Shown piece after piece: positions 1 through 64,000 of a DNA stretch of 64,000 bases. The notes under the pieces are model-generated. The model had not been told where the DNA came from. It was given only the letters and a program-made list of their open reading frames with translations, and ran no database searches. This DNA comes from an uncultured Gemmatimonadales bacterium (GTDB taxonomy: Bacteria > Gemmatimonadota > Gemmatimonadetes > Longimicrobiales > Gaopeijiaceae). The stretch covers positions 608,001-672,000 of the forward strand of contig CAWELD010000003.1 of NCBI GenBank assembly GCA_963809895.1. Direction: 5' to 3'. Made by a program: the position numbers and the translations under genes. How positions within the stretch are numbered: the first letter of the stretch is position 1; every line of letters starts with the position of its first letter.

Positions 1-300
1 CGCTGCGACTGCCGCAAACCCGATCTGGGCATGCACCGCGCCGCGGCCCGCCTGCTGGGTCTGGATCTGGCGGCCTCCTACTTCGTGGGCGACAAGCCCT
101 CCGACGTGCTGGCGGCCCGGTCGGCGGGAGGGAAGGGGATCCTGGTTCGGACCGGCTACGGCCGGCGCACCGAGGCGGCGGGCACGGTGCCGCCGGAGGT
201 GACCGTCGTGGACGACCTGCGGGCTGCCGCCCGCTGGATCGTGAAGGACCTGACCCGGCGGCCACCTGAGCGCGTTGACCCTCCTGAAGGCTCGGAATAG
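1..300 (+). CDS. gmhB: HAD-IIIA phosphatase, D-glycero-D-manno-heptose 1,7-bisphosphate phosphatase-like (5' partial)
   Basis: Frame +1 reads RCDCRKPDLGM...SYFVGDKPSDVLAA...GILVRTGYG, typical GmhB C-terminal motifs. Confidence 0.8.
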   Translation, partial: RCDCRKPDLGMHRAAARLLGLDLAASYFVGDKPSDVLAARSAGGKGILVRTGYGRRTEAAGTVPPEVTVVDDLRAAARWIVKDLTRRPPERVDPPEGSE

Positions 301-303
301 CTT
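275..303 (+). promoter_or_regulatory. Candidate sigma70 promoter for iscA-nadA
   Basis: TTGACC(275-280)-17 bp-TAGCTT(298-303). Confidence 0.4.
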
Positions 304-428
304 TGACATCAGGTGCCCGCGCGGATGGGGTCGGGGGCAGGAACAGCCCCCGCGCCGGGAGTGTACATGAGCCGCGCGGGACGACGACGAGACGCCCCCG
401 ATTTCTTTCCACTGCGGAGCGAGATGGA

Positions 429-755
429 ATGCTGACGCTCACCACCACTGCGGCGTCCAAAGTGCAGGAATTCATGACGGAGCACGGATCCAGCGTGCAG
501 TCCGGCCTTCGCGTGGCCGTGCTGCCCGGAGGATGCTCCGGCTTCCAATACGGGTTGAACATCGAAGACGAGCCCGAAGCTGACGACGAGATCTTCGAGC
601 TTCAGGGCGTGAAGGTCTTCGTCGATCCCTTCAGCGCCCAGTACCTGGACGGCGTGGAGATCGACTACGTGACCAGCATGATGGGCTCGGGCTTCAGCTT
701 CCGGAATCCCAACGCCTCGGGCGGCTGCGGCTGCGGCTCGTCCTTCACCGTCTGA
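429..755 (+). CDS. HesB/IscA/ErpA family A-type Fe-S cluster carrier
   Basis: LRVAVLPGGCSGFQY and NPNASGGCGCGSSF motifs. Confidence 0.93.
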   Translation: MLTLTTTAASKVQEFMTEHGSSVQSGLRVAVLPGGCSGFQYGLNIEDEPEADDEIFELQGVKVFVDPFSAQYLDGVEIDYVTSMMGSGFSFRNPNASGGCGCGSSFTV

Positions 756-783
756 GGGATTCCCGCTCTGCAGCACGATCCGA

Positions 784-816
784 GAGGGCCCGCGGGGAAC
801 GACCCTGCGGGCCCTC
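784..816 (+). terminator. GC-rich hairpin between the iscA-like gene and nadA
   Basis: GAGGGCCCGCGGG...CCCTGCGGGCCCTC inverted repeat; no U-tract. Confidence 0.4.
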
Positions 817-865
817 GGCGCAACCTGAGACCGGGCGCTTGGTCTCCCACTCCCACCATGTCATG

Positions 866-1900
866 ATGCCATCGACCCTCGAGGTCCTTGCCACCACCCT
901 GGACTACGCGGCGCTTCCCGAGCAGGAGCTCCGGGAGCGCATCGCGGCCCGCAAGGCCGCGCTGAACGCGGTGATCCTGGGTCACAACTACCAGCGCGTC
1001 GAGATCCAGGGGGTGAGCGATTACCTGGGTGACTCCCTGGGACTGAGCCAGGAAGCCGCGGCCACCGACGCCGACGTGATCGTGTTCTGCGGCGTGCATT
1101 TCATGGCCGAGACCGCCAAGGTGCTGTCGCCGTCCAAGACCGTGCTCATGCCCGACCTCAGGGCCGGCTGCCCCATGGCGGACTTCGTCACCGGCGACGC
1201 CTTGCGCCGGCTCAAGGCCGAGCACCCGGAGGCGGCGGTGGTGGCGTACGTGAACTCCACCGCCGAGGTGAAGGCCCTCTCCGACATCTGCTGCACCTCG
1301 TCCAACGCGGTGCGCGTGGTGGAGTCCATCCCCGAAGATCGGCCCATCATCTTCGTGCCGGACAAGAATCTGGCCGACTACGTGGCCGACAAGACCGGGC
1401 GGGAGAACATCATCGCCTGGGAAGGCTATTGCTACGTCCACGACGACATGGTCCTGGAGGAACTGGCCCGGGTGCGCGACGCCCATCCGACCGCCAAGGT
1501 GGTGGTGCATCCCGAGGCCCGGCGGGAGTTGCTCGAGGCGGCGGACTTCGTGACCTCCACGTCGGGAATGGTGGATCTGGCGGAGGAGCACGACGCCCTC
1601 ATCTTCGGCACCGAGCGCGGGCTGGTGGACCGCCTGCGCGAGCGCTATCCGTCCAAGACGCTCATCCCCCTGTCCGGCGCCGCCATCTGCGGGAACATGA
1701 AGCTCAACACCCTGGCCAAGCTGGCGTGGTCGCTGGACCACCGTGCGCACGAGGTCCTGCTGGACGAGCACGTGCGCGTCGGGGCCGAGCGGTCGCTCCG
1801 CCGCATGCTGGAGCTGTCGGGGGGCTGGCGGCCTCCCACGGCCGAAGAGGAGGAGCTGGAGCGGGCCGGGGTACGTCCGCGGGGGTGTGGCTGCGCGTGA
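866..1900 (+). CDS. nadA: Quinolinate synthase
   Basis: ILGHNYQ, FCGVHFMAE, AGCPMAD, YVNS, CCTSSNA, CYVH, HPE, CGNMK motifs. Confidence 0.95.
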   Translation: MPSTLEVLATTLDYAALPEQELRERIAARKAALNAVILGHNYQRVEIQGVSDYLGDSLGLSQEAAATDADVIVFCGVHFMAETAKVLSPSKTVLMPDLRAGCPMADFVTGDALRRLKAEHPEAAVVAYVNSTAEVKALSDICCTSSNAVRVVESIPEDRPIIFVPDKNLADYVADKTGRENIIAWEGYCYVHDDMVLEELARVRDAHPTAKVVVHPEARRELLEAADFVTSTSGMVDLAEEHDALIFGTERGLVDRLRERYPSKTLIPLSGAAICGNMKLNTLAKLAWSLDHRAHEVLLDEHVRVGAERSLRRMLELSGGWRPPTAEEEELERAGVRPRGCGCA

Positions 1901-2553
1901 CGGTCGAGGTCTTCTCCGGGGGCTCGTTCGCCGAGAACGGCTACCTGGTGCGCTGTGAAGAGAGCAACCGCGCGGCGGTGGTCGATCCCGGCGGCGCCGC
2001 GGAGGGGATGGTGGCGCGGCTGGAGGAGTGGGGCGCCGAGCTCGAGGCCATCCTGCTCACCCACGCGCACCTGGACCACGTGGAAGGCATCCCCCGCATT
2101 CGCGCGTACGCGCCCGACGTACCGATTCACCTCCACGAAGACGATCTGCCCCTCTACTACGGGGTGCCGCAGCAGGCGGCGGCATTCGGCCTGAGCGTGG
2201 GCTCGCTGCCCGATCCCGACGCCAGGCTGGAAGCCGGGCAGGAGATCCGCGTCGGCGAATCGGTGCGCTTCGAGGTGCGCTTCACGCCCGGCCATTCCCC
2301 CGGGCACGTGATCCTGGTGAACGAGGGCGATGGGCTGGCGCTGGTGGGCGACGTGATCTTCCGGGGCTCCATCGGGCGCACGGACCTGCCGGGCGGCGAT
2401 CTGAAGACCCTCATGACCAGCATCCGCCAGCAGGTGCTGACGCTCCCCGACGATACGCGGCTGTTGTCCGGGCACGGTCCGGAGACCACGGTGGAGCTGG
2501 AGCGGGTGGGGAACCCCTTCCTGGTGCCGAGCTACCTGGGACACTTCGCGTGA
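1897..2553 (+). CDS. MBL-fold metallo-hydrolase (glyoxalase II-like)
   Basis: LLTHAHLDH, TPGHSPG, GDVIF, SGHGP; GTG start overlaps nadA stop. Confidence 0.9.
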   Translation: MTVEVFSGGSFAENGYLVRCEESNRAAVVDPGGAAEGMVARLEEWGAELEAILLTHAHLDHVEGIPRIRAYAPDVPIHLHEDDLPLYYGVPQQAAAFGLSVGSLPDPDARLEAGQEIRVGESVRFEVRFTPGHSPGHVILVNEGDGLALVGDVIFRGSIGRTDLPGGDLKTLMTSIRQQVLTLPDDTRLLSGHGPETTVELERVGNPFLVPSYLGHFA

Positions 2554-2628
2554 GGGCATGGGTCGGGCCCCCCCTGAATTCACGTTGCGGCGCGCCGCGG
2601 GGCGAGGCCATGGCGGAACGAGCCGGCA

Positions 2629-3303
2629 TTGGCTGAGCCCCTGAGGGCGGCGGTGTTCGCCTCGGGCTCGGGCTCCAACTTCCAGGCGCTCCTCGACCGG
2701 GAGTCGGAAGGCGACGCGCCGTGGCGGACCGTCCTGCTGGTCAGCGACCGGGACAGCGCCGGGGCCCTGGAGCGGGCCCGCGCCGGTGGGGTCACCACCC
2801 GTGTCATCGCCGTGGGAGGAGGCCGGGACCCGCAGGCCGTGGCCGCCGAGACGCTGGAGGCGCTGGAGTCCGCCGGCGTCGACGTCATCTTCCTGGCCGG
2901 CTACCTTCGGCTGGTGCCCGCGGCGGTGGTGGCGCGGTACCGGCGGCGCATCCTCAACATCCATCCGGCGCTGCTTCCGGCGTTCGGCGGCAAGGGGATG
3001 TGGGGCCATCACGTGCACGAGGCCGTGCTGGCCTCGGGAGCACGCGTCAGCGGCCCCACGGTCCACTACGTCGACGAGCGCTACGACGAGGGCACCATCG
3101 TGGCGCAGTGGCCCGTTCCCGTGCGCCGAGACGATACCGTCGCGACCCTCGCCGCCCGGGTCCTCGCCGTGGAGCACCACTTGTACCCGCTGGCCGCGGC
3201 GCACCTGTGTCGCGCTCTGCAGGAGGGCCGTGAGCCGGGAGGGCTGGAGCTTCCCGGCGAGGCCTACCGGCTCGTGGACGAGCCTTCGGGCAGCACCCTG
3301 TGA
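2629..3303 (+). CDS. purN: Phosphoribosylglycinamide formyltransferase
   Basis: ASGSGSNFQAL, LAGYLRL, LNIHPALLP, YDEG motifs; directly upstream of purH. Confidence 0.93.
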   Translation: MAEPLRAAVFASGSGSNFQALLDRESEGDAPWRTVLLVSDRDSAGALERARAGGVTTRVIAVGGGRDPQAVAAETLEALESAGVDVIFLAGYLRLVPAAVVARYRRRILNIHPALLPAFGGKGMWGHHVHEAVLASGARVSGPTVHYVDERYDEGTIVAQWPVPVRRDDTVATLAARVLAVEHHLYPLAAAHLCRALQEGREPGGLELPGEAYRLVDEPSGSTL

Positions 3304-3340
3304 CCGAACCACCCCCGCTCAACCCAGGATCAACCAGACG

Positions 3341-4996
3341 ATGAGCCGACGCCGAGCCCTCCTCAGCGTATCGAACAAGAACGGAATCGTGGACCTCGGC
3401 CGGGGCCTGGCCCAACGCGGGTGGGAGCTGCTCTCCACCGGCGGCACGGCCCGCGCGCTGCGCGAGGCGGGGCTCGAGGTCAAGGAAGTGGCGGAGGTCA
3501 CCGGGCATCCGGAGATGATGGACGGGCGCGTGAAGACGCTGCATCCGGCGGTCCACGCCGGACTCCTCGCCCGTCGCGACCGCCCCGACGACCTCGAAGC
3601 CCTCGAAGAACAGGGCTACGCTCCCATCGATCTGGTGGCGGTGAATCTCTATCCCTTCCGCGAGACCGTCGCCCGGGGAGACGTGCCCGTCGGCGAGGCC
3701 ATGGAGAAGGTGGACATCGGCGGACCCACCATGATCCGGGCCGCGGCCAAGAACCACCGCGACGTGCTGGTCGTGGTGGATCCGAGCGATTACCCATCGG
3801 TCCTCGAGATGCTGGATCAGGGGGAAGACGGGGTAGAAGGGGAGAGCACCCTGCGTCGTCAGCTCGCCGCCAAGGTCTTTCGACACATCAGCGCCTACGA
3901 CGCCGCCGTGGCTGCGTACCTGGAGTCCGGCGAAGACGCGTCGGCGCCCTTCTCGGTGGAGGCGGCGCCTGTGCAGACGCTCCGCTACGGCGAGAACCCC
4001 GATCAGGCGGCGGCGTTCTACCGTCTGGGGGCGCGAGCCGAGGGTATTGCAGCACTCGAGAAGAAGCACGGTAAGGAACTGTCCTACAACAACATCCTGG
4101 ACCTGGACGGGGCGCTGCTCTCCCTCTCACCCTTCGCGTACTCGTCGCGCCCGGCGGTATGCATCGTCAAGCACACCACGCCTTGTGGTCTCGCCGTGGG
4201 AGACACGCTGGCGGAGGCCTATCGCCTCGCCCTGCGGACCGATCCGGTGTCGTCGTTCGGCTCGGTGATCGCCACCAACCGGCCCCTGGACCTGGCCACC
4301 GCCGAGTCGCTGAGCGAGCTCTTCGTGGAGTGCGTGGTGGCGCCGGGCTACGACGACGACGCTCTGGAGGTGGTGACGCGCAAGAAGAACATCCGGGTGC
4401 TGGTGTCGCCGCCGGTCACGGAACCCGTCGAGGGCGAGCCCGAAGGGGGATGGTGGTCCTCCGCCGATGCCGGCCTCAGGGGCGCTGCCCGCTTCCTGGC
4501 GTCGCACTCCCGGCGCCCCGACCCCCGGGTGTTCCGGAGCGTCTACGGGGGGGTCCTGGTGCAGGCGCCGCCCCGGCCGCCGTTCTACGAGGTGGAGGGT
4601 CCGGACTGGACGGTGGCCACGGCCCGCCGGCCCGAGGAGGCCGAGTGGAACGACCTGCGCTTCGCGTGGGCCGCCATCTTCGGGGTCAAGTCCAACGCGA
4701 TTCTCCTGGCTGGGGGCGGCGCCACGCTGGGCATCGGAGCCGGCCAGATGAGCCGCGTGGATTCCTCGCGCATCGCCGTCATGAAGGCTGCCGACGCCGG
4801 CATCGACCTGGAGGGCGCGGTGCTGGCCTCCGATGCCTTCTTCCCCTTCCGCGACGGTGTGGACGCCGCGGCGGAGGCGGGCGTGCGCGCCATCGTCCAG
4901 CCTGGCGGCTCCATCCGGGACGACGAGGTGATCGCCGCGGCCGACGAGCACGGCATGGCCATGGTGCTCACGGGCCGGAGGCTGTTCCGGCACTGA
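3341..4996 (+). CDS. purH: Bifunctional AICAR transformylase/IMP cyclohydrolase
   Basis: [55 protein letters not shown]. Confidence 0.97.
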
Positions 4997-5043
4997 GGGG
5001 TTGGTCCCGCGCGGTAGCCTGCCTATCGTTCCTGTCGCATCCT

Positions 5044-5127
5044 GGAGGGGTGGCAGAGCGGTTCAATGCACCGGTCTTGAAAACCGGCGGGCGCAAGCCC
5101 ACGTGGGTTCGAATCCCACCCCCTCCG
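5044..5127 (+). tRNA. tRNA-Ser (anticodon UGA), long variable arm, CCA not encoded
   Basis: GGAGGGG/CCCCTCC acceptor stem, CCGGT-CTTGAAA-ACCGG anticodon arm, GTGGG-TTCGAAT-CCCAC T arm, discriminator G. Confidence 0.95.
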
Positions 5128-5522
5128 CTTAACCGCATCACTTCGCTCCCGATACCGGGAGCCCCTCGGTCCCCCGCGGAAGAACCCACGCGCGCTTCGC
5201 CAGAAGCGCGCCTCGTGGGTTCGACGCTCTCGAGCAAAGCTGGGTTCGGAGACCCTCACGCCGACCGAGGAGCGCAGCGAGGATGCGCCGCAGGCGCACC
5301 GCAGGTGAATCCCACCCCCTCCGCTTGGTCGCATCACTTCGCTCCCGATGCCGGGAGCCCCTCGGTCCCCCGCGGAAGAACCCACGCGCGCTTCGCCAGA
5401 AGCGCGCCTCGTGGGTTCGACGCTCTCGAGCAAAGCTGTGTTCGGAGACCCTCACGCCGACCGAGGAGCGCAGCGAGGATGCGCCGCAGGCGCACCGCAG
5501 GTGAATCCCACCCCCTCCGCTT
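5111..5522 (+). repeat. 196-bp tandem repeat (2 units plus a terminal 20-mer) containing the tRNA 3' end
   Basis: GAATCCCACCCCCTCCGCTT at 5111, 5307 and 5503; the intervening sequences are near-identical. Confidence 0.95.
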
Positions 5523-7221
5523 AGTTCAGAGCACAGGTGATCAGGGGTGTGCCGTCCCATTGTTGCAGCTGCTCGCTGCAGTGGTAGTGATCTCTCAGGT
5601 ACTCGGCGACTTCCGGTGGGAAATCACGTGCCCCATACGGCATCTTCAGGTAGGCGCTGGGTAATCGAGTCAGAACCGCGTGGGAGACTCGTCCGCTCTG
5701 GAGGTAGCCCAGGAGTGGCTCGACGCTGGCAACGCCGTTGTCCACCATCAGAGTGAACATCGAGGCGTCGTAGACCAGAGGAGTCTGTCCAGCTGCGAGA
5801 AGTTCCTGTGTGTATTCGGGATCTCCCAGCACGAAACCTCCCTCGGGCACAGGCAACGCACGCAGGATCTGTGTCGTGCGCGTCTCCAACTCGGTGGCTT
5901 GACCGTAGGAGCGCGAGAGCAACGCTCCTTGATCCGGAAGTTGCGTCACGATCAGGGCGATCAGAAGGGTGCTCGTGGCCAGGCTCACAGCCGACCCCGA
6001 ACCGGCCGCATTGGACGCTTCCGATGTCTCTTGGCTCCAATCCCACGTTCCGATGAGAAGGCTGCCCAGGATCACGAACTCGAGGAAATAGTTCGCCGAA
6101 CTTCCCGGTCTTCCGATCGAGAGGAAGAAGAGCCCGAGTGCGATCATGGGCGCCGCGGCAACCGCACCGCGCCGCCCCCACCACCTCCGCGGTGTGACGA
6201 GGGTACCGACGGCCGCAGCCAGAACCACGGTGGTGAAGGCACGGGGGAGGAAGGTGAGGACCCCGTATCTGATGATCTTTTCGGGAAGGAGGTGGGCCGC
6301 GTTCGCCGACACAGTGAAGAGCCAGATGCCGCCATCGGTCGGCGCCCACAGAAGTCCATACACCGCGAAGAACGTTCCGCCCGCAACCGAAGCCAGGGCA
6401 ATCGCCCGGGCTGCCTGACGCCTCGCGAGCAGGTGCAGGATCACGGTCAGGAAGGCGGCGATCAGGGTATACTTCACGAGGAAGCCCGCCCCGAAAAGCA
6501 GACCCGCAAGCCAGATCCAGCCGCGAGACTCGCCGAAGCCCCAACGTAGATAGGCTGCGAGTCCAAACGTGGTGAACGACGCCGCCACGAATTCCGGCTT
6601 GGTCGGCGGTCCGCTCCAGGTAAGCACTGGAAACAGGGCGATGAAGAGGGCAGATGGGACGTACCAGCGGCGCCGGCAGAGATCGATCCCCGCCATGCCG
6701 AGGGCGCCCGCGACGCCGACCACCCCGAATACGGTCAGCCCTCGAAGCACGACCGGAGCACCGCCGAAGAGGGCCAGCAGCAGTCGGGCAAGCAGGTAGT
6801 AGCCAGGCGGATAGATCGGTGTTACGAAAGGTGGCTCGTGGATCCACTCCGATGAATAGAGATCCACGATGCTCTTGCCCGTAACGCCGTATTGGTAGAT
6901 GACCTCGCCCGTCCAGGTATCGGGGATCATCCCCAGCAGGTACTTGACCAGCAGGACGGCCGTCAGACCGCAACCGGTGACCAACGCGTATCGGAGAGCC
7001 AACTCGGCTCGGGGCTCCGAGTCTCGGTGACGGAGGGTGATCCACAGACTGACAACCGCGGCCAGGCTCAGGCCGATAAACAGAAGGTCGACGTTCTGCC
7101 AATCCGGAAGGAGCCGCGCGAGCGGAGCACGGCGGGGTACCGTCTCCAGTGCGAGGAACGCACAAAGGACCGCACAGGTGGCCAGCCCGATGGCCGGCAG
7201 GCGATTCGATGTCGATTTCAC
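5521..7221 (-). CDS. Polytopic membrane protein, probable GT-C (ArnT/PMT-like) glycosyltransferase
   Basis: Many TM segments, IYPPGYYLL, KPE, GLLFGAGFLVKYT; visibly less GC-biased than its neighbours. Confidence 0.6.
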   Translation of the reverse strand: MKSTSNRLPAIGLATCAVLCAFLALETVPRRAPLARLLPDWQNVDLLFIGLSLAAVVSLWITLRHRDSEPRAELALRYALVTGCGLTAVLLVKYLLGMIPDTWTGEVIYQYGVTGKSIVDLYSSEWIHEPPFVTPIYPPGYYLLARLLLALFGGAPVVLRGLTVFGVVGVAGALGMAGIDLCRRRWYVPSALFIALFPVLTWSGPPTKPEFVAASFTTFGLAAYLRWGFGESRGWIWLAGLLFGAGFLVKYTLIAAFLTVILHLLARRQAARAIALASVAGGTFFAVYGLLWAPTDGGIWLFTVSANAAHLLPEKIIRYGVLTFLPRAFTTVVLAAAVGTLVTPRRWWGRRGAVAAAPMIALGLFFLSIGRPGSSANYFLEFVILGSLLIGTWDWSQETSEASNAAGSGSAVSLATSTLLIALIVTQLPDQGALLSRSYGQATELETRTTQILRALPVPEGGFVLGDPEYTQELLAAGQTPLVYDASMFTLMVDNGVASVEPLLGYLQSGRVSHAVLTRLPSAYLKMPYGARDFPPEVAEYLRDHYHCSEQLQQWDGTPLITCALN

Positions 7222-7290
7222 CGGGGCGTACCGGCAGAAGGCGGGTGGTCAGCGAAGGCAGGTTACCCGCTTGGGGGGCCGTGGGCAACC

Positions 7291-7863
<573 letters not shown>

Positions 7864-7955
7864 GCGGGCCGTGGGGGCGAGGTCGGAGCGCGCGTTGCCG
7901 GCTCGCCCTCCCAACCCCGTGGACGGCGACACGGTTCCGGGCGAAGTTACCCTGC

Positions 7956-8570
7956 ATGAACGCAGGCGTCCGGCTGGTCCAGTCCTATCTCTATCTGAAC
8001 GGCTACTTCACGGTGACCGAGCTTCCGGTCATCCGTGGGATGCGCGGCGGCGGGTACGAGGAGATCACGGATCTCGACGTGCTCGCCATCCGCTTTCCGC
8101 GGGCCGAGTACGTCATCGCTCGTGGCCGCCCCGGGCCCCACGACGACCTGCACATGGGCACCGACAAGGTGCTGGTGGACGAGGCGGGCATCGTGGACGT
8201 GCTCATCGCCGAGGTGAAGGAAGGCAAAGCCCGGGTGAACGACGCGCTCCGGCGGACCGATGCCCTGGACACGGCGCTCCGGCGAGTGGGATGCTGTCCC
8301 GATTCGCTCCTGGAGCACGCGGTGGGCGAGCTCCAGCAGAACGGCGTCGTGCGTCTGGATCAGAAGGAGGCGGGCATCCCTACGCGCATCCGCCTGCTGG
8401 CGTTCGGCGAGGGAGCGACGGGTGAGCGGCGCGGCTATCAGGTCGTGAGCCTTCGGCACGTCGCGCACTTCGTGGAACGCCATCTCGACCGGTATCACGA
8501 CGTCCTGCAGCCCGCCGACCTGGGCGATACGCCGCTGGGGTTCCTGCACCTGCTCCGCAAGCTTCGTTGA
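7956..8570 (+). CDS. Hypothetical protein, PD-(D/E)XK nuclease-like fold
   Basis: SYLYLNGYFTVTE...DLDVLA...IAEVKE pattern. Confidence 0.55.
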   Translation: MNAGVRLVQSYLYLNGYFTVTELPVIRGMRGGGYEEITDLDVLAIRFPRAEYVIARGRPGPHDDLHMGTDKVLVDEAGIVDVLIAEVKEGKARVNDALRRTDALDTALRRVGCCPDSLLEHAVGELQQNGVVRLDQKEAGIPTRIRLLAFGEGATGERRGYQVVSLRHVAHFVERHLDRYHDVLQPADLGDTPLGFLHLLRKLR

Positions 8571-8584
8571 CCCCCGCGCGGGGT

Positions 8585-8620
8585 CCCGTCACGGGATCCT
8601 GACGTCCGTGACGGGGTTTT
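8585..8620 (+). terminator. Rho-independent terminator candidate
   Basis: CCCGTCACGG/CCGTGACGGG 10-bp stem followed by GTTTT. Confidence 0.55.
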
Positions 8621-8675
8621 GAGCCGGCGGACGATCCGAGCCGGCCCAGCAGCCAATCAGGAGAACGACACGCAA

Positions 8676-9920
8676 GTGAGCACGTGGCAACGCAGGAAGA
8701 CCGTGGAGGTCCGGGTCGGCAACGTGGCCGTGGGCGGCGACCATCCGGTGGTGGTCCAGTCCATGACCAACACCGACACGGCCGATCCGAGCTCCACGGC
8801 CGACCAGGTCGTGGATCTGGCCCGGGCGGGGAGCGAGCTGGTCCGCATCACCGTGAACACCGACGAGGCCGCGGCGGCGGTTCCGGAGATCGTCGCGCGG
8901 GTGCAGGACGCGGGCTTCGACGTCCCCATCATCGGTGACTTCCACTACAACGGGCACCTCCTGCTGACCCGGCATCCCTCCTGCGCCGAGGCCCTCGCCA
9001 AGTACCGGATCAATCCCGGCAACGTGGGCACCAAGCACCGGGACAAGAACTTCACCGACATCGTCCAGGTGGCCATCGACCACGGCAAGCCGGTGCGCAT
9101 CGGCGTGAACTGGGGATCGCTGGACCAGCGCCTCCTCACCGAGCTCATGGACGCCAACGCCGAGCGGAGCGAGCCCAAGGACGCCCGCGAGGTGCTGCTG
9201 GACGCCATGGTGGAGAGCGCGCTGCGCTCGGCGGCGCTGGCCGAGGAGGTGGGGCTCCCCCACGACGCCATCATCCTGTCGGCCAAGGTCTCGGGGGTGC
9301 CGGACCTCATCGACGTCTACCGCATGCTCGCGCCGCGCTCCGATTACCCGCTCCACCTTGGACTCACCGAAGCCGGCATGGGGGCCAAGGGCATCGTGGC
9401 CACCACGGCGGGTCTGGCGCCGCTCCTCATGGAAGGGATCGGCGACACCATCCGGGTCTCCCTGACTCCCGAGCCCGGCGGCGACCGCGCCCAGGAGGTC
9501 CGGGTGGCGCAGCAGATCCTCCAGTCCATGGGGATTCGGAGCTTCGAGCCCCAGGTGACCTCGTGCCCCGGCTGCGGCCGCACCACCTCCACCTTCTTCC
9601 AGGAGATGGCGCAGGACATCCAGGGCTACATCCGCGACATGATGCCCGAGTGGAGGGAGCGCTACCCCGGCGTGGAGGAGCTGGACGTGGCCGTCATGGG
9701 CTGCGTGGTGAACGGGCCCGGCGAGTCCAAGCACGCCAATCTTGGGATCAGCCTACCGGGGACCTTCGAGGAGCCCAAGGCGCCCGTGTACGTGGACGGC
9801 GAGCACTACACCACGCTCAAGGGCGAGGGATTGGTGGCCGAGTTCAAGGCCATCCTGGACGACTACGTGCGGACGCGTTACGGCGCGGAGGCGTCGCAGG
9901 AGGCACCCGCCTCGGCCTGA
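8676..9920 (+). CDS. ispG: (E)-4-hydroxy-3-methylbut-2-enyl-diphosphate synthase
   Basis: [59 protein letters not shown] upstream of GTG. Confidence 0.96.
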
Positions 9921-9934
9921 GGGCCTCAGTCGGC

Positions 9935-11416
9935 TCAGCGATCCTGGCCGTTGCCCGGGACCTGGGCTCGCGCCCGCCGTACGTAGTCGGTCACGTGCTC
10001 GCCGTAGCGTTCCACCAACGGCTTCCGGTAGTCATCCCCCCGGATCACCCCGCGGCAGCCGGCTGAGCCGCACGAGCACTCGAAGTCGGGCATCTGCTCG
10101 TTGTACATGGTGGCGTAGTCCAGGGTGATCTCCTCGCCCCGCGCCAGGGGCCGGCGGGCTACCACGTCGAGGCCCTCGATCCACGCCGAAGGGTCGCAGG
10201 AGTGGTTCACCGGCATCCATTCCATGGGATTCCGGCTCCAGGTGACCCAGACCTCGTCGGTGAGGGGCCAGGCGTAGCGGCGGAACCAGTCCAGTTCGCG
10301 CTCGCCCCAGCTCGCCTCCACGTGAGCCCGCGACACCAGCGTGTGCTCGCCCTCCTCGAAGCGAATCAGGACGTCGCCGGGCCGCACGTCACGGGTGGCG
10401 AACAGGCCGTAATCGCCACCGGGGCGGGGCAGGACCTCCCAGCCGGTGCGGCGGAGCTCCTGGCGCCGCAGCGCCGCAGCGACGATCTGCCGGGTGAAGC
10501 CTGGGTGCCCGGCCGGATCGTGCTGGAGGATGAGGTCGGCGCTCCCGGGGTCTTCGAGGGGATAATAGAGGCCGCAATTGGGATTGATCTCGAGCATGAA
10601 GGTGCGGCCATCGCGGTCCACGCGGAGGTCGCAGCGGCCGTAGCCCGCGCCGCCCAGGCCCTGGAAGAAGCGCGCGGATTCGGTCCGCAGGCGCGCGTCC
10701 AGCTCCGGGTCCTGCACGGGGCTCGCGTGCAGCCCGTGATAGTCCTCCCACTTGAGATCCCAGTGCTTGAAGGTCTCGCCCTCGGGGAAGCGGTAGCGGA
10801 TGGGCACGTAGGTGGTGGGGTTGTCCGGGTCCTCGGGGTCTTCCGCCACCAGCACCGTGCACTCCATGCCCTCGATGAATTCCTCCACCAGCGCGCCGCC
10901 GTAGCGGCTCATCATGGTGCGGGCTTGCTGGCCGAGTGTCTCGGCCGTCTCCACCCGGGAGGCCCGGGTCAGCCCCAGGCTCGCGTAGCTGCTCGGATGC
11001 TTGACGATGAGGGGAAAACGGAGGGTGTCCAGCGCCCGCTCCAGGTCGCGCTCGTCGCGGGCGATGACGTACCCAGGGGTGCCGATGTCCCAGGCGTGGC
11101 ACACGCGCTTCATGGCCTCACGCGACGGCTCGAAGAAGCCCGAGTCCGCGCCGGTGAACGCCTGTCCCAGGCTCTCCAGCGTCTGCACGACCTCGATCCC
11201 GGGCCCGGGCTCGTCCCAGGCGGCGTCGCACAGGTTGAAGAAGACGTCGTATCCGTCGCCGGCGAGCTTGACCACCCGGGGCACCGCGTGCTCCCCGTCG
11301 AGGACGCCCAGCGTCCAGTCGGCATCGGGTAGGTGTGGACGGGGATCGCAGGGCCAGTCGCCGTCCGGAAGCGGCAGCGACGACAGGTCCTGATCGGTGA
11401 GGAGACAGATGCGCAT
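9935..11416 (-). CDS. D-Ala-D-Ala ligase-like ATP-grasp domain fused to a SET + post-SET methyltransferase domain
   Basis: FPLIVKH, LVEEFIEG, GRCDLR, LEINPNCG; then GLFATRD, NHSCDP, EEITLDY, CSCGSAGCRG. Confidence 0.85.
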   Translation of the reverse strand: MRICLLTDQDLSSLPLPDGDWPCDPRPHLPDADWTLGVLDGEHAVPRVVKLAGDGYDVFFNLCDAAWDEPGPGIEVVQTLESLGQAFTGADSGFFEPSREAMKRVCHAWDIGTPGYVIARDERDLERALDTLRFPLIVKHPSSYASLGLTRASRVETAETLGQQARTMMSRYGGALVEEFIEGMECTVLVAEDPEDPDNPTTYVPIRYRFPEGETFKHWDLKWEDYHGLHASPVQDPELDARLRTESARFFQGLGGAGYGRCDLRVDRDGRTFMLEINPNCGLYYPLEDPGSADLILQHDPAGHPGFTRQIVAAALRRQELRRTGWEVLPRPGGDYGLFATRDVRPGDVLIRFEEGEHTLVSRAHVEASWGERELDWFRRYAWPLTDEVWVTWSRNPMEWMPVNHSCDPSAWIEGLDVVARRPLARGEEITLDYATMYNEQMPDFECSCGSAGCRGVIRGDDYRKPLVERYGEHVTDYVRRARAQVPGNGQDR

Positions 11417-11426
11417 GCGCGTGGCG

Positions 11427-11927
11427 TCAGTCGGCGTCCGGGAGGGGCTCACCGCTGGCCCCCGCCGTGCCCGGCCGCGTATCCGGCGGTGGTCCAGCGT
11501 CGGCCCGGCGCAGGAACTCCAGCAGGGCGAGGATCCGCGGATGATCGAGCTGTCGGTTGGCCATGGGCACCTGATACTGCGCGAGCAACGCCGCCGCAAC
11601 GGTGTCGGCCACCAGCATGGAGTCGGGATTCCGGATCATGGCGGCGATCCAGGGAACGGGCCGCCGGCGCGTGACACCGGCCAGGTCGGGGCCGATGATC
11701 GCGCCCTCGCCCAGGTGATGGCACGCCGAGCAGTTCCTGCGGAAATACCAGGCGCCGGCGTCGGCCAGCGTTTGATCGATGGGGGCGCCCGGACCAGGGA
11801 GGGGCGCACTGGCGAGGGCGGGATCCAGGGTGGGCCCGCGCTCGCAGCCCGTCAGCGCCAACGCGAGGGCGGCGAACGACGAGAACCAGGCCGACACCCG
11901 TGGTCGGCGATGGGTCGGACGAATCAT
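11427..11927 (-). CDS. Monoheme cytochrome c lipoprotein
   Basis: Lipobox LALTGC, CSACH heme motif, GPDL, distal Met (YQVPM); start uncertain. Confidence 0.8.
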   Translation of the reverse strand: MIRPTHRRPRVSAWFSSFAALALALTGCERGPTLDPALASAPLPGPGAPIDQTLADAGAWYFRRNCSACHHLGEGAIIGPDLAGVTRRRPVPWIAAMIRNPDSMLVADTVAAALLAQYQVPMANRQLDHPRILALLEFLRRADAGPPPDTRPGTAGASGEPLPDAD

Positions 11928-12202
11928 GCGATAGGATAGCAGACACGGGCCCGATGGGAACCCCGGCTCCCGCAGCATCGTCACCTTCGTCCGATTCGCG
12001 CATTGCCCCATCGGCGATCCTCCGCATAAAATGCGCGAGGCCCCTCCTGCGTATGGACTATCGTAGACAACGGACACGTCGGAGGCGCCGGGAGACGCGA
12101 AAGGCAACGGTCGGGTGGTGGGGTGACGTCTCACCGTTCGATGGATTCCTTCCGGACCCTGCGCCCGCCTGTCCAGCCACTCAGCCGCGAGCCTGCCGAT
12201 CC

Positions 12203-13399
12203 ATGGCCTTTTCTTCTCGAACGCTCAGCATCACCACCGTCGTGGTCATCCTCGGCGCCGTGGGCGCCGGCGTCTGGTGGCGTCTCCGCCCCGAAGATGA
12301 CGCCGCAGGCGAGGCCCAGGCCTCCGAAGCCGATACCTCCGCCGTGCAGGTGGCGTCCGCGGGAACTCAGTTCTCCACCGATCTGCCCCAGCCCGTGACC
12401 GGCGCCGCCGTGGTGCGGGACACCCTGTGGATCACCGTGAACGCCGCGGGCAAGGCGGCCGCGTTCCGCCGAACCGCCGTGGCCGCGCAGGTGGAAGGGG
12501 TCATTCAGGAGGTGCCCGTGCAGGAGAACGGCCGCGTGGCCGAAGGTGATCTCCTCGTGCAGATCGACACGGCCGAGCTCGCGCTGAGCGTCGCCCAGGC
12601 CCGGGCGGAGCTTCTCAAGGCCCAGGCCGACTTCCAGACGCAGACGCTCTTCGACGACGAGATCACCGATCCGGCGGTCAAGCAGCGGCGCGAGCAGGCC
12701 GCCCGCGTGAGCAGTGGGCTCTCGGCGGCCGAGGTGGCGCTCCGCCAGCAGGAGATGCGCCTGGAACGGGCGTCGGTGGAGGCGCCCTTCGAGGGTCGCA
12801 TCGCCGACGTCAAGGTCGTGCAGGGACAGCACGTCACCGCCGGCACCGAGCTCCTGACCGTGGTGGATCTGGACCCGATCAAGGTCGAGGTGTCGGTGCT
12901 GGAGGCCGAGCTGGGTTACCTGACCGAGGGCCGCCGGGCCACCGTGACCTTCGCCGCCTTCCCGGGCGAGGCCTTCAGCGGGCGCATCGAGACCATCAAC
13001 CCGGTGGTGGATCCCGACCAGCGCACGGGGCGCGTGACGGTGCTGCTGCCCAACCACGACGGCCGTATCAAGCCGGGCATGTACGCCGACGTGTCGCTGG
13101 ACGCCCAGAGCTATCCGGACCGGCTGCTGGTCCCGCGTTCGGCGATCCTGGAGCGGGGCGACGAGAACCGCACCATGCTCTTCGTCTTCGAGGGCGACGG
13201 CGACACGGGGCTGGCCAAGTGGCGCTACGTGACCACCGGCAAGGAGAACGACAGCCTGGTGGAGATCGTGCCCAGCGACGAGGGCACCGTGGAGCCCGGC
13301 GAGATCGTGCTGGTGGACGGCCACCACTACCTGGCCCACGACACCAAGATCCGTCTCGTGGACAACCCGGCGGTGGCGGGCGGGAGGCCCAGCCGATGA
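12203..13399 (+). CDS. RND efflux periplasmic adaptor (MFP)
   Basis: N-terminal TM, lipoyl/hairpin pattern, VEAPFEGRI, IKPGMYA, VPRSAI. Confidence 0.92.
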   Translation: MAFSSRTLSITTVVVILGAVGAGVWWRLRPEDDAAGEAQASEADTSAVQVASAGTQFSTDLPQPVTGAAVVRDTLWITVNAAGKAAAFRRTAVAAQVEGVIQEVPVQENGRVAEGDLLVQIDTAELALSVAQARAELLKAQADFQTQTLFDDEITDPAVKQRREQAARVSSGLSAAEVALRQQEMRLERASVEAPFEGRIADVKVVQGQHVTAGTELLTVVDLDPIKVEVSVLEAELGYLTEGRRATVTFAAFPGEAFSGRIETINPVVDPDQRTGRVTVLLPNHDGRIKPGMYADVSLDAQSYPDRLLVPRSAILERGDENRTMLFVFEGDGDTGLAKWRYVTTGKENDSLVEIVPSDEGTVEPGEIVLVDGHHYLAHDTKIRLVDNPAVAGGRPSR

Positions 13400-14800
13400 A
13401 CGGCCGGCGGCGGGTGGCTTCGGTGATGGGGATGGCCCTTCTGGGGCTGGCGGCGGGCGGGCCCCTCGGCGCCCAGGAGTCCACGGACACGGTCGCCCTC
13501 AGCCTGGACGACGCGATCCGCATCGCCGAGGGGGCCAACCCTACGTTTCGGCAGGCGGCCAACCAGCTCGACCTGAACGGATCCGCAGGCCCGGGCGACC
13601 TGGCTGGGGCAGATCGTCCCGCAGGCGAGCGTCTCTCTGCTGAACACGAGCTACAGCGGGCGGCTCACTCGTATCGGGACGGACTTCTACGGGAACCCGA
13701 TCCCGAATCCGGAAGCGAGCTGGCGATACGATTCGAGGACCCAGAACGGTCTATCTCTGAGTTGGAACATCCAGGGCAAGGATCTGATCACGGCGCACCG
13801 GCAGCTCGACCAGTCGCGCGAGAGCCGGTCGCTCCAGGTCTCCAGTGCGGCCAACACCCTGCACAGCGACGTTCGGCGCCAGTACTTCGCCGCGCTGCGC
13901 CAGCGGGTGCTCCTGGACGTGGAACAGGAGCTCGTCGAGTCGCGAGTCACCGACCTGGAGTCGGCGCGCCGCCTCTTCGAGCTGGCTCGCCAGACCCGGG
14001 TGGACGTGCTCAACGCCGAGGTGCAGGTGGAGCAGCAGCGCATCAACATCCAGGCGCAGCGGCGGGCCTACCAGCAGGCGCTCCTCCAGCTCCGTACGAC
14101 GCTCGGAGACACCGAGCTGGGGCCTTTCCGCCTTCAGGACACCGAGCCGGGCGTGTTCGACCCCTCGGGCCTCGACGACGAGGACATGGTGGCCCGGGCG
14201 CTGCGCGAAAGCCCCCGCATCCGCACCTCGCAGTCGAACGTGGACGGCGCCCGGCTGTCGCTGGACGACGCCTCGAATTGGAAGTGGCCCCAGCTGCAGA
14301 TGAGGTACGACCTGACCCGCTACGTGCAGGACCGGAACGCCGATGCGGTCTTCGACGTGGGCTACGACTCGCAGCAGATGCAGAGCAGCTTCAGCATCGG
14401 GGTGTCGCTCCCCTTCTTCAACAACTACTTCCAGAACAGCTACCAGGAGGCCCAGGCCTCGGTGCAGCTCGAGAACGAGCGCGAGAACCTCAAGCAGACC
14501 CGACTGGAGGTGGAGCGCACCGTGCGGGAGGCGCTCATCAACCTGAGGAACCAGTACGAGAGCTACCGGGTGGCGGCGCGCTCGCAGGATATCGCCCAGC
14601 AGGCCACCGAGCTGGCCCGGGAAGAATACCGGCTGGGCTCGCGCACCTTCGAGCAGCTCCAGCAGACGGTGGCCCAGGAGGCCACGGCGCGGCGCACCAC
14701 CATCGATGCCCGCTTCTCGTTCCTCGACGCGCTGGTGTCGCTGGAAGCCGCGGTGGGCGGACCTGTAGCCGCCGGCGGAGCGGCGGGGCAGGGGAGCTGA
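13396..14800 (+). CDS. TolC family outer-membrane efflux protein (one apparent +1 frameshift near 13580)
   Basis: Signal peptide plus LSLDDAIRIA..NP in one frame; TolC repeats (VRRQYFAAL, EEYRLG) continue in the frame ending at 14800. Confidence 0.85.
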
Positions 14801-14801
14801 C

Positions 14802-17800
14802 ATGTCCATCCCCCGCACCTCCACCCGGAGGCCCGTGGCGGTGGCCATGCTCTTCCTGGCGGTCATCCTGCTGGGGGGCATCGCCTACGTACGGCTCCCC
14901 ATCGACCTGCTGCCCGACGTGAGCTACCCGCGACTGGTCATCTACACTTCGTATCCCGACGTGGCGCCGGCCGAGATCGAGCGCATCGTCACGCAGCGGG
15001 TGGAGGCCGAGGCGGCGGGGGTGGCCGGCGTGGAGCAGGTGAGCTCCATCTCCCGCGAGGGCGTGAGCCTGGTGACGCTCCGCTTCGCGTGGGGCACGGA
15101 CATGGACTTCGCCATGCTCAACGTGCGGGAGAAGCTGGACAACCTGCGCGATCAGCTGCCGGAGACCGCGACCCGGCCCAGGATCCTGCGGGTGGATCCC
15201 GAGTCGGAGCCCATAATGGCGCTCAGCGTCGCCGGCGGGTCCGACCTGTGGCAGACCAAGGAGCTGGCCGAGACGGTCTTCCGCCGCCGTCTGGAGCAGT
15301 TGGACGGCGTGGCCCAGGCGGCGGTGACCGGTGGGCTGGACCGGGAGATCCAGGTGGAGGTGGATCCCAACCTCCTGCACGCCTACGACCTCACCCTGGC
15401 CCAGGTCTCGCAGGCGCTGGCGCAGGCCAACGTGAGCGCGCCCGGCGGCACCATCCTCCAGGGGCGCTACCGCTATCCCCTGCGCACGCTGGGCGAGTTC
15501 CAGAACGTCGACGAGATCGCCGACGTGGTGGTGGCCCGCCAGGCCGCCGGCGGCAGCGGCGGTGGTCAGCCCGATCCCGACAACCCGGGATTCCGCCTGA
15601 TCCGCCTGCGGGACATCGGGCAGGTGGTGGACGGGTTTGCCGAGCGGGAGTCCATCGCCCTCTACAACGGCGTGGAAGCCGTGGGCATCCTGGTCTTCAA
15701 GGAGTCCGGCGCCAACACGGTGACCGTGGCGAACTCCGTGTCCGACGTCCTGGACCAGCTCCGGCAGGAATATCCGGCGGTGCAGGTGGACGTGGCGTAC
15801 AGCCAGGCGGGCTTCATCTCCGAGTCCATCAGCAACGTGGTGCAGGCGCTGGTCTTCGGAGGCATCCTCGCCTTTCTGGTGCTCTTCTTCTTCCTGCGCG
15901 ACCCGCGCTATCCCTTCGCCATCGCGGCGGCGATCCCCATCTCGGTGGTGGGCACCTTCGCCCTCATGGAGGCGTCGGGCGTCTCGCTCAACATCATGAG
16001 CCTGGGCGGCCTGGCCCTGGGCGTCGGGATGCTGGTGGACAACTCCATCGTGGTGCTCGAGAACATCTTCCGGCACCGGGAGCTGGGTAAGTCCGGGATG
16101 GAGGCTGCGGCGTTGGGCGCCGAAGAGGTGCAGGGCGCCATCACGGCCTCGACCCTCACGACCATCTCGGTGTTCGGACCCATCATCTACGTGGAGGGCG
16201 TGGCCGGGGAGCTCTTCGGCGACCTGTCGCTGGCGGTGGCCTACTCGCTCATCGCTTCGCTGCTGGTGGCGCTGACCCTGCTGCCGGCCCTGGCGGCGCG
16301 CTTCGCCACGGGGCACGAGGTGCCGGTGACGGACGACACGCCGGCCGCCGAGCCGGGCCCTGGTCGCCTGCGCAAGATCGGCCGCGGCGCCCGTTGGGTG
16401 GTGCTGGCGCCCTTCCGCGGCCTGGCCTGGCTCGGCCGCCTCGCCAAGGAGCTGGTGGTCTTCTGGGGATCCGGCATCGGCCGGGGCATCGGACGCGTGT
16501 CTCGACCCTTCCTGGACGCCTTCGACCGGGTCTTCGCCCGCTTCGCCGAGCGCTACCACACGGCGCTGGAGTGGTCGCTGGATCATCGCTCCCGCGTGTT
16601 GGGCATTTCGGGGCTCGCCCTGGCCGTGTCCCTCCTCCTTGCGCTGGAGCTGCCTCGCGACCTGCTGCCCGCCGTGGACCAGGGCGGCTTCGACGTGCAG
16701 CTCATCCTGCAGGAAGGCACGGGGCTCGAGGCCACGCAGGAGGCGGCCCGGACCGTGGAGTCGACGCTGCTGGCCGACGAGGGCGTGGACGCGGTCTTCG
16801 GCCGGGTGGGGCGCGACGCCCGGGCCTACGCCGAGGGGCAGGAGGAGACGGGGCTCAACACGGCCCACTTCCAGGTGCGGCTCAAGGAGCACGCTCACAC
16901 CGAAGACGTCCTCGACCGGGTGCGCTCGCTCCAGGCGCAGTTCCCCCCGGGGGCACTGTCCTTCCAGGCCGGTCAGGCCACGGCGCTGGGGACCATCCTG
17001 GGCGGCTCCGACGCCGACGTGTCGGTGCGCATCCGGGGCGAGAGCCTGGACACCATGCTGACCCGAGCCGAGGCGGTGCGGGCGCGGCTCGCCGCGCTGC
17101 CCATGCTCGGCAACGTGCGGGTCGGCACCGAAGAGGGCACGCCCCAGGTGCAGGTGGAGATTCTCCGCACCCGCGCTGCGCAATACGGCATCGAGCCACG
17201 GACGGTGGCCGAGGTCGTGGATCGGGCGCTCCGGGGCGAGCGCGCCACCGACTTCGTGGACTTCGACCGCAAGATCGGGGTGGTGGTGAGCTATCCCAGG
17301 GACCAGCGCTACGCCCGCGCGACGCTGGAGGGGCTGCGGGTGAACGGGGTGCCCATCCGGGAGCTGGTGGAGATCCGTGACGCGCTGGGCCCGGCCGAGG
17401 TGCGACGCGAAGACCAGGGGCGGGTGATCCCGGTCTACGCTGACGTGCTGGAGGGGGGGCTGGATCAGGCCATCGACGCCATCCGCGCGTCGTTGGTGGA
17501 CTTCCCGCCGACCCGCTCGCTGCGCATGGACGTGGGCGGGGAGAACGAGGAGATGCGCCGCTCCTTCCGGGACCTGTCCTTCGCCTTCGGTCTGGCGCTC
17601 ATCCTGGTCTACATGATCCTGGCGGCCCAGTTCGAGTCCTTCGTGCACCCCTTCACGATCCTGACGGCGGTACCGCTGGCGCTGGTGGGCGCCGTGCTGG
17701 CGCTGGAAGTCACCGGCGAAGGCCTCAACACCATGAGCCTCATCGGCGTGGTGATCCTGGTGGGGATCGTGGTGAACGACGCCATCGTCAAGGTCGACTT

Positions 17801-18125
17801 CATCAACCAGGCGCGGGCCGCCGGCATGGGGCTCCGCGACGCCATTCTCGAGGCGGGACGGGTGCGCCTGAGGCCCATCATCATGACCACGGTGACCACG
17901 GTGCTGGGCCTGTTCCCCATGGCGCTGGGCATCGGCCGCGGCGCCGACCTGCGGGCGCCGCTGGCCATCGCCGTCATCGGCGGGCTGTCCGTGGCTACGC
18001 TGCTCACGCTCATCGTGGTGCCGGTGGTCTACGCCGTGGTGGAGGATGTGCGGTTGCGCATCCGCGGTGAAGCACCGGCGAGCACCTCGGCGGGCGGCGC
18101 CCTCGCCCCCGGCGCGGCCGACTAG
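14802..18125 (+). CDS. RND efflux permease (AcrB/MdtB-like) 1
   Basis: RRPVAV, GMLVDNSIVVLENI, GIVVNDAI, RLRPIIMT. Confidence 0.95.
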   Translation: MSIPRTSTRRPVAVAMLFLAVILLGGIAYVRLPIDLLPDVSYPRLVIYTSYPDVAPAEIERIVTQRVEAEAAGVAGVEQVSSISREGVSLVTLRFAWGTDMDFAMLNVREKLDNLRDQLPETATRPRILRVDPESEPIMALSVAGGSDLWQTKELAETVFRRRLEQLDGVAQAAVTGGLDREIQVEVDPNLLHAYDLTLAQVSQALAQANVSAPGGTILQGRYRYPLRTLGEFQNVDEIADVVVARQAAGGSGGGQPDPDNPGFRLIRLRDIGQVVDGFAERESIALYNGVEAVGILVFKESGANTVTVANSVSDVLDQLRQEYPAVQVDVAYSQAGFISESISNVVQALVFGGILAFLVLFFFLRDPRYPFAIAAAIPISVVGTFALMEASGVSLNIMSLGGLALGVGMLVDNSIVVLENIFRHRELGKSGMEAAALGAEEVQGAITASTLTTISVFGPIIYVEGVAGELFGDLSLAVAYSLIASLLVALTLLPALAARFATGHEVPVTDDTPAAEPGPGRLRKIGRGARWVVLAPFRGLAWLGRLAKELVVFWGSGIGRGIGRVSRPFLDAFDRVFARFAERYHTALEWSLDHRSRVLGISGLALAVSLLLALELPRDLLPAVDQGGFDVQLILQEGTGLEATQEAARTVESTLLADEGVDAVFGRVGRDARAYAEGQEETGLNTAHFQVRLKEHAHTEDVLDRVRSLQAQFPPGALSFQAGQATALGTILGGSDADVSVRIRGESLDTMLTRAEAVRARLAALPMLGNVRVGTEEGTPQVQVEILRTRAAQYGIEPRTVAEVVDRALRGERATDFVDFDRKIGVVVSYPRDQRYARATLEGLRVNGVPIRELVEIRDALGPAEVRREDQGRVIPVYADVLEGGLDQAIDAIRASLVDFPPTRSLRMDVGGENEEMRRSFRDLSFAFGLALILVYMILAAQFESFVHPFTILTAVPLALVGAVLALEVTGEGLNTMSLIGVVILVGIVVNDAIVKVDFINQARAAGMGLRDAILEAGRVRLRPIIMTTVTTVLGLFPMALGIGRGADLRAPLAIAVIGGLSVATLLTLIVVPVVYAVVEDVRLRIRGEAPASTSAGGALAPGAAD

Positions 18126-18134
18126 GAGGTCGTC

Positions 18135-21100
18135 ATGGTCAAGCTCAGCATCCGGCGTCCGGTGGCGGTGGCCATGACCTACATGGCCTTCACCCTCCTG
18201 GGCGTGTTCGCCTGGCGCAACATCCCCATCGAGCTGCTGCCCGAGACCCAGCTGCCGCGGCTGACCGTGACCGCGAGTTGGCCCGGCACGTCGCCGGAGA
18301 CGGTGGAGGCGTTCCTGACCTCGCCGCTGGAATCCACCATCAGTCAGTCGCAAGGGGTGGAGAAGATCATCTCCGACTCCCGCGAGGGGACCACCAGCAT
18401 CCAGGTGGAGTTCAGCCGGGACGTCGACATGGACTTCGTGCGCCTGGACCTGTCGGAGCGCTTGTCGGCGTTGGAGGACGATCTCCCGCCAGAGGTGCGC
18501 GCGGTCACCGTGACGCCCTACGTCCCCGACGAGTTCCAGGACCAGAACCGGCCCTTCCTGCTGTACACCTTTACCGGTCCCTACACCCTGGAGGCGCTGC
18601 ACAAGCATCTGGAAGACGTCGTGGTGCCCGACCTCAACCAGATCGAGGGTGTGGCGGTGGCCCGGGCGTCGGGGGGCCGGGAGCGGCGCCTGGAGATCCG
18701 GGTGGACGACGAGAAGGCACGCTCGTTGGGACTGGACCCGGTGCGGGTGAGCGCCGCCATCGGGGCGCTGGATCTGGTGCGCGAGGCGGGTGTGGTGCGC
18801 GAGGGTGATGCCGAGCGCACGGTCACGATCGTCAACCGGCCCCAGTCCGCCGACGACGTGCGCCGGGCCATCCTCACCACCGTCAACGGCACCGTGGTGC
18901 GGGTACAGGACGTGGCCAGCGTCCACGACACCTACGAGGAGGCCCGCCAACTGGAGCGCATCAACGGCCAGCCGGCGGTGACGCTCACCCTCCTGAAGGA
19001 GCCTGGCACCAACACGGTGCGTGTGGCCGATGCCGTGAAGGCGCGCATGGCCCAGCTCGAGCGGCTGAACCCCTACGGATCGCGCTTCATCCTCAACGAG
19101 CAGAACGACGCCAGCCGGGAGATCCACCGCCAGCTCACCGACCTGCGCTCCCGGGCGGCCATCGCCGCCGTGGTGATCTTCGTGGTGCTGCTGGTCTTCC
19201 TGCGCTCCTTCCGCTCCGCGGGACTCATCTTCGCCACCATCGCCTTCTCGGTGTTGATCTCGCTGAACCTGATCTACTTCGGCGGGTTGACGCTCAACCT
19301 GCTCACGCTCATGGGTCTGGCCATGGGCTTCGGGCTCATCGTGGACAACTCCATCGTGGTGCTGGAGAACATCTACCGGCGATGGCAGCGCGGTGAAGAC
19401 CCGTCGGAGGCCTCGGAGCACGGCGCCAAGGAGGTGGTGCTGCCGATCCTGGCCTCCACGGCCACGACGCTCATCGTCTTCGTGCCCTTCGTGTATCTGC
19501 AGGGCGAGCTGCGGGTCTTCTACGTGCCGCTGGCCATCGTGGTGGGGCTCACGCTGCTGGCGTCGCTCTTCGTGGCCTTCACCTTCATCCCGGCGCTGGC
19601 CACGCGCGTACTGTCCTTTGGCCGGCGTAGGGGGACCGCCCCGGTGGTGGCGCTGGGCGACGACGTGGGCGCAGGCGCGCTGGCGACGGCGTCCGGCGGG
19701 GGTGAGGGCGCCTATCGCCGGGCCCCGCTCTACGTGCGCTTCTACGAGGGTCTGGTGGGATTCACCGTCCGCTACCCCTGGGTGTCCGTGGCGGTGACCG
19801 CCCTGTGCTTCGCGGGCTCCTGGCACCTCTTCGACAAGTACGTCACGCGGGGCCGGGTGTGGGGCGGGGGCTTCGGGGGCGATACCTACATCTCGGTGCT
19901 CATCTCGTTGCCGCGGGGCTCCAACCTGGAGCGTACGGATCAGCTCGTGACCTTCTTCGAGAACAAGCTGAAGGAGCTGCCCCAGGTCGAGGAATTCGAC
20001 TCGAGAGTATCGGAGACCAACGGCTCGATCCGGGTGACCTTTCCCGACTCGCTGGAGCTCACCGCGGTGCCGGTGGCCATCAAGGAGCAGATGGTGGCCT
20101 ACAGCCACACCTTCACGGGGGCCGAGGTCCGCGTCTACGGCTACGGCCCGTCGTTCTACGGCGGCGGTGGTAGCCCACCCACGTACACCATCACGGTGCT
20201 GGGCTACAACTTCGACAAGGTGCGCGAGATCGCCGAAGACCTGGGGCGGCGGCTCAAGAACATCTCGCGGGTGCAGGAGGTGGACACCAACGCCTCACAG
20301 CGCTTCACCCGGGACAAGGCCACGGAGTTCGCCGTTCACGTGGACCGCACGGCTCTGGCCCGGCACGACATGACGGTGCAGGACCTGGTGGCACAGCTCG
20401 GCGCCGTCCAGAGCGGAGAGTCCCGCGGCCAGCAGATCAAGATCGGGGGCGACGAGCTGCTCTACGCCGTGAAGGTCCGGGACGTGGACGACATGGACGT
20501 GTTGGCGCTCAAGGAGACCCTCATCTCCACGCCCTCGGGCAACAGCATCCGCCTGGGTGACGTGGTGACCATCGAGCCCAACAACGTCCTGGCCACCATC
20601 CACCGGGAGAACCAGCAGTACCAGCGCAACGTGGCCTACGAGTTCCGGGGACCCAGCAAGCTGGGCGACCTTTACCGGGACGCCATCATCGACAACACGG
20701 TGCTGCCGCCGGGCTACACCATCGACACGCAGGACTACTGGCGCTGGAGCGAGGAGCAGCGGGCCCAGATCTACATGGTTCTGGGGATCTCCATCCTGCT
20801 CATCTACATGGTGACGGCGGCGCTCTTCGAGTCGCTCCGGCAACCGCTGTGCGTGCTCCTCACCGTGCCCATGGCGCTCATCGGCGTCTTCATGATGTTC
20901 TTCTACGCCCGGGCCACCTTCACCCGCGAGGCCTACATCGGCGTCATCATGATGGGGGGGATCGTGGTCAACAACGCCATCCTCCTGGTGGACCACATCA
21001 ACCGGGTGCGAGCTACCGGCCAGCACGCCTTGCCGGAGGCCATCCTCCGGGGAACGCTGGAACGGGTGCGGCCCATCCTCATGACCACGGCCACCACCGT

Positions 21101-21365
21101 GCTGGGGTTGGCCCCGCTGGTGCTCTTCAGCGAGAGCGCCGACTCCACCATCTGGAACGCCCTGGGCTTCGCCCTCATCGGCGGGCTCCTGTCGTCCACG
21201 CTCTTCGTGCTCACCACCACGCCGTCGCTCTACTATCTCTTCGAACGGGGCCCGGCGCGGCGGGCCGAGCTGCGGGCGCGGGCTTTGGCCGAGGGGACGG
21301 GTGCAGCGGCGGATGAGCCCGGATCGGTGTCGGGCGGCAGCGAGCCTTCACCTCAGCCGGCGTAG
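18135..21365 (+). CDS. RND efflux permease (AcrB/MdtC-like) 2
   Basis: GLIVDNSIVVLENI, GIVVNNAILL, RVRPILMT; RBS AGGAGG. Confidence 0.95.
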   Translation: MVKLSIRRPVAVAMTYMAFTLLGVFAWRNIPIELLPETQLPRLTVTASWPGTSPETVEAFLTSPLESTISQSQGVEKIISDSREGTTSIQVEFSRDVDMDFVRLDLSERLSALEDDLPPEVRAVTVTPYVPDEFQDQNRPFLLYTFTGPYTLEALHKHLEDVVVPDLNQIEGVAVARASGGRERRLEIRVDDEKARSLGLDPVRVSAAIGALDLVREAGVVREGDAERTVTIVNRPQSADDVRRAILTTVNGTVVRVQDVASVHDTYEEARQLERINGQPAVTLTLLKEPGTNTVRVADAVKARMAQLERLNPYGSRFILNEQNDASREIHRQLTDLRSRAAIAAVVIFVVLLVFLRSFRSAGLIFATIAFSVLISLNLIYFGGLTLNLLTLMGLAMGFGLIVDNSIVVLENIYRRWQRGEDPSEASEHGAKEVVLPILASTATTLIVFVPFVYLQGELRVFYVPLAIVVGLTLLASLFVAFTFIPALATRVLSFGRRRGTAPVVALGDDVGAGALATASGGGEGAYRRAPLYVRFYEGLVGFTVRYPWVSVAVTALCFAGSWHLFDKYVTRGRVWGGGFGGDTYISVLISLPRGSNLERTDQLVTFFENKLKELPQVEEFDSRVSETNGSIRVTFPDSLELTAVPVAIKEQMVAYSHTFTGAEVRVYGYGPSFYGGGGSPPTYTITVLGYNFDKVREIAEDLGRRLKNISRVQEVDTNASQRFTRDKATEFAVHVDRTALARHDMTVQDLVAQLGAVQSGESRGQQIKIGGDELLYAVKVRDVDDMDVLALKETLISTPSGNSIRLGDVVTIEPNNVLATIHRENQQYQRNVAYEFRGPSKLGDLYRDAIIDNTVLPPGYTIDTQDYWRWSEEQRAQIYMVLGISILLIYMVTAALFESLRQPLCVLLTVPMALIGVFMMFFYARATFTREAYIGVIMMGGIVVNNAILLVDHINRVRATGQHALPEAILRGTLERVRPILMTTATTVLGLAPLVLFSESADSTIWNALGFALIGGLLSSTLFVLTTTPSLYYLFERGPARRAELRARALAEGTGAAADEPGSVSGGSEPSPQPA

Positions 21366-21631
21366 CCGGTCCGGCCGGACCCCTCACCCCAGCCGGCGTA
21401 GCGGTCCATCCAGGCCGGCGGGTGCGCTGGCGCGGCAAAGGAAGACGTTGAGGTTGTGGGGCATCGCCCCACTTCCGTGTCCTCCACATTCCCGCACTGG
21501 AGGCCGGAACTCTCCCCCTATCTGCCGGGACCCGCGAAGGCGTAACTAAAGCTCCTGGGGGCCGGAGCGCGCGGCTGCCGGCCCGTCCCTCCCTCGGAGC
21601 GGGCTCCTGGCGAGCCCCTCAGGAGCGGGCC

Positions 21632-23314
21632 ATGAGCACTGTCGCCGGCGCCCACGCGGGCCTGGATCGGGAGACGCTGGACCTCATTCTGGCGTCCATC
21701 CAGGACTTCGCCGACCAGAACCTGCCCACCGAGCTCCTCCTGGAGCTGGACGCCACCCACACCTTTCCGGAAGACCTGGTCCGCGCCATGTGCGGCGAGT
21801 TGGGCGTGCATCTGCTCTTCATCCCCGAGGCCTACGGAGGGATGGGCGGCGGGGCCTTCGACGTCTACCGGGTGTGCGAGCTCATGGGGGCCATGGACCT
21901 GAGCATCGCCACCGGCGTCCTGGCCACCTTCCTGGGCAGCGATCCGATCCTGTGGGGCGGCACCGAGGCGCAGAAGGAGCGCTGGATGACCCGGATTGCC
22001 GAGGAAGGTCTCCTCATGGCGTACGGCGCCACCGAGCCCGAGGCCGGCAGCGACCTGGGCGCCCTGCGCACCACGGCCACCCCGGTTCCGGCCACCGCCG
22101 AGACGCCGGCGGGCTACCGCATCAACGGCGCCAAGATGTGGATCAGCAACGGCGGGTACGCCGACCTCTACAGCGTGCTGGCGATGGCCCCGGCCGGGCC
22201 GACCTGGTTCGTGGTGGAGGCCGGCAGCGAAGGGCTGTCGGCGGGCAAGCCCGAGGACAAGCACGGCATTCGCGCAAGCAATACCGCTGCCCTCGCCTTC
22301 GAAGACCTGTTCGTGCCGGCGGACCAGCTCATCGGCGACCGGGAGGGACAGGGGCTCGTGCAGGCCCAGCTCGTGTTCGGCTACACGCGGCTCATGGTGG
22401 CCGCCTTCGGCCTGGGGGCCGGCTGGGCCGCATTGGAGCGGGCGCTCACCTACTCCACCACGCGCATCCAGGCCGGCGGGCCGCTGTCCGAGAAGCAGGG
22501 CTACACGCACAAGCTCATCGTGCCCCACGCCTGCCGCCTCGAGGCAGGCCGCGCCTTCATCGAGGAGACCGCGGCCCGGATCGACGCCGGTGAGGGCAGC
22601 CTCAACACCGAGGGGGCCATCGCCAAGTACGTGGCCACCGAGGCCGGCAACGAGGCGGCCGACGCCGCCATCCAGGCACTGGGCGGCTACGGCTACACCC
22701 GGGAGTACGTGGTGGAGAAGATCCGCCGTGACGTGCGCATCACCACGATCTACGAGGGCACGTCGGAGATCATGGAAATGACCATCGCCCGGGATCGCTG
22801 GCAGGAACACCTCAAGAGCCGCGGCCGCCACTACCACGACCGGGCCGCGGAGCTGGAGGGGCTGGCCGCCACACGGCCCGAGGTGGGCGCCGAAACCGCG
22901 GCGCTGGCCCACCACGCGCTGGCCGAGGTGCTGGAGCGTGCCCGGGTGGCGCGCCTCACGCGCAACCAGCACGTCCTCTTCCGCCTGGGGGCGCTCATCG
23001 CCGCCGTGGAGAGCGCGGGCGCGCTGGCCAGGAGAGCCGCGAAGGCCCTGGCGGGCGAGCTTCCCGCCAAGGGACTGGCGCGGCTCGCTCCCGACGCGTA
23101 CGCCGCGCTCAGCCGCTGCTACGCACGGGATGCGGCGGCGCGCGTCGCCGCCGAGGGCGTGCGTTGGACCGTGGGCGGCGACGGGGTGGACGCCTCGGAG
23201 CAGGGGGCCTTCGAGGCAGGGCTGGGACTGGCGGCCATCCACCGGGCGCAGGCGGGCTTGTTGGCGGACATGGACCGGGTGGCGCGGGGACTCTACGAGC
23301 GGCTCGAGGGTTGA
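21632..23314 (+). CDS. Acyl-CoA dehydrogenase with C-terminal extension
   Basis: [39 protein letters not shown]. Confidence 0.92.
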
Positions 23315-23385
23315 CCTCGGGCGGCTACCACACTCCACGCCGCCGGCCGGTGCGGTCGGCGGCTCACGCAGGCAGGGAGCGGGAC

Positions 23386-26300
23386 ATGGCAGGCACGGTC
23401 GACAGGGCCATCGCCATCGTGGGCGTGGGGGCGATCATGCCCGACGCCGCCGACGCGGACGCCTTCTGGCAGAACCTGGCGGACGGACGCTACAGCATCA
23501 GCGACGTCCCGCCCGAGCGCTGGGATCCCGACCTCTACTACGACCCCGACCCGGCGGCGCCGGACAAGACGTACTCCCGGATCGGCGGCTGGGTGGGCGC
23601 CTGGGATTGGAATCCCCTGGCCTGGCGGCTGCCCATCCCGCCCCGGGTGAGCGACGTCATGGATCTGGCCCAGAAATGGGCCATCGTCACGGCCCGGCAT
23701 GCCCTCCTGGACTACGGCTGGCCCGAGCGCGCGCTGAACCCCGAGCGCACGGCGGTGATCCTGGGGAACGCGCTGGGCGGCGATACCCACCTGCTGTCCG
23801 CGGCCCGCATCCTCTTTCCCGAGGTCGGCGACGAGCTCGCCCACGCGCCCACCTTCCAGAGCCTGCCGGCAGAGGTGCGAGGCGCCGTCATGGAGGAGTT
23901 GCTGGCCGGCGTGCGGAGCCGAATTCCGGACATCACCGAAGACACCATGCCCGGCGAGCTCAGCAACATCGTGGCCGGGCGGGTGGCGGCGGTCTTCGAC
24001 TTCCGCGGGCCCAACTTCGTCACCGACGCTGCCTGCGCGTCGGCCATGGCCGCCGTGAGCGCCGCCGTCGAGGGCCTGGAGGAGGGAGATTACGACACGG
24101 TCCTGACCGGCGGCATCGACGCCAACATGAGCCCGTCCACCTTCGTGAAGTTCTGCAAGATCGGCGCGCTGTCGGGCACCGGGACGAGGCCCTACGCCGA
24201 CGGGGCCGACGGCTTCGTCATGGGTGAGGGCGCCGCCACCTTCCTGCTCAAGCGCCTGGAGGACGCCGAGCGGGACGGCGACCGGGTGTACGCGGTGATC
24301 CGCGGACTCGGAGGCTCCAGCGACGGCCGGGGCAAGGGCATCACGGCCCCGAATCCCGTGGGCCAGCGCCTCGCCGTGGCCCGCGCCTGGGAGCGTGCGG
24401 GGCTCCGTCCCGAGGCCGGCGACATGGTCGAGGGGCACGGCACCTCCACGCGGGTGGGCGACGTGGTAGAGGTGGAGAGTCTCGGGCACGTCTTTCGCGA
24501 CTGGGGACTGGCCTCGGGGTCGGTGGCTCTGGGCTCCGTCAAGTCCAACATCGGGCACCTGAAGGCCGGCGCCGGCGCCGCGGGGCTCTTCAAGGCGGCG
24601 CTGGCGCTCCATCACAAGCAGCTTCCACCGAGCCTCAACTTCGAGCGGCCCAACCCGGCCATCGACTTCGCCGCCTCGCCCTTCCGGGTGGTGACGGAGC
24701 TCGCGCCCTGGGACAAGCCGGGCGGCGATGCGGTTCGGCGGGCCGGCGTGAGCGCCTTCGGCTTCGGGGGCACGAACTTCCATGCCGTGCTGGAGGAGTA
24801 CGTGCCCGGGCGTCTCGGGCGTCGTGCGCCCACGAGCACCGGCGCCGAGCTCGAGCGTCCCGGCGTTCCCGGCAATGGACACGCCACGAGGGCAGGTGGT
24901 ACGCCTCCGGCTTCTGGTGGCCAGCCTCCGAGGATGCCGCTCCGAGGAGCGCTCCTGGTGGGGGCGGCCACCGACGCCGAGCTGGCCTGGCGTCTACGGC
25001 AGGTAGCTGCCGAGGCGGCGGCCGGTCAGGCGCCGCCCCCGGGTATGCCTCTGGCTCGCGACCTGGAAGCGCCGGTGCGGGTGGCCATCGACTACGGCGA
25101 CGCCGAGGAGTTGGCGGCGGGTGCCGAACAGGCCGCGACCGCGCTGGAGGAGGGCGACGCCGGGCGCTGGAGAGCGCTCCGCAACAAGGGCGTGTTTCTG
25201 GGTCGGGGCCGGCCCGGCGAGGTGGCGTTCCTCTTCACCGGGCAGGGCTCGCAATACGTGGGAATGCTCCGGGAGCTCCGGCGCCTCGACCCGGTGGTGG
25301 CGGCCACCTTCGATGAAGCTGACGGCATCATGACGCCCCTCATCGGCGGCCCGCTGACGGATCGCATCTTCGTGGACGAAGACGACGAGGCGGCGGTGGC
25401 CGCCGCCGAAGAGGATCTCAAGCAGACCGCCATCACCCAGCCCGCGGTGCTCACCGTCGATACGGCACTGGCCCGTCTCATGGGCTCGTTCGGCATCCGT
25501 CCGGACATGGTCATGGGCCACAGTCTGGGCGAGTACGCCGCGCTGGTGGCGGCGGGGGCCATGACCTTCCGGGACTCCCTCATGGCGGTCTCGGCCCGGG
25601 GCCGGGCCATGACCGACCTGACACTGGGCGACAACGGGACCATGGCCGCGGTCTTCGGGGCCGTGGACCGGGTGGCCGAGCTGGTCGAGGCCATGGACGG
25701 CTACGTGGTGGTGGCGAACCTGAACAGCACCAAGGAGTGCGTCATCGGCGGCGCCACCGAGGACATGGACAAGGCCATGGAGGCGCTCCGGGACGAGGGG
25801 CTCCGGGTGGTGCAGTTGCCGGTGAGCCACGCCTTCCACACGCGCATCGTCGCCCCGGCTTCCGAGCCCCTGTCCATCACGCTGCGCGGTCTGGACCTGC
25901 GGCCGCCCGAGATTCCCATCGTGGCCAACGTGGACGGCGAGTTCTACCGCATGGAGCCCGGCAGCGAGGCCGGAATCGTGGACGTGCTGGCGACCCAGAT
26001 CGGTGCGCCGGTGCAGTTCGTGAAGGGGCTGCGCACGCTGTACGAGGCCGGGGCCCGCATCTTCGTGGAGATGGGTCCCAAGCGGGTGCTGTACGGTCTC
26101 GCGGAAGATGTTCTGGGCGAGCATGACGACGTGACCACCCTCTACACGAACCACCCGCGTACCGGCGACGTGGTCGCCGCCAACCGCGCGCTGTGCGGGT
26201 TGTGGGCCGCGGGGGTGGGAGAGGGAGCAAGGGAAGAGGTGGCGGCCTCGACGCCCGACCCCGTGGCGCCGACGGCGCCAGCGGCCGGTCCCGAGGACCG

Positions 26301-29300
26301 CTACCTGACGCTGGGCCGCATGTTCGCGGACTTTCTGGACCAGAGCTTCCAGGTCTACGGGGGTGAAGGACGCCGCCCCCAGGCGACCAGAGTAGGCATC
26401 ACCGGAGCATCGCTCGGACTTCCGGGCACCGAAGGCGTGCTGGCCGATGACAACGCGGCGCGGCTTCTGGAAGGCACGCAGCTCATCGAGGCCGTGCCGG
26501 CCGCCGTGCGCACGGGGATGCTCGGCCGGCGCATCACCCGCCTGGTGAAAGGGAGCGGTGGGGAGGCGAGCTTCGAGACCATCGCCGACGAGAGTGACGT
26601 GGTGAAGCTCGCCGGGCAGGGCAGAGACGAGGCGCTGGTGGAGCGCTACGGGTTCCCCCGGGATCGGGTCGCCGCACTGGACCGGGTAACCCGGCTCGCC
26701 ATCGCTGCCGGGATCGATGCACTGCGCGACGCGGGCATCCCCCTGGTGCGACGCTACCGTACCACCACCACCGGCTCGCAGCTACCCGAGGGATGGGAGC
26801 TGCCCGAGGAGATGCGGGACGACACGGGCATCATCTTCGGGTCGGCCTTTCCGGGAGTCGACACCCTGGTGCGCACCCTGGACGCCTATCACGAGGATCG
26901 CACGCGTCGCGCCCGGCTGGATGAGCTCCGGACCCTGCGCGACGCCGGGGCCGATCACATGGATTCCGAGGCCCGGCTGACGCTGGAGCGGCGCCTCGCC
27001 GAGGCCAAGGCGGCCGTGGAGGAGGAGCCCTTCCAGTTCGACCGCCGCTTCCTGTTGCAGGTCCTGGCCATGGGCCATTCCCAGTTCGCCGAGTACATCG
27101 GCGCCCGGGGACCGAACATTCAGACGAACGCGGCCTGCGCCACGGGCACGCAAGCCGTGGCGCTGGCCGGGGATTGGATCGAAGCGGGGCGTTGCCGCCG
27201 CGTCATCGTGGTCACTGCCGACGATGTCACCAACGAAGCCATGTTCCCCTGGTTCGGCGCGGGCTTCCTGGCGTCGGGGGCGGCGGCCACCGACGCTCGC
27301 GTGGAGGACGCGGCGCTCCCCTTCGACAGGCGGCGCCACGGCATGATCGTGGGCATGGGCGCCGCGGCTCTCGTGGTCGAGGATCTGTCTTCGGCCGCGG
27401 GGCGCGGCCTGGATCCCATCTGCGAGTTGTTGGGGACCGAGGTGGCCAACAGCGCTTTCCACGGCACCCGGCTGGACGTGGAGCACATCGCCGAGGTCAT
27501 GGAACGGCTGGTGGCCGGGGTGGAAGCCCGCCACGGGCTGCGACGCGACGAGCTGGCCCGGGAGCTGGTCTTCGTCTCGCACGAGACCTACACGCCCGCT
27601 CGGGGCGGTAGCGCCTCGGCCGAGGTGCGAGCCCTGCGCCACGTGTTCGGGGCGCGGGCCGACGACGTGGTGGTGGCCAACACGAAGGGATTCACGGGGC
27701 ACCCCATGGCCGTGGCCATCGAGGACGTCCTGGCCGTACGCATGCTGGAGACCGGGATCGTGCCGCCGGTGGCGAACTTCCGGGAAGTGGATCCGGAACT
27801 GGGCCGCCTGAACCTGTCGCGCGGCGGGTCCTACCCCGTGCGGTACGCGCTGCGGCTGGGTGCGGGATTCGGCTCTCAGATCAGCATGAGCCTGCTGCGC
27901 TGGACGCCCCCGCCGGACGGCGCGCGCCGGGATCCGAGGCGGAACGGGTTCGCGGGCCGCGTGCGCGATCCCGCGGCCTGGAACGCGTGGCTACGGCGCG
28001 TGACCGGCTACGCGGTGCCCGAGCTGGAGGTCGAAGCGCGCACCCTCAGGTTGAGGGATCAGGGGCCGCCGAGGCCCACGCGTGTTCCGCCGCCGTCGAT
28101 GCCTGCCTCCGCCGAGGCTCCCGTCCGGACGGCCACGGCTCCGATTCCGCCGACGACACCGAAGGTCGTGGAGGCTCCTCCCGAGGTCGCGGCGCCGCCG
28201 AGCCCCGCGGTGACCGAGACGACGCCCGCGACCGCACCCGCGCCCTCCTCCTCCGAGGTGGAGTCCGAGGTGCGCGGGCGTGTGCTGGGGATCGTGGCGG
28301 AGCAGACGGGCTACCCGGCGGACATGCTGGAGCTGGACCTGGATCTGGAAGCGGATCTGGGGATCGACACGGTGAAGCAGGCGGAGATGTTCGCGGCGAT
28401 CCGCGAAGCGTACGACATCGAGCGCGACGAGAACCTGGCGCTGAGGGACTACCCGACGCTGGCCCATGCCATCGAGTTCGTGTTCGAGAAGAGGCCGGAG
28501 CTCAGGGGCGCGGGTGGCGGTGGAGTACCTGTCGCGGCCCCCGCGGAACCTGTGGCGACGGCCGCAGCGCCGCCCGCGACGCCCACCGTGGAGTCCGAGG
28601 TGCGGGAGCGCGTACTGGGGATCGTGGCGGAGCAGACGGGCTACCCGGCGGACATGCTGGAGCTGGACCTGGATCTGGAAGCGGATCTGGGGATCGACAC
28701 GGTGAAGCAGGCGGAGATGTTCGCGGCGATCCGCGACGCGTACGACATCGAGCGCGACGAGAACCTGGCGCTGAGGGACTACCCGACGCTGGCCCATGCC
28801 ATCGAGTTCGTGTTCGAGAAGAGACCGGAGCTCAGGGGCGCGGCCTCGTCGCCGTCCGCGGATCCGGTGACATCGACATCGACGTCTGGCGTCGGCGGTG
28901 GCGGAACCGGCGTCAGCGCAGGCACCGGCCGCGGCGCCCTCCTCCTCCGAGGTGGAGTCCGAGGTGCGGGAGCGCGTGCTGGGGATCGTGGCGGAGCAGA
29001 CGGGCTACCCGGCGGACATGCTGGAGCTGGACCTGGATCTGGAAGCGGATCTGGGGATCGACACGGTGAAGCAGGCGGAGATGTTCGCGGCGATCCGTGA
29101 CGCGTACGACATCGAGCGCGACGAGAACCTGGCGCTGAGGGACTACCCGACGCTGGCCCATGCCATCGAGTTCGTGTTCGAGAAGAGACCGGAGCTCCGC
29201 TCGAGGGTGGGTGCGGCGGCGGCCACCGACGCTCCGGCAGAGGTGGGATCGGAGGAGACCGCGACCGGCACGGTGGCGGCCCCGGCGCCTCGGTCCTCCG

Positions 29301-31801
29301 TGCCCCGGGGATCCATGGAGGCGGCCCGGGCGCTGCCCCGACGGGGTCCGGTGGCACGTCTCAGGCCTCCGGCCACCCGCTTCGACAGCACGGGCGTGGA
29401 GTTGGCCGAGGGCGACCGCGTGGTCGTGATGCCCGACGAGGGCGGCGTGGGCGCGGCCCTGAAGGGACGCCTGGAATCCCGGGGCGTGACGGTCCTCGAC
29501 ATCGACGGCGACCCGTCCGTGGCCGACATGGAATCCATGGCCGAGGCCTGGGCCGCCGCGGGACCCGTGCGAGGCGTGTACTGGCTGCCGGCTCTGGACG
29601 GGGTGGATCAGGCGTCGTTGGAGGACGCCGGGTCGCGGCGTGCCGCGCTGCACCGCCGCGTGAAGCTTCTCCACGCCACCATGCGGGCCCTCTACGAGCG
29701 GGTCGGTGCGTCCGGGACGTTCCTGGTCGCCGGCACCCGCCTCGGGGGCCGGCACGGGTACGACGAGGACGGGGCCACCGACGTGGCCGGAGGCGCCGTC
29801 ACCGGGTTCACGAAGTCCTTCGGCCGCGAGCGCCCCGAAGCGCTGGTGAAGGCGGTGGACTTCGAGCCGTCGCGCAAGACCGCGGCGCTGGCGGACCTGC
29901 TCCTGGAAGAAACGCTCCACGACCCGGGCGTGGTGGAGGTGGGTTACGCCCGGGATCGCCGGTGGGCCGTGGCATTCGAGGACCTGCCACCACACGAGCC
30001 CGAGGGTGTCGAGAGCACCTGGAAAGGCGGTGGTGTCCATGTCGTGACCGGCGCAGCCGGGAGCATCGTGTCGGCCATCGTCGCCGATCTCGCGTCGGCA
30101 GGCGGCGGTACCTTCTGGCTCCTGGACCTGACGCCCGAACCCGACCCGGCCGACCCGGACCTGCAGCGCTTCCGCACGGACCCCGACGGCCTCAAGCGCG
30201 AGCTCTTCGAGCGCATGCGCGCCCGGGGCGAGCGGGCGACCCCGGCACGGGTCGAGCGAGCGCTGGCCGGGATCGAGCGCTCGGCCACGGCACTGGCCAC
30301 CATGGAGGCGGTGCGGGCGGCGGGAGGCCGGGCCGTGTGGCGGAGCTGCGACCTGCGCGACGCCGAGGCGGTGGCGGAGATCCTGGCGGAGCTCCGGGGT
30401 CAGCATGACGCGGTCGACGTGCTGATCCACGCCGCAGGGCTGGAGATCAGCCGCTCGCTCCCGGACAAGTCTCCAGAGGAGTTCGCGCTGGTCTTCGACG
30501 TGAAGGCCGATGGCTGGCTGAACCTGATGGCGGGCCTGGCCGACACGCCCCTGGGAGCCGCGGTGGTGTTCAGCTCCATCGCCGGGCGCTTCGGCAACGC
30601 GGGTCAGGCCGACTACAGCGCGGCCAACGACCTGCTCTGCAAAGCGGTGTCGGCGCTGCGCCGCACGCGGCCCGACACCCGGGGGCTGGCGCTGGATTGG
30701 ACGGCGTGGGCCGACATCGGTATGGCCGCACGCGGCTCCATCCCAGCCATCATGGCCCGGGCGGGCATCGACATGCTCCCGCCCGAGGCGGGCATCCCGG
30801 TCGTGCGGCGCGAGCTGGGCCTCGCAACCCGCGCCGAGCTGGTGGTGGCACAGGCGCTGGGGACCATGCTGGAGGACCGGGCACCGCGTGGGGGGTGGCC
30901 GGCGGAGAGCGGCTCGTCTGCTGGGCCCATGGCGGGCATGGTGACCCGTTTCTCGCCCGAAACCGGGCTCGACATGGAGGTCACCCTGGATCCCGCGGAG
31001 CAGCCGTTCCTGCGGGACCACCGCATCGACGGGGTGGCGGTGCTGCCCGGGGTGATGGGGCTGGAGGCCATGGCCGAAGCCGCGCTGACCGGCTTCCCCG
31101 AGCTGCGCCTGGTAGCGGCGGAGGACGTGCGTTTCCTGGCGCCGTTCAAGTTCTATCGCGACGAGCCGCGCACCGTCTACACGAGCGCCCGCTTCGCCCT
31201 CGAAGGTGACCAGGTGGTGGCGGACTGCGTGGTGCTTGGCCGCCGCACCCTCCACGGGCGAGCGGAGCCCGAGGTCACGGTCCACTTCAGGGGTCGGATC
31301 CGCATAGCGGTCCAGGACGCAGCCGCGGCCTCGTCGGAGGACTGGCCCGCAGAAGAGGCGGAGGGCGTCGAGGCTTCGGACATCTATCGCCTCTTCTTCC
31401 ACGGTCCGGCATACCAGGTGGTGGCCAGGGCCTGGAGGGCCGATGGGCGGGTGGAGGGACGTCTTGCCGCGCCGCTTCCGGCCAATCACGCGCCGGCGGA
31501 GCTGCCGACGGTGGCCGCGCCGCGTCTGGTGGAGCTTGCCTTCCAGGTGGCGGGACTGGCCGAGATGTCGGCCTCTCGCCGCATGGGGCTGCCCGACGGC
31601 ATCGGCCGGTTGGAGTTCAGTGGCGGGGTCCCCGGCGAGGCCGAGGGCATGGTGGCCGTGGCCCGGGCGTCGAACGGCGAGGAGCACGAGGTCGTCGTGA
31701 TCGACGGAGACGGCCGCGTCCGCCTCGAGCTCACGGGCTACCGGACATCGGCGCTGCCCGGGGTGGTGGACGCCACGCCGCTGGAGAGGCTCAAGGGCTG
31801 A
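23386..31801 (+). CDS. Type I PKS/FAS-like megasynthase KS-AT-KS-ACP-ACP-ACP-KR-DH (apparent +1 frameshift between 28871 and about 28950)
   Basis: KS1 DAACAS/EGHGTST/NIGHLK; AT GHSLG/HAFH; KS2 NAACAT/SHETYT/FTGHPM; 3x [44 protein letters not shown]. Confidence 0.9.
28258..29197 (+). repeat. Three near-identical ~245-bp ACP-coding repeats
   Basis: Copies at about 28258-28503, 28588-28833 and 28952-29197, separated by Ala/Pro-rich linkers. Confidence 0.93.
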
Positions 31802-32538
31802 TGTCGGTGATCCATCTGGCTCGGGCCGAGGTCCGGGAGGTCCCTTCGGGGGATGGCTGGCTGGCGTCGCCCGAGCGCCAGGAACAGCCGCCGCCCCGCT
31901 TCGGCAAGCGACGGTCCGACTGGCGCCTGGGCCGCTGGACGGCGCACCGGGCGTTGCAGGGCTTTCTCGAGGTGGAGGAGGTGGCCCGGGGCCAGGGCGA
32001 GCCCTACGTCCAGGCCGGCGAGGACGGTGCGCCGCGGGTGCGCTGGACCGGCGGGACCGGGCCTCGCCTCGTGGTGTCCCTCAGCCACAGCCACGGGGCC
32101 GGTTTCGCGGCCGTGGGGCCGGGGCCGGAGCTGGCGCTGGGGGTCGATCTCGAGCGGGTGGAGCCACGCAGCGCGGCCTTCATCCGCGACTACCTCACGC
32201 CCGCAGAGCAGGCGACCATCGCCGCCGCACCCGAGGATCACGTGCGGGTCCTGGCCAACCTGGCGTGGAGCGGCAAGGAATCGGTGCTCAAGGCGCTCCG
32301 CGAGGGACTTCGCATGGACCCGGCGACGGTCGAGGTGGATCTGGAAGGGCCGGCCCGCGCGCTGGCGGACGCCGGCTCCGGGGTCTCCGAGGTCCCGTGG
32401 CAGGGCCTCTCCGTGGTGCGAGCGAACGGTGGCTCGCTCCACGGTTGGTGGCGGCTGGAGGACGGTTTCGTGTGGACCATCGCCTGCGACGCCAGCGTGC
32501 AGCTGCGGGAAGAGGCGCCGGTCGCCCGCGGCGCCTGA
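31801..32538 (+). CDS. Sfp-type 4'-phosphopantetheinyl transferase
   Basis: VSLSHS, LGVDLE, WSGKESVLKA; start overlaps the PKS stop. Confidence 0.9.
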   Translation: MSVIHLARAEVREVPSGDGWLASPERQEQPPPRFGKRRSDWRLGRWTAHRALQGFLEVEEVARGQGEPYVQAGEDGAPRVRWTGGTGPRLVVSLSHSHGAGFAAVGPGPELALGVDLERVEPRSAAFIRDYLTPAEQATIAAAPEDHVRVLANLAWSGKESVLKALREGLRMDPATVEVDLEGPARALADAGSGVSEVPWQGLSVVRANGGSLHGWWRLEDGFVWTIACDASVQLREEAPVARGA

Positions 32539-32622
32539 AGTCCCTGCGCTCTTCATCCCCGGGCCGGATTGCGTAGGTTTCGGGCTGGATGCCCTCCCCC
32601 CACCCGAGCCCGCAAGGTGAAC

Positions 32623-34976
32623 GTGAGCGACACGGCTTCCGATGCCGGGCGCAGCGCCGGCAAGGACTTCATCCGGTCCATCATCGACCGGGACGTGGCC
32701 GAGGAGCGCTACGACGAGATCGTGACGCGCTTCCCGCCGGAGCCCAACGGCTACCTGCACATCGGCCATGCCAAGTCCATCGTGCTCAACTTCGGTCTCG
32801 CCGGCGAGTACGGCGGACGCTGTCATCTGCGCTTCGACGACACCAACCCCCTCACCGAGGACGAGGAGTACACGGCCTCGATCCAGAGCGACGTGCGCTG
32901 GCTGGGATTCGACTGGGGCGAATATCTCTATTTCGCCTCGGACTACTTCGAGCGCATGTACGAGGTGGCGGAACGCCTGATCCGGGCGGGGAAGGCGTAC
33001 GTGGATTCGGCGACCGAGGAGGAGATTCGCGAAGCCCGCGGTACCGTGACCACCCCCGGGCGTCCCACCGCCTATCGCGACCGGTCGGTGGAGGAGAACC
33101 TGGATCTGTTCCGGCGCATGAGGGCTGGAGAATTTCCCGACGGCGCCCACGTCCTGAGGGCGCGCATCGATCTGGCGCATCCGAACATGATCATGCGCGA
33201 TCCCGTCTTCTACAGGATCCGGCACGCGCACCACTACCGCACCGGCGACGACTGGTGCATCTACCCGCTCTACGACTTCGCCCACTGCCTCGAGGACGCC
33301 TTCGAGGGCGTGAGCCACTCGCTGTGCACGCTGGAGTTCGACAACAACCGCGAGATCTACGACTGGATCCTGGAGCACGCCGGGTTCACCGAGCCGCGCC
33401 CCCACCAGTACGAGTTCGCCCGTCTGGAGCTCGAATACACGGTGCTCTCGAAGCGCAAGCTCATTCGCCTCGTCAAGGAGAAGCACGTCGACGGTTGGGA
33501 CGATCCGCGGCTGCCCACGCTGGCGGGGCTCCGGCGCCGGGGCGTGCCCCCCGAGGCCATCCGGCGGCTGTGCGAGATGGTGGGCGTGGCCAAGGCGGAC
33601 TCCACCGTGGACCTGGGCAAGCTGGACTACGCCATCCGCGACGTGCTCAACGACACGGCACCGCGGCGCCTGGCGGTGCTGGACCCGCTCAAGGTGGTGA
33701 TCACCAACTGGCCCGCGGGCAAGCAGGAAATGCTGTCGGCGCCCCACTTCCCGGATCGCGGAGCCGAGGATGGTACCCGCGATGTCCGACTCGGCCGGGA
33801 GCTGTACATCGAGCGTGACGACTTCGCCCTGGATCCCCCACCGGGCTGGAAGCGCATGGCGCCGGGCTGGGAGGTGCGCCTGCGCTACGCCTATGTGGTG
33901 AAGTGCGAGGAGGTGATGACGGATCCCGACAGCGGACGGGTGACCGAGCTGCGCTGCACCTACGATCCCGACACCCTGGGCGTGAATCCCCCGGACCGGC
34001 GGGTGGCGGGAACCGTGCACTGGGTGTCCGACCTGGACGCCGTCCTCGCCGAGGTGCGGCTCTACGACCGCCTGTTCTCGGTGCCCGATCCCGACGACGT
34101 GCCGGAGGGGGGCGACTTCACCGACAACCTGAACCCCGACTCCCGCGTGGTCATGTCCGAGGCGCTGGTGGAGCCGGCGCTGGCGGCCGCCGAGGGTCCG
34201 GAGCGGGTGCAGCTCGAACGGTTGGGGTTCTTCGCCCGCGATCCCGACTTCGCGCCGAGCCATCCGGTCTACAATCGCGTGGTGACGCTGCGCGACAGCT
34301 GGGCTCGCCGCCGCGCCGAGGCGGACGCGGAGCGGGGCGGGCGGTCCAGCAGGCGACCACGCCAGCGCGCCGCCGCCTCCCCAGACGCCCGAGGAGCGCA
34401 TCTCCCACGAGCGGCGCGAAGCGCGCCAGGGAGATCCGGAGCTGGCCGAGCGTTTCCGCCGGTACCAGGACGAGCTGGGGCTCTCGCTGGAAGACGCCGA
34501 CATCGTCACCGGATCCCGTGCCCTCTCGGACTTCTTCGAAGCGGCGCTGGACGTGCACGACGATGCCGCCTCGGTGGCGTCGTGGGTGACCAACGATCTC
34601 CAGGCCGAGCTCAAGGATCGCGAGCTGGAGGCGCTGCCCTTCGGGGGCCGCCAGCTCGGGCGGCTGGCAGCGCTGGTGGACGGAGGCACGGTCTCGCGCA
34701 GGGCCGCGCGTCAGGTCCTCGAGGAGATGGCGAGCCAGGGTGGCGATCCCGAGGACCTCGTGCGCAGCGCTCGGTCTGGAGAAGCTCAGCGACCCCGAGG
34801 CGCTCGCCGCGGTGGTGGCCGAGGTGCTGGAGGCGTGGTCCGAGAAGGTGGAGGAGTACCGAGCCGGCAACACCAACCTCCTGGGCCTCTTCATGGGGCA
34901 GGTCATGAAGCGCACCGGTGGCACGGCGGATCCGGCCCTGGCGCGCCGGCTGCTCCAGGAAGCGTTGCAGGACTGA
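32623..34976 (+). CDS. glnS: Glutaminyl-tRNA synthetase with C-terminal YqeY-like domain (frameshifts near 34330-34430 and 34765)
   Basis: TRFPPEPNGYLHIGHAK, LSKRKL, QLERLGFF; YqeY pieces (LGLFMGQVMKRTGG.ADP) lie in shifted frames. Confidence 0.9.
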
Positions 34977-35046
34977 GCGCCTCGCGCCTGCCCGGCCGTC
35001 CCCGACCTCCAGCCAACGACTCGCTCACCGAGAACGAGGATTCCGC

Positions 35047-36502
35047 GTGTCCATCCGCGTCCGCTTTCCACCGTCTCCCACCGGCTACCTGCACGTGGGT
35101 GGCGCCCGTACGGCCCTCTTCAACTGGCTGCTCGCGCGACAACAGGGTGGCAGCTTCGTGCTGCGCATCGAGGATACCGATCGCGAGCGATCCGACGAGG
35201 CGCACGTCCAGGCGATCCTGGAGGGCCTCACCTGGCTGGGCTTGGACTGGGACGAAGGACCGTTCTTCCAGAGCCGGGGCGTGGAGCGGCATCGTGCGGC
35301 GGCGCGCCGCCTCCTGGAAGAAGGGAAGGCGTATCGGGACTTCACCGATCCCGCCGAGCTGAGGGCGGAGGCCGAGGCGAGAGGCATCGGGCATCCCAGC
35401 GTGCTGGCCCGGGAGAAGGCCGACGCCATGAGCGCCGACGAGATCCAGGAGCGCGTGGACAGGGGCGAGCCCCATGCCGTTCGCCTGCGGGTGCCGGAAG
35501 GCGAGACGCGCTGGCACGATCTGGTCCATGGCGACATGGTCTTCGCCAACGCCGACCTGGACGATCTGGTGATCCTGCGCAGCGACGGCTCGCCCATCTA
35601 CAATCTGGCCGTGGTCTCCGACGATGCCGAGCAGGGCATCACCCACGTGGTCCGGGGCGACGACCACCTGTCCAACACGCCGAAGCAGATCCTGATCTAC
35701 GAGGCGCTGGGGCTCGCCGTGCCCACCTTCGGGCACGTGCCCATGATCCTCGGACCCGACGGCAAGCGCCTGTCCAAGCGTCACGGCGCCACCGCCGTGG
35801 CCGAGTACGCCCGCAGCGGAATCCTCCCGGAGGCCATGGTCAACTTCCTCGCGCTCCTGGGCTGGAATCCCGGCGACGAGCGCGAGGTCATGGATCGCGC
35901 CGAGCTGGTGCGGTCGTTCGCCATGGAACGGGTGCAGAAGAAGAGCGCCGTCTTCGACATGGCCAAGCTCGAGTGGCTGAACGGGCAGTATCTGGCCGAG
36001 AAGCCCGCCGAGGCGCTGGCGCCCCTGGTCACGGAGCGTCTGGCGGAGCGCGGAATCACGCCGGAGCGCTGGAGCGCGCGGGGTGAGGCGTGGTTCGAGG
36101 CGTTGGTGGATCTCCTCAAGACCCGGTCCCGGACCGTCGAGGAGCTGGCGGCTCAGGCCGTGCCGTACCTGGTGGACGATCCGGAGCTGGACGCCGATGC
36201 GGTGGCCAGGCACTGGAACAAGGATCCCGAGGGCGTGGCCACCCGCTTGCGCCGATTGCGCTCGGTCTACGAGGACTGCCCATGGCAGGCGCAGGCCCTG
36301 GAAGAGCGCCTGCGGGCGCATGGCAGCCGAGCTCGGGCGTCGGGGCGGGAAAGGTGATCCATCCGCTGCGGGTGGCGCTCACCGGTCAGGCTGCGAGTCC
36401 CGGGATCTTCGACGTGCTCCTGGTTCTGGGGCGCGACACGTCGCTGCACGGATCGACCGGGCCCTGCACAGACTGGGCGCGGAGCACGAAAAGCTTTCTT
36501 GA
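35047..36502 (+). CDS. gltX: Glutamyl-tRNA synthetase (frameshifts at about 36318-36450)
   Basis: [30 protein letters not shown]-terminal [14 protein letters not shown] lies in an alternate frame. Confidence 0.92.
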
Positions 36503-36528
36503 CACCGATTCGGAGCGCATAGTAGAGT
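36499..36528 (+). promoter_or_regulatory. Candidate sigma70 promoter of the lexA-like gene
   Basis: TTGACA(36499-36504)-18 bp-TAGAGT(36523-36528). Confidence 0.45.
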
Positions 36529-36645
36529 AACCATCCGTTTCCGAGCCGGTATCAGGTGTCCGGAGCGGACGGCGAAATCGGAACCGCGGATACCGTTTTG
36601 CCGCGGGCTTCTGCCCCATTGGGGCGTTTCAGTACGGAGTCCGGG

Positions 36646-37290
36646 ATGTCCTTGAGCCTGAGCGAGATCGAGAGAAAGATCCTGGATTACATGGTGTCGT
36701 ACCTGCGTACGAACACCTATCAGCCGTCGATCCGGGAGATCGGCGAGCGCTTCGGCATCAAGAGCACCAAGACCGTCTCCGAGCACCTGCAGGCGCTGGC
36801 GGAGAAGGGCTTCCTCGAGCGCGACCCGTCGCGTTCCCGCGGGGTCCGCATCCTGGGCGTCGATCTCAGCCCCGACGCCGTGTCCGTTCCCCTCTTCGGC
36901 GACCTGCCCGAGGACCGCATGGCGCGCTCCGAGGGCAACCTCACGGTGGATCGCCGCTTGGCCGGCGCGAAGGGCGGGTTCTTCGTCCGGGTGCGTGGCG
37001 ACGAGATGGCGTTGGTGGGCATCCAGGACGGGGATCTCCTCCTGGTGGAGCCCGCGGCCGTGGACGAGGTGCCCGATGGAAGCCTGGTGGCGGTCCGCAG
37101 CAACGGGTCCCGTCCCACCTTCCAGCGCCTGGGCAAGAACGGGCGCAGCGTCTCCCTGCAGCCGCTGTCCGTGGGAGCCCCGGCGACGGTGGTGGAGGAG
37201 CCGGGCCGGCTGAATCTGGTGGGACGCGTCGCCGGCCTCTTCCGGCGCATGGACCGTCCCGACACCACGGTGAGTCTCACCGCCCACTGA
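36646..37290 (+). CDS. LexA-like repressor with degenerate S24 peptidase domain
   Basis: wHTH YQPSIREIGERFGIKSTKTVSEHLQALAEKGFL..SRG; C-terminal VRGDEM..GIQDGDLLLV. Confidence 0.85.
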   Translation: MSLSLSEIERKILDYMVSYLRTNTYQPSIREIGERFGIKSTKTVSEHLQALAEKGFLERDPSRSRGVRILGVDLSPDAVSVPLFGDLPEDRMARSEGNLTVDRRLAGAKGGFFVRVRGDEMALVGIQDGDLLLVEPAAVDEVPDGSLVAVRSNGSRPTFQRLGKNGRSVSLQPLSVGAPATVVEEPGRLNLVGRVAGLFRRMDRPDTTVSLTAH

Positions 37291-37294
37291 CCCC

Positions 37295-37762
37295 GTGTCC
37301 GCGGGGGAGCCACGAGCCGGCGACCGGGCCTGGATGGCGCGGGCGCTGGAGCAGGCACGGCTGGCGGCGCTTCGGAGCGAGGTCCCGGTGGGTGCCGTCC
37401 TGGTGCGCGACGATCGCCTGGTGGCCGAGGGCCACAATCGCACCGTCACCGATGCCGATCCCACGGCCCACGCCGAGATGGTGGCGCTGCGCCGGGCCGC
37501 CCGTGATCAGGGGGATTTCCGACTGGAGGAGGCCACCCTCTACGTCACGCTGGAGCCCTGCGCCATGTGTGCCGGTGCCGTGGTCCTGGCACGGGTGCCC
37601 AGGGTCGTCTACGGCGCCACCGATCCCAAGGCGGGCATGGCGGGCACGCTCGGCAATCTCCTCCAGGATGCACGCCTGAACCACCGCTGCCAGGTGACGG
37701 CGGGCGTCCTGGCTGGCCCGTCGGGGGATCTGCTCCGGCGCTTCTTCCGGGCGCGTCGCTGA
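37295..37762 (+). CDS. tadA: tRNA adenosine(34) deaminase
   Basis: EVPVGAV, DPTAHAE, TLEPCAMCAGA, FFRARR. Confidence 0.93.
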   Translation: MSAGEPRAGDRAWMARALEQARLAALRSEVPVGAVLVRDDRLVAEGHNRTVTDADPTAHAEMVALRRAARDQGDFRLEEATLYVTLEPCAMCAGAVVLARVPRVVYGATDPKAGMAGTLGNLLQDARLNHRCQVTAGVLAGPSGDLLRRFFRARR

Positions 37763-37783
37763 GGCGACGCTCCGCTTCCGGGC

Positions 37784-39761
37784 TCAGCCCGTGGCCGGTG
37801 ACGCCGGCGGCGCATCCCGCTCCAGCGCCACCTGCTCGCGCACCGAGATCCCTCTCAGACGCAGGAAGAGCCACAGCACGAAGACGCCCCCGGTGAGCGC
37901 GAGCCAGTTGGGGAGCCCGTAGGCCGTGCCGATGTCCCCCAACACCATTCCCACGACCGCCACCAGGAAGGCGTAGGGCAGCTGCGTGCGCACGTGGTCC
38001 ACGTGGTCGCACGCCGAGGCCGTGGACGACAGCACCGTGGTGTCGGAGATGGGCGAGCAGTGGTCGCCGAAGATCGCGCCCGCCAGCACCGAGCTGATGG
38101 AGCCCAGCAGGATGGAATAGTGGGCGCCACCGGCGAAACCCGCCGCGCCGCCCAGGCCCACGGTGAGCGGGATGGCCAGCGGGATCAGGATCGCCATGGT
38201 GCCCCACGAGGTCCCGGTAGCGAAGCTCATGGCCGCGGCTGTGACGAAGATGAGCCAGGGCAGGAGCTGGAGGGGGATGCTGCCGGCCAGGAGCTGCGCC
38301 AGGTACGACGCGGTGCCGAGCTGCTCGGTGACGGCGCCCAGGGACCAGGCCAGCGTCAGGATGATCATGGCGATCACCATGGCCTTGATCCCCCCGAGCC
38401 AGGCTTCGATGGCCTCGCCCTTGGTCAGGAGCCCCTGACCCACCGACAGCAGGAAGGCCACCAGGCACCCGGTGAACGATCCCCACAGCAGCGTGGCGAA
38501 GGGGTCCGCGGCCCCGAAGACGTCCATGAGCGAGGCGTCCTCGCCCACGCCGGCCTTGCCCGTGGTGTAGAGGCCGATGAGCACCACCAGGATCACCGAC
38601 AGCACCGGAATGGCCGCGTTCCACCAGCGGTGCGTCACACCGGGCTTGGCCTCCATGGCCTCGGCCCCGGTGTCGACGGCGAGCTGAGCACCCTCGCGGT
38701 AGAGCCCGTTCCCTTCGATGGCCCGCCGCTCGGCGGCCGCCATGGGTCCGAAATCCCGGTCCATGAGGGTGGTCAGCAGGACGAAGACCAGGGCCAGGAG
38801 AGGATAGAAGAGATAGGGGATGGTGTGGATGAAGATGGTGAAGGGGCTGGATCCCACGAGCTGGTCGAGGATGGCCGAGTTGCCGGCGTTCTGTTGCTCC
38901 GCGATGCGGATTCCGTCGGCGATGAGGCTGATCTCGTAGCCCACCCAGGTGGAGATGGGCACCAGCGCCGCCACCGGCGCCGCCGTGGAATCCACGATGT
39001 AGGCCAGCTTCTCGCGGGAGATCTTCAGGCGGTCCGTGATGGGCCGCATGGTATTGCCGACGATGAGCGTGTTGGCGTAGTCGTCGAAGAAGATGCCGAG
39101 CCCGGCGAGCCAGGCGGCGAACTTGCCGCGCCGGGGGGTTCGTGCGAAGGGCGTCACCGCCTCCACGATCCCCATGGTGCCGCCGTTGCGGGACATGATC
39201 CCCACCATCCCCCCGAGCAACAGCGAGAACACCACGATCTGCGTGTGTCCACCCTGCACGTCGCCCAGCGCGGGCACCACGAAGGTGTCGATGACCCGGC
39301 CCGTGGCAGCGATGGGGTTGAAGCCGGCTACCGCCAGCGCGCCCAGCCAGACCCCCGCCAGCAGCGCCGTGATCACCTCGCGGAAGACCAGGGCGAGGAT
39401 GATGGCCACGATGGGCGGAAGCAGCGAGAACCATCCGCTGGTGAGCGTCGGCTCGACCACGTGCTCGGCGTCGCCGATGTGCACGGTGATGGGGAGCTGC
39501 TCACGGACGTTGACGGTGAGGTCCCGGAGCGTCGCCGTGCCGTAGGGCTCCACCGTGCCCTGGCCGATCTACCTGTCCCGTCGCGTCCTCCACCCGGATC
39601 GACAGGGCCGGACCGCCCTCGGCCCCCTGCACGGTCAGATCGAAGGGCACGCCCTTGAGCACGACCCGGGGCGCGTCCTGCACCTCCTGGGCCGGCAGCA
39701 CGGTGGGAAGGGTGGGAAGGGCCAGAAGCAGGGCGAGAACCAGGCGCGTGAGCGTCTGCAT
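37784..39761 (-). CDS. Na+/H+ antiporter NhaC family protein with N-terminal exported domain (frameshift near 39560-39575)
   Basis: IFFDDYAN, LAYIVDSTAAP, ATGTSWGT, GDHCSPISDTT; signal peptide MQTLTRLVLALL lies in the adjacent frame. Confidence 0.88.
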
Positions 39762-39849
39762 GCAGGTGGTCTCCCGTGAGGCGGGTGGATGCGGGCGTGG
39801 AGGGAGGGGATGGGACCGGTCATGATGCGGGCGTCGGGGTGGCGTGTAA

Positions 39850-40516
<667 letters not shown>

Positions 40517-40520
<4 letters not shown>

Positions 40521-41489
40521 ACCATCCCAACTCGCCCCTGGGCAAGGACCTGGTCGGCCTGGAGCCGCTCTCGGCCGAGCAGATCCGGACGATCCTGGAC
40601 ACGGCCGAGCCCTTCAAGGAGATCAGCGAGCGCCGCATCAAGAAGGTGCCGGTGCTCCGGGGCCAGACCATCGTCAACCTTTTCTTCGAGCCGTCCACCC
40701 GGACGCGTATATCCTTCGAGTTCGCCGAGAAGCGCCTCTCCGCCGACACCGTGAACATCTCGTCCAGCGGCTCGTCGGTGGTGAAGGGCGAGACGTTGGT
40801 GGACACGGCCCGCAACCTGGAGGCCATGAAGATCGACATGGTGGTCATGCGCCACGGGTCGTCGGGCGCCGCCCGCTTCCTGGCCGAGCGCATCCCCTCC
40901 AATGTGATCAACGCCGGCGACGGACGTCACGAGCATCCCACCCAGGGGTTGCTGGACATGCTCACGATCCGGGACCACAGGGGCACGCATCGAGGGCCTC
41001 AAGGTCTGCATCGTCGGCGACGTGCTCCACTCCAGGGTGGCCCGCTCCAACATCTTCGGACTCCTCAAGCTGGGGGCCGAAGTCGCCGTGTGTGGGCCGC
41101 GCACGCTGCTGCCCGTGGGGATCGAGCAGATGGGCGTGGAGGTCTTCGCCCGGGTCGAGGACGCCATCCAGTGGGCTGACGTGCTCAACGTGCTCAGGCT
41201 TCAGCTCGAGCGCATGCAGGGCGGGTACGTGCCCAGCCTGCGAGAATACAATCGCATCTACGGCGTCTCCTCGGAGCGGCTGGAGCGCGCGCCGCGGGAG
41301 CTGCTGATCCTGCACCCGGGCCCCATGAACCGGGGCGTGGAGATCGACTCGGACGTGGCCGACGGCCCCCATTCGGTGATCCTCAATCAGGTGACCAACG
41401 GCGTGGCGGTGCGCATGGCAGTGCTCTATCTTCTGGCAGGCGGCGCTCCCGAGAAGGCCGAAGCGGCCAAGCAGGGAGGCGGATCGTGA
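40517..41489 (+). CDS. pyrB: Aspartate carbamoyltransferase catalytic subunit (frameshift near 40985)
   Basis: [23 protein letters not shown]; then [24 protein letters not shown] in the next frame. Confidence 0.93.
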
Positions 41490-42778
41490 CTCCCCGGCCC
41501 ATCGTGCTCACCGGCGGCCGCGTCGTGGATCCCTCGCAGCGGATCGACGAGGTGCGGGACGTCTTCCTGGCCGAGGGCCGCGTGGTCGGTACGGGGCCGG
41601 GCCTCGGCCGTCCCGACGATGCCGAGGTATTGGACGTCTCGGGCAAGGTGGTGACGCCGGGGCTCATCGACGTGCACGTCCACCTGCGCGAGCCCGGCCA
41701 GGAGCACAAGGAGACCATCGCCACCGGCGCCCGGGCGGCGGCGGCAGGGGGATTCACCTCCATCGTGGCCATGCCCAACACGGATCCGGTCATCGATTCG
41801 CCGGCGTCGGTGGGATACGTGCTGGCCGCGGGACTGCGGGCGGGGGCGGCGCGGGTCTATCCCACCGGCGCCATCTCGGTGGGGCTGAAGGGCGAGCGCC
41901 TGGCCGAGATCGGCGAGATGGTGGAGGCCGGAGCGGTGGCCGTCACGGACGACGGGAATCCCGTCATGGATTCCGGACTCATGCGCCTGGCGCTGGAGTA
42001 CGCCCGCGGCTTCGACATTCCGGTGGCGGATCACCCTGAAGACCTGGGGCTGTCCCGGGGCGGCCACATGAACGAGGGGCTCGTCTCCAGCCGCCTCGGG
42101 GTCGGCGGCAAGCCCAACGCCAGCGAGGACGTGCACATCGTGCGCGACCTCCTGGTGGCCGAGTTCACCGGGGGCCACATCCACCTGCAGCACGTGTCCA
42201 CGGCCTTCGGCGTCGAGATGATCCGGCGCGCCCGCGAGCGCGGCGTGCGGGTGACCGCCGAGGCCAGCCCGCACCACCTGCTCCTCACCGACGAAGCGGT
42301 GGAGGGCTACCGGACCGAGGCGAAGATGAACCCGCCGCTCCGGAGCGCGGCGGACCGTGCGGCGGTCATGGAAGGCCTCAGGGACGGTACGCTCGACGTG
42401 GTGGCCACCGATCACGCTCCGCACCATTACGACGAGAAGGAGCAGGCCTTCGACGACGCGCCCAACGGCATCGTCGGCCTGGAAACGGCGGTCGGCCTGA
42501 TGCTGACGCATGTGGTGGGGAAGGGGATCCTGGACCTGCCCACGCTGGTGGAGCGCATGAGCTGCCAGCCCGCCCGTGCCTTCAACTTGCCCGGGGGGAC
42601 GCTGGAGGCCGGCAGCCCTGCCGATGTCACGGTGCTGGACACCGAGGCTCGCTGGACCGTGGACCCGGCTCGCTTCCGCTCCCGGAGCCGCAACACGCCT
42701 TTCGGTGGTTGGGAGCTGACCGGCCGCGCCGCGCTCACCATCGTGGGCGGGACGGTGATCCACCGGGCCGGGGGCTGA
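41486..42778 (+). CDS. pyrC: Dihydroorotase
   Basis: [34 protein letters not shown]. Confidence 0.95.
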
Positions 42779-43422
42779 CGCGCTCGCCTGGCCACGACCG
42801 TGGCTATAGGCCAGAAGGAGAGCAGGACCGCACGAAGAACGAGTTGGCGAAGTCGTCCGCTTGCCTGTATGATGTGATTACTGCGGACAAGTGACGATGA
42901 AGAAGATCCGGTTGGTCCTCGGACAGCTCGTGCGGCGACTGCACTTCCGCTGAAGAGCAGTCCCCCCCCGTCCGTCACCGGCTCGCCAATCGAGCAGGTC
43001 GCGGCGTCGGGCTACGTGGTCTTCATGGATCCCCGGGAGCGCCTCCCGCGCCAACGTCCTTTCCAGGAGGGCGGGGCGGTCAACCTGGCGGACGCCGACT
43101 TCAAGTCCTATGTAATGAGCTTCGAGGTGCTGCACTCGGCCAGCGTCGGCTGGTATCGCGAGATGATGCACGCCCCTGCGCTGCACGCCTCGTCCACAGG
43201 CACGCGGCCATCGGCGCCACGCGCACCTTCCTGGTCTCCAGAATGCCCAGACCGAGCTGCGACGAGGGGCGGGCCGCGCCCAGCCTCCCATGGACTTTGG
43301 AGAAGCGGGAAGACGCGTTTGTAGTGGTTCAGCCGCTTTCGGACTTTTCGGAGGGATGAGGGAGTGACAGGTTGGACCTGGTCGGGCGGCGGGAGCCGCG
43401 GTCACCGAACAGGGAGACGAGG

Positions 43423-43731
43423 GTGGCGAAGAAGCGAAAGGGGACGAGGCAGTTCACGGTCGAAGAGAAGCTCCGGATTCTGGAGGAAGCGCGGCAGCCG
43501 GGGACGACGGTAGCGGAAGTGCTGCGCCGGTATCAGGTGGACGGGACGACGTTCTATCGGTGGGAGAAGCAGGCGAAGGCGGGGATGCGGGAAGCGCTGA
43601 GCGGTCGGACGCATCGGCACGGGAAGGCGAGCGAGCGCGAGATCGAACGCCTGGAGGCGGAGCTGCAGAAGAAGCGTCGGATCATCGCCGAGGTTGTGGA
43701 AGAGAACCTCGAGCTAAAAAGGGGGCTCTGA
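43423..43731 (+). CDS. IS3 transposase OrfA (HTH)
   Basis: RQFTVEEKLRIL..TFYRW..leucine zipper. Confidence 0.85.
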   Translation: MAKKRKGTRQFTVEEKLRILEEARQPGTTVAEVLRRYQVDGTTFYRWEKQAKAGMREALSGRTHRHGKASEREIERLEAELQKKRRIIAEVVEENLELKRGL

Positions 43732-44708
43732 AGCTGGGGTCGACGAGCCGCCACACGGCCGCCGAGAAGCGAGCGGCGCTGAAGCTGGTGGCGAGGACGA
43801 GGGCCCGGACGGGGTGGACGATTCGGCGGATCCTGCGGCAGTTGGGCTTCCCGAAGTCGCGCTACTACGACTGGAGGCGACGATGGGAGAAGGGATTTCT
43901 GGAGGATCTGTTCCCGGGCGCGAGGAGCTCGCCCCAGGCGATCTTGCCGGAGGAGAAGGAGGCGGTGATCGACTTCGCGCTTCGGCATCCGAGGGAGGGC
44001 TACCGGCGGCTGGCCTGGATGATGATTGATGCGGACGTGGCCTACGTGAGCCCCTCGAGCGTGTACCGGATCCTGAGCGACGCGGATCTGTTGTACCGAT
44101 GGAAGCGAAGTCGTCGGTCGGGGGAGCCGCCTCCGGAGCCGACCGGGCCGAACGAGCGGTGGCATACGGACCTGATGTACCTGCGGATCGAAGACACGTG
44201 GTACTTCCTGGTCACGGTGCTCGACGCCTACAGCCGGTACGTCGTGCATTGGGATCTGCTCACGACGATGACGGCGGCCGAGGTTCGGGTGGTGATCCAG
44301 GACGCCCTCGAGCAGACGGGCGCGAGCCCGGAGATCGTGACCGACAACGGCAGCCAGTTCCGGGCGAAGGACTTCAAGGAGCTGGTCCGCGACTTCGAGC
44401 TCGAACACATCCGGATCCGAACCTATCACCCGGAGTCGAATGGCAAGATTGAGCGGTTCCATCGGAGCACGCGGGATGCGCTCGACGAGCAGGACCTGAC
44501 GAACCTGGCCCGAGCGCGGGAGATCATCGGCCGCTGGGTCGACTTCTACAACCACGAGCGGCTGCACGCGTCGCTCCACTACCTCCCTCCCGCCGAGTAC
44601 TGGGCCGGCGAGCCCGAGGCTCGCATCGAGGAGCGAAGAGAGAAGCTCGCACGCGCCCGCCAACGGCGCGAAACCATCAACCGAGCGCGGCTCGCTCAGG
44701 CCGCCTGA
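43716..44708 (+). CDS. IS3 transposase OrfB (DDE integrase core), probably fused to OrfA by a -1 shift at AAAAAGGGGG
   Basis: WHTDLMY, VTDNGSQF, ESNGKIERF, YNHERLH. Confidence 0.88.
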   Translation, partial: KKGALKLGSTSRHTAAEKRAALKLVARTRARTGWTIRRILRQLGFPKSRYYDWRRRWEKGFLEDLFPGARSSPQAILPEEKEAVIDFALRHPREGYRRLAWMMIDADVAYVSPSSVYRILSDADLLYRWKRSRRSGEPPPEPTGPNERWHTDLMYLRIEDTWYFLVTVLDAYSRYVVHWDLLTTMTAAEVRVVIQDALEQTGASPEIVTDNGSQFRAKDFKELVRDFELEHIRIRTYHPESNGKIERFHRSTRDALDEQDLTNLARAREIIGRWVDFYNHERLHASLHYLPPAEYWAGEPEARIEERREKLARARQRRETINRARLAQAA

Positions 44709-44771
44709 CCGGGAAACGACCTGTAACTCTCAAGCCCTCGCCATTTGTCCGAAAGGCTCTGAAGCGCGACA

Positions 44772-44790
44772 TTCAGACCCCTGTTAGAAC
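44772..44790 (-). other. Truncated attC half-site (R'' GTTCTAAC plus part of L'') cut by the IS3 end
   Basis: Minus strand reads GTTCTAAC-AGGGG-TCTGAA and then the IS end; 7/8 match to the complement of the cassette-start GTTAGCAC. Confidence 0.55.
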
Positions 44791-44792
44791 GC

Positions 44793-44821
44793 TTGCGCCG
44801 GTGGTTATACCGAAGTATACT
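44793..44821 (+). promoter_or_regulatory. TA operon sigma70 promoter overlapping a palindromic operator
   Basis: TTGCGC-17 bp-TATACT; TATAC-CGAA-GTATA inverted repeat. Confidence 0.65.
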
Positions 44822-44827
44822 CATGGT

Positions 44828-45064
44828 ATGAAGACAGCGATCTCCCTTCCAGACGACCTCTTTGAGTCGGCCGAGGCCCTTGCCGACCGACTCGGCATGT
44901 CCCGGAGTCAGCTCTACGCTCGCGCGGTTGAAGAGTACTTGGCCAAGCACCGAGACCAGGACGTCACTGCACGGCTCAACGACGTGTTCGGTGATGAGGA
45001 CAGCGGACTCGACCCGCTCCTTCGCCGCGCCCAGGCTCGCTCCCTCAGGTCCAACGAGTGGTAG
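44828..45064 (+). CDS. RHH antitoxin (ChpI/MazE-like)
   Basis: MKTAISLPDDLFESAEALADRLGMSRSQLY; overlaps the toxin start. Confidence 0.85.
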   Translation: MKTAISLPDDLFESAEALADRLGMSRSQLYARAVEEYLAKHRDQDVTARLNDVFGDEDSGLDPLLRRAQARSLRSNEW

Positions 45065-45402
45065 TTCAGCGCCGCGAGATTTGGTGGGCAGAGTTGGACG
45101 ACCCCCGAGGGTCCGAGCCGGGATTTCGCCGCCCCGTGCTCGTCGTTCAGGCCGACGCGTTCAACCGAAGTAGGCTTCGCACAGTGCTGTGTGTGGTGCT
45201 CACTTCGAACGCTAGGCTCCTCGATGCCCCCGGGAACGTCCTGTTACCTGCGTCGGCCACGGGTTTGTCGAAGGACTCGGTCGTAAACGTCACGCAGGTG
45301 GTAACGCTAGATGAGGACTACCTTACGGAGCGTGTCGGCCGTGTCACGCGCAAGCGGATGGCCCGTGTAGACGCTGGGCTGCGCCTGGTGTTGGATGTCT
45401 AG
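45058..45402 (+). CDS. PemK/MazF family mRNA interferase toxin
   Basis: IWWAELDDPRGSEPGFRRPVLVVQ, GLSKDSVVNVTQ. Confidence 0.92.
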   Translation: MVVQRREIWWAELDDPRGSEPGFRRPVLVVQADAFNRSRLRTVLCVVLTSNARLLDAPGNVLLPASATGLSKDSVVNVTQVVTLDEDYLTERVGRVTRKRMARVDAGLRLVLDV

Positions 45403-45414
45403 GTCCGATCAAGC

Positions 45415-45521
45415 GTGCTAACGACTTTGCGATTCTGCTGCGTGCCGCATGATGTCGATCGCGCGCCTCGCGCGCGACCCTTTCGATCGTTAAGCACGCA
45501 GCAGGAATCGCTGGTTAGCAC
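45415..45521 (-). other. Integron attC recombination site
   Basis: Minus strand: R'' GTGCTAAC, 5 nt, L'' ATTCCTGC with one extra C ... L' GCAGAAT ... R' GTTAGCAC; long imperfect palindrome 18 nt after a stop codon. Confidence 0.8.
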
Positions 45522-45539
45522 TCTGCGCAGCTCACCAGT

Positions 45540-46745
45540 CTACCCACCGATAATCCTATAAACTCGCACACGTTCGAGCCCTACTGCATCGACCTCGATG
45601 CCGGCAATCAGCGAACCGTCGACATCTTCCAGCTGGAATCCATCAGGGACCGTCAGGCGTCCTATCGGCATCCCGCCAGCCGTGAAAATCCACCAAGTGC
45701 CGCCGTAGTTGCGCGTGAACCCGGGGCCACTTTCTCGGATCCACGGCGAGTCCGTTTCAGGACGATACTCCCGTGCCCAGATTCGACCTCTATCATCGAC
45801 CAAGAGCCCCATGAAGGCTGGGATCCGCTTCACGTCCGGAACTGGGCCGGCGCGAATGGATCGATCTCCTCCCACACGCGCAGAATCGAGTAGCCGCAAC
45901 GCCTCGGAGGGGGATAGCCTAGGCATGTCCAGTTGGATCTCTCGCACGAACGAGCCGTTCTCGGTATAGAGCTGGACCTTGGAGTCCAGGCTCAGGCCAA
46001 TGTAGAACGTATCTGAAGCAACCAGGCCTCGAGGCTTTGGAGACAGGGGATGCCTCGCCGCGCCACCCCCCGGATTCGATACGGATGTCGTCTCTGGACG
46101 ATAGAACATGGCCCCATCCGTCTCAGCCAGCTGCCCACCGGGTACACCCTCGGGAGTGATGAGGTTGTGCGGCATCCTTCCGATACCAATGCCGTCCTGG
46201 AACGTCTCTGGATACGCAAGCCTGGAAACGACGAAGCTCCCATCCGAGAACCCTCCCTCGAACATATCGCCACCTCCCTCGCCGGGAGTGAGGTGCCGAT
46301 CATCGATGAGCTCCCCATCCAAGTGGAAGAGGGACAATCGTTCAGAGTTCAGGTCGAGCACCGCGACGGAGTCTGGTGCTCGGAGCCAGGCCGCCCAGAT
46401 GGCACTGAACTCTCCTGGGCCCTGGCCCTCCGCGCCAAATCGCGAGCGCAACTCACCACTGAGGCCATAGACTCGGACCGAGTAGCTCCCTCCGTCCGCC
46501 ACGAGGACCGCATCACCGTCAAGCAACTCGACGTCGCGAACCGCCGAGAGCAGTTGGTCTTCAGACCCCTCCAACTGCCCAATCGATAGAATCGGAGTGG
46601 GATCAAGAGCCCACCGGGCTGGGGCCGCCCCTCGATCTGAGATCGCCCCATCTCCACGGCAGGCTCCGAACGTCGCCAGACCCGTGAGGACACAGAATGT
46701 CGCCAGAGGCGAGGTTCGTCTGTTTGCTCGGGCCTGGATGCCCAT
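45540..46745 (-). CDS. 6-bladed beta-propeller (TolB/NHL-like) lipoprotein, carried as a gene cassette
   Basis: Lipobox-like TFGAC, FGAEGQGPGEF, LLVDDRGRIW, DAVGLERVRVYRI; flanked by GTTAGCAC and attC. Confidence 0.8.
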   Translation of the reverse strand: MGIQARANRRTSPLATFCVLTGLATFGACRGDGAISDRGAAPARWALDPTPILSIGQLEGSEDQLLSAVRDVELLDGDAVLVADGGSYSVRVYGLSGELRSRFGAEGQGPGEFSAIWAAWLRAPDSVAVLDLNSERLSLFHLDGELIDDRHLTPGEGGGDMFEGGFSDGSFVVSRLAYPETFQDGIGIGRMPHNLITPEGVPGGQLAETDGAMFYRPETTSVSNPGGGAARHPLSPKPRGLVASDTFYIGLSLDSKVQLYTENGSFVREIQLDMPRLSPSEALRLLDSARVGGDRSIRAGPVPDVKRIPAFMGLLVDDRGRIWAREYRPETDSPWIRESGPGFTRNYGGTWWIFTAGGMPIGRLTVPDGFQLEDVDGSLIAGIEVDAVGLERVRVYRIIGG

Positions 46746-46758
46746 GCCTTCAACCAGG

Positions 46759-46890
46759 GTGCTAACGGGTTAGGAGATAACACAGTGACCCGCTTCCATG
46801 CCGGTAACTCGGGAAACCTCGCAACACAACTTGCTTCCTGTCCGCCTCAGTCTGCGCATCCCTTACCGGATCAAGGATCTAGGGGCTCTC
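46759..46890 (-). other. Candidate attI site, possibly with a relic intI 3' end
   Basis: Minus strand GTTATCT-8 nt-GTTAGCAC with no partner palindrome; upstream AGCCCCTAGATCCTTGA is one base away from S-P-L-D-P-stop. Confidence 0.4.
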
Positions 46891-47877
46891 GCAGAGTGTG
46901 GGGATCTCCCGCCTGCCGAAGTGGGCCGTGAGTCCATGGAGAAACTTGGCGCCGAGCCTTGGAATGGGCGCGCCGTCTTCGCCGGCCGCTGTGATCTGAT
47001 CCAACTTGAGATCGTCTGGCCGCCCCGTCCGGAGATCATAGCTGCAACTCCCTTCGATGGCCATCTTCGCCGAGCGATCCTCTTCAAGATCCACTCGATA
47101 CACGAGAAGGAAGTCCACGGCGAGCACTGAGGGCATTTCAGTGAGAAACAACTGGACCTCGGAGCGGAGGACCGGGCCTAGGAGGCCTCCCTCCCTCTCC
47201 GCACGCTGCTTCACGGGAGGGGTGACCAATCCAATCACAGCCTGCACTAGAGGAGCTTCCTCGACCGATGGCAGATCCTGCTGAATGACAGAAAGGAATG
47301 AGTCCGCGCCCCAATGGACATGAATCTCGGTCGCCCGCGCTGCCAGTTCTTCTTTCAGATTCAGCGCAAGACCCTTGGACGGATTCCGCTCATCGAAAAA
47401 ACCCTTGTCGCGTGTGATAAAGTGGACCGGGCCGCGCGATGCCGCTTCCATTGCAGCTTCCCAGATTGCTGAGTCCTTGAACTGTTGGTTCTTTGTCCCG
47501 TTGGGGGGCGAACCTTCTATGACGCGGCTGAGCGCGCCCCGCGCGTGGTCAAGCGTGAATGGCAAGCGTACAAGTCTGTCGTCAAGCTCGTTAAATCGTT
47601 CGACGACTGCGGCAGAATAGTCCTCCGGGGTGGGTATTCGATAGTCATCCCGCCGTCCCGCCAGCATCTTGATCTGCCTATAAGTAGCCTCTATCTGCTG
47701 GTCGGCTTCGATACCAAACCTGAGAACGTGCTTCAGAACCTCCCTCTCCACCACCTCGGGAAGCAAGAGATTGGCGTCCATCTGTTCTACGGCGAACAGT
47801 AAAGCGGCGCCAATAGGACTCCGCATCAGCCAAGTGTCGCCCAGCCATATGTTCGTATCGGGGAGGATGCTGTTCAT
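46879..47877 (-). CDS. PIN-like domain protein (DUF4935-like)
   Basis: ILPDTNIW, LLPEVVERE, FKDSAIWE, FITRDKGF acidic PIN motifs; lower GC. Confidence 0.72.
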   Translation of the reverse strand: MNSILPDTNIWLGDTWLMRSPIGAALLFAVEQMDANLLLPEVVEREVLKHVLRFGIEADQQIEATYRQIKMLAGRRDDYRIPTPEDYSAAVVERFNELDDRLVRLPFTLDHARGALSRVIEGSPPNGTKNQQFKDSAIWEAAMEAASRGPVHFITRDKGFFDERNPSKGLALNLKEELAARATEIHVHWGADSFLSVIQQDLPSVEEAPLVQAVIGLVTPPVKQRAEREGGLLGPVLRSEVQLFLTEMPSVLAVDFLLVYRVDLEEDRSAKMAIEGSCSYDLRTGRPDDLKLDQITAAGEDGAPIPRLGAKFLHGLTAHFGRREIPTLCESP

Positions 47878-47911
47878 GACTGGAAGGTGGCGACCGAAAA
47901 ACCCCGCTGGG

Positions 47912-48247
47912 TCATCGAGAACTACTGAGAGCGCCCTCAAACCACTTGAGGATCTTCTTCACCACGTCCGCGCAGAAGCCTTCTCCGAAGTACCTAAACT
48001 GCCCTCTCCGAAGTGGGTTCTTCCCTGGTTCATCGCCTAGGCCAACTACGGCAATTGGAATTCCAGAGGCGGGGCGATCAACCAGCAACTCGTTGATATA
48101 AGGGTCACGAAATGCGAACCCCACGAACACGATCGCCTCCGCGAGGCCGAGACAGAGTCTGAAGTACTCATGGAATGTGGCGAACGGCTCGACTGTGGGA
48201 GTGCCCTTGAAACCGGGATAGATTATTGCGTGCTTCTGGTGCGACCC
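47912..48247 (-). pseudogene. 3' fragment of a SIR2-like domain protein truncated by IS256
   Basis: IIYPGFKG..EPF..FRLCL..IVFVGFAFRDPYIN. Confidence 0.65.
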
Positions 48248-49683
48248 GGAGGGTGTCCCAAGTTTAGTTGAAAAGTTGAGTGGCCTCCGACCTCGGGGTA
48301 AGGTGGAGTTGCGAGACAACCACCGAAACCGAGAAGAGGAAGGAGGCCAGCGATGGGAAGGGTGCCACAGCTTGTCGAGCGAGGCAAGAAGGACCGGAGG
48401 ATGGGCGAGCCTCAGGGGGTCGGGTGGGAGGTGATCGAGGCGATGGAGGTGGACGCGCGGATCGAGCTGATCCGGGAGCTGATCCCGCTGGGGCTGGCCG
48501 AGGTCGGACGGATGCTGGACGAGGAGGTGGAACGGCTGGCGGGGCCGAGACACGGGCGCAAAGGCAGTGCCGAGGAACGCTACCGCCATGGGAGCAATCC
48601 CGGGTCGGTGAGGCTGGCGGGTCAGCGGCATCCGGTGCGAGTGCCTCGGGTACGGGGGGCGGAAGGCGAGGTGAGGCTGGCGACGTACGCGGAGCTTCAC
48701 GGCGGGGGGGGCGAGATCGACGATGGGCTGTTCCGGAAGGTGCTGCTCGGCATCAGTTGCCGGGACTACGAGACGGCGGTCGAAGCCGTGCCGGGGGCGA
48801 TCGGGCTGTCCAAGTCCAGCGTGTCGCGGGAGTTCAAGAAGGCCACGACCAAGCAGTTGAAGGCCTTCCAGGAGCGCGACCTCTCGGGGCTCGACGTGGT
48901 AGCGATGTTCCTGGACGGCAAGACGTTCGCCGACGACGAGATGGTCATCGCCTTGGGGGTCACGATGACGGGAGACAAGCACTTCCTGGGCTTCGTGCAG
49001 ACGGCCACGGAGAACGCCCGCACCATCACGGGCTTCCTCCGTTCGCTGGTCGAGCGGGGACTCGACCTGTCGGCCGGCGTCCTGGTGGTGGTCGACGGAG
49101 CGAAGGGGCTCAGGGCGGCGGTCAAGAAGGTGTTCAAGGGCCATGCTCTGATCCAGCGGTGCCAGTGGCACAAGCGCGAGAACGTCGTCTCCTACCTGCC
49201 TCGCGCGGAGCAGAAGGCGTGGCGCGGCAGGCTGCAGCGCGCCTACCAGAGGCCAACCTACGAAGAGGCCAAGCGTGACCTGGCCTCGATCCGACGCGAG
49301 CTCGTTGAGCTGAACCAGTCGGCGGTCGCGAGCCTGGACGAGGGCCTCGAGGAGACGCTGACCCTGCACCGCCTGGGCGTGTTCGCGCTCGTCGGGCGCT
49401 CCCTCAAGACGACCAACGTGCTCGAGTCCGTCAACGCGCAGGCCGAGCAGCGGTGCGGCCGCGTTGACCACTGGAAGAACTCCAACCACAAACAGCGCTG
49501 GCTCGCTGCGGCCCTCCTCGACATCGAACCGAGGCTTCGCAAGCTCCTCGGCCACCGCCACCTGGGCCAGCTCCGAACCGCGATCCAGAAGGACCTCGGG
49601 ATCACCGCTCCCGATAGCGCAGTTCACTCCGCCGCCTGAGACCGAGGGCCACTCGAGTTTCAACTAGCTTTGGGATTGACTCC
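48248..49683 (+). mobile_element. IS256-family insertion sequence
   Basis: Imperfect IRs GGAGGGTGTCCCAAGTTTAGTTGAAA / TTTCAACTAGCTTTGGGATTGACTCC; no TSD. Confidence 0.88.
48353..49639 (+). CDS. IS256 (mutator) transposase
   Basis: VRVPRVR, GLSKSSVSR, MFLDGK, VVDGAKGL, IQRCQWHK, TTNVLESVN. Confidence 0.92.
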   Translation: MGRVPQLVERGKKDRRMGEPQGVGWEVIEAMEVDARIELIRELIPLGLAEVGRMLDEEVERLAGPRHGRKGSAEERYRHGSNPGSVRLAGQRHPVRVPRVRGAEGEVRLATYAELHGGGGEIDDGLFRKVLLGISCRDYETAVEAVPGAIGLSKSSVSREFKKATTKQLKAFQERDLSGLDVVAMFLDGKTFADDEMVIALGVTMTGDKHFLGFVQTATENARTITGFLRSLVERGLDLSAGVLVVVDGAKGLRAAVKKVFKGHALIQRCQWHKRENVVSYLPRAEQKAWRGRLQRAYQRPTYEEAKRDLASIRRELVELNQSAVASLDEGLEETLTLHRLGVFALVGRSLKTTNVLESVNAQAEQRCGRVDHWKNSNHKQRWLAAALLDIEPRLRKLLGHRHLGQLRTAIQKDLGITAPDSAVHSAA

Positions 49684-49997
49684 CGCTGCCTGCAGGAGCG
49701 CTGCCCGTCTACGACCGTCGACCGATTACAACTCAGCTGCGTGGGTTCGGCGACTCGATCTTCGGCATGTACCAGAGTGCTCTGATTCATGCTGAAGGTG
49801 AGGGAGGCGCAATCCAAGGCGAGGACCGAGTATGGCGGCTAGTCTCGATCTCGAGAGGCTATGTGGGTACACTCCGCCTCGCATCTGACTTTCAGCCGAT
49901 CAGGACCTCGCATTCACGTCTCATCATGTTGCACAGAGACACTCGAGGAATCGCGACGATCGAAATCTACCGCTTGGTTCCCCCAGTCGGAGAATGA
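49683..49997 (+). pseudogene. 3' fragment of a beta-propeller-type protein truncated by IS256
   Basis: Open frame from the IS end: ...RPITTQLRG...VWRLVS..GYVGTLRLASDFQ...DTRGIATIEIYRL, resembling the C-termini of the other propellers here. Confidence 0.55.
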
Positions 49998-50029
49998 GGC
50001 GACCCGTGCGGGAAGCTCGGAGACGATAA

Positions 50030-50064
50030 CGAGGGCCCCGCGAAACGAGCTCGCGAGGCCCTCG
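50030..50064 (-). terminator. Hairpin downstream of rpsT
   Basis: CGAGGGCC-CCGCGA...TCGCGA-GGCCCTCG inverted repeat. Confidence 0.45.
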
Positions 50065-50110
50065 CTGCGGTCCGGCGGCACGAGGGCCGGCGGACACTGT
50101 CAGAAGCCGA

Positions 50111-50368
50111 TCAGGCGGACAGCCCGTTGACGTGGCGCTGGAGCTGACTCTTCAGCCGGGCGGCACGATTGGGGTGCATGAGCCGCTTGCCGGCAGCCCG
50201 GTCGATGAGGGCCACGGCCTCGCGCTGCAGCTCGGCGGCCTCGTCGGCCGACGTGGCCTGATGGACCTTCTTCACCGCGGTCCTGAGCGCAGCCCGCTTC
50301 TGCCGGTTGGCGGCGTTCCACTTCCGGCTGAGCTCCATGCGCTTCTTGGCGCTCTTGATATTCGGCAT
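50111..50368 (-). CDS. rpsT: 30S ribosomal protein S20
   Basis: MPNIKSAKKR..N...LRTAVKKV..IDRAA..HPNRAARLKSQL. Confidence 0.96.
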   Translation of the reverse strand: MPNIKSAKKRMELSRKWNAANRQKRAALRTAVKKVHQATSADEAAELQREAVALIDRAAGKRLMHPNRAARLKSQLQRHVNGLSA

Positions 50369-50770
50369 CTCGTCCTCGTACGGTTCCGGCTTGCTACGTC
50401 GTTTGGCCGCTGCTCGCGGAGCCACAAAAGATAACAGCGCGTGGCGAGGGGATCAACGCCCGAGTTGGCCCACCACCGGTCCTGCGGTATGGGGGCGCTC
50501 ACGCATCGCCTGTCCTCCTACCGTCGCCTTGAAGGATGTCTATTGTGCACCGCGCGCCTTTCGATGAGCCGCGTCGGCGCTCTTTCTCGCGCATCCCGCC
50601 CGGATCCGTGCGGAATCCGTCCGGTTCTGTCGCAATTTGTCCGCTTCAGTCGGAATCTGGGAGATCGCGCACCTTACGCGGATGTGGACAGAGGGTGAAT
50701 CCTGTGAATGTCGGCGTTCGCGAGGAGAACGGGATACGGGAGGCCGTCCCGTGCATGGGGCGGGTGACGC

Positions 50771-51091
50771 ATGGCGGAATCGGAGCAGAGATCGGGTAGC
50801 TTCTTCCCGCACCTCGTCGTGCGTCTGGCGGGCCTTTCTGTTGACACCCTCGATGGCCTCAACGCGACCCGGTCCGTCCATGCTGCTGACGCCCTCATCG
50901 AGACCCGGAGTCGCTTGCAGGCTGACGCCGAATCGTTGTCGGCCGCGCTGTTCGAGCGGGTGCCTGGTGAACCGAAGCCTACCCGCCGGCGCTTGCTCCG
51001 CCTGCGCCGTGACCTGTACATTGATAGTGACGTCGTGGCCTACGAGCCACATGTTGCTGGGCGTGGAATGCCGATCTGGTGGTTTGACTGA
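50771..51091 (+). pseudogene. N-terminal fragment resembling a lantibiotic dehydratase (LanB glutamylation protein)
   Basis: FPHLVVRLAGLSVDTL...SLSAALFERV...RRRLLRLRRDLY, then abrupt loss of resemblance; by recognition only. Confidence 0.5.
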
Positions 51092-52057
51092 GCGCGTCTT
51101 CCAAGAGCCCGCCCGCAGAGGAGGAGGTAGGGGATATGGGTATGGGGGCCTTGCCGAACCTGGTTCCTCGCCGGCGATGGGGATGCCCGTCCGGCCCGGA
51201 GGTTCGCAGGCGAGCGGTGACGCTTGTCGGGGTTGTCATGCCCCTGCTGGCAGCCTGCGGAGGATCGAGCGCGCCCTCCGATCAGGTGTCTGCGGCTTGC
51301 GATAACCCAGGTCGGCTCGTCTTGGATCTGGAGAGCACCACCACCCTGGAAGAGTTCCTCCCGCCGAGGGATATCGAGGTGATGGATGGAGCGGCGGTCT
51401 TGGTGGCACAATCGGGTGCCATCAAGTCGCAGCCCTCGAACGTGATCGCCGTTCCTGGATTGCCTCGATCGGCATTACGTGGCGTCACTAGGACGAGCGG
51501 CGTGATCACGTACACGGATAACACGGCTACCAGGCTAGACAGGGGGGCGAGTACTTGGGAAGCCCTCGGATTTGACCCACCATTGCGGTCTGTTCGCACC
51601 CTCGAGGGGACGGACGAGGGGGGGGACCTCTGGGTCGTTTCTGGTCCGGAAGCCGAACTGATAGTTGGGCGGTACGCGCCCGCAGGCGAGCTTACCTATC
51701 GCATTGCTCATAGGTGGAAGATCCCAGGTGACTGGCGCATCATTCCAGGCATTCGGACTTCCGAGGACGCGATCCTGATCGCCACAAAGCCGCCGTTCGA
51801 TGTGACGTTGCTGAGTCAGGACGGAGTCGAGGATCTCGGGAGCTTGCGGGGTTTGGACGGCGGGTTGGATCGACCGGATTCCTCCTCCACTGTGATCCTT
51901 GCCGGCGCTTTGGCCCTCGATTGCGGCCGACTACTGCTCACGCTGAGTGACCTGCGCTCGACGAGCCGGCGGATCTTGGTGGTTGCCGCCGCCAATCTCA
52001 TGGTCGAACTCGATAAGCGCGTGGATGAACCCATGGCATTCTTCAGCGTGGACCGAG

Positions 52058-53208
52058 CTAGTGTAGCGTTTCTAAAGTTGTTAGCCCACGTTCAGATCTT
52101 CGCGAGAATCTCCTGAGCGGACTTTGTCCAGATGAAGGGTTTCGGGTCTTCGTTGCGATGGTCGAGATAGGCCTCGATGTGGCCGATGAGTTCCGGGACG
52201 CTATTGACGGCGAGGCGCTTGAGCTGGCGTTCGTCGAGCTCCCCGAACAGACGCTCGACGATATTGGCCCACGAGGCGCCCGTGGGTACGAAATGAAACT
52301 GGACCCGGGGATTGCGTTCCAGCCACCTGCGGACCTTCTCGTGCTTGTGCGTGGCGTAGTTGTCGAGGATCACGTGAATCTCCAGATCGGGATCGACGCT
52401 CTTCTCGACCTTCTTCATGAACGTCAGGAACTCCTGATGCCGGTGCCGAGGCATACACTCGTGAAGGACGTGGCCCGTGGCGACGTCGAGGGCGGCGAAC
52501 AGAGTCGTCGTGCCGTGCCGTTTGTAGTCGTGCGTCATCGTTCCCGCACGACCCTTCTTGAGTGGCAGACCGGGCTGGGTACGGTCGAGGGCCTGGATCT
52601 GGCTCTTCTCGTCGAAGCTGAAGACGACGGCGTTGTCAGGAGGATTCAGGTAGACGCCCACCACGTCATGCAGCTTCTCGACCAAACGAGGATCGCGCGA
52701 GAGCTTGAAGCGCCGGATCTGGTGGGGCTTGAGCCCGTACTTCCTCCACACCCTCCAGATGGTCACGTGGTCGAGCCCCATGGCCTCGCCCAGGAGCCGA
52801 CTGCTCCAGTGGGTCGAAACCTCAGGCGGCGGATCCTCCTCGACCGTCTTCCTGACGATCTCCTCCTCGAGCCTACGCGTGACTTTCGGGGGCCGTCCCG
52901 ACCGGGCTCGGTCGCCCTCGATCCCCTTGAGCCCTTCGGCCTCGTAGCGTCGCATCCACAGACGGGCGGTATCTCGGGCGATGCCCAGTGTGGCTCCGAT
53001 GGCGCGACTCGATTCTCCTCGGGAGGCGGCCAGAACGATCTTCGCTCGTTCGACCTGGCGCCTCGGCAACGTGCGGGATCGTGCCCAGGATTCGAGCGTC
53101 CTCCGGTCCCCGCGGCGCAGTCGCAACTTCCTGGTTGCAGTAGCCATGAACACCAATATAGCGCTCCCGGGCATCATGGGATAGATACTTTTGTAACAGT
53201 ACAGCTAG
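52058..53208 (-). mobile_element. IS630-family insertion sequence
   Basis: CTAG at both ends (TA target); imperfect IRs GTGTAGCGTTTCTAAAGT / ACTTTTGTAACAGTACAGC. Confidence 0.88.
52092..53147 (-). CDS. IS630 transposase
   Basis: RSGRP, FDEKSQIQAL, THDYKRHGTTTLFAAL, ILDNYATHK, SWANIVER. Confidence 0.93.
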   Translation of the reverse strand: MATATRKLRLRRGDRRTLESWARSRTLPRRQVERAKIVLAASRGESSRAIGATLGIARDTARLWMRRYEAEGLKGIEGDRARSGRPPKVTRRLEEEIVRKTVEEDPPPEVSTHWSSRLLGEAMGLDHVTIWRVWRKYGLKPHQIRRFKLSRDPRLVEKLHDVVGVYLNPPDNAVVFSFDEKSQIQALDRTQPGLPLKKGRAGTMTHDYKRHGTTTLFAALDVATGHVLHECMPRHRHQEFLTFMKKVEKSVDPDLEIHVILDNYATHKHEKVRRWLERNPRVQFHFVPTGASWANIVERLFGELDERQLKRLAVNSVPELIGHIEAYLDHRNEDPKPFIWTKSAQEILAKI

Positions 53209-53337
53209 ACACCGCGTCTACGCCTATCGTCAGAACGGAGAGCGGGGAGAGGTGCTGACCTATCGATGGAGGTGGGAGCTGAAGACGTAGGACGTGCTCG
53301 TGAAGCATAGTCAGATTCGACCTGCAAGGAGAAGCTC

Positions 53338-53733
53338 ATGAAGACCGTTGCGAAGACCCTGATGGTGGCGTTGGGCTTGGCCCTCGCCTACGTAGCAACT
53401 CCGGAGGCCGCTTCGGCGCAGTGCATTACGCCACAGCACTGCCACAATATCCCGAACGAGTCGGAGCAACAGTGCTTCGACGGCTTGACGTCGTTCTCCT
53501 TCGAAATATGCTACATTGCTGGGGGCATGTGCCAGATGTCTGGAAGGTGTGGCATGGCCTATCTGGACCTGGAAGGCGACGTGAACCTGACGCCCGCAGG
53601 CACGCTGGCCAGCCCGTCGGTCGCGAACGTCCTGGCCGCGTTCTCCGGCGAAGAACTGAAGAACTGTCGTGACTTCGTGATTCTGGTGGCGAAGCGCGAG
53701 ACAGCCGCTCCATCCCAGCTAGTATTAGACTAG
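53338..53733 (+). CDS. Small secreted Cys-rich protein
   Basis: RBS AAGGAG; signal peptide ending ASA-Q; 6 Cys in the next ~43 aa and a 7th near the C-terminus. Confidence 0.75.
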   Translation: MKTVAKTLMVALGLALAYVATPEAASAQCITPQHCHNIPNESEQQCFDGLTSFSFEICYIAGGMCQMSGRCGMAYLDLEGDVNLTPAGTLASPSVANVLAAFSGEELKNCRDFVILVAKRETAAPSQLVLD

Positions 53734-53806
53734 CGCGGACCCGGTTACCATCTCTCCCCCTCTCCGACGATCGATCATCCGTTCAACCGGCCCCGAGAGA
53801 CGATCC

Positions 53807-54934
53807 ATGTTCGCCGCTAGGTCTGCCACTACTCTTCTTGTCATGCTTGCGTTCACGTCTCCATACCCCGCCCAGGCCCAGCACCTCTCGCTTGAGCGGA
53901 TCTGGTCCGTCGGGTCGGCCTTCGGTTCAGAGTCAGAGACCTGGGTTCGCCTGGAGGACGCGACGGTGGTAGACGGCTATGTCGTTGCCGTGGATCCCTT
54001 CTTGCCAACCGTTAGGGTCTTTACGGTTCGGGGTGAGTACGTAGGCGAACTGGGTCGAACCGGGGCTGGCCCTGGAGAATACAGTGCTCCTGTTTCGGTT
54101 CACGCGGACGATGGTGGATTTCAGGTGCACGACCTTCAGCAGAGCCGTTCCGTTTGGTGGCGAATCACCGCCGATGGGATCGAGCACGACCAGACCACGC
54201 TGGAATACGAGCAACCGAACGCCCGGTGGCTTCGACCGGCGCGAGGTGGCGGGAGCGTCGTGTGGACCGTTCTGGTGGTGCGAAACAATCAACCCGAGGA
54301 CCACGTCGTGATGTTCGCGAACGGGTCGCGTGCCGACACCCTTGGGCATGTTGATCCAAACCCGATCCGGTACGTCCTGAGAGACATGGAGTCAGCCGGT
54401 GTAAGAACGAGCGGCAGGGCGAGCGCCTTCACGGCCGGCGGCGCCTGGCTATTGGGCGACTCACTGCTTGTTATCGTCGACGGGTGGACGAATCGTGCCA
54501 ACCTGTATCGGATGGACGCCGGTGGGCCGTCGCTCTCGAAGACTGTGACACCCCCGGCCGTGACAGCAGTCGCTCGCTCCAGGTCCGGCGACCAGGAGAA
54601 GCTCAAGCGCTGGTGGCTGCACCGAGGCGGAAATGAGAGCCTGGACGACACGGGGGTGCGCCGAGTCTTCATGCCCGACAGCGTCCCCATCTGGTCCAAA
54701 GTCGTCGGCGACGAAGAGGGCAACATCTGGCTCCGCGACGGCTCCGTTCAACGGCTACGAACTGAGAAAGGCGAGCACTGGCTGCGCTGGAACGTGGCGG
54801 ATGGCACGTTTACTTGGGTCGACGTGCCGTGGGGTGTCGAGGTCCTTCGCTTTCGCGACGGATACATGGTGGGTCGTGAAACGCTCGAATTCGGAACCTT
54901 GGGCCTCAGCCTGTTTCGTTTGATCGAGTCGTGA
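53807..54934 (+). CDS. Secreted 6-bladed beta-propeller protein
   Basis: Signal peptide AQA, LGRTGAGPGEY, GDEEGNIWL. Confidence 0.75.
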   Translation: MFAARSATTLLVMLAFTSPYPAQAQHLSLERIWSVGSAFGSESETWVRLEDATVVDGYVVAVDPFLPTVRVFTVRGEYVGELGRTGAGPGEYSAPVSVHADDGGFQVHDLQQSRSVWWRITADGIEHDQTTLEYEQPNARWLRPARGGGSVVWTVLVVRNNQPEDHVVMFANGSRADTLGHVDPNPIRYVLRDMESAGVRTSGRASAFTAGGAWLLGDSLLVIVDGWTNRANLYRMDAGGPSLSKTVTPPAVTAVARSRSGDQEKLKRWWLHRGGNESLDDTGVRRVFMPDSVPIWSKVVGDEEGNIWLRDGSVQRLRTEKGEHWLRWNVADGTFTWVDVPWGVEVLRFRDGYMVGRETLEFGTLGLSLFRLIES

Positions 54935-55111
54935 AGTCGGAGGTCGGGGGGCACCTCTTGCGGCCCTTCAGCCGGCGCCACGGAACAGTGATTCTTGCGG
55001 CCGAGGTGCGATCCACGCAATCCTGCTCGCGGACCAGCCCCCCAGGACCGGTCCAAACCCTCGGTCGGGATGCGGGTGACTTCTCGGCACCCCGTTTCTG
55101 GTCCACTATAA

Positions 55112-56345
55112 CCCGGCTCATTCATGAGGGCAGGGACTGTTCGAGGATTTTGGCTTAAGGTTCCGGGAAGGGGGCGTGCGGTGGGAGTCTGAGCATCGCG
55201 AGGATAGAGACCCCCTTACCCCCATGGGGGTTGTGGAGGTGAGTGGATTCCCGGCCTGACTGGGGGACTACGCTGGAACAGGCAGGGCCGGGGCAGCGGG
55301 GGAACCGCGGGCGGGTGGCAGCGCCTGGAGGGCGGAGCGGAAGCGCTGCCAGAGGGGAGCACGAGCGGCGGCAATGACGACGGTGACATAGCCGCTGCCG
55401 AGGAGGACACGGGCGGCGGTCTTGAGGAGGAAGGTTCGGAACCGTTCGCGGCTCATGCGGACGTCGCGGTCGCGGCTGAGCAGATCGGCGCCGGCGGCGA
55501 GGATATTCGCGGCGAGAAGGCCCAGGAGGAGCTTTGCGTCGTTGGCGGCGAAGGTGTCGGGCTCGTCCTGCCGCGGCGTCCGGATCGGGCGTTCCCGGTA
55601 GTGGCTCTTGGGGCGTGGCGAGGAGGAGAGGGTGGGGCCGACGGTGCTCTTGAAGGCGCCGAAGTCGCCCTCGGCCGTGCCGCGACGGCGGTATCGAGCG
55701 AGGAGGTCGGACGCGCGCTCCTCGTGGGGCGAGGCGCTGGTGAGCAGAAAGAAGTGATCGAGGAAGAGATGCTGCTGTTCGTCGGGGCGCTCGAGCACGA
55801 CGAGGACGACGCGGCGCGCTCGGCTCCAAGTCCCGGCTTGGTAGGAGAGTTCGTGGAACCAGGTGCGGCCTCCGGCCGGAGGCCGCCCGGACGGGCGGCG
55901 CAGGAAGGGCTTGGCCATGCGCTCGAGCACGGAATTCGAGCGGAGGCGACAGACGTAGGGAATCCCCTCGTCCTCAAGGGTGTCGAGAAGGGTCGGGGCC
56001 GGGAATCCCGCATCGGCACGGAGCCAGACGCGGGGGACGAGGGTGCGGAGCCAGCGCAGGATCGGCAGCACAAAGTCGAGGCCGCCATCGGCCGTGTGCA
56101 CGTTGCCCTCCCGGAGCTGTCCGCCAAGGAAGTAGCGGCCTTCGACGCTGGCGACGAGAGGGTGGAAGCAGCGGATGCGGTAGTGGGCGTTGTAGGCCGT
56201 GCCGGGCTGATGGCCGTGGACCTCGTGGGGGAAGGAGTCCAGGTCCAGTGTGAACTCCCCGTCCGATCGGTTCAGGAGCGGCACGATGAGCTGACGGAGC
56301 AGGCACGCCAGACCCTCCCGGTTCGCCTCGCTGCCCAGGACGTAG
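55112..56345 (-). mobile_element. IS1380-family element, 5'-truncated
   Basis: Transposase remnant LDLDS..HGHQ, LRADAGF, YRRRGTAE, RFRTFLLK; terminus CCCGGCTCATTCATGA at 55112; other end absent. Confidence 0.8.
55268..56345 (-). pseudogene. IS1380 transposase lacking its N-terminus
   Basis: ORF 55268..56353 begins mid-domain at the junction with the ABC transporter fragment. Confidence 0.78.
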
Positions 56346-57845
56346 CTCGCCAATACCCTGAGCGGCCACTACGGACAGGTGGTGTCAGCGCATCTGACCG
56401 CGGGTAGCACGGTGTTCATGGTCAACCACGTGCACCACCTGCCGCTTCGGTTCTTCGAGCGCATGCCCGTGGGCGACATCCTCTCACGCTTCGGAGACCT
56501 GCGCACGTCGCTGGCGTCCGTGCGGCGGCTCTTCGACCTGGTGTTCGTCCGGATGGTCTTCCTCGTGCTCATCCCCCCCATTCTCATCGCCATGAACTGG
56601 CGCCTGGCGCTGGTCGCGTTCGCGGCGGTCCCCCTCACCTGGGCCGCGAATGTGGCCACGGGTCGTGCCCTGCGGCGGAGATGGCGGCGGGTGGCGGAAT
56701 CCGGGGCGGAGCTGCGGGCCTTGAACATCGAGACCCTGAGTCACATTCGCCTCCTGAAGGGGATGGGCCTGGAGGGGGCGTCGTACCGGCGAACGGCCGA
56801 GACGGCCGGGGCGGCCAGAGCGGAGGCGCTGGACGCGGCTCGACTGAGTGTTGGGCTGGGCCTGCTGAACGGACTGGTTCGTACGGCCGGCTCCCTCCTG
56901 CTGACGTACGTGGGGTGGCGAATGATCCTCGCCGGGGGCCTTACCCTGGGCACCTTCATCGCGTTCATGGCCTACCTGGGGCGGGTACAGGGCCCCCTGT
57001 CGCAGATTTCATCGCGTTTCAGCGAGTTCCAACGGACGGCCATCACATTGGACCGCCTCTTCGAGCTGTTGGACGAGCCGACGGAAGCCGATCCCACGGT
57101 ACACTACGATGCGGCCTTCCGCCCCGCGCCGGTGCCCTTTGACGGGGCCATACGCGTCGAGAGGCTGCGGTTCGTCTACGAGCGGGGCGAGTTCTCCGTG
57201 GAGATACCCGAGCTGGATCTGCCGGCGGGCTCGGTCACGGGCCTGGTGGGGGCGAGCGGGTCCGGCAAGTCCACCTTGCTCCGCCTGCTGGCCGGGTTGG
57301 AGCGACCCACCGACGGGAGCATCCACTATGGCGCACACGCCCACTACGCGCTCCCACTTGCGTCGATACGCCGGAGTGTGGCGGTTGCGTGGCACACCCC
57401 GGACCTCCTCCGCGGCTCCCTTGGCAGCAACATCTTCTACGGCCTCGAGAGCGTGGACGACGCGCGGTTGGCGGAGGTGCTCGCGGTCTGTCGACTGGAA
57501 TCGTTGGTAGCGTCGCTCCCCGAAGGCCTGGACACGCCCGTGGCCGAGTGGGGCTCCACGCTCTCCGCCGGCCAGCAGCAGCGCCTGTCCCTGGCGCGGG
57601 CTCTCGTGCGGGACGCGCCAGTGGTCCTTCTGGACGAGGTGACGTCGAATCTTGATCCCGAAACCGAGGCCGAGCTCATGCCCGGTCTCATCCGACTGCT
57701 GAGAGGCCGGACGGTCGTGCTTGCCAGCCACCGAGCCTCGACCGTGGCTTTCGCCGACCGGACCTGCCGCATGGTGGGCGGCCGAGTGGTGGGAGTGACG
57801 GGCGAGGAGACGGCGCGGCGAACCCATGTGGCGGCCGCTGGCTGA
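56346..57845 (+). pseudogene. 5'-truncated ABC exporter (PCAT/HlyB-like TMD + NBD)
   Basis: LPLRFFERMPVGDILSRF, LTLGTFIAF, GASGSGKST, LSAGQQQR, LLDEVTSNLD; first TM helices and any C39 domain are missing. Confidence 0.8.
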
Positions 57846-57859
57846 GCAAGGAGGTGACC

Positions 57860-58360
57860 ATGTCGGGGTTGCTCGTGATTTCGCCACTGCGTCTGCCCGA
57901 ACTCGGTCGCGATCCGGGCAGGGGATTCCCACTGCCTCGAAGCCTTCTGCTCGGCTCCTGCACCCTGCTGGTCCTGACACTCGGCGCTGCTGCATTGGTC
58001 CTTCCGGCTGGTCAGGGCGCTGCCGCCGTCACGATGACCGGACGGATCGAGCGTGCCACGCGGGTGAGATTCACACTTCCTCCGGGCACGTCGAGAAGAC
58101 TCACGCCGGGTGAATCGCTCATCCTGCGCCTCGCCACCAACCCAGCGGAGGAGGGCCGCCGCGTGCGGGGGCGCGTTGCGGAGGCCGCGCCCGTGCAGTC
58201 GCCTGAAGGGCCGACGACGACGGAAGTGGTCGTGGCTCTGGATGGCCCCGAGCGATGGGATTTCCCTCCTGGAGCAATGCTCACCGTCGAGCTTCCCGCC
58301 GGGCCGAACGTGGGGATGGGTGGTATGGTTCAACGTCTTCAGTCAAGGCTCCTTCGATGA
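57860..58360 (+). CDS. Short membrane-anchored HlyD/MFP-like protein
   Basis: RBS AAGGAGG, one TM, VRGRV and FPPGAMLTVEL beta-barrel-like motifs; follows the ABC exporter. Confidence 0.5.
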   Translation: MSGLLVISPLRLPELGRDPGRGFPLPRSLLLGSCTLLVLTLGAAALVLPAGQGAAAVTMTGRIERATRVRFTLPPGTSRRLTPGESLILRLATNPAEEGRRVRGRVAEAAPVQSPEGPTTTEVVVALDGPERWDFPPGAMLTVELPAGPNVGMGGMVQRLQSRLLR

Positions 58361-59100
58361 CCAGCGCAGAAGCCAGCGCCGCGCTGGTGCGGGCGCGGGG
58401 TCGGGATGTCCGCGTGGCCGTCGTTGACAGTGGCTGGCCCGCCGATGTCACACACCCGCAGATCCTCCCGATGGCGGATGCGCCCGGCTCCGAGTCCGGC
58501 GACAGGGTGGGGCACGGGACCCTCTGCGCCCTCCGGGTGCTTCAGGTCGCGCCTGGAGCCCAGGTGGTGCCCGTGCGGGTCTTTCACAACCGCCTCGAAA
58601 CCTCTGTGCCGGAACTGTGCCAGGGAATCGAGGCGGCCGTGGAGTTCGGCGCCCGCATCGTCAATCTCAGCCTCGCCACCCGTCGCGAGGACGCGCTCCG
58701 CCCCCTCTACCAGCGCTGCGAGGACGCCAGGCGCCGAGGGGTGATCGTGGTGGCGGCGGCGCACAATATGGGCGGACGCGCGTTCCCCGCATACTTGGAG
58801 CCCGCGCTCTCCGTGGGAGCGGGCCCGCAGACGCATCTCCTGGACTTCACGTTCGAGCCGGATGAGGTCATCGAGTGCACGACAGCATCCTCTGGCGTGC
58901 CGATCGCGGGGGTGGACGGCCGACCGATCTGCCGGCACGGAAGCAGCATTGCCGCCGCTACGCTCTCTGGCATCGTGGCGCGCGTGCTGGAGATCGGCGC
59001 CGGCGATCTGGATGAGGTACGGATCTGGCTCGCCCGGGTCGCTCGACCGGGTAGCCGGCGCCCACCGACCGAACACAACTCCGTCGGGAGTGAACGATGA
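58357..59100 (+). CDS. S8 subtilisin-like serine peptidase, no signal peptide
   Basis: VAVVDSG, GHGTLCA, VNLSL, VAAAHN, GSSIAAATLSG. Confidence 0.85.
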   Translation: MTSAEASAALVRARGRDVRVAVVDSGWPADVTHPQILPMADAPGSESGDRVGHGTLCALRVLQVAPGAQVVPVRVFHNRLETSVPELCQGIEAAVEFGARIVNLSLATRREDALRPLYQRCEDARRRGVIVVAAAHNMGGRAFPAYLEPALSVGAGPQTHLLDFTFEPDEVIECTTASSGVPIAGVDGRPICRHGSSIAAATLSGIVARVLEIGAGDLDEVRIWLARVARPGSRRPPTEHNSVGSER

Positions 59101-60395
59101 GCAAACGCAGGCAGCGCGGAGTGTACGTCGTATTCGTCACGACGCTTTTGGGGAGTGCATTGGTGAACTCCGGCTGTGAGTCCTCGGCAGGGGGGCCCGA
59201 GCCGACCACAATGGAAGAGTGGTCCACAGCGGGTGGCCTCCGTTTCGGTGATCTGGACGACCCGGACTACTCCTTCGGCGTCATGGGTGCGATCGCGGTG
59301 GCGTCCGACGGTTCCATGTTCACGGCGCACCCTCGTGAAGGCGAGATCCGCGAATGGACGGTGGACGGGAAGCCGGCGGGAAAGCTTGGGGGACGAGGCC
59401 AGGGACCAGGTGAGTTTACGGGGCTGGGCGACATCGGGCTCAGCGGGGACACCTTGTGGGCCATGGATCGACGGACGCAGCGCGTGACCTATTTCGATCC
59501 GGAGGGCAAGGTCGCTCGCACCGTTCCTCTCACCGTCGACACGCGGGGCCAGACGAGCGACCCGACACTGGGCAATCCCCGGCCCAGCGATCCGCTGCCT
59601 GACGGCACGTTCTACGGGCAACAGTCCGGCATCCTCCCGCAGATGGCGGGGCGCGACACGACCTTCATCCTCCACCTCCATCTCGATGCGCGCTCACGCG
59701 TCCTGGACACGGTGCTGGCGCAGCCCATCCTCCGGCGGGATCGCATGGCTGTCCAGCCGGCACCGGGTTCGCGCCGGTGGCTGTACGGCTCGCAGCCGTT
59801 CGCGGGGTCCCCACTCACCTCGTTCGAGCCCGGCCAGCAGGCCGTCGTGGTCGTGGATCGGCGAACGCACCAGGGTCAGGGGCTTGCCTCCTTCTCCGTG
59901 ACCAAGGTGTCCATGACCGGCGACACGATCTTCCGGCGGGAGATTCCGTACGTGCCCGAACCCGTGGACCAGGAGACGGTCGATCGCGTCGTGGACGCCG
60001 ACGTCCGCCAATGGTTGGCGCAACAACGCCCGGATGGCGACCTGGATCAATCAAGGCTCGAGGAACTCGCCCGGGGGGCGCTCTACGTCCCGACCTACTA
60101 TCCGCCGGTATCATTTGTCGTCATGGGGCGCGACGGGACGATCTGGCTGCGGGACGAGCGCCCCACATCCGCCGAGATCGGGTGGACAGTTCTGGACAGC
60201 GATGGCCGGCCTCTGGCCCGGATTCGCCTGTCGACGATCTTCCAGATGAAGGTCGCCGATCGTGACGCAGTCTGGGGTCTAACGTCGGATCGGGCCGGAG
60301 TGTCCTATGTCATCCGCTATGATCTCAGACACGCGCCGGCGCCTGCGGATGGCACTGCGGCCGGCGCGGGTGACTCGGACGGCGAATCCCCCTGA
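59097..60395 (+). CDS. 6-bladed beta-propeller lipoprotein
   Basis: N-terminal signal with NSGC, LGGRGQGPGEF, GRDGTIWL, DRAGVSYVIRY. Confidence 0.8.
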   Translation: MSKRRQRGVYVVFVTTLLGSALVNSGCESSAGGPEPTTMEEWSTAGGLRFGDLDDPDYSFGVMGAIAVASDGSMFTAHPREGEIREWTVDGKPAGKLGGRGQGPGEFTGLGDIGLSGDTLWAMDRRTQRVTYFDPEGKVARTVPLTVDTRGQTSDPTLGNPRPSDPLPDGTFYGQQSGILPQMAGRDTTFILHLHLDARSRVLDTVLAQPILRRDRMAVQPAPGSRRWLYGSQPFAGSPLTSFEPGQQAVVVVDRRTHQGQGLASFSVTKVSMTGDTIFRREIPYVPEPVDQETVDRVVDADVRQWLAQQRPDGDLDQSRLEELARGALYVPTYYPPVSFVVMGRDGTIWLRDERPTSAEIGWTVLDSDGRPLARIRLSTIFQMKVADRDAVWGLTSDRAGVSYVIRYDLRHAPAPADGTAAGAGDSDGESP

Positions 60396-60487
60396 TCCGC
60401 CGCTGCCTCGGCGCCCGGAGAACCACACGTATTGGCGACCTGGGGGCAAGCACCGCTCACAAGGGACGAGCTCTCTCGGGCTTCTTC

Positions 60488-61342
60488 CTATCGGTCCATC
60501 CGGATGAAGCCGAGAGCATCGAGAAGCGGAGCCGCAAGCTCGATCAGCGGACGCTGCCGCAGGGTCGGAAGAGTTTGATCGTAGGTGCGGGCAATTCTCT
60601 TCCGCAGCGCAGCGGCCGAAGACACACCAAAGCGAGGATAGAGGGCCTTGAGCGAGATCTGGTTGAGGTAGACGAACAAGTGTAGGCACAGGTTCGCGCG
60701 AGCCATGTAGTCCAGCCGCACCCCCGCCTCCTTCGCGAAGCGCTCCAGGTCCCGCTGGCCCCACGCGCTCATCGCCACCAGGTCCCGCGCCACCTCGGAC
60801 GGGAATCCGGCGCGTCCTGTTGGAGGCGGCCACGACGTGATCGCTGTAGCCACGACGCGCTTGAGGGGCATCCTCCAACCTGATGCCTCCACCAATTCCC
60901 CAATACGGGTGAATAAGGCAGACGAAGCGCCTTCGATGATCCGGCGCCGAAGCTGATCGTCGTCTACGCCGGCAGCGAGAAACAGTCGGCCCGCCGAGGC
61001 TCCTGAACGCCTCGCGGCCTCACGGAACCGGCTCGGGTGGGCCCGTAGAAGAAAGGGCACGCACCTCTCTCTTGCACTGTCTGCGATCTTCGACAATCCC
61101 TCCAAAGCGGTATCAGGGCCGTCGCGTCCCATGTCGAAGATGACGATGGATGCCCCAGACACGCAGGCCAGTGCCCGGTCCGGGTCGGGCATGACCTCCA
61201 CCAACCACTCCCGTGGGAGGATCCTTGTGAGATCCGACTGGGAGTCGAGTCGCACGACCAAGACCTTCCCTGGGTCGCCCGGGCGTAGGCCACGATCGGT
61301 GATTCCGAGCTTCTTCAACTGTTTCCTGAGGTGTTGATGCAT
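60488..61342 (-). CDS. Putative degenerate receiver-like/AraC-like transcriptional regulator
   Basis: N-terminal alpha/beta IVIFD segment; C-terminal SLKALYPRFGVSSAAALRKRIAR resembles an AraC second HTH. Confidence 0.45.
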   Translation of the reverse strand: MHQHLRKQLKKLGITDRGLRPGDPGKVLVVRLDSQSDLTRILPREWLVEVMPDPDRALACVSGASIVIFDMGRDGPDTALEGLSKIADSARERCVPFLLRAHPSRFREAARRSGASAGRLFLAAGVDDDQLRRRIIEGASSALFTRIGELVEASGWRMPLKRVVATAITSWPPPTGRAGFPSEVARDLVAMSAWGQRDLERFAKEAGVRLDYMARANLCLHLFVYLNQISLKALYPRFGVSSAAALRKRIARTYDQTLPTLRQRPLIELAAPLLDALGFIRMDR

Positions 61343-61470
61343 CCGCACCGCCGGCTATCCTCAGGGAGGGTAATCGCATCATACATGCACGTGAACGCGA
61401 GACACAAGTGTAGTGTTTATGCCGCCGTCGAAACGCCCGGGCCAGTCACCGCCCAGAGGCCGAACCCGTG

Positions 61471-62928
61471 TCATGCCGACCCCGGCTCCCTGGTGGAGGC
61501 CCACGGCCCGGGAAGCCTGACACGCCCGCCTGCGAGTTGCCGCGCGGCTCGCGCGTTCCACTCACCCCCTCGAAAGATCGAATCCACATCTAACACTCTC
61601 CGTCGGACGCGACATTTCTGCTTCGACCGCAACGGAGTCTCTCCGAGGCAACCAGTTGGCGCACGCAACCCCTTCAGGTAGGTGATGACGGGCGCCGCAC
61701 CCGAGGAGGGTTCCTCTGGGCCCGCGTCCTCGACCGCGTAGCGCAGGACGTAGGGCACGCCCAGCTCGTCGGTGGTGACGCCCCAGACCGCGTCGCGGGT
61801 GGCGTCCAGGATGCGGAAGTCGGCGGGCGCCTGCACCCGGGCCCCGAGCCGGCCGGCGGTATCGAAGACATCCCAATCCCGCACGGGGTCGCCGGAGACC
61901 TTTTCGCGCGCCACCCACACCGTGCCGTCACGTCCTACGGTCAGGTCGCTTGCGGGAGGATAGGTGGCCGGGAGGAAGATGGTCCGGCGCAGCTCCGACT
62001 CGCTCACGGTGGGATTGGCCCAGGCCTGGATTACCGTGTCCTGAAACGCACGATCGACCGGCCGAGGGTCGTACGGCACGCGCACCGAGAACGTCGTGTC
62101 GCCGGAGAGGGCGACTCGCGTGACCCCATAGGTGGGCCGAGGGTCGTCGGGGACCACACGCCGATCCACCAGGACCACGGATCGGCCATCCGGCGCGAGC
62201 TGCCAGAGCGTCACGTCGGACCAGAGTTGTGGAAAGACCGAGACTCCCTGAATCTCTCCACCGCTGAGCTGGGTGAAGACGGCGCGGTCATGGGCCGCGT
62301 AGCGCGTCGCGATCGGCGTCGTCCGGTTCTGGCTCGGGGACTGGAGTAGGAGCGGGAAGGGGTAATCCGAGCCTTCGAGATCGGAGCCGAACGCGGCGCT
62401 GGTGGCGATCACCACGGCGTGGCCGGGGGCCAGGACGCCGGATGGCCCCTGGACACCCTCGGCGAGCCCCTGGGCCTGCTCCATGGGAAAGTCGTTCAGG
62501 AAGGTCCCGGCCGTATCGAACAGGCTGAAGCGCCGAGCCCGGTTGTCCGCGACCCACAGCGTATCCCCGAGGAACCCCATGGCCGAGACGCCGGCGAACT
62601 CACCCGGGCCGTCGCCCCTGCGACCGACCCGGCGTACCAGCTGGCCCCGGGCGTCGAATACGCGGACCTGACCATCCGGGGGCTGTGCGACCCACACCCG
62701 CCCTCCGGGACCGACGGCCAGGGTGTTCACGTTCACGAGAGCCTGCGCGGTATCGTCGAGACTGCCGATCCGCACCGCCGGCTCCGTCGCCAGGCGGCGT
62801 CGGTCGGGAGCGGACGATGTGGTGCGGTCGCCGCCGCACGCAGCCAGGAGGAGGAGCGTCGGGCCGAACAGGGCCACGACGAGCCATGGAATCGGCGCGG
62901 TCCGAGGAGGTGTGACGAATTTTCGCAT
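61471..62928 (-). CDS. 6-bladed beta-propeller lipoprotein (with atypical C-terminal tail)
   Basis: Lipobox LLAAC, VGRRGDGPGEF, GRDGTVWV, DELGVPYVLRY. Confidence 0.82.
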   Translation of the reverse strand: MRKFVTPPRTAPIPWLVVALFGPTLLLLAACGGDRTTSSAPDRRRLATEPAVRIGSLDDTAQALVNVNTLAVGPGGRVWVAQPPDGQVRVFDARGQLVRRVGRRGDGPGEFAGVSAMGFLGDTLWVADNRARRFSLFDTAGTFLNDFPMEQAQGLAEGVQGPSGVLAPGHAVVIATSAAFGSDLEGSDYPFPLLLQSPSQNRTTPIATRYAAHDRAVFTQLSGGEIQGVSVFPQLWSDVTLWQLAPDGRSVVLVDRRVVPDDPRPTYGVTRVALSGDTTFSVRVPYDPRPVDRAFQDTVIQAWANPTVSESELRRTIFLPATYPPASDLTVGRDGTVWVAREKVSGDPVRDWDVFDTAGRLGARVQAPADFRILDATRDAVWGVTTDELGVPYVLRYAVEDAGPEEPSSGAAPVITYLKGLRAPTGCLGETPLRSKQKCRVRRRVLDVDSIFRGGEWNARAARQLAGGRVRLPGPWASTREPGSA

Positions 62929-63114
62929 CGGGCTTTCACCAAGGTCGGGACGTGTTCATGAACACACGCAAACTACGAAGACATTCGTAATAAGACCAGA
63001 CATCGGGGGGATTTCCCTCATCGGGCCAGGTGCGACCGATGGGGCCCGAGGCCCGTGCCCGGAGGGCTGCCCGGGGGTGGCCCGGGACTCGCCGCTCCGG
63101 TACCTTTCGGCGTC

Positions 63115-63765
63115 ATGGCCCTTGCCTTCTTCATACCGCTTCTGCTGGTCTCGGTGGTGGCGCACGAGGTGGCCCACGCCTGGCAGGCCCGGAGGGAAGG
63201 GGACCGGACGGCGGAGGCCCAGGGACGCATCACCCTGAACCCGATCCCGCACCTGGACCTGTGGGGGTCCTTCCTGGTGCCCGCGCTCCTCTATGTGGGA
63301 GGCGGCGTGGTCTTCGGCTGGGCCAAGCCGGTGCCCGTGGATCCCCGGAACTTCCGCAGCCACCCATGGAGTGACATTCGCGTCTCGTTGGCGGGAATCG
63401 TCGCGAATCTGATCCTGGCGTGTGCCTTCACGCTGCTCGCGGCGGGAGCCGCATGGGGCGCCGGTGCCTTCCCGGCTCTGGCCGGGGCCCTGGACATCAC
63501 GCGCAGGGCCCTGTTCGACGGTATCTTCCTGAACCTGATCCTGGCCTTCTTCAACCTCCTGCCCATCCCGCCGCTGGACGGATCCCACGTGCTCTACCAC
63601 CTCCTGCCACCGGGGCTCCGGGACGGGTATCGCCGCATCGGTCGCGTGGGCATCCTGCTGCTCATGGCCATCGTGTTCTTTCTGCCCGGGCTCCTGCAGA
63701 CGCTCCTGAGCCCGGTCTACACGCTCATGGGCGTCGCCGACGCCTTCGTGCGCCTGTGGATCTGA
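63115..63765 (+). CDS. Site-2 protease, M50 family
   Basis: HEVAH, GRITLNPIPHLD, FGWAKPVPV, FNLLPIPPLDG. Confidence 0.93.
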   Translation: MALAFFIPLLLVSVVAHEVAHAWQARREGDRTAEAQGRITLNPIPHLDLWGSFLVPALLYVGGGVVFGWAKPVPVDPRNFRSHPWSDIRVSLAGIVANLILACAFTLLAAGAAWGAGAFPALAGALDITRRALFDGIFLNLILAFFNLLPIPPLDGSHVLYHLLPPGLRDGYRRIGRVGILLLMAIVFFLPGLLQTLLSPVYTLMGVADAFVRLWI

Positions 63766-64000
63766 CCACGCCGACCACCGGGAGCCCCTTCCTGCCCAGG
63801 GAGGGGTTTCTCGTAGTGGACCTGGAGCGCTTCCAGGGTCCCCTCGACCTCCTGCTGCATCTGATTCGCACCCAGGACATCGACGTCTTCGACATCCCCA
63901 TCGCCCGCATCACGGATCAGTTCCTGAAGGCGGTGAAGGGAATCCACGCCGAAGATCTGGACAACGCCGGGGAGTTCCTGGAGATGGCCGCGTCGCTGGT
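63756..64000 (+). CDS. scpA: Segregation and condensation protein A (3' partial; absent from the ORF track)
   Basis: VDLERFQGPLDLLLHLIRTQDIDVFDIPIARITDQFL...AGEFLEMAASL; start at 63756 or 63816. Confidence 0.88.
   Translation, partial: MDLTTPTTGSPFLPREGFLVVDLERFQGPLDLLLHLIRTQDIDVFDIPIARITDQFLKAVKGIHAEDLDNAGEFLEMAASL

Follow-up and report, generated by a model that had tools for sequence, protein, structure and literature searches.

Gene content of the cassette

The cassette lies within the window, the whole 64,000 nt stretch of DNA that was analysed, and consists of three genes on the + strand in the order ACAD, KS1-AT-KS2-ACP3-KR-DH synthase and PPTase. The features, with their coordinates, strand and basis of assignment, are as follows.

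21632..23314, +, acyl-CoA-dehydrogenase-family flavoprotein (ACAD) of 560 aa, proposed trans enoyl-ACP reductase; Pfam Acyl-CoA_dh N, M and 1
23386..31801, +, Type R two-ketosynthase megasynthase KS1-AT-KS2-ACP3-KR-DH; 2804 aa without the extra base at 28888, a likely error
23404..24801, +, KS1, PfaA-type ketosynthase with Cys-His-His intact; Pfam and motifs
25228..26133, +, malonyl-type acyltransferase (AT); GHSLG, SARG and HAFH
26392..27900, +, KS2, FabF-fold second ketosynthase with Cys-His-His-Lys and a family signature; alignment and structure model
26857..27024, +, helical hairpin of ~55 residues inserted in KS2 and not in FabF; helices 156-185 and 192-211 of the model
28264..28503, +, ACP1 (DLGIDTV); motif
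28594..28833, +, ACP2; Pfam
28888..28889, +, +1 frameshift in the ACP2-ACP3 linker; GC3 switch and a short-read contig one base shorter
28958..29197, +, ACP3; Pfam
30032..30715, +, PfaA-type ketoreductase (KR) with conserved catalytic K/S/Y/N; Pfam and alignment
30968..31762, +, PKS-type double-hotdog dehydratase (DH); HxIxGxxVLPG, and ELxFQ with Glu at the acid position
31801..32538, +, Sfp-type phosphopantetheinyl transferase (PPTase), the start sharing one base with the synthase stop; Pfam

The domain order of the original prediction, with a second KS between the AT and the ACPs, was recovered by a Pfam domain scan together with motifs. Pfam and NCBIfam profile scans matched the KR and DH and found no ER or TE domain in the synthase, as had been proposed, and the predicted gap of 71 bp to an ACAD gene on the same strand agrees with the ACAD end at 23314 and the synthase ATG at 23386. 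KS1 includes DAACAS (24025), HGTST (24436) and NIGHL (24547). The AT has GHSLG at 25516 and the previously reported HAFH at 25828, with SHAFH kept in 112/113 aligned sequences. The three ACPs are nearly the same (234-238 of 240 nt identical). This arrangement is not due to chance, as 82/82 close homologues that hold KS1, KS2 and DH share the order, leaving no space for an additional domain.

The synthase is split in the window over two ORFs (23386-29100 and 28898-31801), a feature absent from the original prediction. The GC3 frame changes near 28850, and one short-read contig (run X2; 173 nt, depth 3.1) has one G fewer at 28888 and is otherwise no different. Removal of this base restores a single ORF of 2804 aa. 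The extra base is likely an assembly error, the support being this single low-depth contig and the GC3 switch. Near-identical contigs, making up a small share, were also present in an RNA run (X3), though contigs cannot show transcription.

KS2 contains NAACAT from 27127, HETYT at 27580 and FTGHP at 27691, and the Cys (codon 27136), both His and the HETYT noted earlier are all present. In distant representatives, the Cys is kept in 148/150, the first His and the Glu each in 144/145, and the Lys and second His each in 144/144. SHETYTP is found in 121/121 aligned KS2 sequences. FabF was the match of KS2 in a PDB sequence search and in a fold search of the model, and KS2 holds the full decarboxylative His-His-Lys set of FabF. 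As Cys-His-His-Lys is kept and the modelled fold is FabF-like, KS2 is probably an active second ketosynthase. A chain length factor would be expected to have lost the catalytic Cys/His set, which KS2 keeps. Kinship to the KS of fungal FAS or to FabY came from Atlas feature hits alone and was rejected, the PDB sequence and fold searches having given FabF.

Relationship to Type R and PUFA synthases

The architecture had been regarded as unusual. This is not supported: Type R, catalogued in 2011, has the same layout, and homologues number in the thousands. Judged by this layout, which is not new, the synthase is a member of these known secondary lipid synthases. In the text available from Shulse & Allen 2011 (PMC3098273), Type R is recorded from Koribacter, Solibacter, Elusimicrobium and Roseiflexus with an uncharacterised product, and is defined by one PfaA homologue, KS-MAT-'CLF'-ACP3-6-KR, with a PPTase downstream. 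The cassette resembles this form in its single PfaA homologue, here with three ACPs and with KS2 occupying the 'CLF' slot, and in the hShxH (P1b') motif of the downstream PPTase, VSLSH here. It differs in three respects: the third domain is called a CLF in that text whereas KS2 keeps the catalytic residues, a DH is present here but not listed there, and 'acyl-CoA dehydrogenase' has no occurrences in its main text whereas ACAD is a fixed partner here. Homologues of the synthase include Korobacteraceae and Chloroflexales names. It had been suggested that the product could be an undescribed secondary lipid; neither a Type R product nor an ACAD serving such synthases as reductase was found in print, most subscription journals being outside the search.

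KS1, AT, the tandem ACPs, KR and DH match PfaA of the PUFA synthases (PfaA-E) best, TIGR02813 giving 698.5 and 211.6 bits on the two synthase halves scanned separately (cut-off 1010). Two KS domains and a flavin reductase in trans, the latter as proposed here, form a further parallel. In PUFA synthases, labour is divided between the KS domains. However, PfaB, PfaC (KS-CLF, FabA-type DH) and PfaD have no counterparts here, as pfaB, pfaC and pfaD were found neither among the window neighbours scanned nor among recurrent neighbour families, and the FabF-like KS2 is part of the same chain, placed between AT and ACP.

Linkage of the ACAD and other neighbours

ACAD is immediately upstream of the synthase in 62 of the 64 assessable loci among 80 GTDB loci. 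Across four genome samples (151, 151, 301 and 301; 904 genomes in total), close-clade KS2 carriers numbered 10/151, 17/151, 2/301 and 20/301, and genomes with the ACAD orthologue (>780 bits) 11, 17, 2 and 19, respectively. KS2 and ACAD were found together in 48/49 close-clade carriers, with the provisos that loci are common to kin so that counts are not independent, and that no more than 4-10 candidates per genome were scored in the larger genome searches. In the single genome with the ACAD only, KS1 adjoins it at the contig end, and the one close-clade carrier in which ACAD was not found (L076/G084) has an incomplete genome. The suggestion that the ACAD works in trans with the synthase is thus strengthened to the extent that it is a dedicated partner. 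In genomes G416, G810, G900 and G925, which lack KS2, sister ACADs at a greater distance (600-675 bits) are present. As the G416 protein keeps the FGYTRL motif, this motif is not specific to synthase partners. A role of the G416 sister as FAS II reductase was considered, but the gene has no adjoining lipid genes, and a FabK-like candidate is located elsewhere in G416.

ACAD and PPTase are tightly linked to the synthase, as is, in most of the other lineages, an acetyl-CoA-carboxylase-like enzyme of a single chain. A carboxylase of ~1850 aa is directly downstream of the synthase in 46/51 loci, and the PPTase takes this place in 4. That of one Terriglobales member has Pfam BC, BCCP, ACC_central and CT domains. 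It lies between the synthase and PPTase in 9/13 Terriglobales loci, as for the ACC gene of Koribacter in the available text of PMC3098273. In size and domains, the linked carboxylase is like SACE_4237, a single polypeptide of ~200 kDa whose central region is eukaryote-like (Livieri 2019, PMC6491548), but no such multidomain carboxylase is present in the host genome. Among the synthase neighbours, hydratase and thiolase families do not recur, and within the cassette there is no conserved acyl-AMP or acyl-CoA ligase and no conserved thioesterase or tailoring gene.

Two lineages also carry ETF and a membrane Fe-S oxidoreductase. The oxidoreductase is found within ~4 kb upstream of ACAD in 15/16 Terriglobales loci, with etfBA between, and adjoins ACAD in 16/80 GTDB loci, mostly of Solirubrobacterales. 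Identity between these sets is only ~32%, so the oxidoreductase may have been recruited separately in each lineage. WS/DGAT is present in 9/16 Terriglobales genomes and, while found in 28/32 other carriers, in 0/14 synthase carriers of the host's family. Wax ester or TAG storage was therefore rejected for the host lineage (no WS/DGAT in 14/14 family carriers), and a storage-lipid sink does not apply to the host.

A FabF-like gene was found in 48/55 carrier entries (two being the same genome), with a plsX-fabH-fabD-acpP-fabF region in G000. Replacement of FAS II by the synthase was rejected, as carriers keep FAS II genes. The host genome also has a FAS II operon, and the synthase is accessory in the host for this reason. 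A FabI-like gene of the host, recognised by motif match only, could act in trans.

Enoyl reduction and the predicted product

ACAD has a VLCAD-like C-terminal helical extension, and its model (pLDDT 91.3) has human VLCAD as best fold match (TM 0.77). The catalytic Glu375 (IYEGTS) is invariant in the alignment; both this Glu and the ACAD fold are as expected for an ACAD-type enoyl reductase. AcrC is the best NCBIfam match, far under cut-off. Gly is found in 53/53 sequences where five CoA-using ACADs carry Asp or Asn, at what we take to be the position of the adenine-binding Asp missing in TcsD. The beta5-beta6 loop is short, as it is in the CoA-type structure 2dvl. TcsD, an ACP-acting ACAD, is described in the available text as being without the adenine-binding Asp and with the same loop shortened (10.1101/736256).

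In some distant relatives, a different domain is found in place of the ACAD. An N-terminal extension of >450 aa is present in 15 of the 74 distant representatives that include a KS1 start, and 15/15 extensions fit a profile built from 7 members of this set that carry PF03060. FabK TIGR03151 gave 86-126 bits, below cut-off, in 5/5 extensions tested, and the extension consensus keeps EGxExGGHxG. Of 20 distant-clade loci, 7 have the fused FabK-type domain and none an ACAD, and the domain occurs in 0/120 close homologues and 0/125 close-clade or other regions. A fused FabK-type enoyl reductase and ACAD fill the same slot in different clades. At the other 13/20 distant loci, ACAD and an intact FabK-type domain are both missing nearby, and a local reductase is therefore no fixed requirement of the wider family; 5 of these 13 have a weak FabK-type remnant (18-38 bits) and 5 an adjoining GNAT gene. 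A metagenome scan for FabK-fused loci gave 2 short uninformative loci, and a quick KS2 tree of fused and unfused forms, with 22/57 forks open, needs at most 7 changes of the label, at least 2 of them forced, and thus gives no order of events.

These observations, the slot swap among them, favour enoyl reduction, the step missing from the synthase, over desaturation as the task of the ACAD. Even odds are given to an iterative fatty-acyl synthase with the ACAD running in reverse as enoyl-ACP reductase. Such a megasynthase would likely build long, largely reduced fatty-acyl chains from malonyl-CoA. The PPTase would arm the three ACPs, the AT load malonyl, a KS condense, the KR reduce and the DH dehydrate, and the ACAD would reduce the enoyl-ACP with ETF electrons, ETF being fed from the quinone pool by the membrane Fe-S oxidoreductase or ETF-QO. 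KS2 would be active in condensation as well, most likely at another (longer) stage of the chain than KS1. Release may be by acyl transfer to CoA or a lipid acceptor, for which the AT, KS2 and an acyltransferase of the host are candidates; the likely acceptor enzyme in Terriglobales is the wax ester/TAG synthase linked there. ACAD and ETF reduce enoyl thioesters in Euglena lipid synthesis, according to the available text of PMC6587861. In Euglena wax ester fermentation, Bcd, CarC and AcrC, an ACAD-fold flavoprotein likewise reduces an enoyl thioester with ETF electrons, but on CoA esters in reversed beta-oxidation, whereas the substrate proposed here is bound to the ACP of a type I synthase.

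Alternatively, the ACAD may be oxidative, desaturating a starter acyl-CoA or ACP-bound chain and passing electrons via ETF to the quinone pool, with enoyl reduction, if any, by host FabI or FabK. Most ACADs and EtfD-type chains are oxidative, and the FabI-like gene of the host (motif match) and the local reductase missing from 13/20 distant loci are consistent with this reading. Published text, in the parts available, describes oxidative EtfD-EtfAB-ACAD chains in M. tuberculosis (PMC8593149) and desaturation by ACP-acting ACADs of PKS clusters (10.1101/736256). This direction nevertheless appears rather unlikely; it leaves the shared slot of FabK-type domain and ACAD unexplained, and neither hydratases nor thiolases form a recurrent neighbour family.

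For KS2, second elongation is a plausible role, rated slightly short of even, and priming from acyl-CoA an unlikely one. The special role originally proposed is upheld in so far as KS2 looks catalytic, given the Cys/His/Glu/Lys conservation in distant representatives, but head-to-head joining gained no specific support. A terminal or head-to-head condensation of the OleA or Pks13 kind, with the invariant Glu as base, would release the product by the joining of two acyl chains, giving a branched or very long lipid. The lack of a TE, the Glu after the first His in 144/145 sequences and a hairpin insertion that may lie near the acyl-pocket lid, its position deduced from the FabF alignment, would fit such a reaction, which is compatible with ACAD as reductase. 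Retention of the complete decarboxylative His-His-Lys set of FabF, the malonyl-type AT and a cassette without a conserved acyl-AMP or acyl-CoA ligase argue against it, and it is judged about as unlikely as priming.

ER-less iterative PKSs such as the enediyne PKSE make unreduced polyenes or partly reduced polyketides. A product of this kind, tailored by ACAD, would suit a synthase with KR and DH but no ER and the 13 distant loci without a reductase, 5 with an adjoining GNAT gene, but is highly improbable here: sister forms have a fused FabK-type domain, thioesterase and tailoring genes are not conserved, and tandem ACPs, linked carboxylase and WS/DGAT (9/16 Terriglobales genomes) suit bulk lipid better.

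Returning to ACAD as reductase, a wider proposal is doubtful and offered tentatively. Type R may make up a third class among self-contained type I fatty acid synthases, found in many bacterial phyla with relatives in Asgard archaea, having two active ketosynthases and an enoyl reductase slot taken either by a FabK-type domain in fused form or by an ACAD reversed on respiratory electrons (passed from quinol through ETF and ACAD to enoyl-ACP).

Hundreds of species, mostly uncultured and from soil and sediment, carry Type R synthases (an estimated ~900 GTDB stretches). With ACAD as a required partner and KS2 active, the set for expression would comprise ACAD, synthase, PPTase, ETF and a malonyl-CoA supply, and the three-gene cassette described here is about the smallest version. 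If the proposal is true, an ACAD that reduces chains on the ACPs of a megasynthase would add a further class to the enoyl-ACP reductases and couple lipid synthesis with the respiratory chain. In lineages with linked WS/DGAT and AdhE, the system would then be a bacterial counterpart of Euglena wax ester fermentation, with lipid synthesis serving as an electron sink.

Locus structure and family membership

The window carries three head-to-tail genes.

21632-23314, + strand, acyl-CoA dehydrogenase (ACAD), head to tail with the synthase
23386-31801, + strand, two-ketosynthase synthase, domains from Pfam and NCBIfam
31801-32538, + strand, PPTase, head to tail after the synthase

Domain searches with Pfam and NCBIfam predicted KS, AT, a second KS (KS2), three ACPs, KR and DH in the synthase but neither ER nor TE, bearing out the absence of both claimed in the original prediction, and each motif it had named was located at the position it gave. 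It had overlooked that, in the assembly, a +1 frameshift divides the synthase between ACP2 and ACP3. This break is likely an assembly error, because a single 173-nt short-read contig has one fewer G at 28888 and is otherwise identical, and the frame is open in same-genus relatives (2986 and 3106 aa). In the downstream GlnRS-like and GluRS-like ORFs (32569-36357) the frame also seems to shift near the C-termini, consistent with indel errors in the assembly.

The cassette is directly preceded, on the same strand (11900-21365), by two AcrB-type RND genes in tandem and a gene for a membrane fusion protein, which are not a recurrent neighbour family at related loci. A stretch of lower GC content (0.60-0.66) at about 44-56 kb begins with an IS-type integrase (rve; 43560-44708).

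The synthase has the layout of Type R, described as KS-MAT-CLF-ACP3-6-KR plus a PPTase, with an ACC gene between synthase and PPTase in Koribacter and with its product uncharacterised (Shulse & Allen 2011, PMC3098273). By its layout, the window locus is a member of this catalogued, uncharacterised kind. In the literature searched, which included few subscription journals, no paper named a Type R product or identified the ACAD as the synthase's reductase.

Among 7993 candidates scored, 4073 matched the KS2 region at E≤1e-20. Of 598 GTDB stretches, 550 were confirmed (estimated total ∼900), and the best 80 loci are from Gemmatimonadota, Acidobacteriota, Actinomycetota, myxobacteria, Bacteroidota and others. 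The spread is patchy, with the family present in 4 of 19 other same-genus genomes.

The ACAD and the proposed reductase slot

The ACAD belongs to an orthologous subfamily, ∼61-75% identical across phyla. Of 64 assessable loci, 62 have it directly upstream of the synthase. An orthologue is present in 48 of the 49 close-clade KS2 carriers among 904 genomes (four samples), and only one genome has the ACAD without a KS2 match; there, KS1 follows at the contig end. ACAD distances track those of KS1 (Spearman 0.75) and KS2 (0.66), both values being inflated by kinship. The modelled fold is VLCAD-like and the catalytic Glu is kept, with a short loop and a Gly at the site of Asp/Asn in CoA-using ACADs, a position that we take to be equivalent to that in TcsD. 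The latter, an ACP-acting ACAD, resembles the window enzyme in both features (10.1101/736256), which are not specific.

A sister subfamily (600-675 bits) occurs without the synthase in genomes G416 (G416:C11:46985-48589), G810, G900 and G925; the G416 member is 53% identical and set among unrelated genes. At one locus (L016:2-5182) a second KS-AT-KR-DH gene, with no KS2 or ACP matches, is just upstream of ACAD and synthase.

Longer relatives were found by searching 50%-identity representatives. An N-terminal FabK/NMO-type region of 540-750 aa is present in 15 of 74 with a KS1 start; by record name, these include an Asgard archaeon, a member of Bradymonadaceae and a Desulfobacterales bacterium. 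In the phylum of a Polyangiaceae record (G049), 80 of 301 genomes have KS2. Twenty score >770 bits, 19 of them with an ACAD orthologue, and none of the remaining 60 has an ACAD match >700 bits. Twenty loci from those 60, selected for long contigs, include 7 with a fused FabK-type domain and 13 without it, and none of the 20 has an ACAD. The fused domain was not found in 120 close homologues, nor in 125 regions of the close clade or elsewhere. Thus, the FabK-type domain, of a known reductase family, and the ACAD share one slot and never co-occur in the loci examined, and this is the best argument for the ACAD as reductase. In the wider family a reductase at the locus is dispensable, as the 13 loci with neither show.

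Five of those 13 (L163, L168, L171, L174, L175) have a fused PPTase and, directly downstream, a GNAT acyltransferase gene, a possible release partner; in others, BCCP and carboxyltransferase genes come next.

KS2 and the proposed cycle

SHETYTP is invariant in KS2 of 121/121 close sequences. Distant representatives keep the Cys (148/150), the His and the Glu right after it (144/145 each), and the Lys and second His (144/144 each). The KS2 model (pLDDT 88.6) has a FabF fold (TM ∼0.84 over the target) to which a hairpin of ∼55 residues is added. With the catalytic Cys, His, Lys and second His retained, KS2 is not a CLF. The two ketosynthases are similarly conserved (mean pairwise identity over 48 loci, 69% for KS2 and 68% for KS1). 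The favoured role would be a second elongation step at a different chain length, for which PUFA synthases are the model; priming and terminal condensation are less likely alternatives. Terminal head-to-head condensation would be compatible with a reductive ACAD.

We give roughly even credence to an iterative, malonyl-fed synthase in which KS, KR and then DH would act, enoyl reduction by the ACAD would close each cycle, and long acyl chains would pass to host acyltransferases. ACAD-type enoyl reduction has a precedent in Euglena, on CoA esters (PMC6587861). An oxidative ACAD, as in the EtfD chain of M. tuberculosis (PMC8593149), is unlikely, if slightly less so than head-to-head condensation, and a polyene product is very unlikely.

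Supply genes, host context and possible archaeal relatives

Of 16 Terriglobales loci, 15 have a membrane Fe-S oxidoreductase gene and etfBA ahead of the ACAD; AdhE is found in 7 and WS/DGAT within the flanks of 9. A second such oxidoreductase module, only ∼32% identical, adjoins the ACAD in 16 of 80 GTDB loci, and 46 of 51 loci have a single-chain carboxylase after the synthase. None of these genes is linked to the cassette in the host genome, which has unlinked etfBA and a gene of ETF-QO type, along with a FabI-like gene and a FAS II operon; WS/DGAT was not found in it. Four of the 80 loci (L019, L061, L080, L082) have an HMG-CoA-reductase-family gene close to the cassette. Since 48 of 55 carrier entries, two of which are one genome, have a FabF-like gene, the Type R system is, judged by gene content, accessory.

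Proteins P0377, P0381 and P0375, of a Desulfobacterales-type clade, each combine three KS-like stretches with a FabK-type domain in a single chain. A record named Asgard group archaeon (P0273, 3592 aa) is FabK-type ER-KS-AT-KS2-ACP-KR-DH-PPTase, and one named Heimdallarchaeota archaeon (P0291, 3234 aa) is a two-KS synthase with a fused PPTase and no ER extension. If their bins are clean, these records would place a type I fatty-acyl synthase, nearly complete, in archaea.

Follow-up and report, generated by a model that had tools for sequence, protein, structure and literature searches.

Threonine at the phosphopantetheine site of the tandem ACPs of a Type R-like lipid synthase and a co-inherited Sfp-type PPTase

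All three ACPs of a Type R-like iterative synthase encoded in the window, the 64,000-nucleotide stretch of DNA analysed here, carry threonine at the phosphopantetheine (Ppant) site, and threonine at this position is general across the synthase family. An intact Sfp-type PPTase, from a distinct clade inherited with the threonine synthase, is encoded immediately downstream. We think it likely that the tandem carriers of a working iterative lipid synthase take Ppant on threonine and that this arm is installed by the dedicated, co-inherited PPTase. A threonine-linked carrier with a cognate PPTase had been proposed in an earlier note on this DNA; the proposal is supported in that every refutation sought at the sequence level failed, the modification of threonine itself being an inference. 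To our knowledge, Ppant attachment to serine is treated as invariant, a carrier without serine is commonly read as dead, and all described acceptors of Sfp-type PPTases are serines.

A synthase gene with three threonine-bearing ACPs

The locus lies on the forward strand, in the gene order acyl-CoA dehydrogenase, synthase, PPTase. The acyl-CoA dehydrogenase-family gene (ACAD; 21632..23314) matches Pfam families PF02771, PF02770 and PF00441. The synthase (23386..31801), a Type R-like iterative type I FAS/PKS, has the domain order KS1-AT-KS2-ACPx3-KR-DH and a length of about 2804 aa if base 28888 is an assembly error. The Cys-His-His residues of KS1 (23404..24801; PF00109, PF02801 and PF16197) are intact in the motifs DAAC, EGHGTST and GHLK (at 24025, 24430 and 24553), and those of KS2 (26326..28005, borders approximate), a family-specific second ketosynthase kept in relatives, in NAAC, SHET and KGFTGH (27127, 27577 and 27685). 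The AT (25228..26133; PF00698) contains GHSLG and HAFH (25516 and 25825), which we take to be the malonyl-type motif, and the catalytic part of the KR (30032..30715; PF08659) contains TGAAGSI and YSAAN (30047 and 30602). In the PKS-type DH (30968..31762; PF21089 and PF14765), the His motif HxxxGxxxxP at 31019 is intact and the second motif at 31532, usually DxxxQ, reads ExxxQ, a Glu-for-Asp replacement also found in most relatives. Neither an ER nor a TE domain was detected in a domain scan of the synthase. The earlier note had described the KS, AT, KR and DH catalytic motifs as intact and an Sfp-type PPTase gene as overlapping the PKS stop; motif reading recovered all of these motifs, with the variant in the DH, and the stop codon TGA (31799-31801) and the ATG of the PPTase gene (31801..32538, 245 aa) indeed share one base, 31801.

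ACP1 (28258..28500), ACP2 (28588..28830) and ACP3 (28952..29194) match PF00550 and are predicted by modelling to form a helical bundle, the ACP model reaching TM-scores of 0.77-0.87 against ACP structures. Where PF00550 carriers have Ser, at the start of helix II, threonine was found in 3/3 copies, encoded by ACG at 28369 (28369-28371), 28699 (28699-28701) and 29063 (29063-29065), each inside the same 13-residue motif. This threonine aligned with the Ppant Ser of the PigH ACP and of further solved ACPs, and the AlphaFold model (pLDDT 91, from an alignment of 36 rows) places it as the first residue of helix II, so that codons, alignment and model agree with the assignment in the earlier note. 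Another conserved residue of the Ser type was not found in the ACP domain, where the highest Ser share of any column is 96/341, which argues against another residue as the modification site.

Over 260 bases, the three ACP copies show just 6-14 differences (95-98% DNA identity) and, because their DNA is near-identical, are not independent witnesses. The part of the earlier argument that relied on three copies sharing the substitution thus loses its force, whereas its conclusion, that the substitution is unlikely to be an error, is upheld by codon usage in the family. Among the window and 80 loci picked by their ACPs (the best 80 of at least 571, a biased set with the Thr motif among its selection patterns, used for codon usage and neighbourhood only), the motif residue was threonine in 289/289 copies, encoded by ACG in 135, ACC in 132, ACA in 11 and ACT in 11. 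Sequencing error is excluded because the family uses all four Thr codons at this site. These loci span Gemmatimonadota, Acidobacteriota, Chloroflexota, Myxococcota, Actinomycetota, Elusimicrobiota and others, and their synthases contain one to seven ACP copies.

The reading frame is broken within the synthase gene. KS1-AT-KS2-ACP1-ACP2 and ACP3-KR-DH lie in different frames, in ORFs 23386-29100 and 28898-31801, owing to an extra base at 28888 (28888..28888) in the ACP2-ACP3 linker; the C-terminal domain of the neighbouring GlnRS is also in another frame. One contig from an unrelated public run (depth 3.1) is identical to the window over 157 letters (28820-28977) with one base fewer at 28888, and most relatives encode a single chain of 2600-3000 aa. 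Since that contig lacks the base, the synthase gene is most likely one 2804-aa ORF, and the frame break before ACP3 is probably an assembly error. The earlier note was silent both on this break and on the catalogued cluster type (Type R). The broken frames of the synthase and of neighbouring genes are what would favour reading the threonine as an artefact or a recoding, that is, as a sequencing error, as part of a dead gene or as an ACN codon read as Ser. We give practically no weight to this explanation, which is refuted as far as sequence reaches: the break is missing from the independent contig, the four Thr codons are in use over many phyla, ACG also encodes two structural Thr residues of the same domain, and full-length relatives keep the catalytic motifs.

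Threonine across the synthase family

Proteins picked by KS2, and hence blind to the ACP, gave 382 Thr, 1 Met and 0 Ser among 383 ACP copies (best 120 of 3802 proteins, with an ACP present in 117/120). A more distant set comprised the best 150 representatives of 50% clusters, with KS2 identities of 36-70%. In this set, a profile built only from Ser ACPs detected 353 domains, and after 10 degenerate or cut domains had been set aside, the 343 well-formed copies, from 123/150 representatives, carried Thr in 333 cases and Ser in 10. Of the proteins, 119 were all-Thr, 3 all-Ser and 1 mixed, and 27 had no ACP. Ser was the sole replacement for Thr in well-formed copies of the distant set; degenerate ACP-like domains have other residues. 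Threonine was also present in 231/231 motifs of loci picked by the PPTase and in 65/65 of loci picked by KR-DH, in locus sets that overlap and whose members, as kin, are not independent. The alignment of homologs suggested in the earlier note thus finds the Thr of GIDT kept in close and distant homologs alike (382/383 and 333/343).

In a KS2 tree of 123 proteins, the window and 5 KS1 outgroup rows (a quick method, with an uncertain root), each of the four Ser-bearing proteins fell in a different clade, beside Thr sisters (SH-aLRT 97-100). Since the Ser members are nested singly among Thr sisters, their origin reads best as repeated reversion. They keep the same catalytic motifs, and because some members use Ser, the chemistry does not depend on Thr. 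The residue three positions after the site is Gln in 330/332 readable Thr copies vs 3/10 Ser copies, seven losses that stem from two proteins; this hints that the Gln may matter for Thr loading.

A search for the same motif with Ser at the site, restricted to site codons not starting with A and therefore leaving out AGY Ser, yielded at least 120 loci; the matches listed contain 162 motifs with Ser, one with Thr and one with Pro. Eighty of these loci could be viewed with their flanks: 78 showed other Pfa-like layouts, and the remaining two belonged to the Thr family, namely L127, in which one copy has Pro, and L138, a collapsed relic with Ser.

Conservation alone cannot separate a cofactor site from a helix-capping residue, because the ratio at the site (333/10) is close to the ratios at two positions of the domain where Thr is structural (329 Thr and 9 Ser of 341; 312 and 18 of 335). 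This similar substitution spectrum is one reason to consider that the Thr domains might serve only for docking or spacing and stay unmodified, with the synthase using a Ser carrier in trans (AcpP) or CoA thioesters and the PPTase serving that carrier or another job. S36T is, moreover, a standard way of killing an ACP: according to the available text of PMC3340395, the S36T form of E. coli ACP "cannot be post-translationally modified by 4'-PP" and fails to complement, indicating that at least AcpS rejects Thr. The same substitution is used as an inactive form in the accessible part of 10.1101/2025.06.16.659903. The degenerate ACP-like domains of some members (10/353 matches) further suggest that non-carrier copies are tolerated. 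On the other hand, the residue is freely lost in degenerate copies and not in well-formed ones, and the range of copy numbers is like that of working tandem-ACP synthases.

The inventory of carriers and PPTases also bears on this alternative. The source genome (95% complete) has two PPTase genes, the clustered one and a second, AcpS-like one, which is also found where the synthase is missing and is available to AcpP. The genome's carrier domains number four, the three Thr ACPs plus AcpP. With AcpP as the only carrier besides the Thr ACPs, the clustered PPTase would be left without another obvious client. The earlier note had stated that the locus contains no Ser-type ACP and had named a stand-alone Ser ACP as a finding that would count against it; no Ser-type carrier was found in the 64-kb window, and genome-wide there is only AcpP. 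Likewise, no dedicated Ser ACP was found across the 80 ACP-picked loci, in which the sole Ser carrier is part of an unrelated AMP-ligase (L007). We consider unmodified docking or spacer domains unlikely and favour modification of the threonine.

A distinct PPTase clade co-inherited with the synthase

The PPTase (PF01648) is predicted to adopt the Sfp fold (pLDDT 94), its best structure matches being AASDHPPT, PptT and Sfp with TM-scores of about 0.6-0.67. It aligns to the GxDxE and WSxKES motifs of Sfp and combines the pseudo-dimeric fold of the model with SxSH, GxDxE and WxxKExxxK, the features of the Sfp type. The latter two motifs are present in 99-100% of 142 PPTases from 159 partly overlapping loci. 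The window PPTase also contains VSLSH, corresponding to the hShxH (P1b') motif of Type R PPTases. It thus has the fold and catalytic motifs in common with the Sfp-type (group II) enzymes Sfp, AASDHPPT and PptT, but is only 13-21% identical to them and carries clade-specific residues.

This PPTase clade accompanies the synthase, as the earlier note had suggested checking. Among 70 ACP-picked loci reaching the end of the DH, the PPTase was present in 62, absent despite room in 3, and beyond the end of 5 that were too short, giving 62/65 judgeable loci. Conversely, when loci were selected by their PPTase (at least 578, of which the best 80 were examined), the synthase lies upstream in 73/80, only an acetyl-CoA carboxylase (ACC) gene in 5, and nothing in 2. 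A cultured host, Nonomuraea monospora JCM 16114 (L281), has a locus with two Thr ACPs, an ACC gene and the PPTase. The cluster is patchy, occurring in 4/40 relatives. Among 41 related genomes, five contain KS2, and the same five, and no others, have PPTase scores of 190-267 bits; of the remaining genomes, 21 scored at most 73 bits (weak, housekeeping-type matches) and 15 had no match. PPTases beside Ser-type Pfa-like synthases (39/78 loci) did not exceed 105 bits against the Thr-clade profile and are missing the private residues of the clade. The high scores arise partly by construction, because Thr loci supplied the sequences of the PPTase profile; given this origin and the kinship of the loci the data show co-inheritance, not activity.

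The divergence of the PPTase clade, with its many private conserved residues, could also be taken to mean that the threonine bears a different arm derived from CoA, or an acyl group in direct O-ester linkage, used by the unusual KS2, and the further oddities of the synthase, namely a second active KS, the DH Glu and the absence of ER and TE, could be read in the same way. Against this stand the full set of canonical catalytic motifs and the Sfp fold retained by the PPTase, the KS Cys-His-His and AT motifs, which suit thioester chemistry, and the Ser revertants with unchanged catalytic motifs. A different tether therefore seems highly improbable to us, more so than unmodified domains.

For Ppant on threonine, we propose that the PPTase would bind CoA and Mg2+ and deprotonate the Thr hydroxyl, which would yield a Thr-O-phosphodiester, in the manner of ApbE with FMN on Thr. 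The recognition surface may comprise the PPTase clade residues GCDxExxExR, F..D[YF]F and GLRxDTR together with the near-invariant ACP Gln at Thr+3. ApbE catalyses an Mg-dependent flavin transfer to protein Thr or Ser through a phosphoester link, with Thr preferred (PMC12052999, available text). The likeness, an Mg-dependent attack of Thr or Ser on a nucleotide pyrophosphate, is a mechanistic analogy only, since ApbE is unrelated in fold and differs in its cofactor, FMN taken from FAD, and in its targets; the precedent nevertheless shows that an Mg-dependent enzyme can place a cofactor on Thr.

Relation to known synthases and the likely product

The locus matches the Type R secondary lipid synthases of Shulse and Allen 2011 (PMC3098273). 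In the available text, these clusters consist of a single pfaA-like gene of the order KS-MAT-(KS-like/CLF)-ACP(3-6)-KR, a PPTase gene downstream of it and, in some members, an intervening acetyl-CoA carboxylase gene. The hosts named there are Koribacter, Solibacter, Elusimicrobium and Roseiflexus, from Acidobacteriota, Chloroflexota and Elusimicrobiota. Architecture, downstream PPTase, intervening ACC gene and phyla all fit the window locus and its relatives; the match is to the published description, whose reference proteins include YP_001875990, YP_001277223 and YP_824341. Type R KS2 is named a chain-length factor (CLF) in that paper, whereas KS2 here has an intact Cys-His-His, and the constant C-terminal DH and upstream acyl-CoA dehydrogenase go beyond the Type R description in the text available. 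A scan aimed at Chloroflexota gave 16 other Chloroflexota loci, none of them from the named Roseiflexus genomes.

PfaA/PfaE PUFA synthases and Pfa-like synthases are like the window synthase in their tandem ACPs with the same surrounding motif and an adjoining dedicated PPTase, but have Ser at the site (LGIDS ACPs) and another domain order. The best NCBIfam match was TIGR02813 (PfaA), with 698.5 and 211.5 bits for the gene scanned in two pieces, below the cut-off of 1010. No pfaB, pfaC or pfaD companions were found, the neighbours being the ACAD gene, AcrB-type transporters and GlnRS.

The words threonine and serine do not occur (0 matches) in the main text of PMC3098273, as available, which also leaves the product unnamed, and a review places PPTase action on conserved serines (PMC8007912, accessible part). 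A literature search, for which most subscription papers were beyond reach, found no natural Thr-linked Ppant carrier and no subsequent study of Type R. The cluster type is thus already known, and the Thr linkage appears to be undescribed. If the linkage is true, several hundred genomes from many phyla would break the Ser-only Ppant rule, and the calling of 'inactive' carriers in genome mining would change. On balance we lean towards regarding Type R as a natural Thr-Ppant system: an ACP/PPTase pair of ancient origin, spread over many phyla, whose carriers housekeeping PPTases would be unable to load. Such a pair would provide the synthase with a private on-switch, offer a naturally orthogonal carrier and labelling pair, and serve the synthesis of a lipid in bacteria that are common in soil and sediment. 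Making the Type R lipid may then need the cognate PPTase rather than Sfp or AcpS.

Neighbouring genes suggest a pathway to this product. An acyl-CoA dehydrogenase gene lies upstream of KS1 in 62/63 related loci with room, with ETF alpha near it in 27/59 loci. Between the DH and the PPTase there is often an acetyl-CoA carboxylase gene encoding a single chain of about 1850 aa (e.g. L008 and L058), and other loci have separate carboxylase subunits downstream. We infer a de novo, malonyl-based, long-chain lipid pathway. In it, the AT would load malonyl units, supplied in many relatives by the clustered acetyl-CoA carboxylase, and KS1/KS2, KR and DH would carry out elongation. The upstream acyl-CoA dehydrogenase, possibly a trans-acting enoyl reductase or desaturase, may replace the missing enoyl reductase, with ETF in about half of the loci. 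The end product would probably be a long-chain lipid, which is the weakest step of the proposal. The genome's only other KS and AT matches lie outside the window and are 28-37% identical. None of the public runs compared by the window's words contained half of them; metatranscriptome contigs from one run are near-identical to the window at 29059-29187, 29158-29399 and 29606-29804, a weak hint that the synthase is expressed.

Ser-bearing members and variation of the ACP array

Ser, rather than Thr, was found at the phosphopantetheine site of the ACPs in four family proteins (P0180, P0229, P0240 and P0254) among representatives picked by KS2. P0229 has a mixed array with the site order Ser-Thr-Ser, and the Gln that is nearly invariant three residues after the site Thr is absent from the Ser copies of both P0229 and P0180. 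The PPTases of these four members would serve as natural controls. Ser (codon TCG) also occupies the site of a single ACP in a collapsed cluster relic (L138:218-547, minus strand). Reading of this locus revealed whole FeS, ETF and acyl-CoA dehydrogenase genes, with the first residues of KS1 fused directly to the ACP, shortly past which the contig stops.

In one branch of the family, P0159, P0162, P0165, P0167, P0172, P0180 and P0183 have degenerate ACP-like domains that lack the site residue, scattered among good copies. In addition, rearranged members, including P0142, P0147, P0169, P0201, P0222 and P0260, carry extra Thr ACPs ahead of KS2 or close to the N-terminus; lengths of 3500-4000 aa occur among them.

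DH motif and accompanying genes

The DH motif of the window synthase reads ExxxQ (31532-31546), as in most close relatives; the usual DH motif is DxxxQ. The genome's other PPTase, an AcpS-like protein (L081:961-1869, minus strand, C3), has a long C-terminal extension on its AcpS-like domain and scores below all NCBIfam cut-offs.

Many clusters contain a eukaryote-like single-chain acetyl-CoA carboxylase of about 1850 aa with the architecture BC-BCCP-ACC central-CT, as at L008:13243-18825 and L058:13061-18622. In the genome holding the window, only separate subunits were seen, located elsewhere. At one locus only (L074:14144-15037), genes for a PHA regulator (PF07879) and for phasin separate the synthase from its PPTase, which may point to a connection with storage granules.

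Genes downstream in the window

Gene and domain calls placed GlnRS and GluRS at 32569-36357. The GatB/YqeY tail of GlnRS lies in a different frame from 34553 on, and the anticodon domain of GluRS is cut, which probably reflects further assembly frameshifts. A LexA-like repressor composed of DNA-binding and S24 domains, followed by a TadA-like putative deaminase, was called at 36556-37290.
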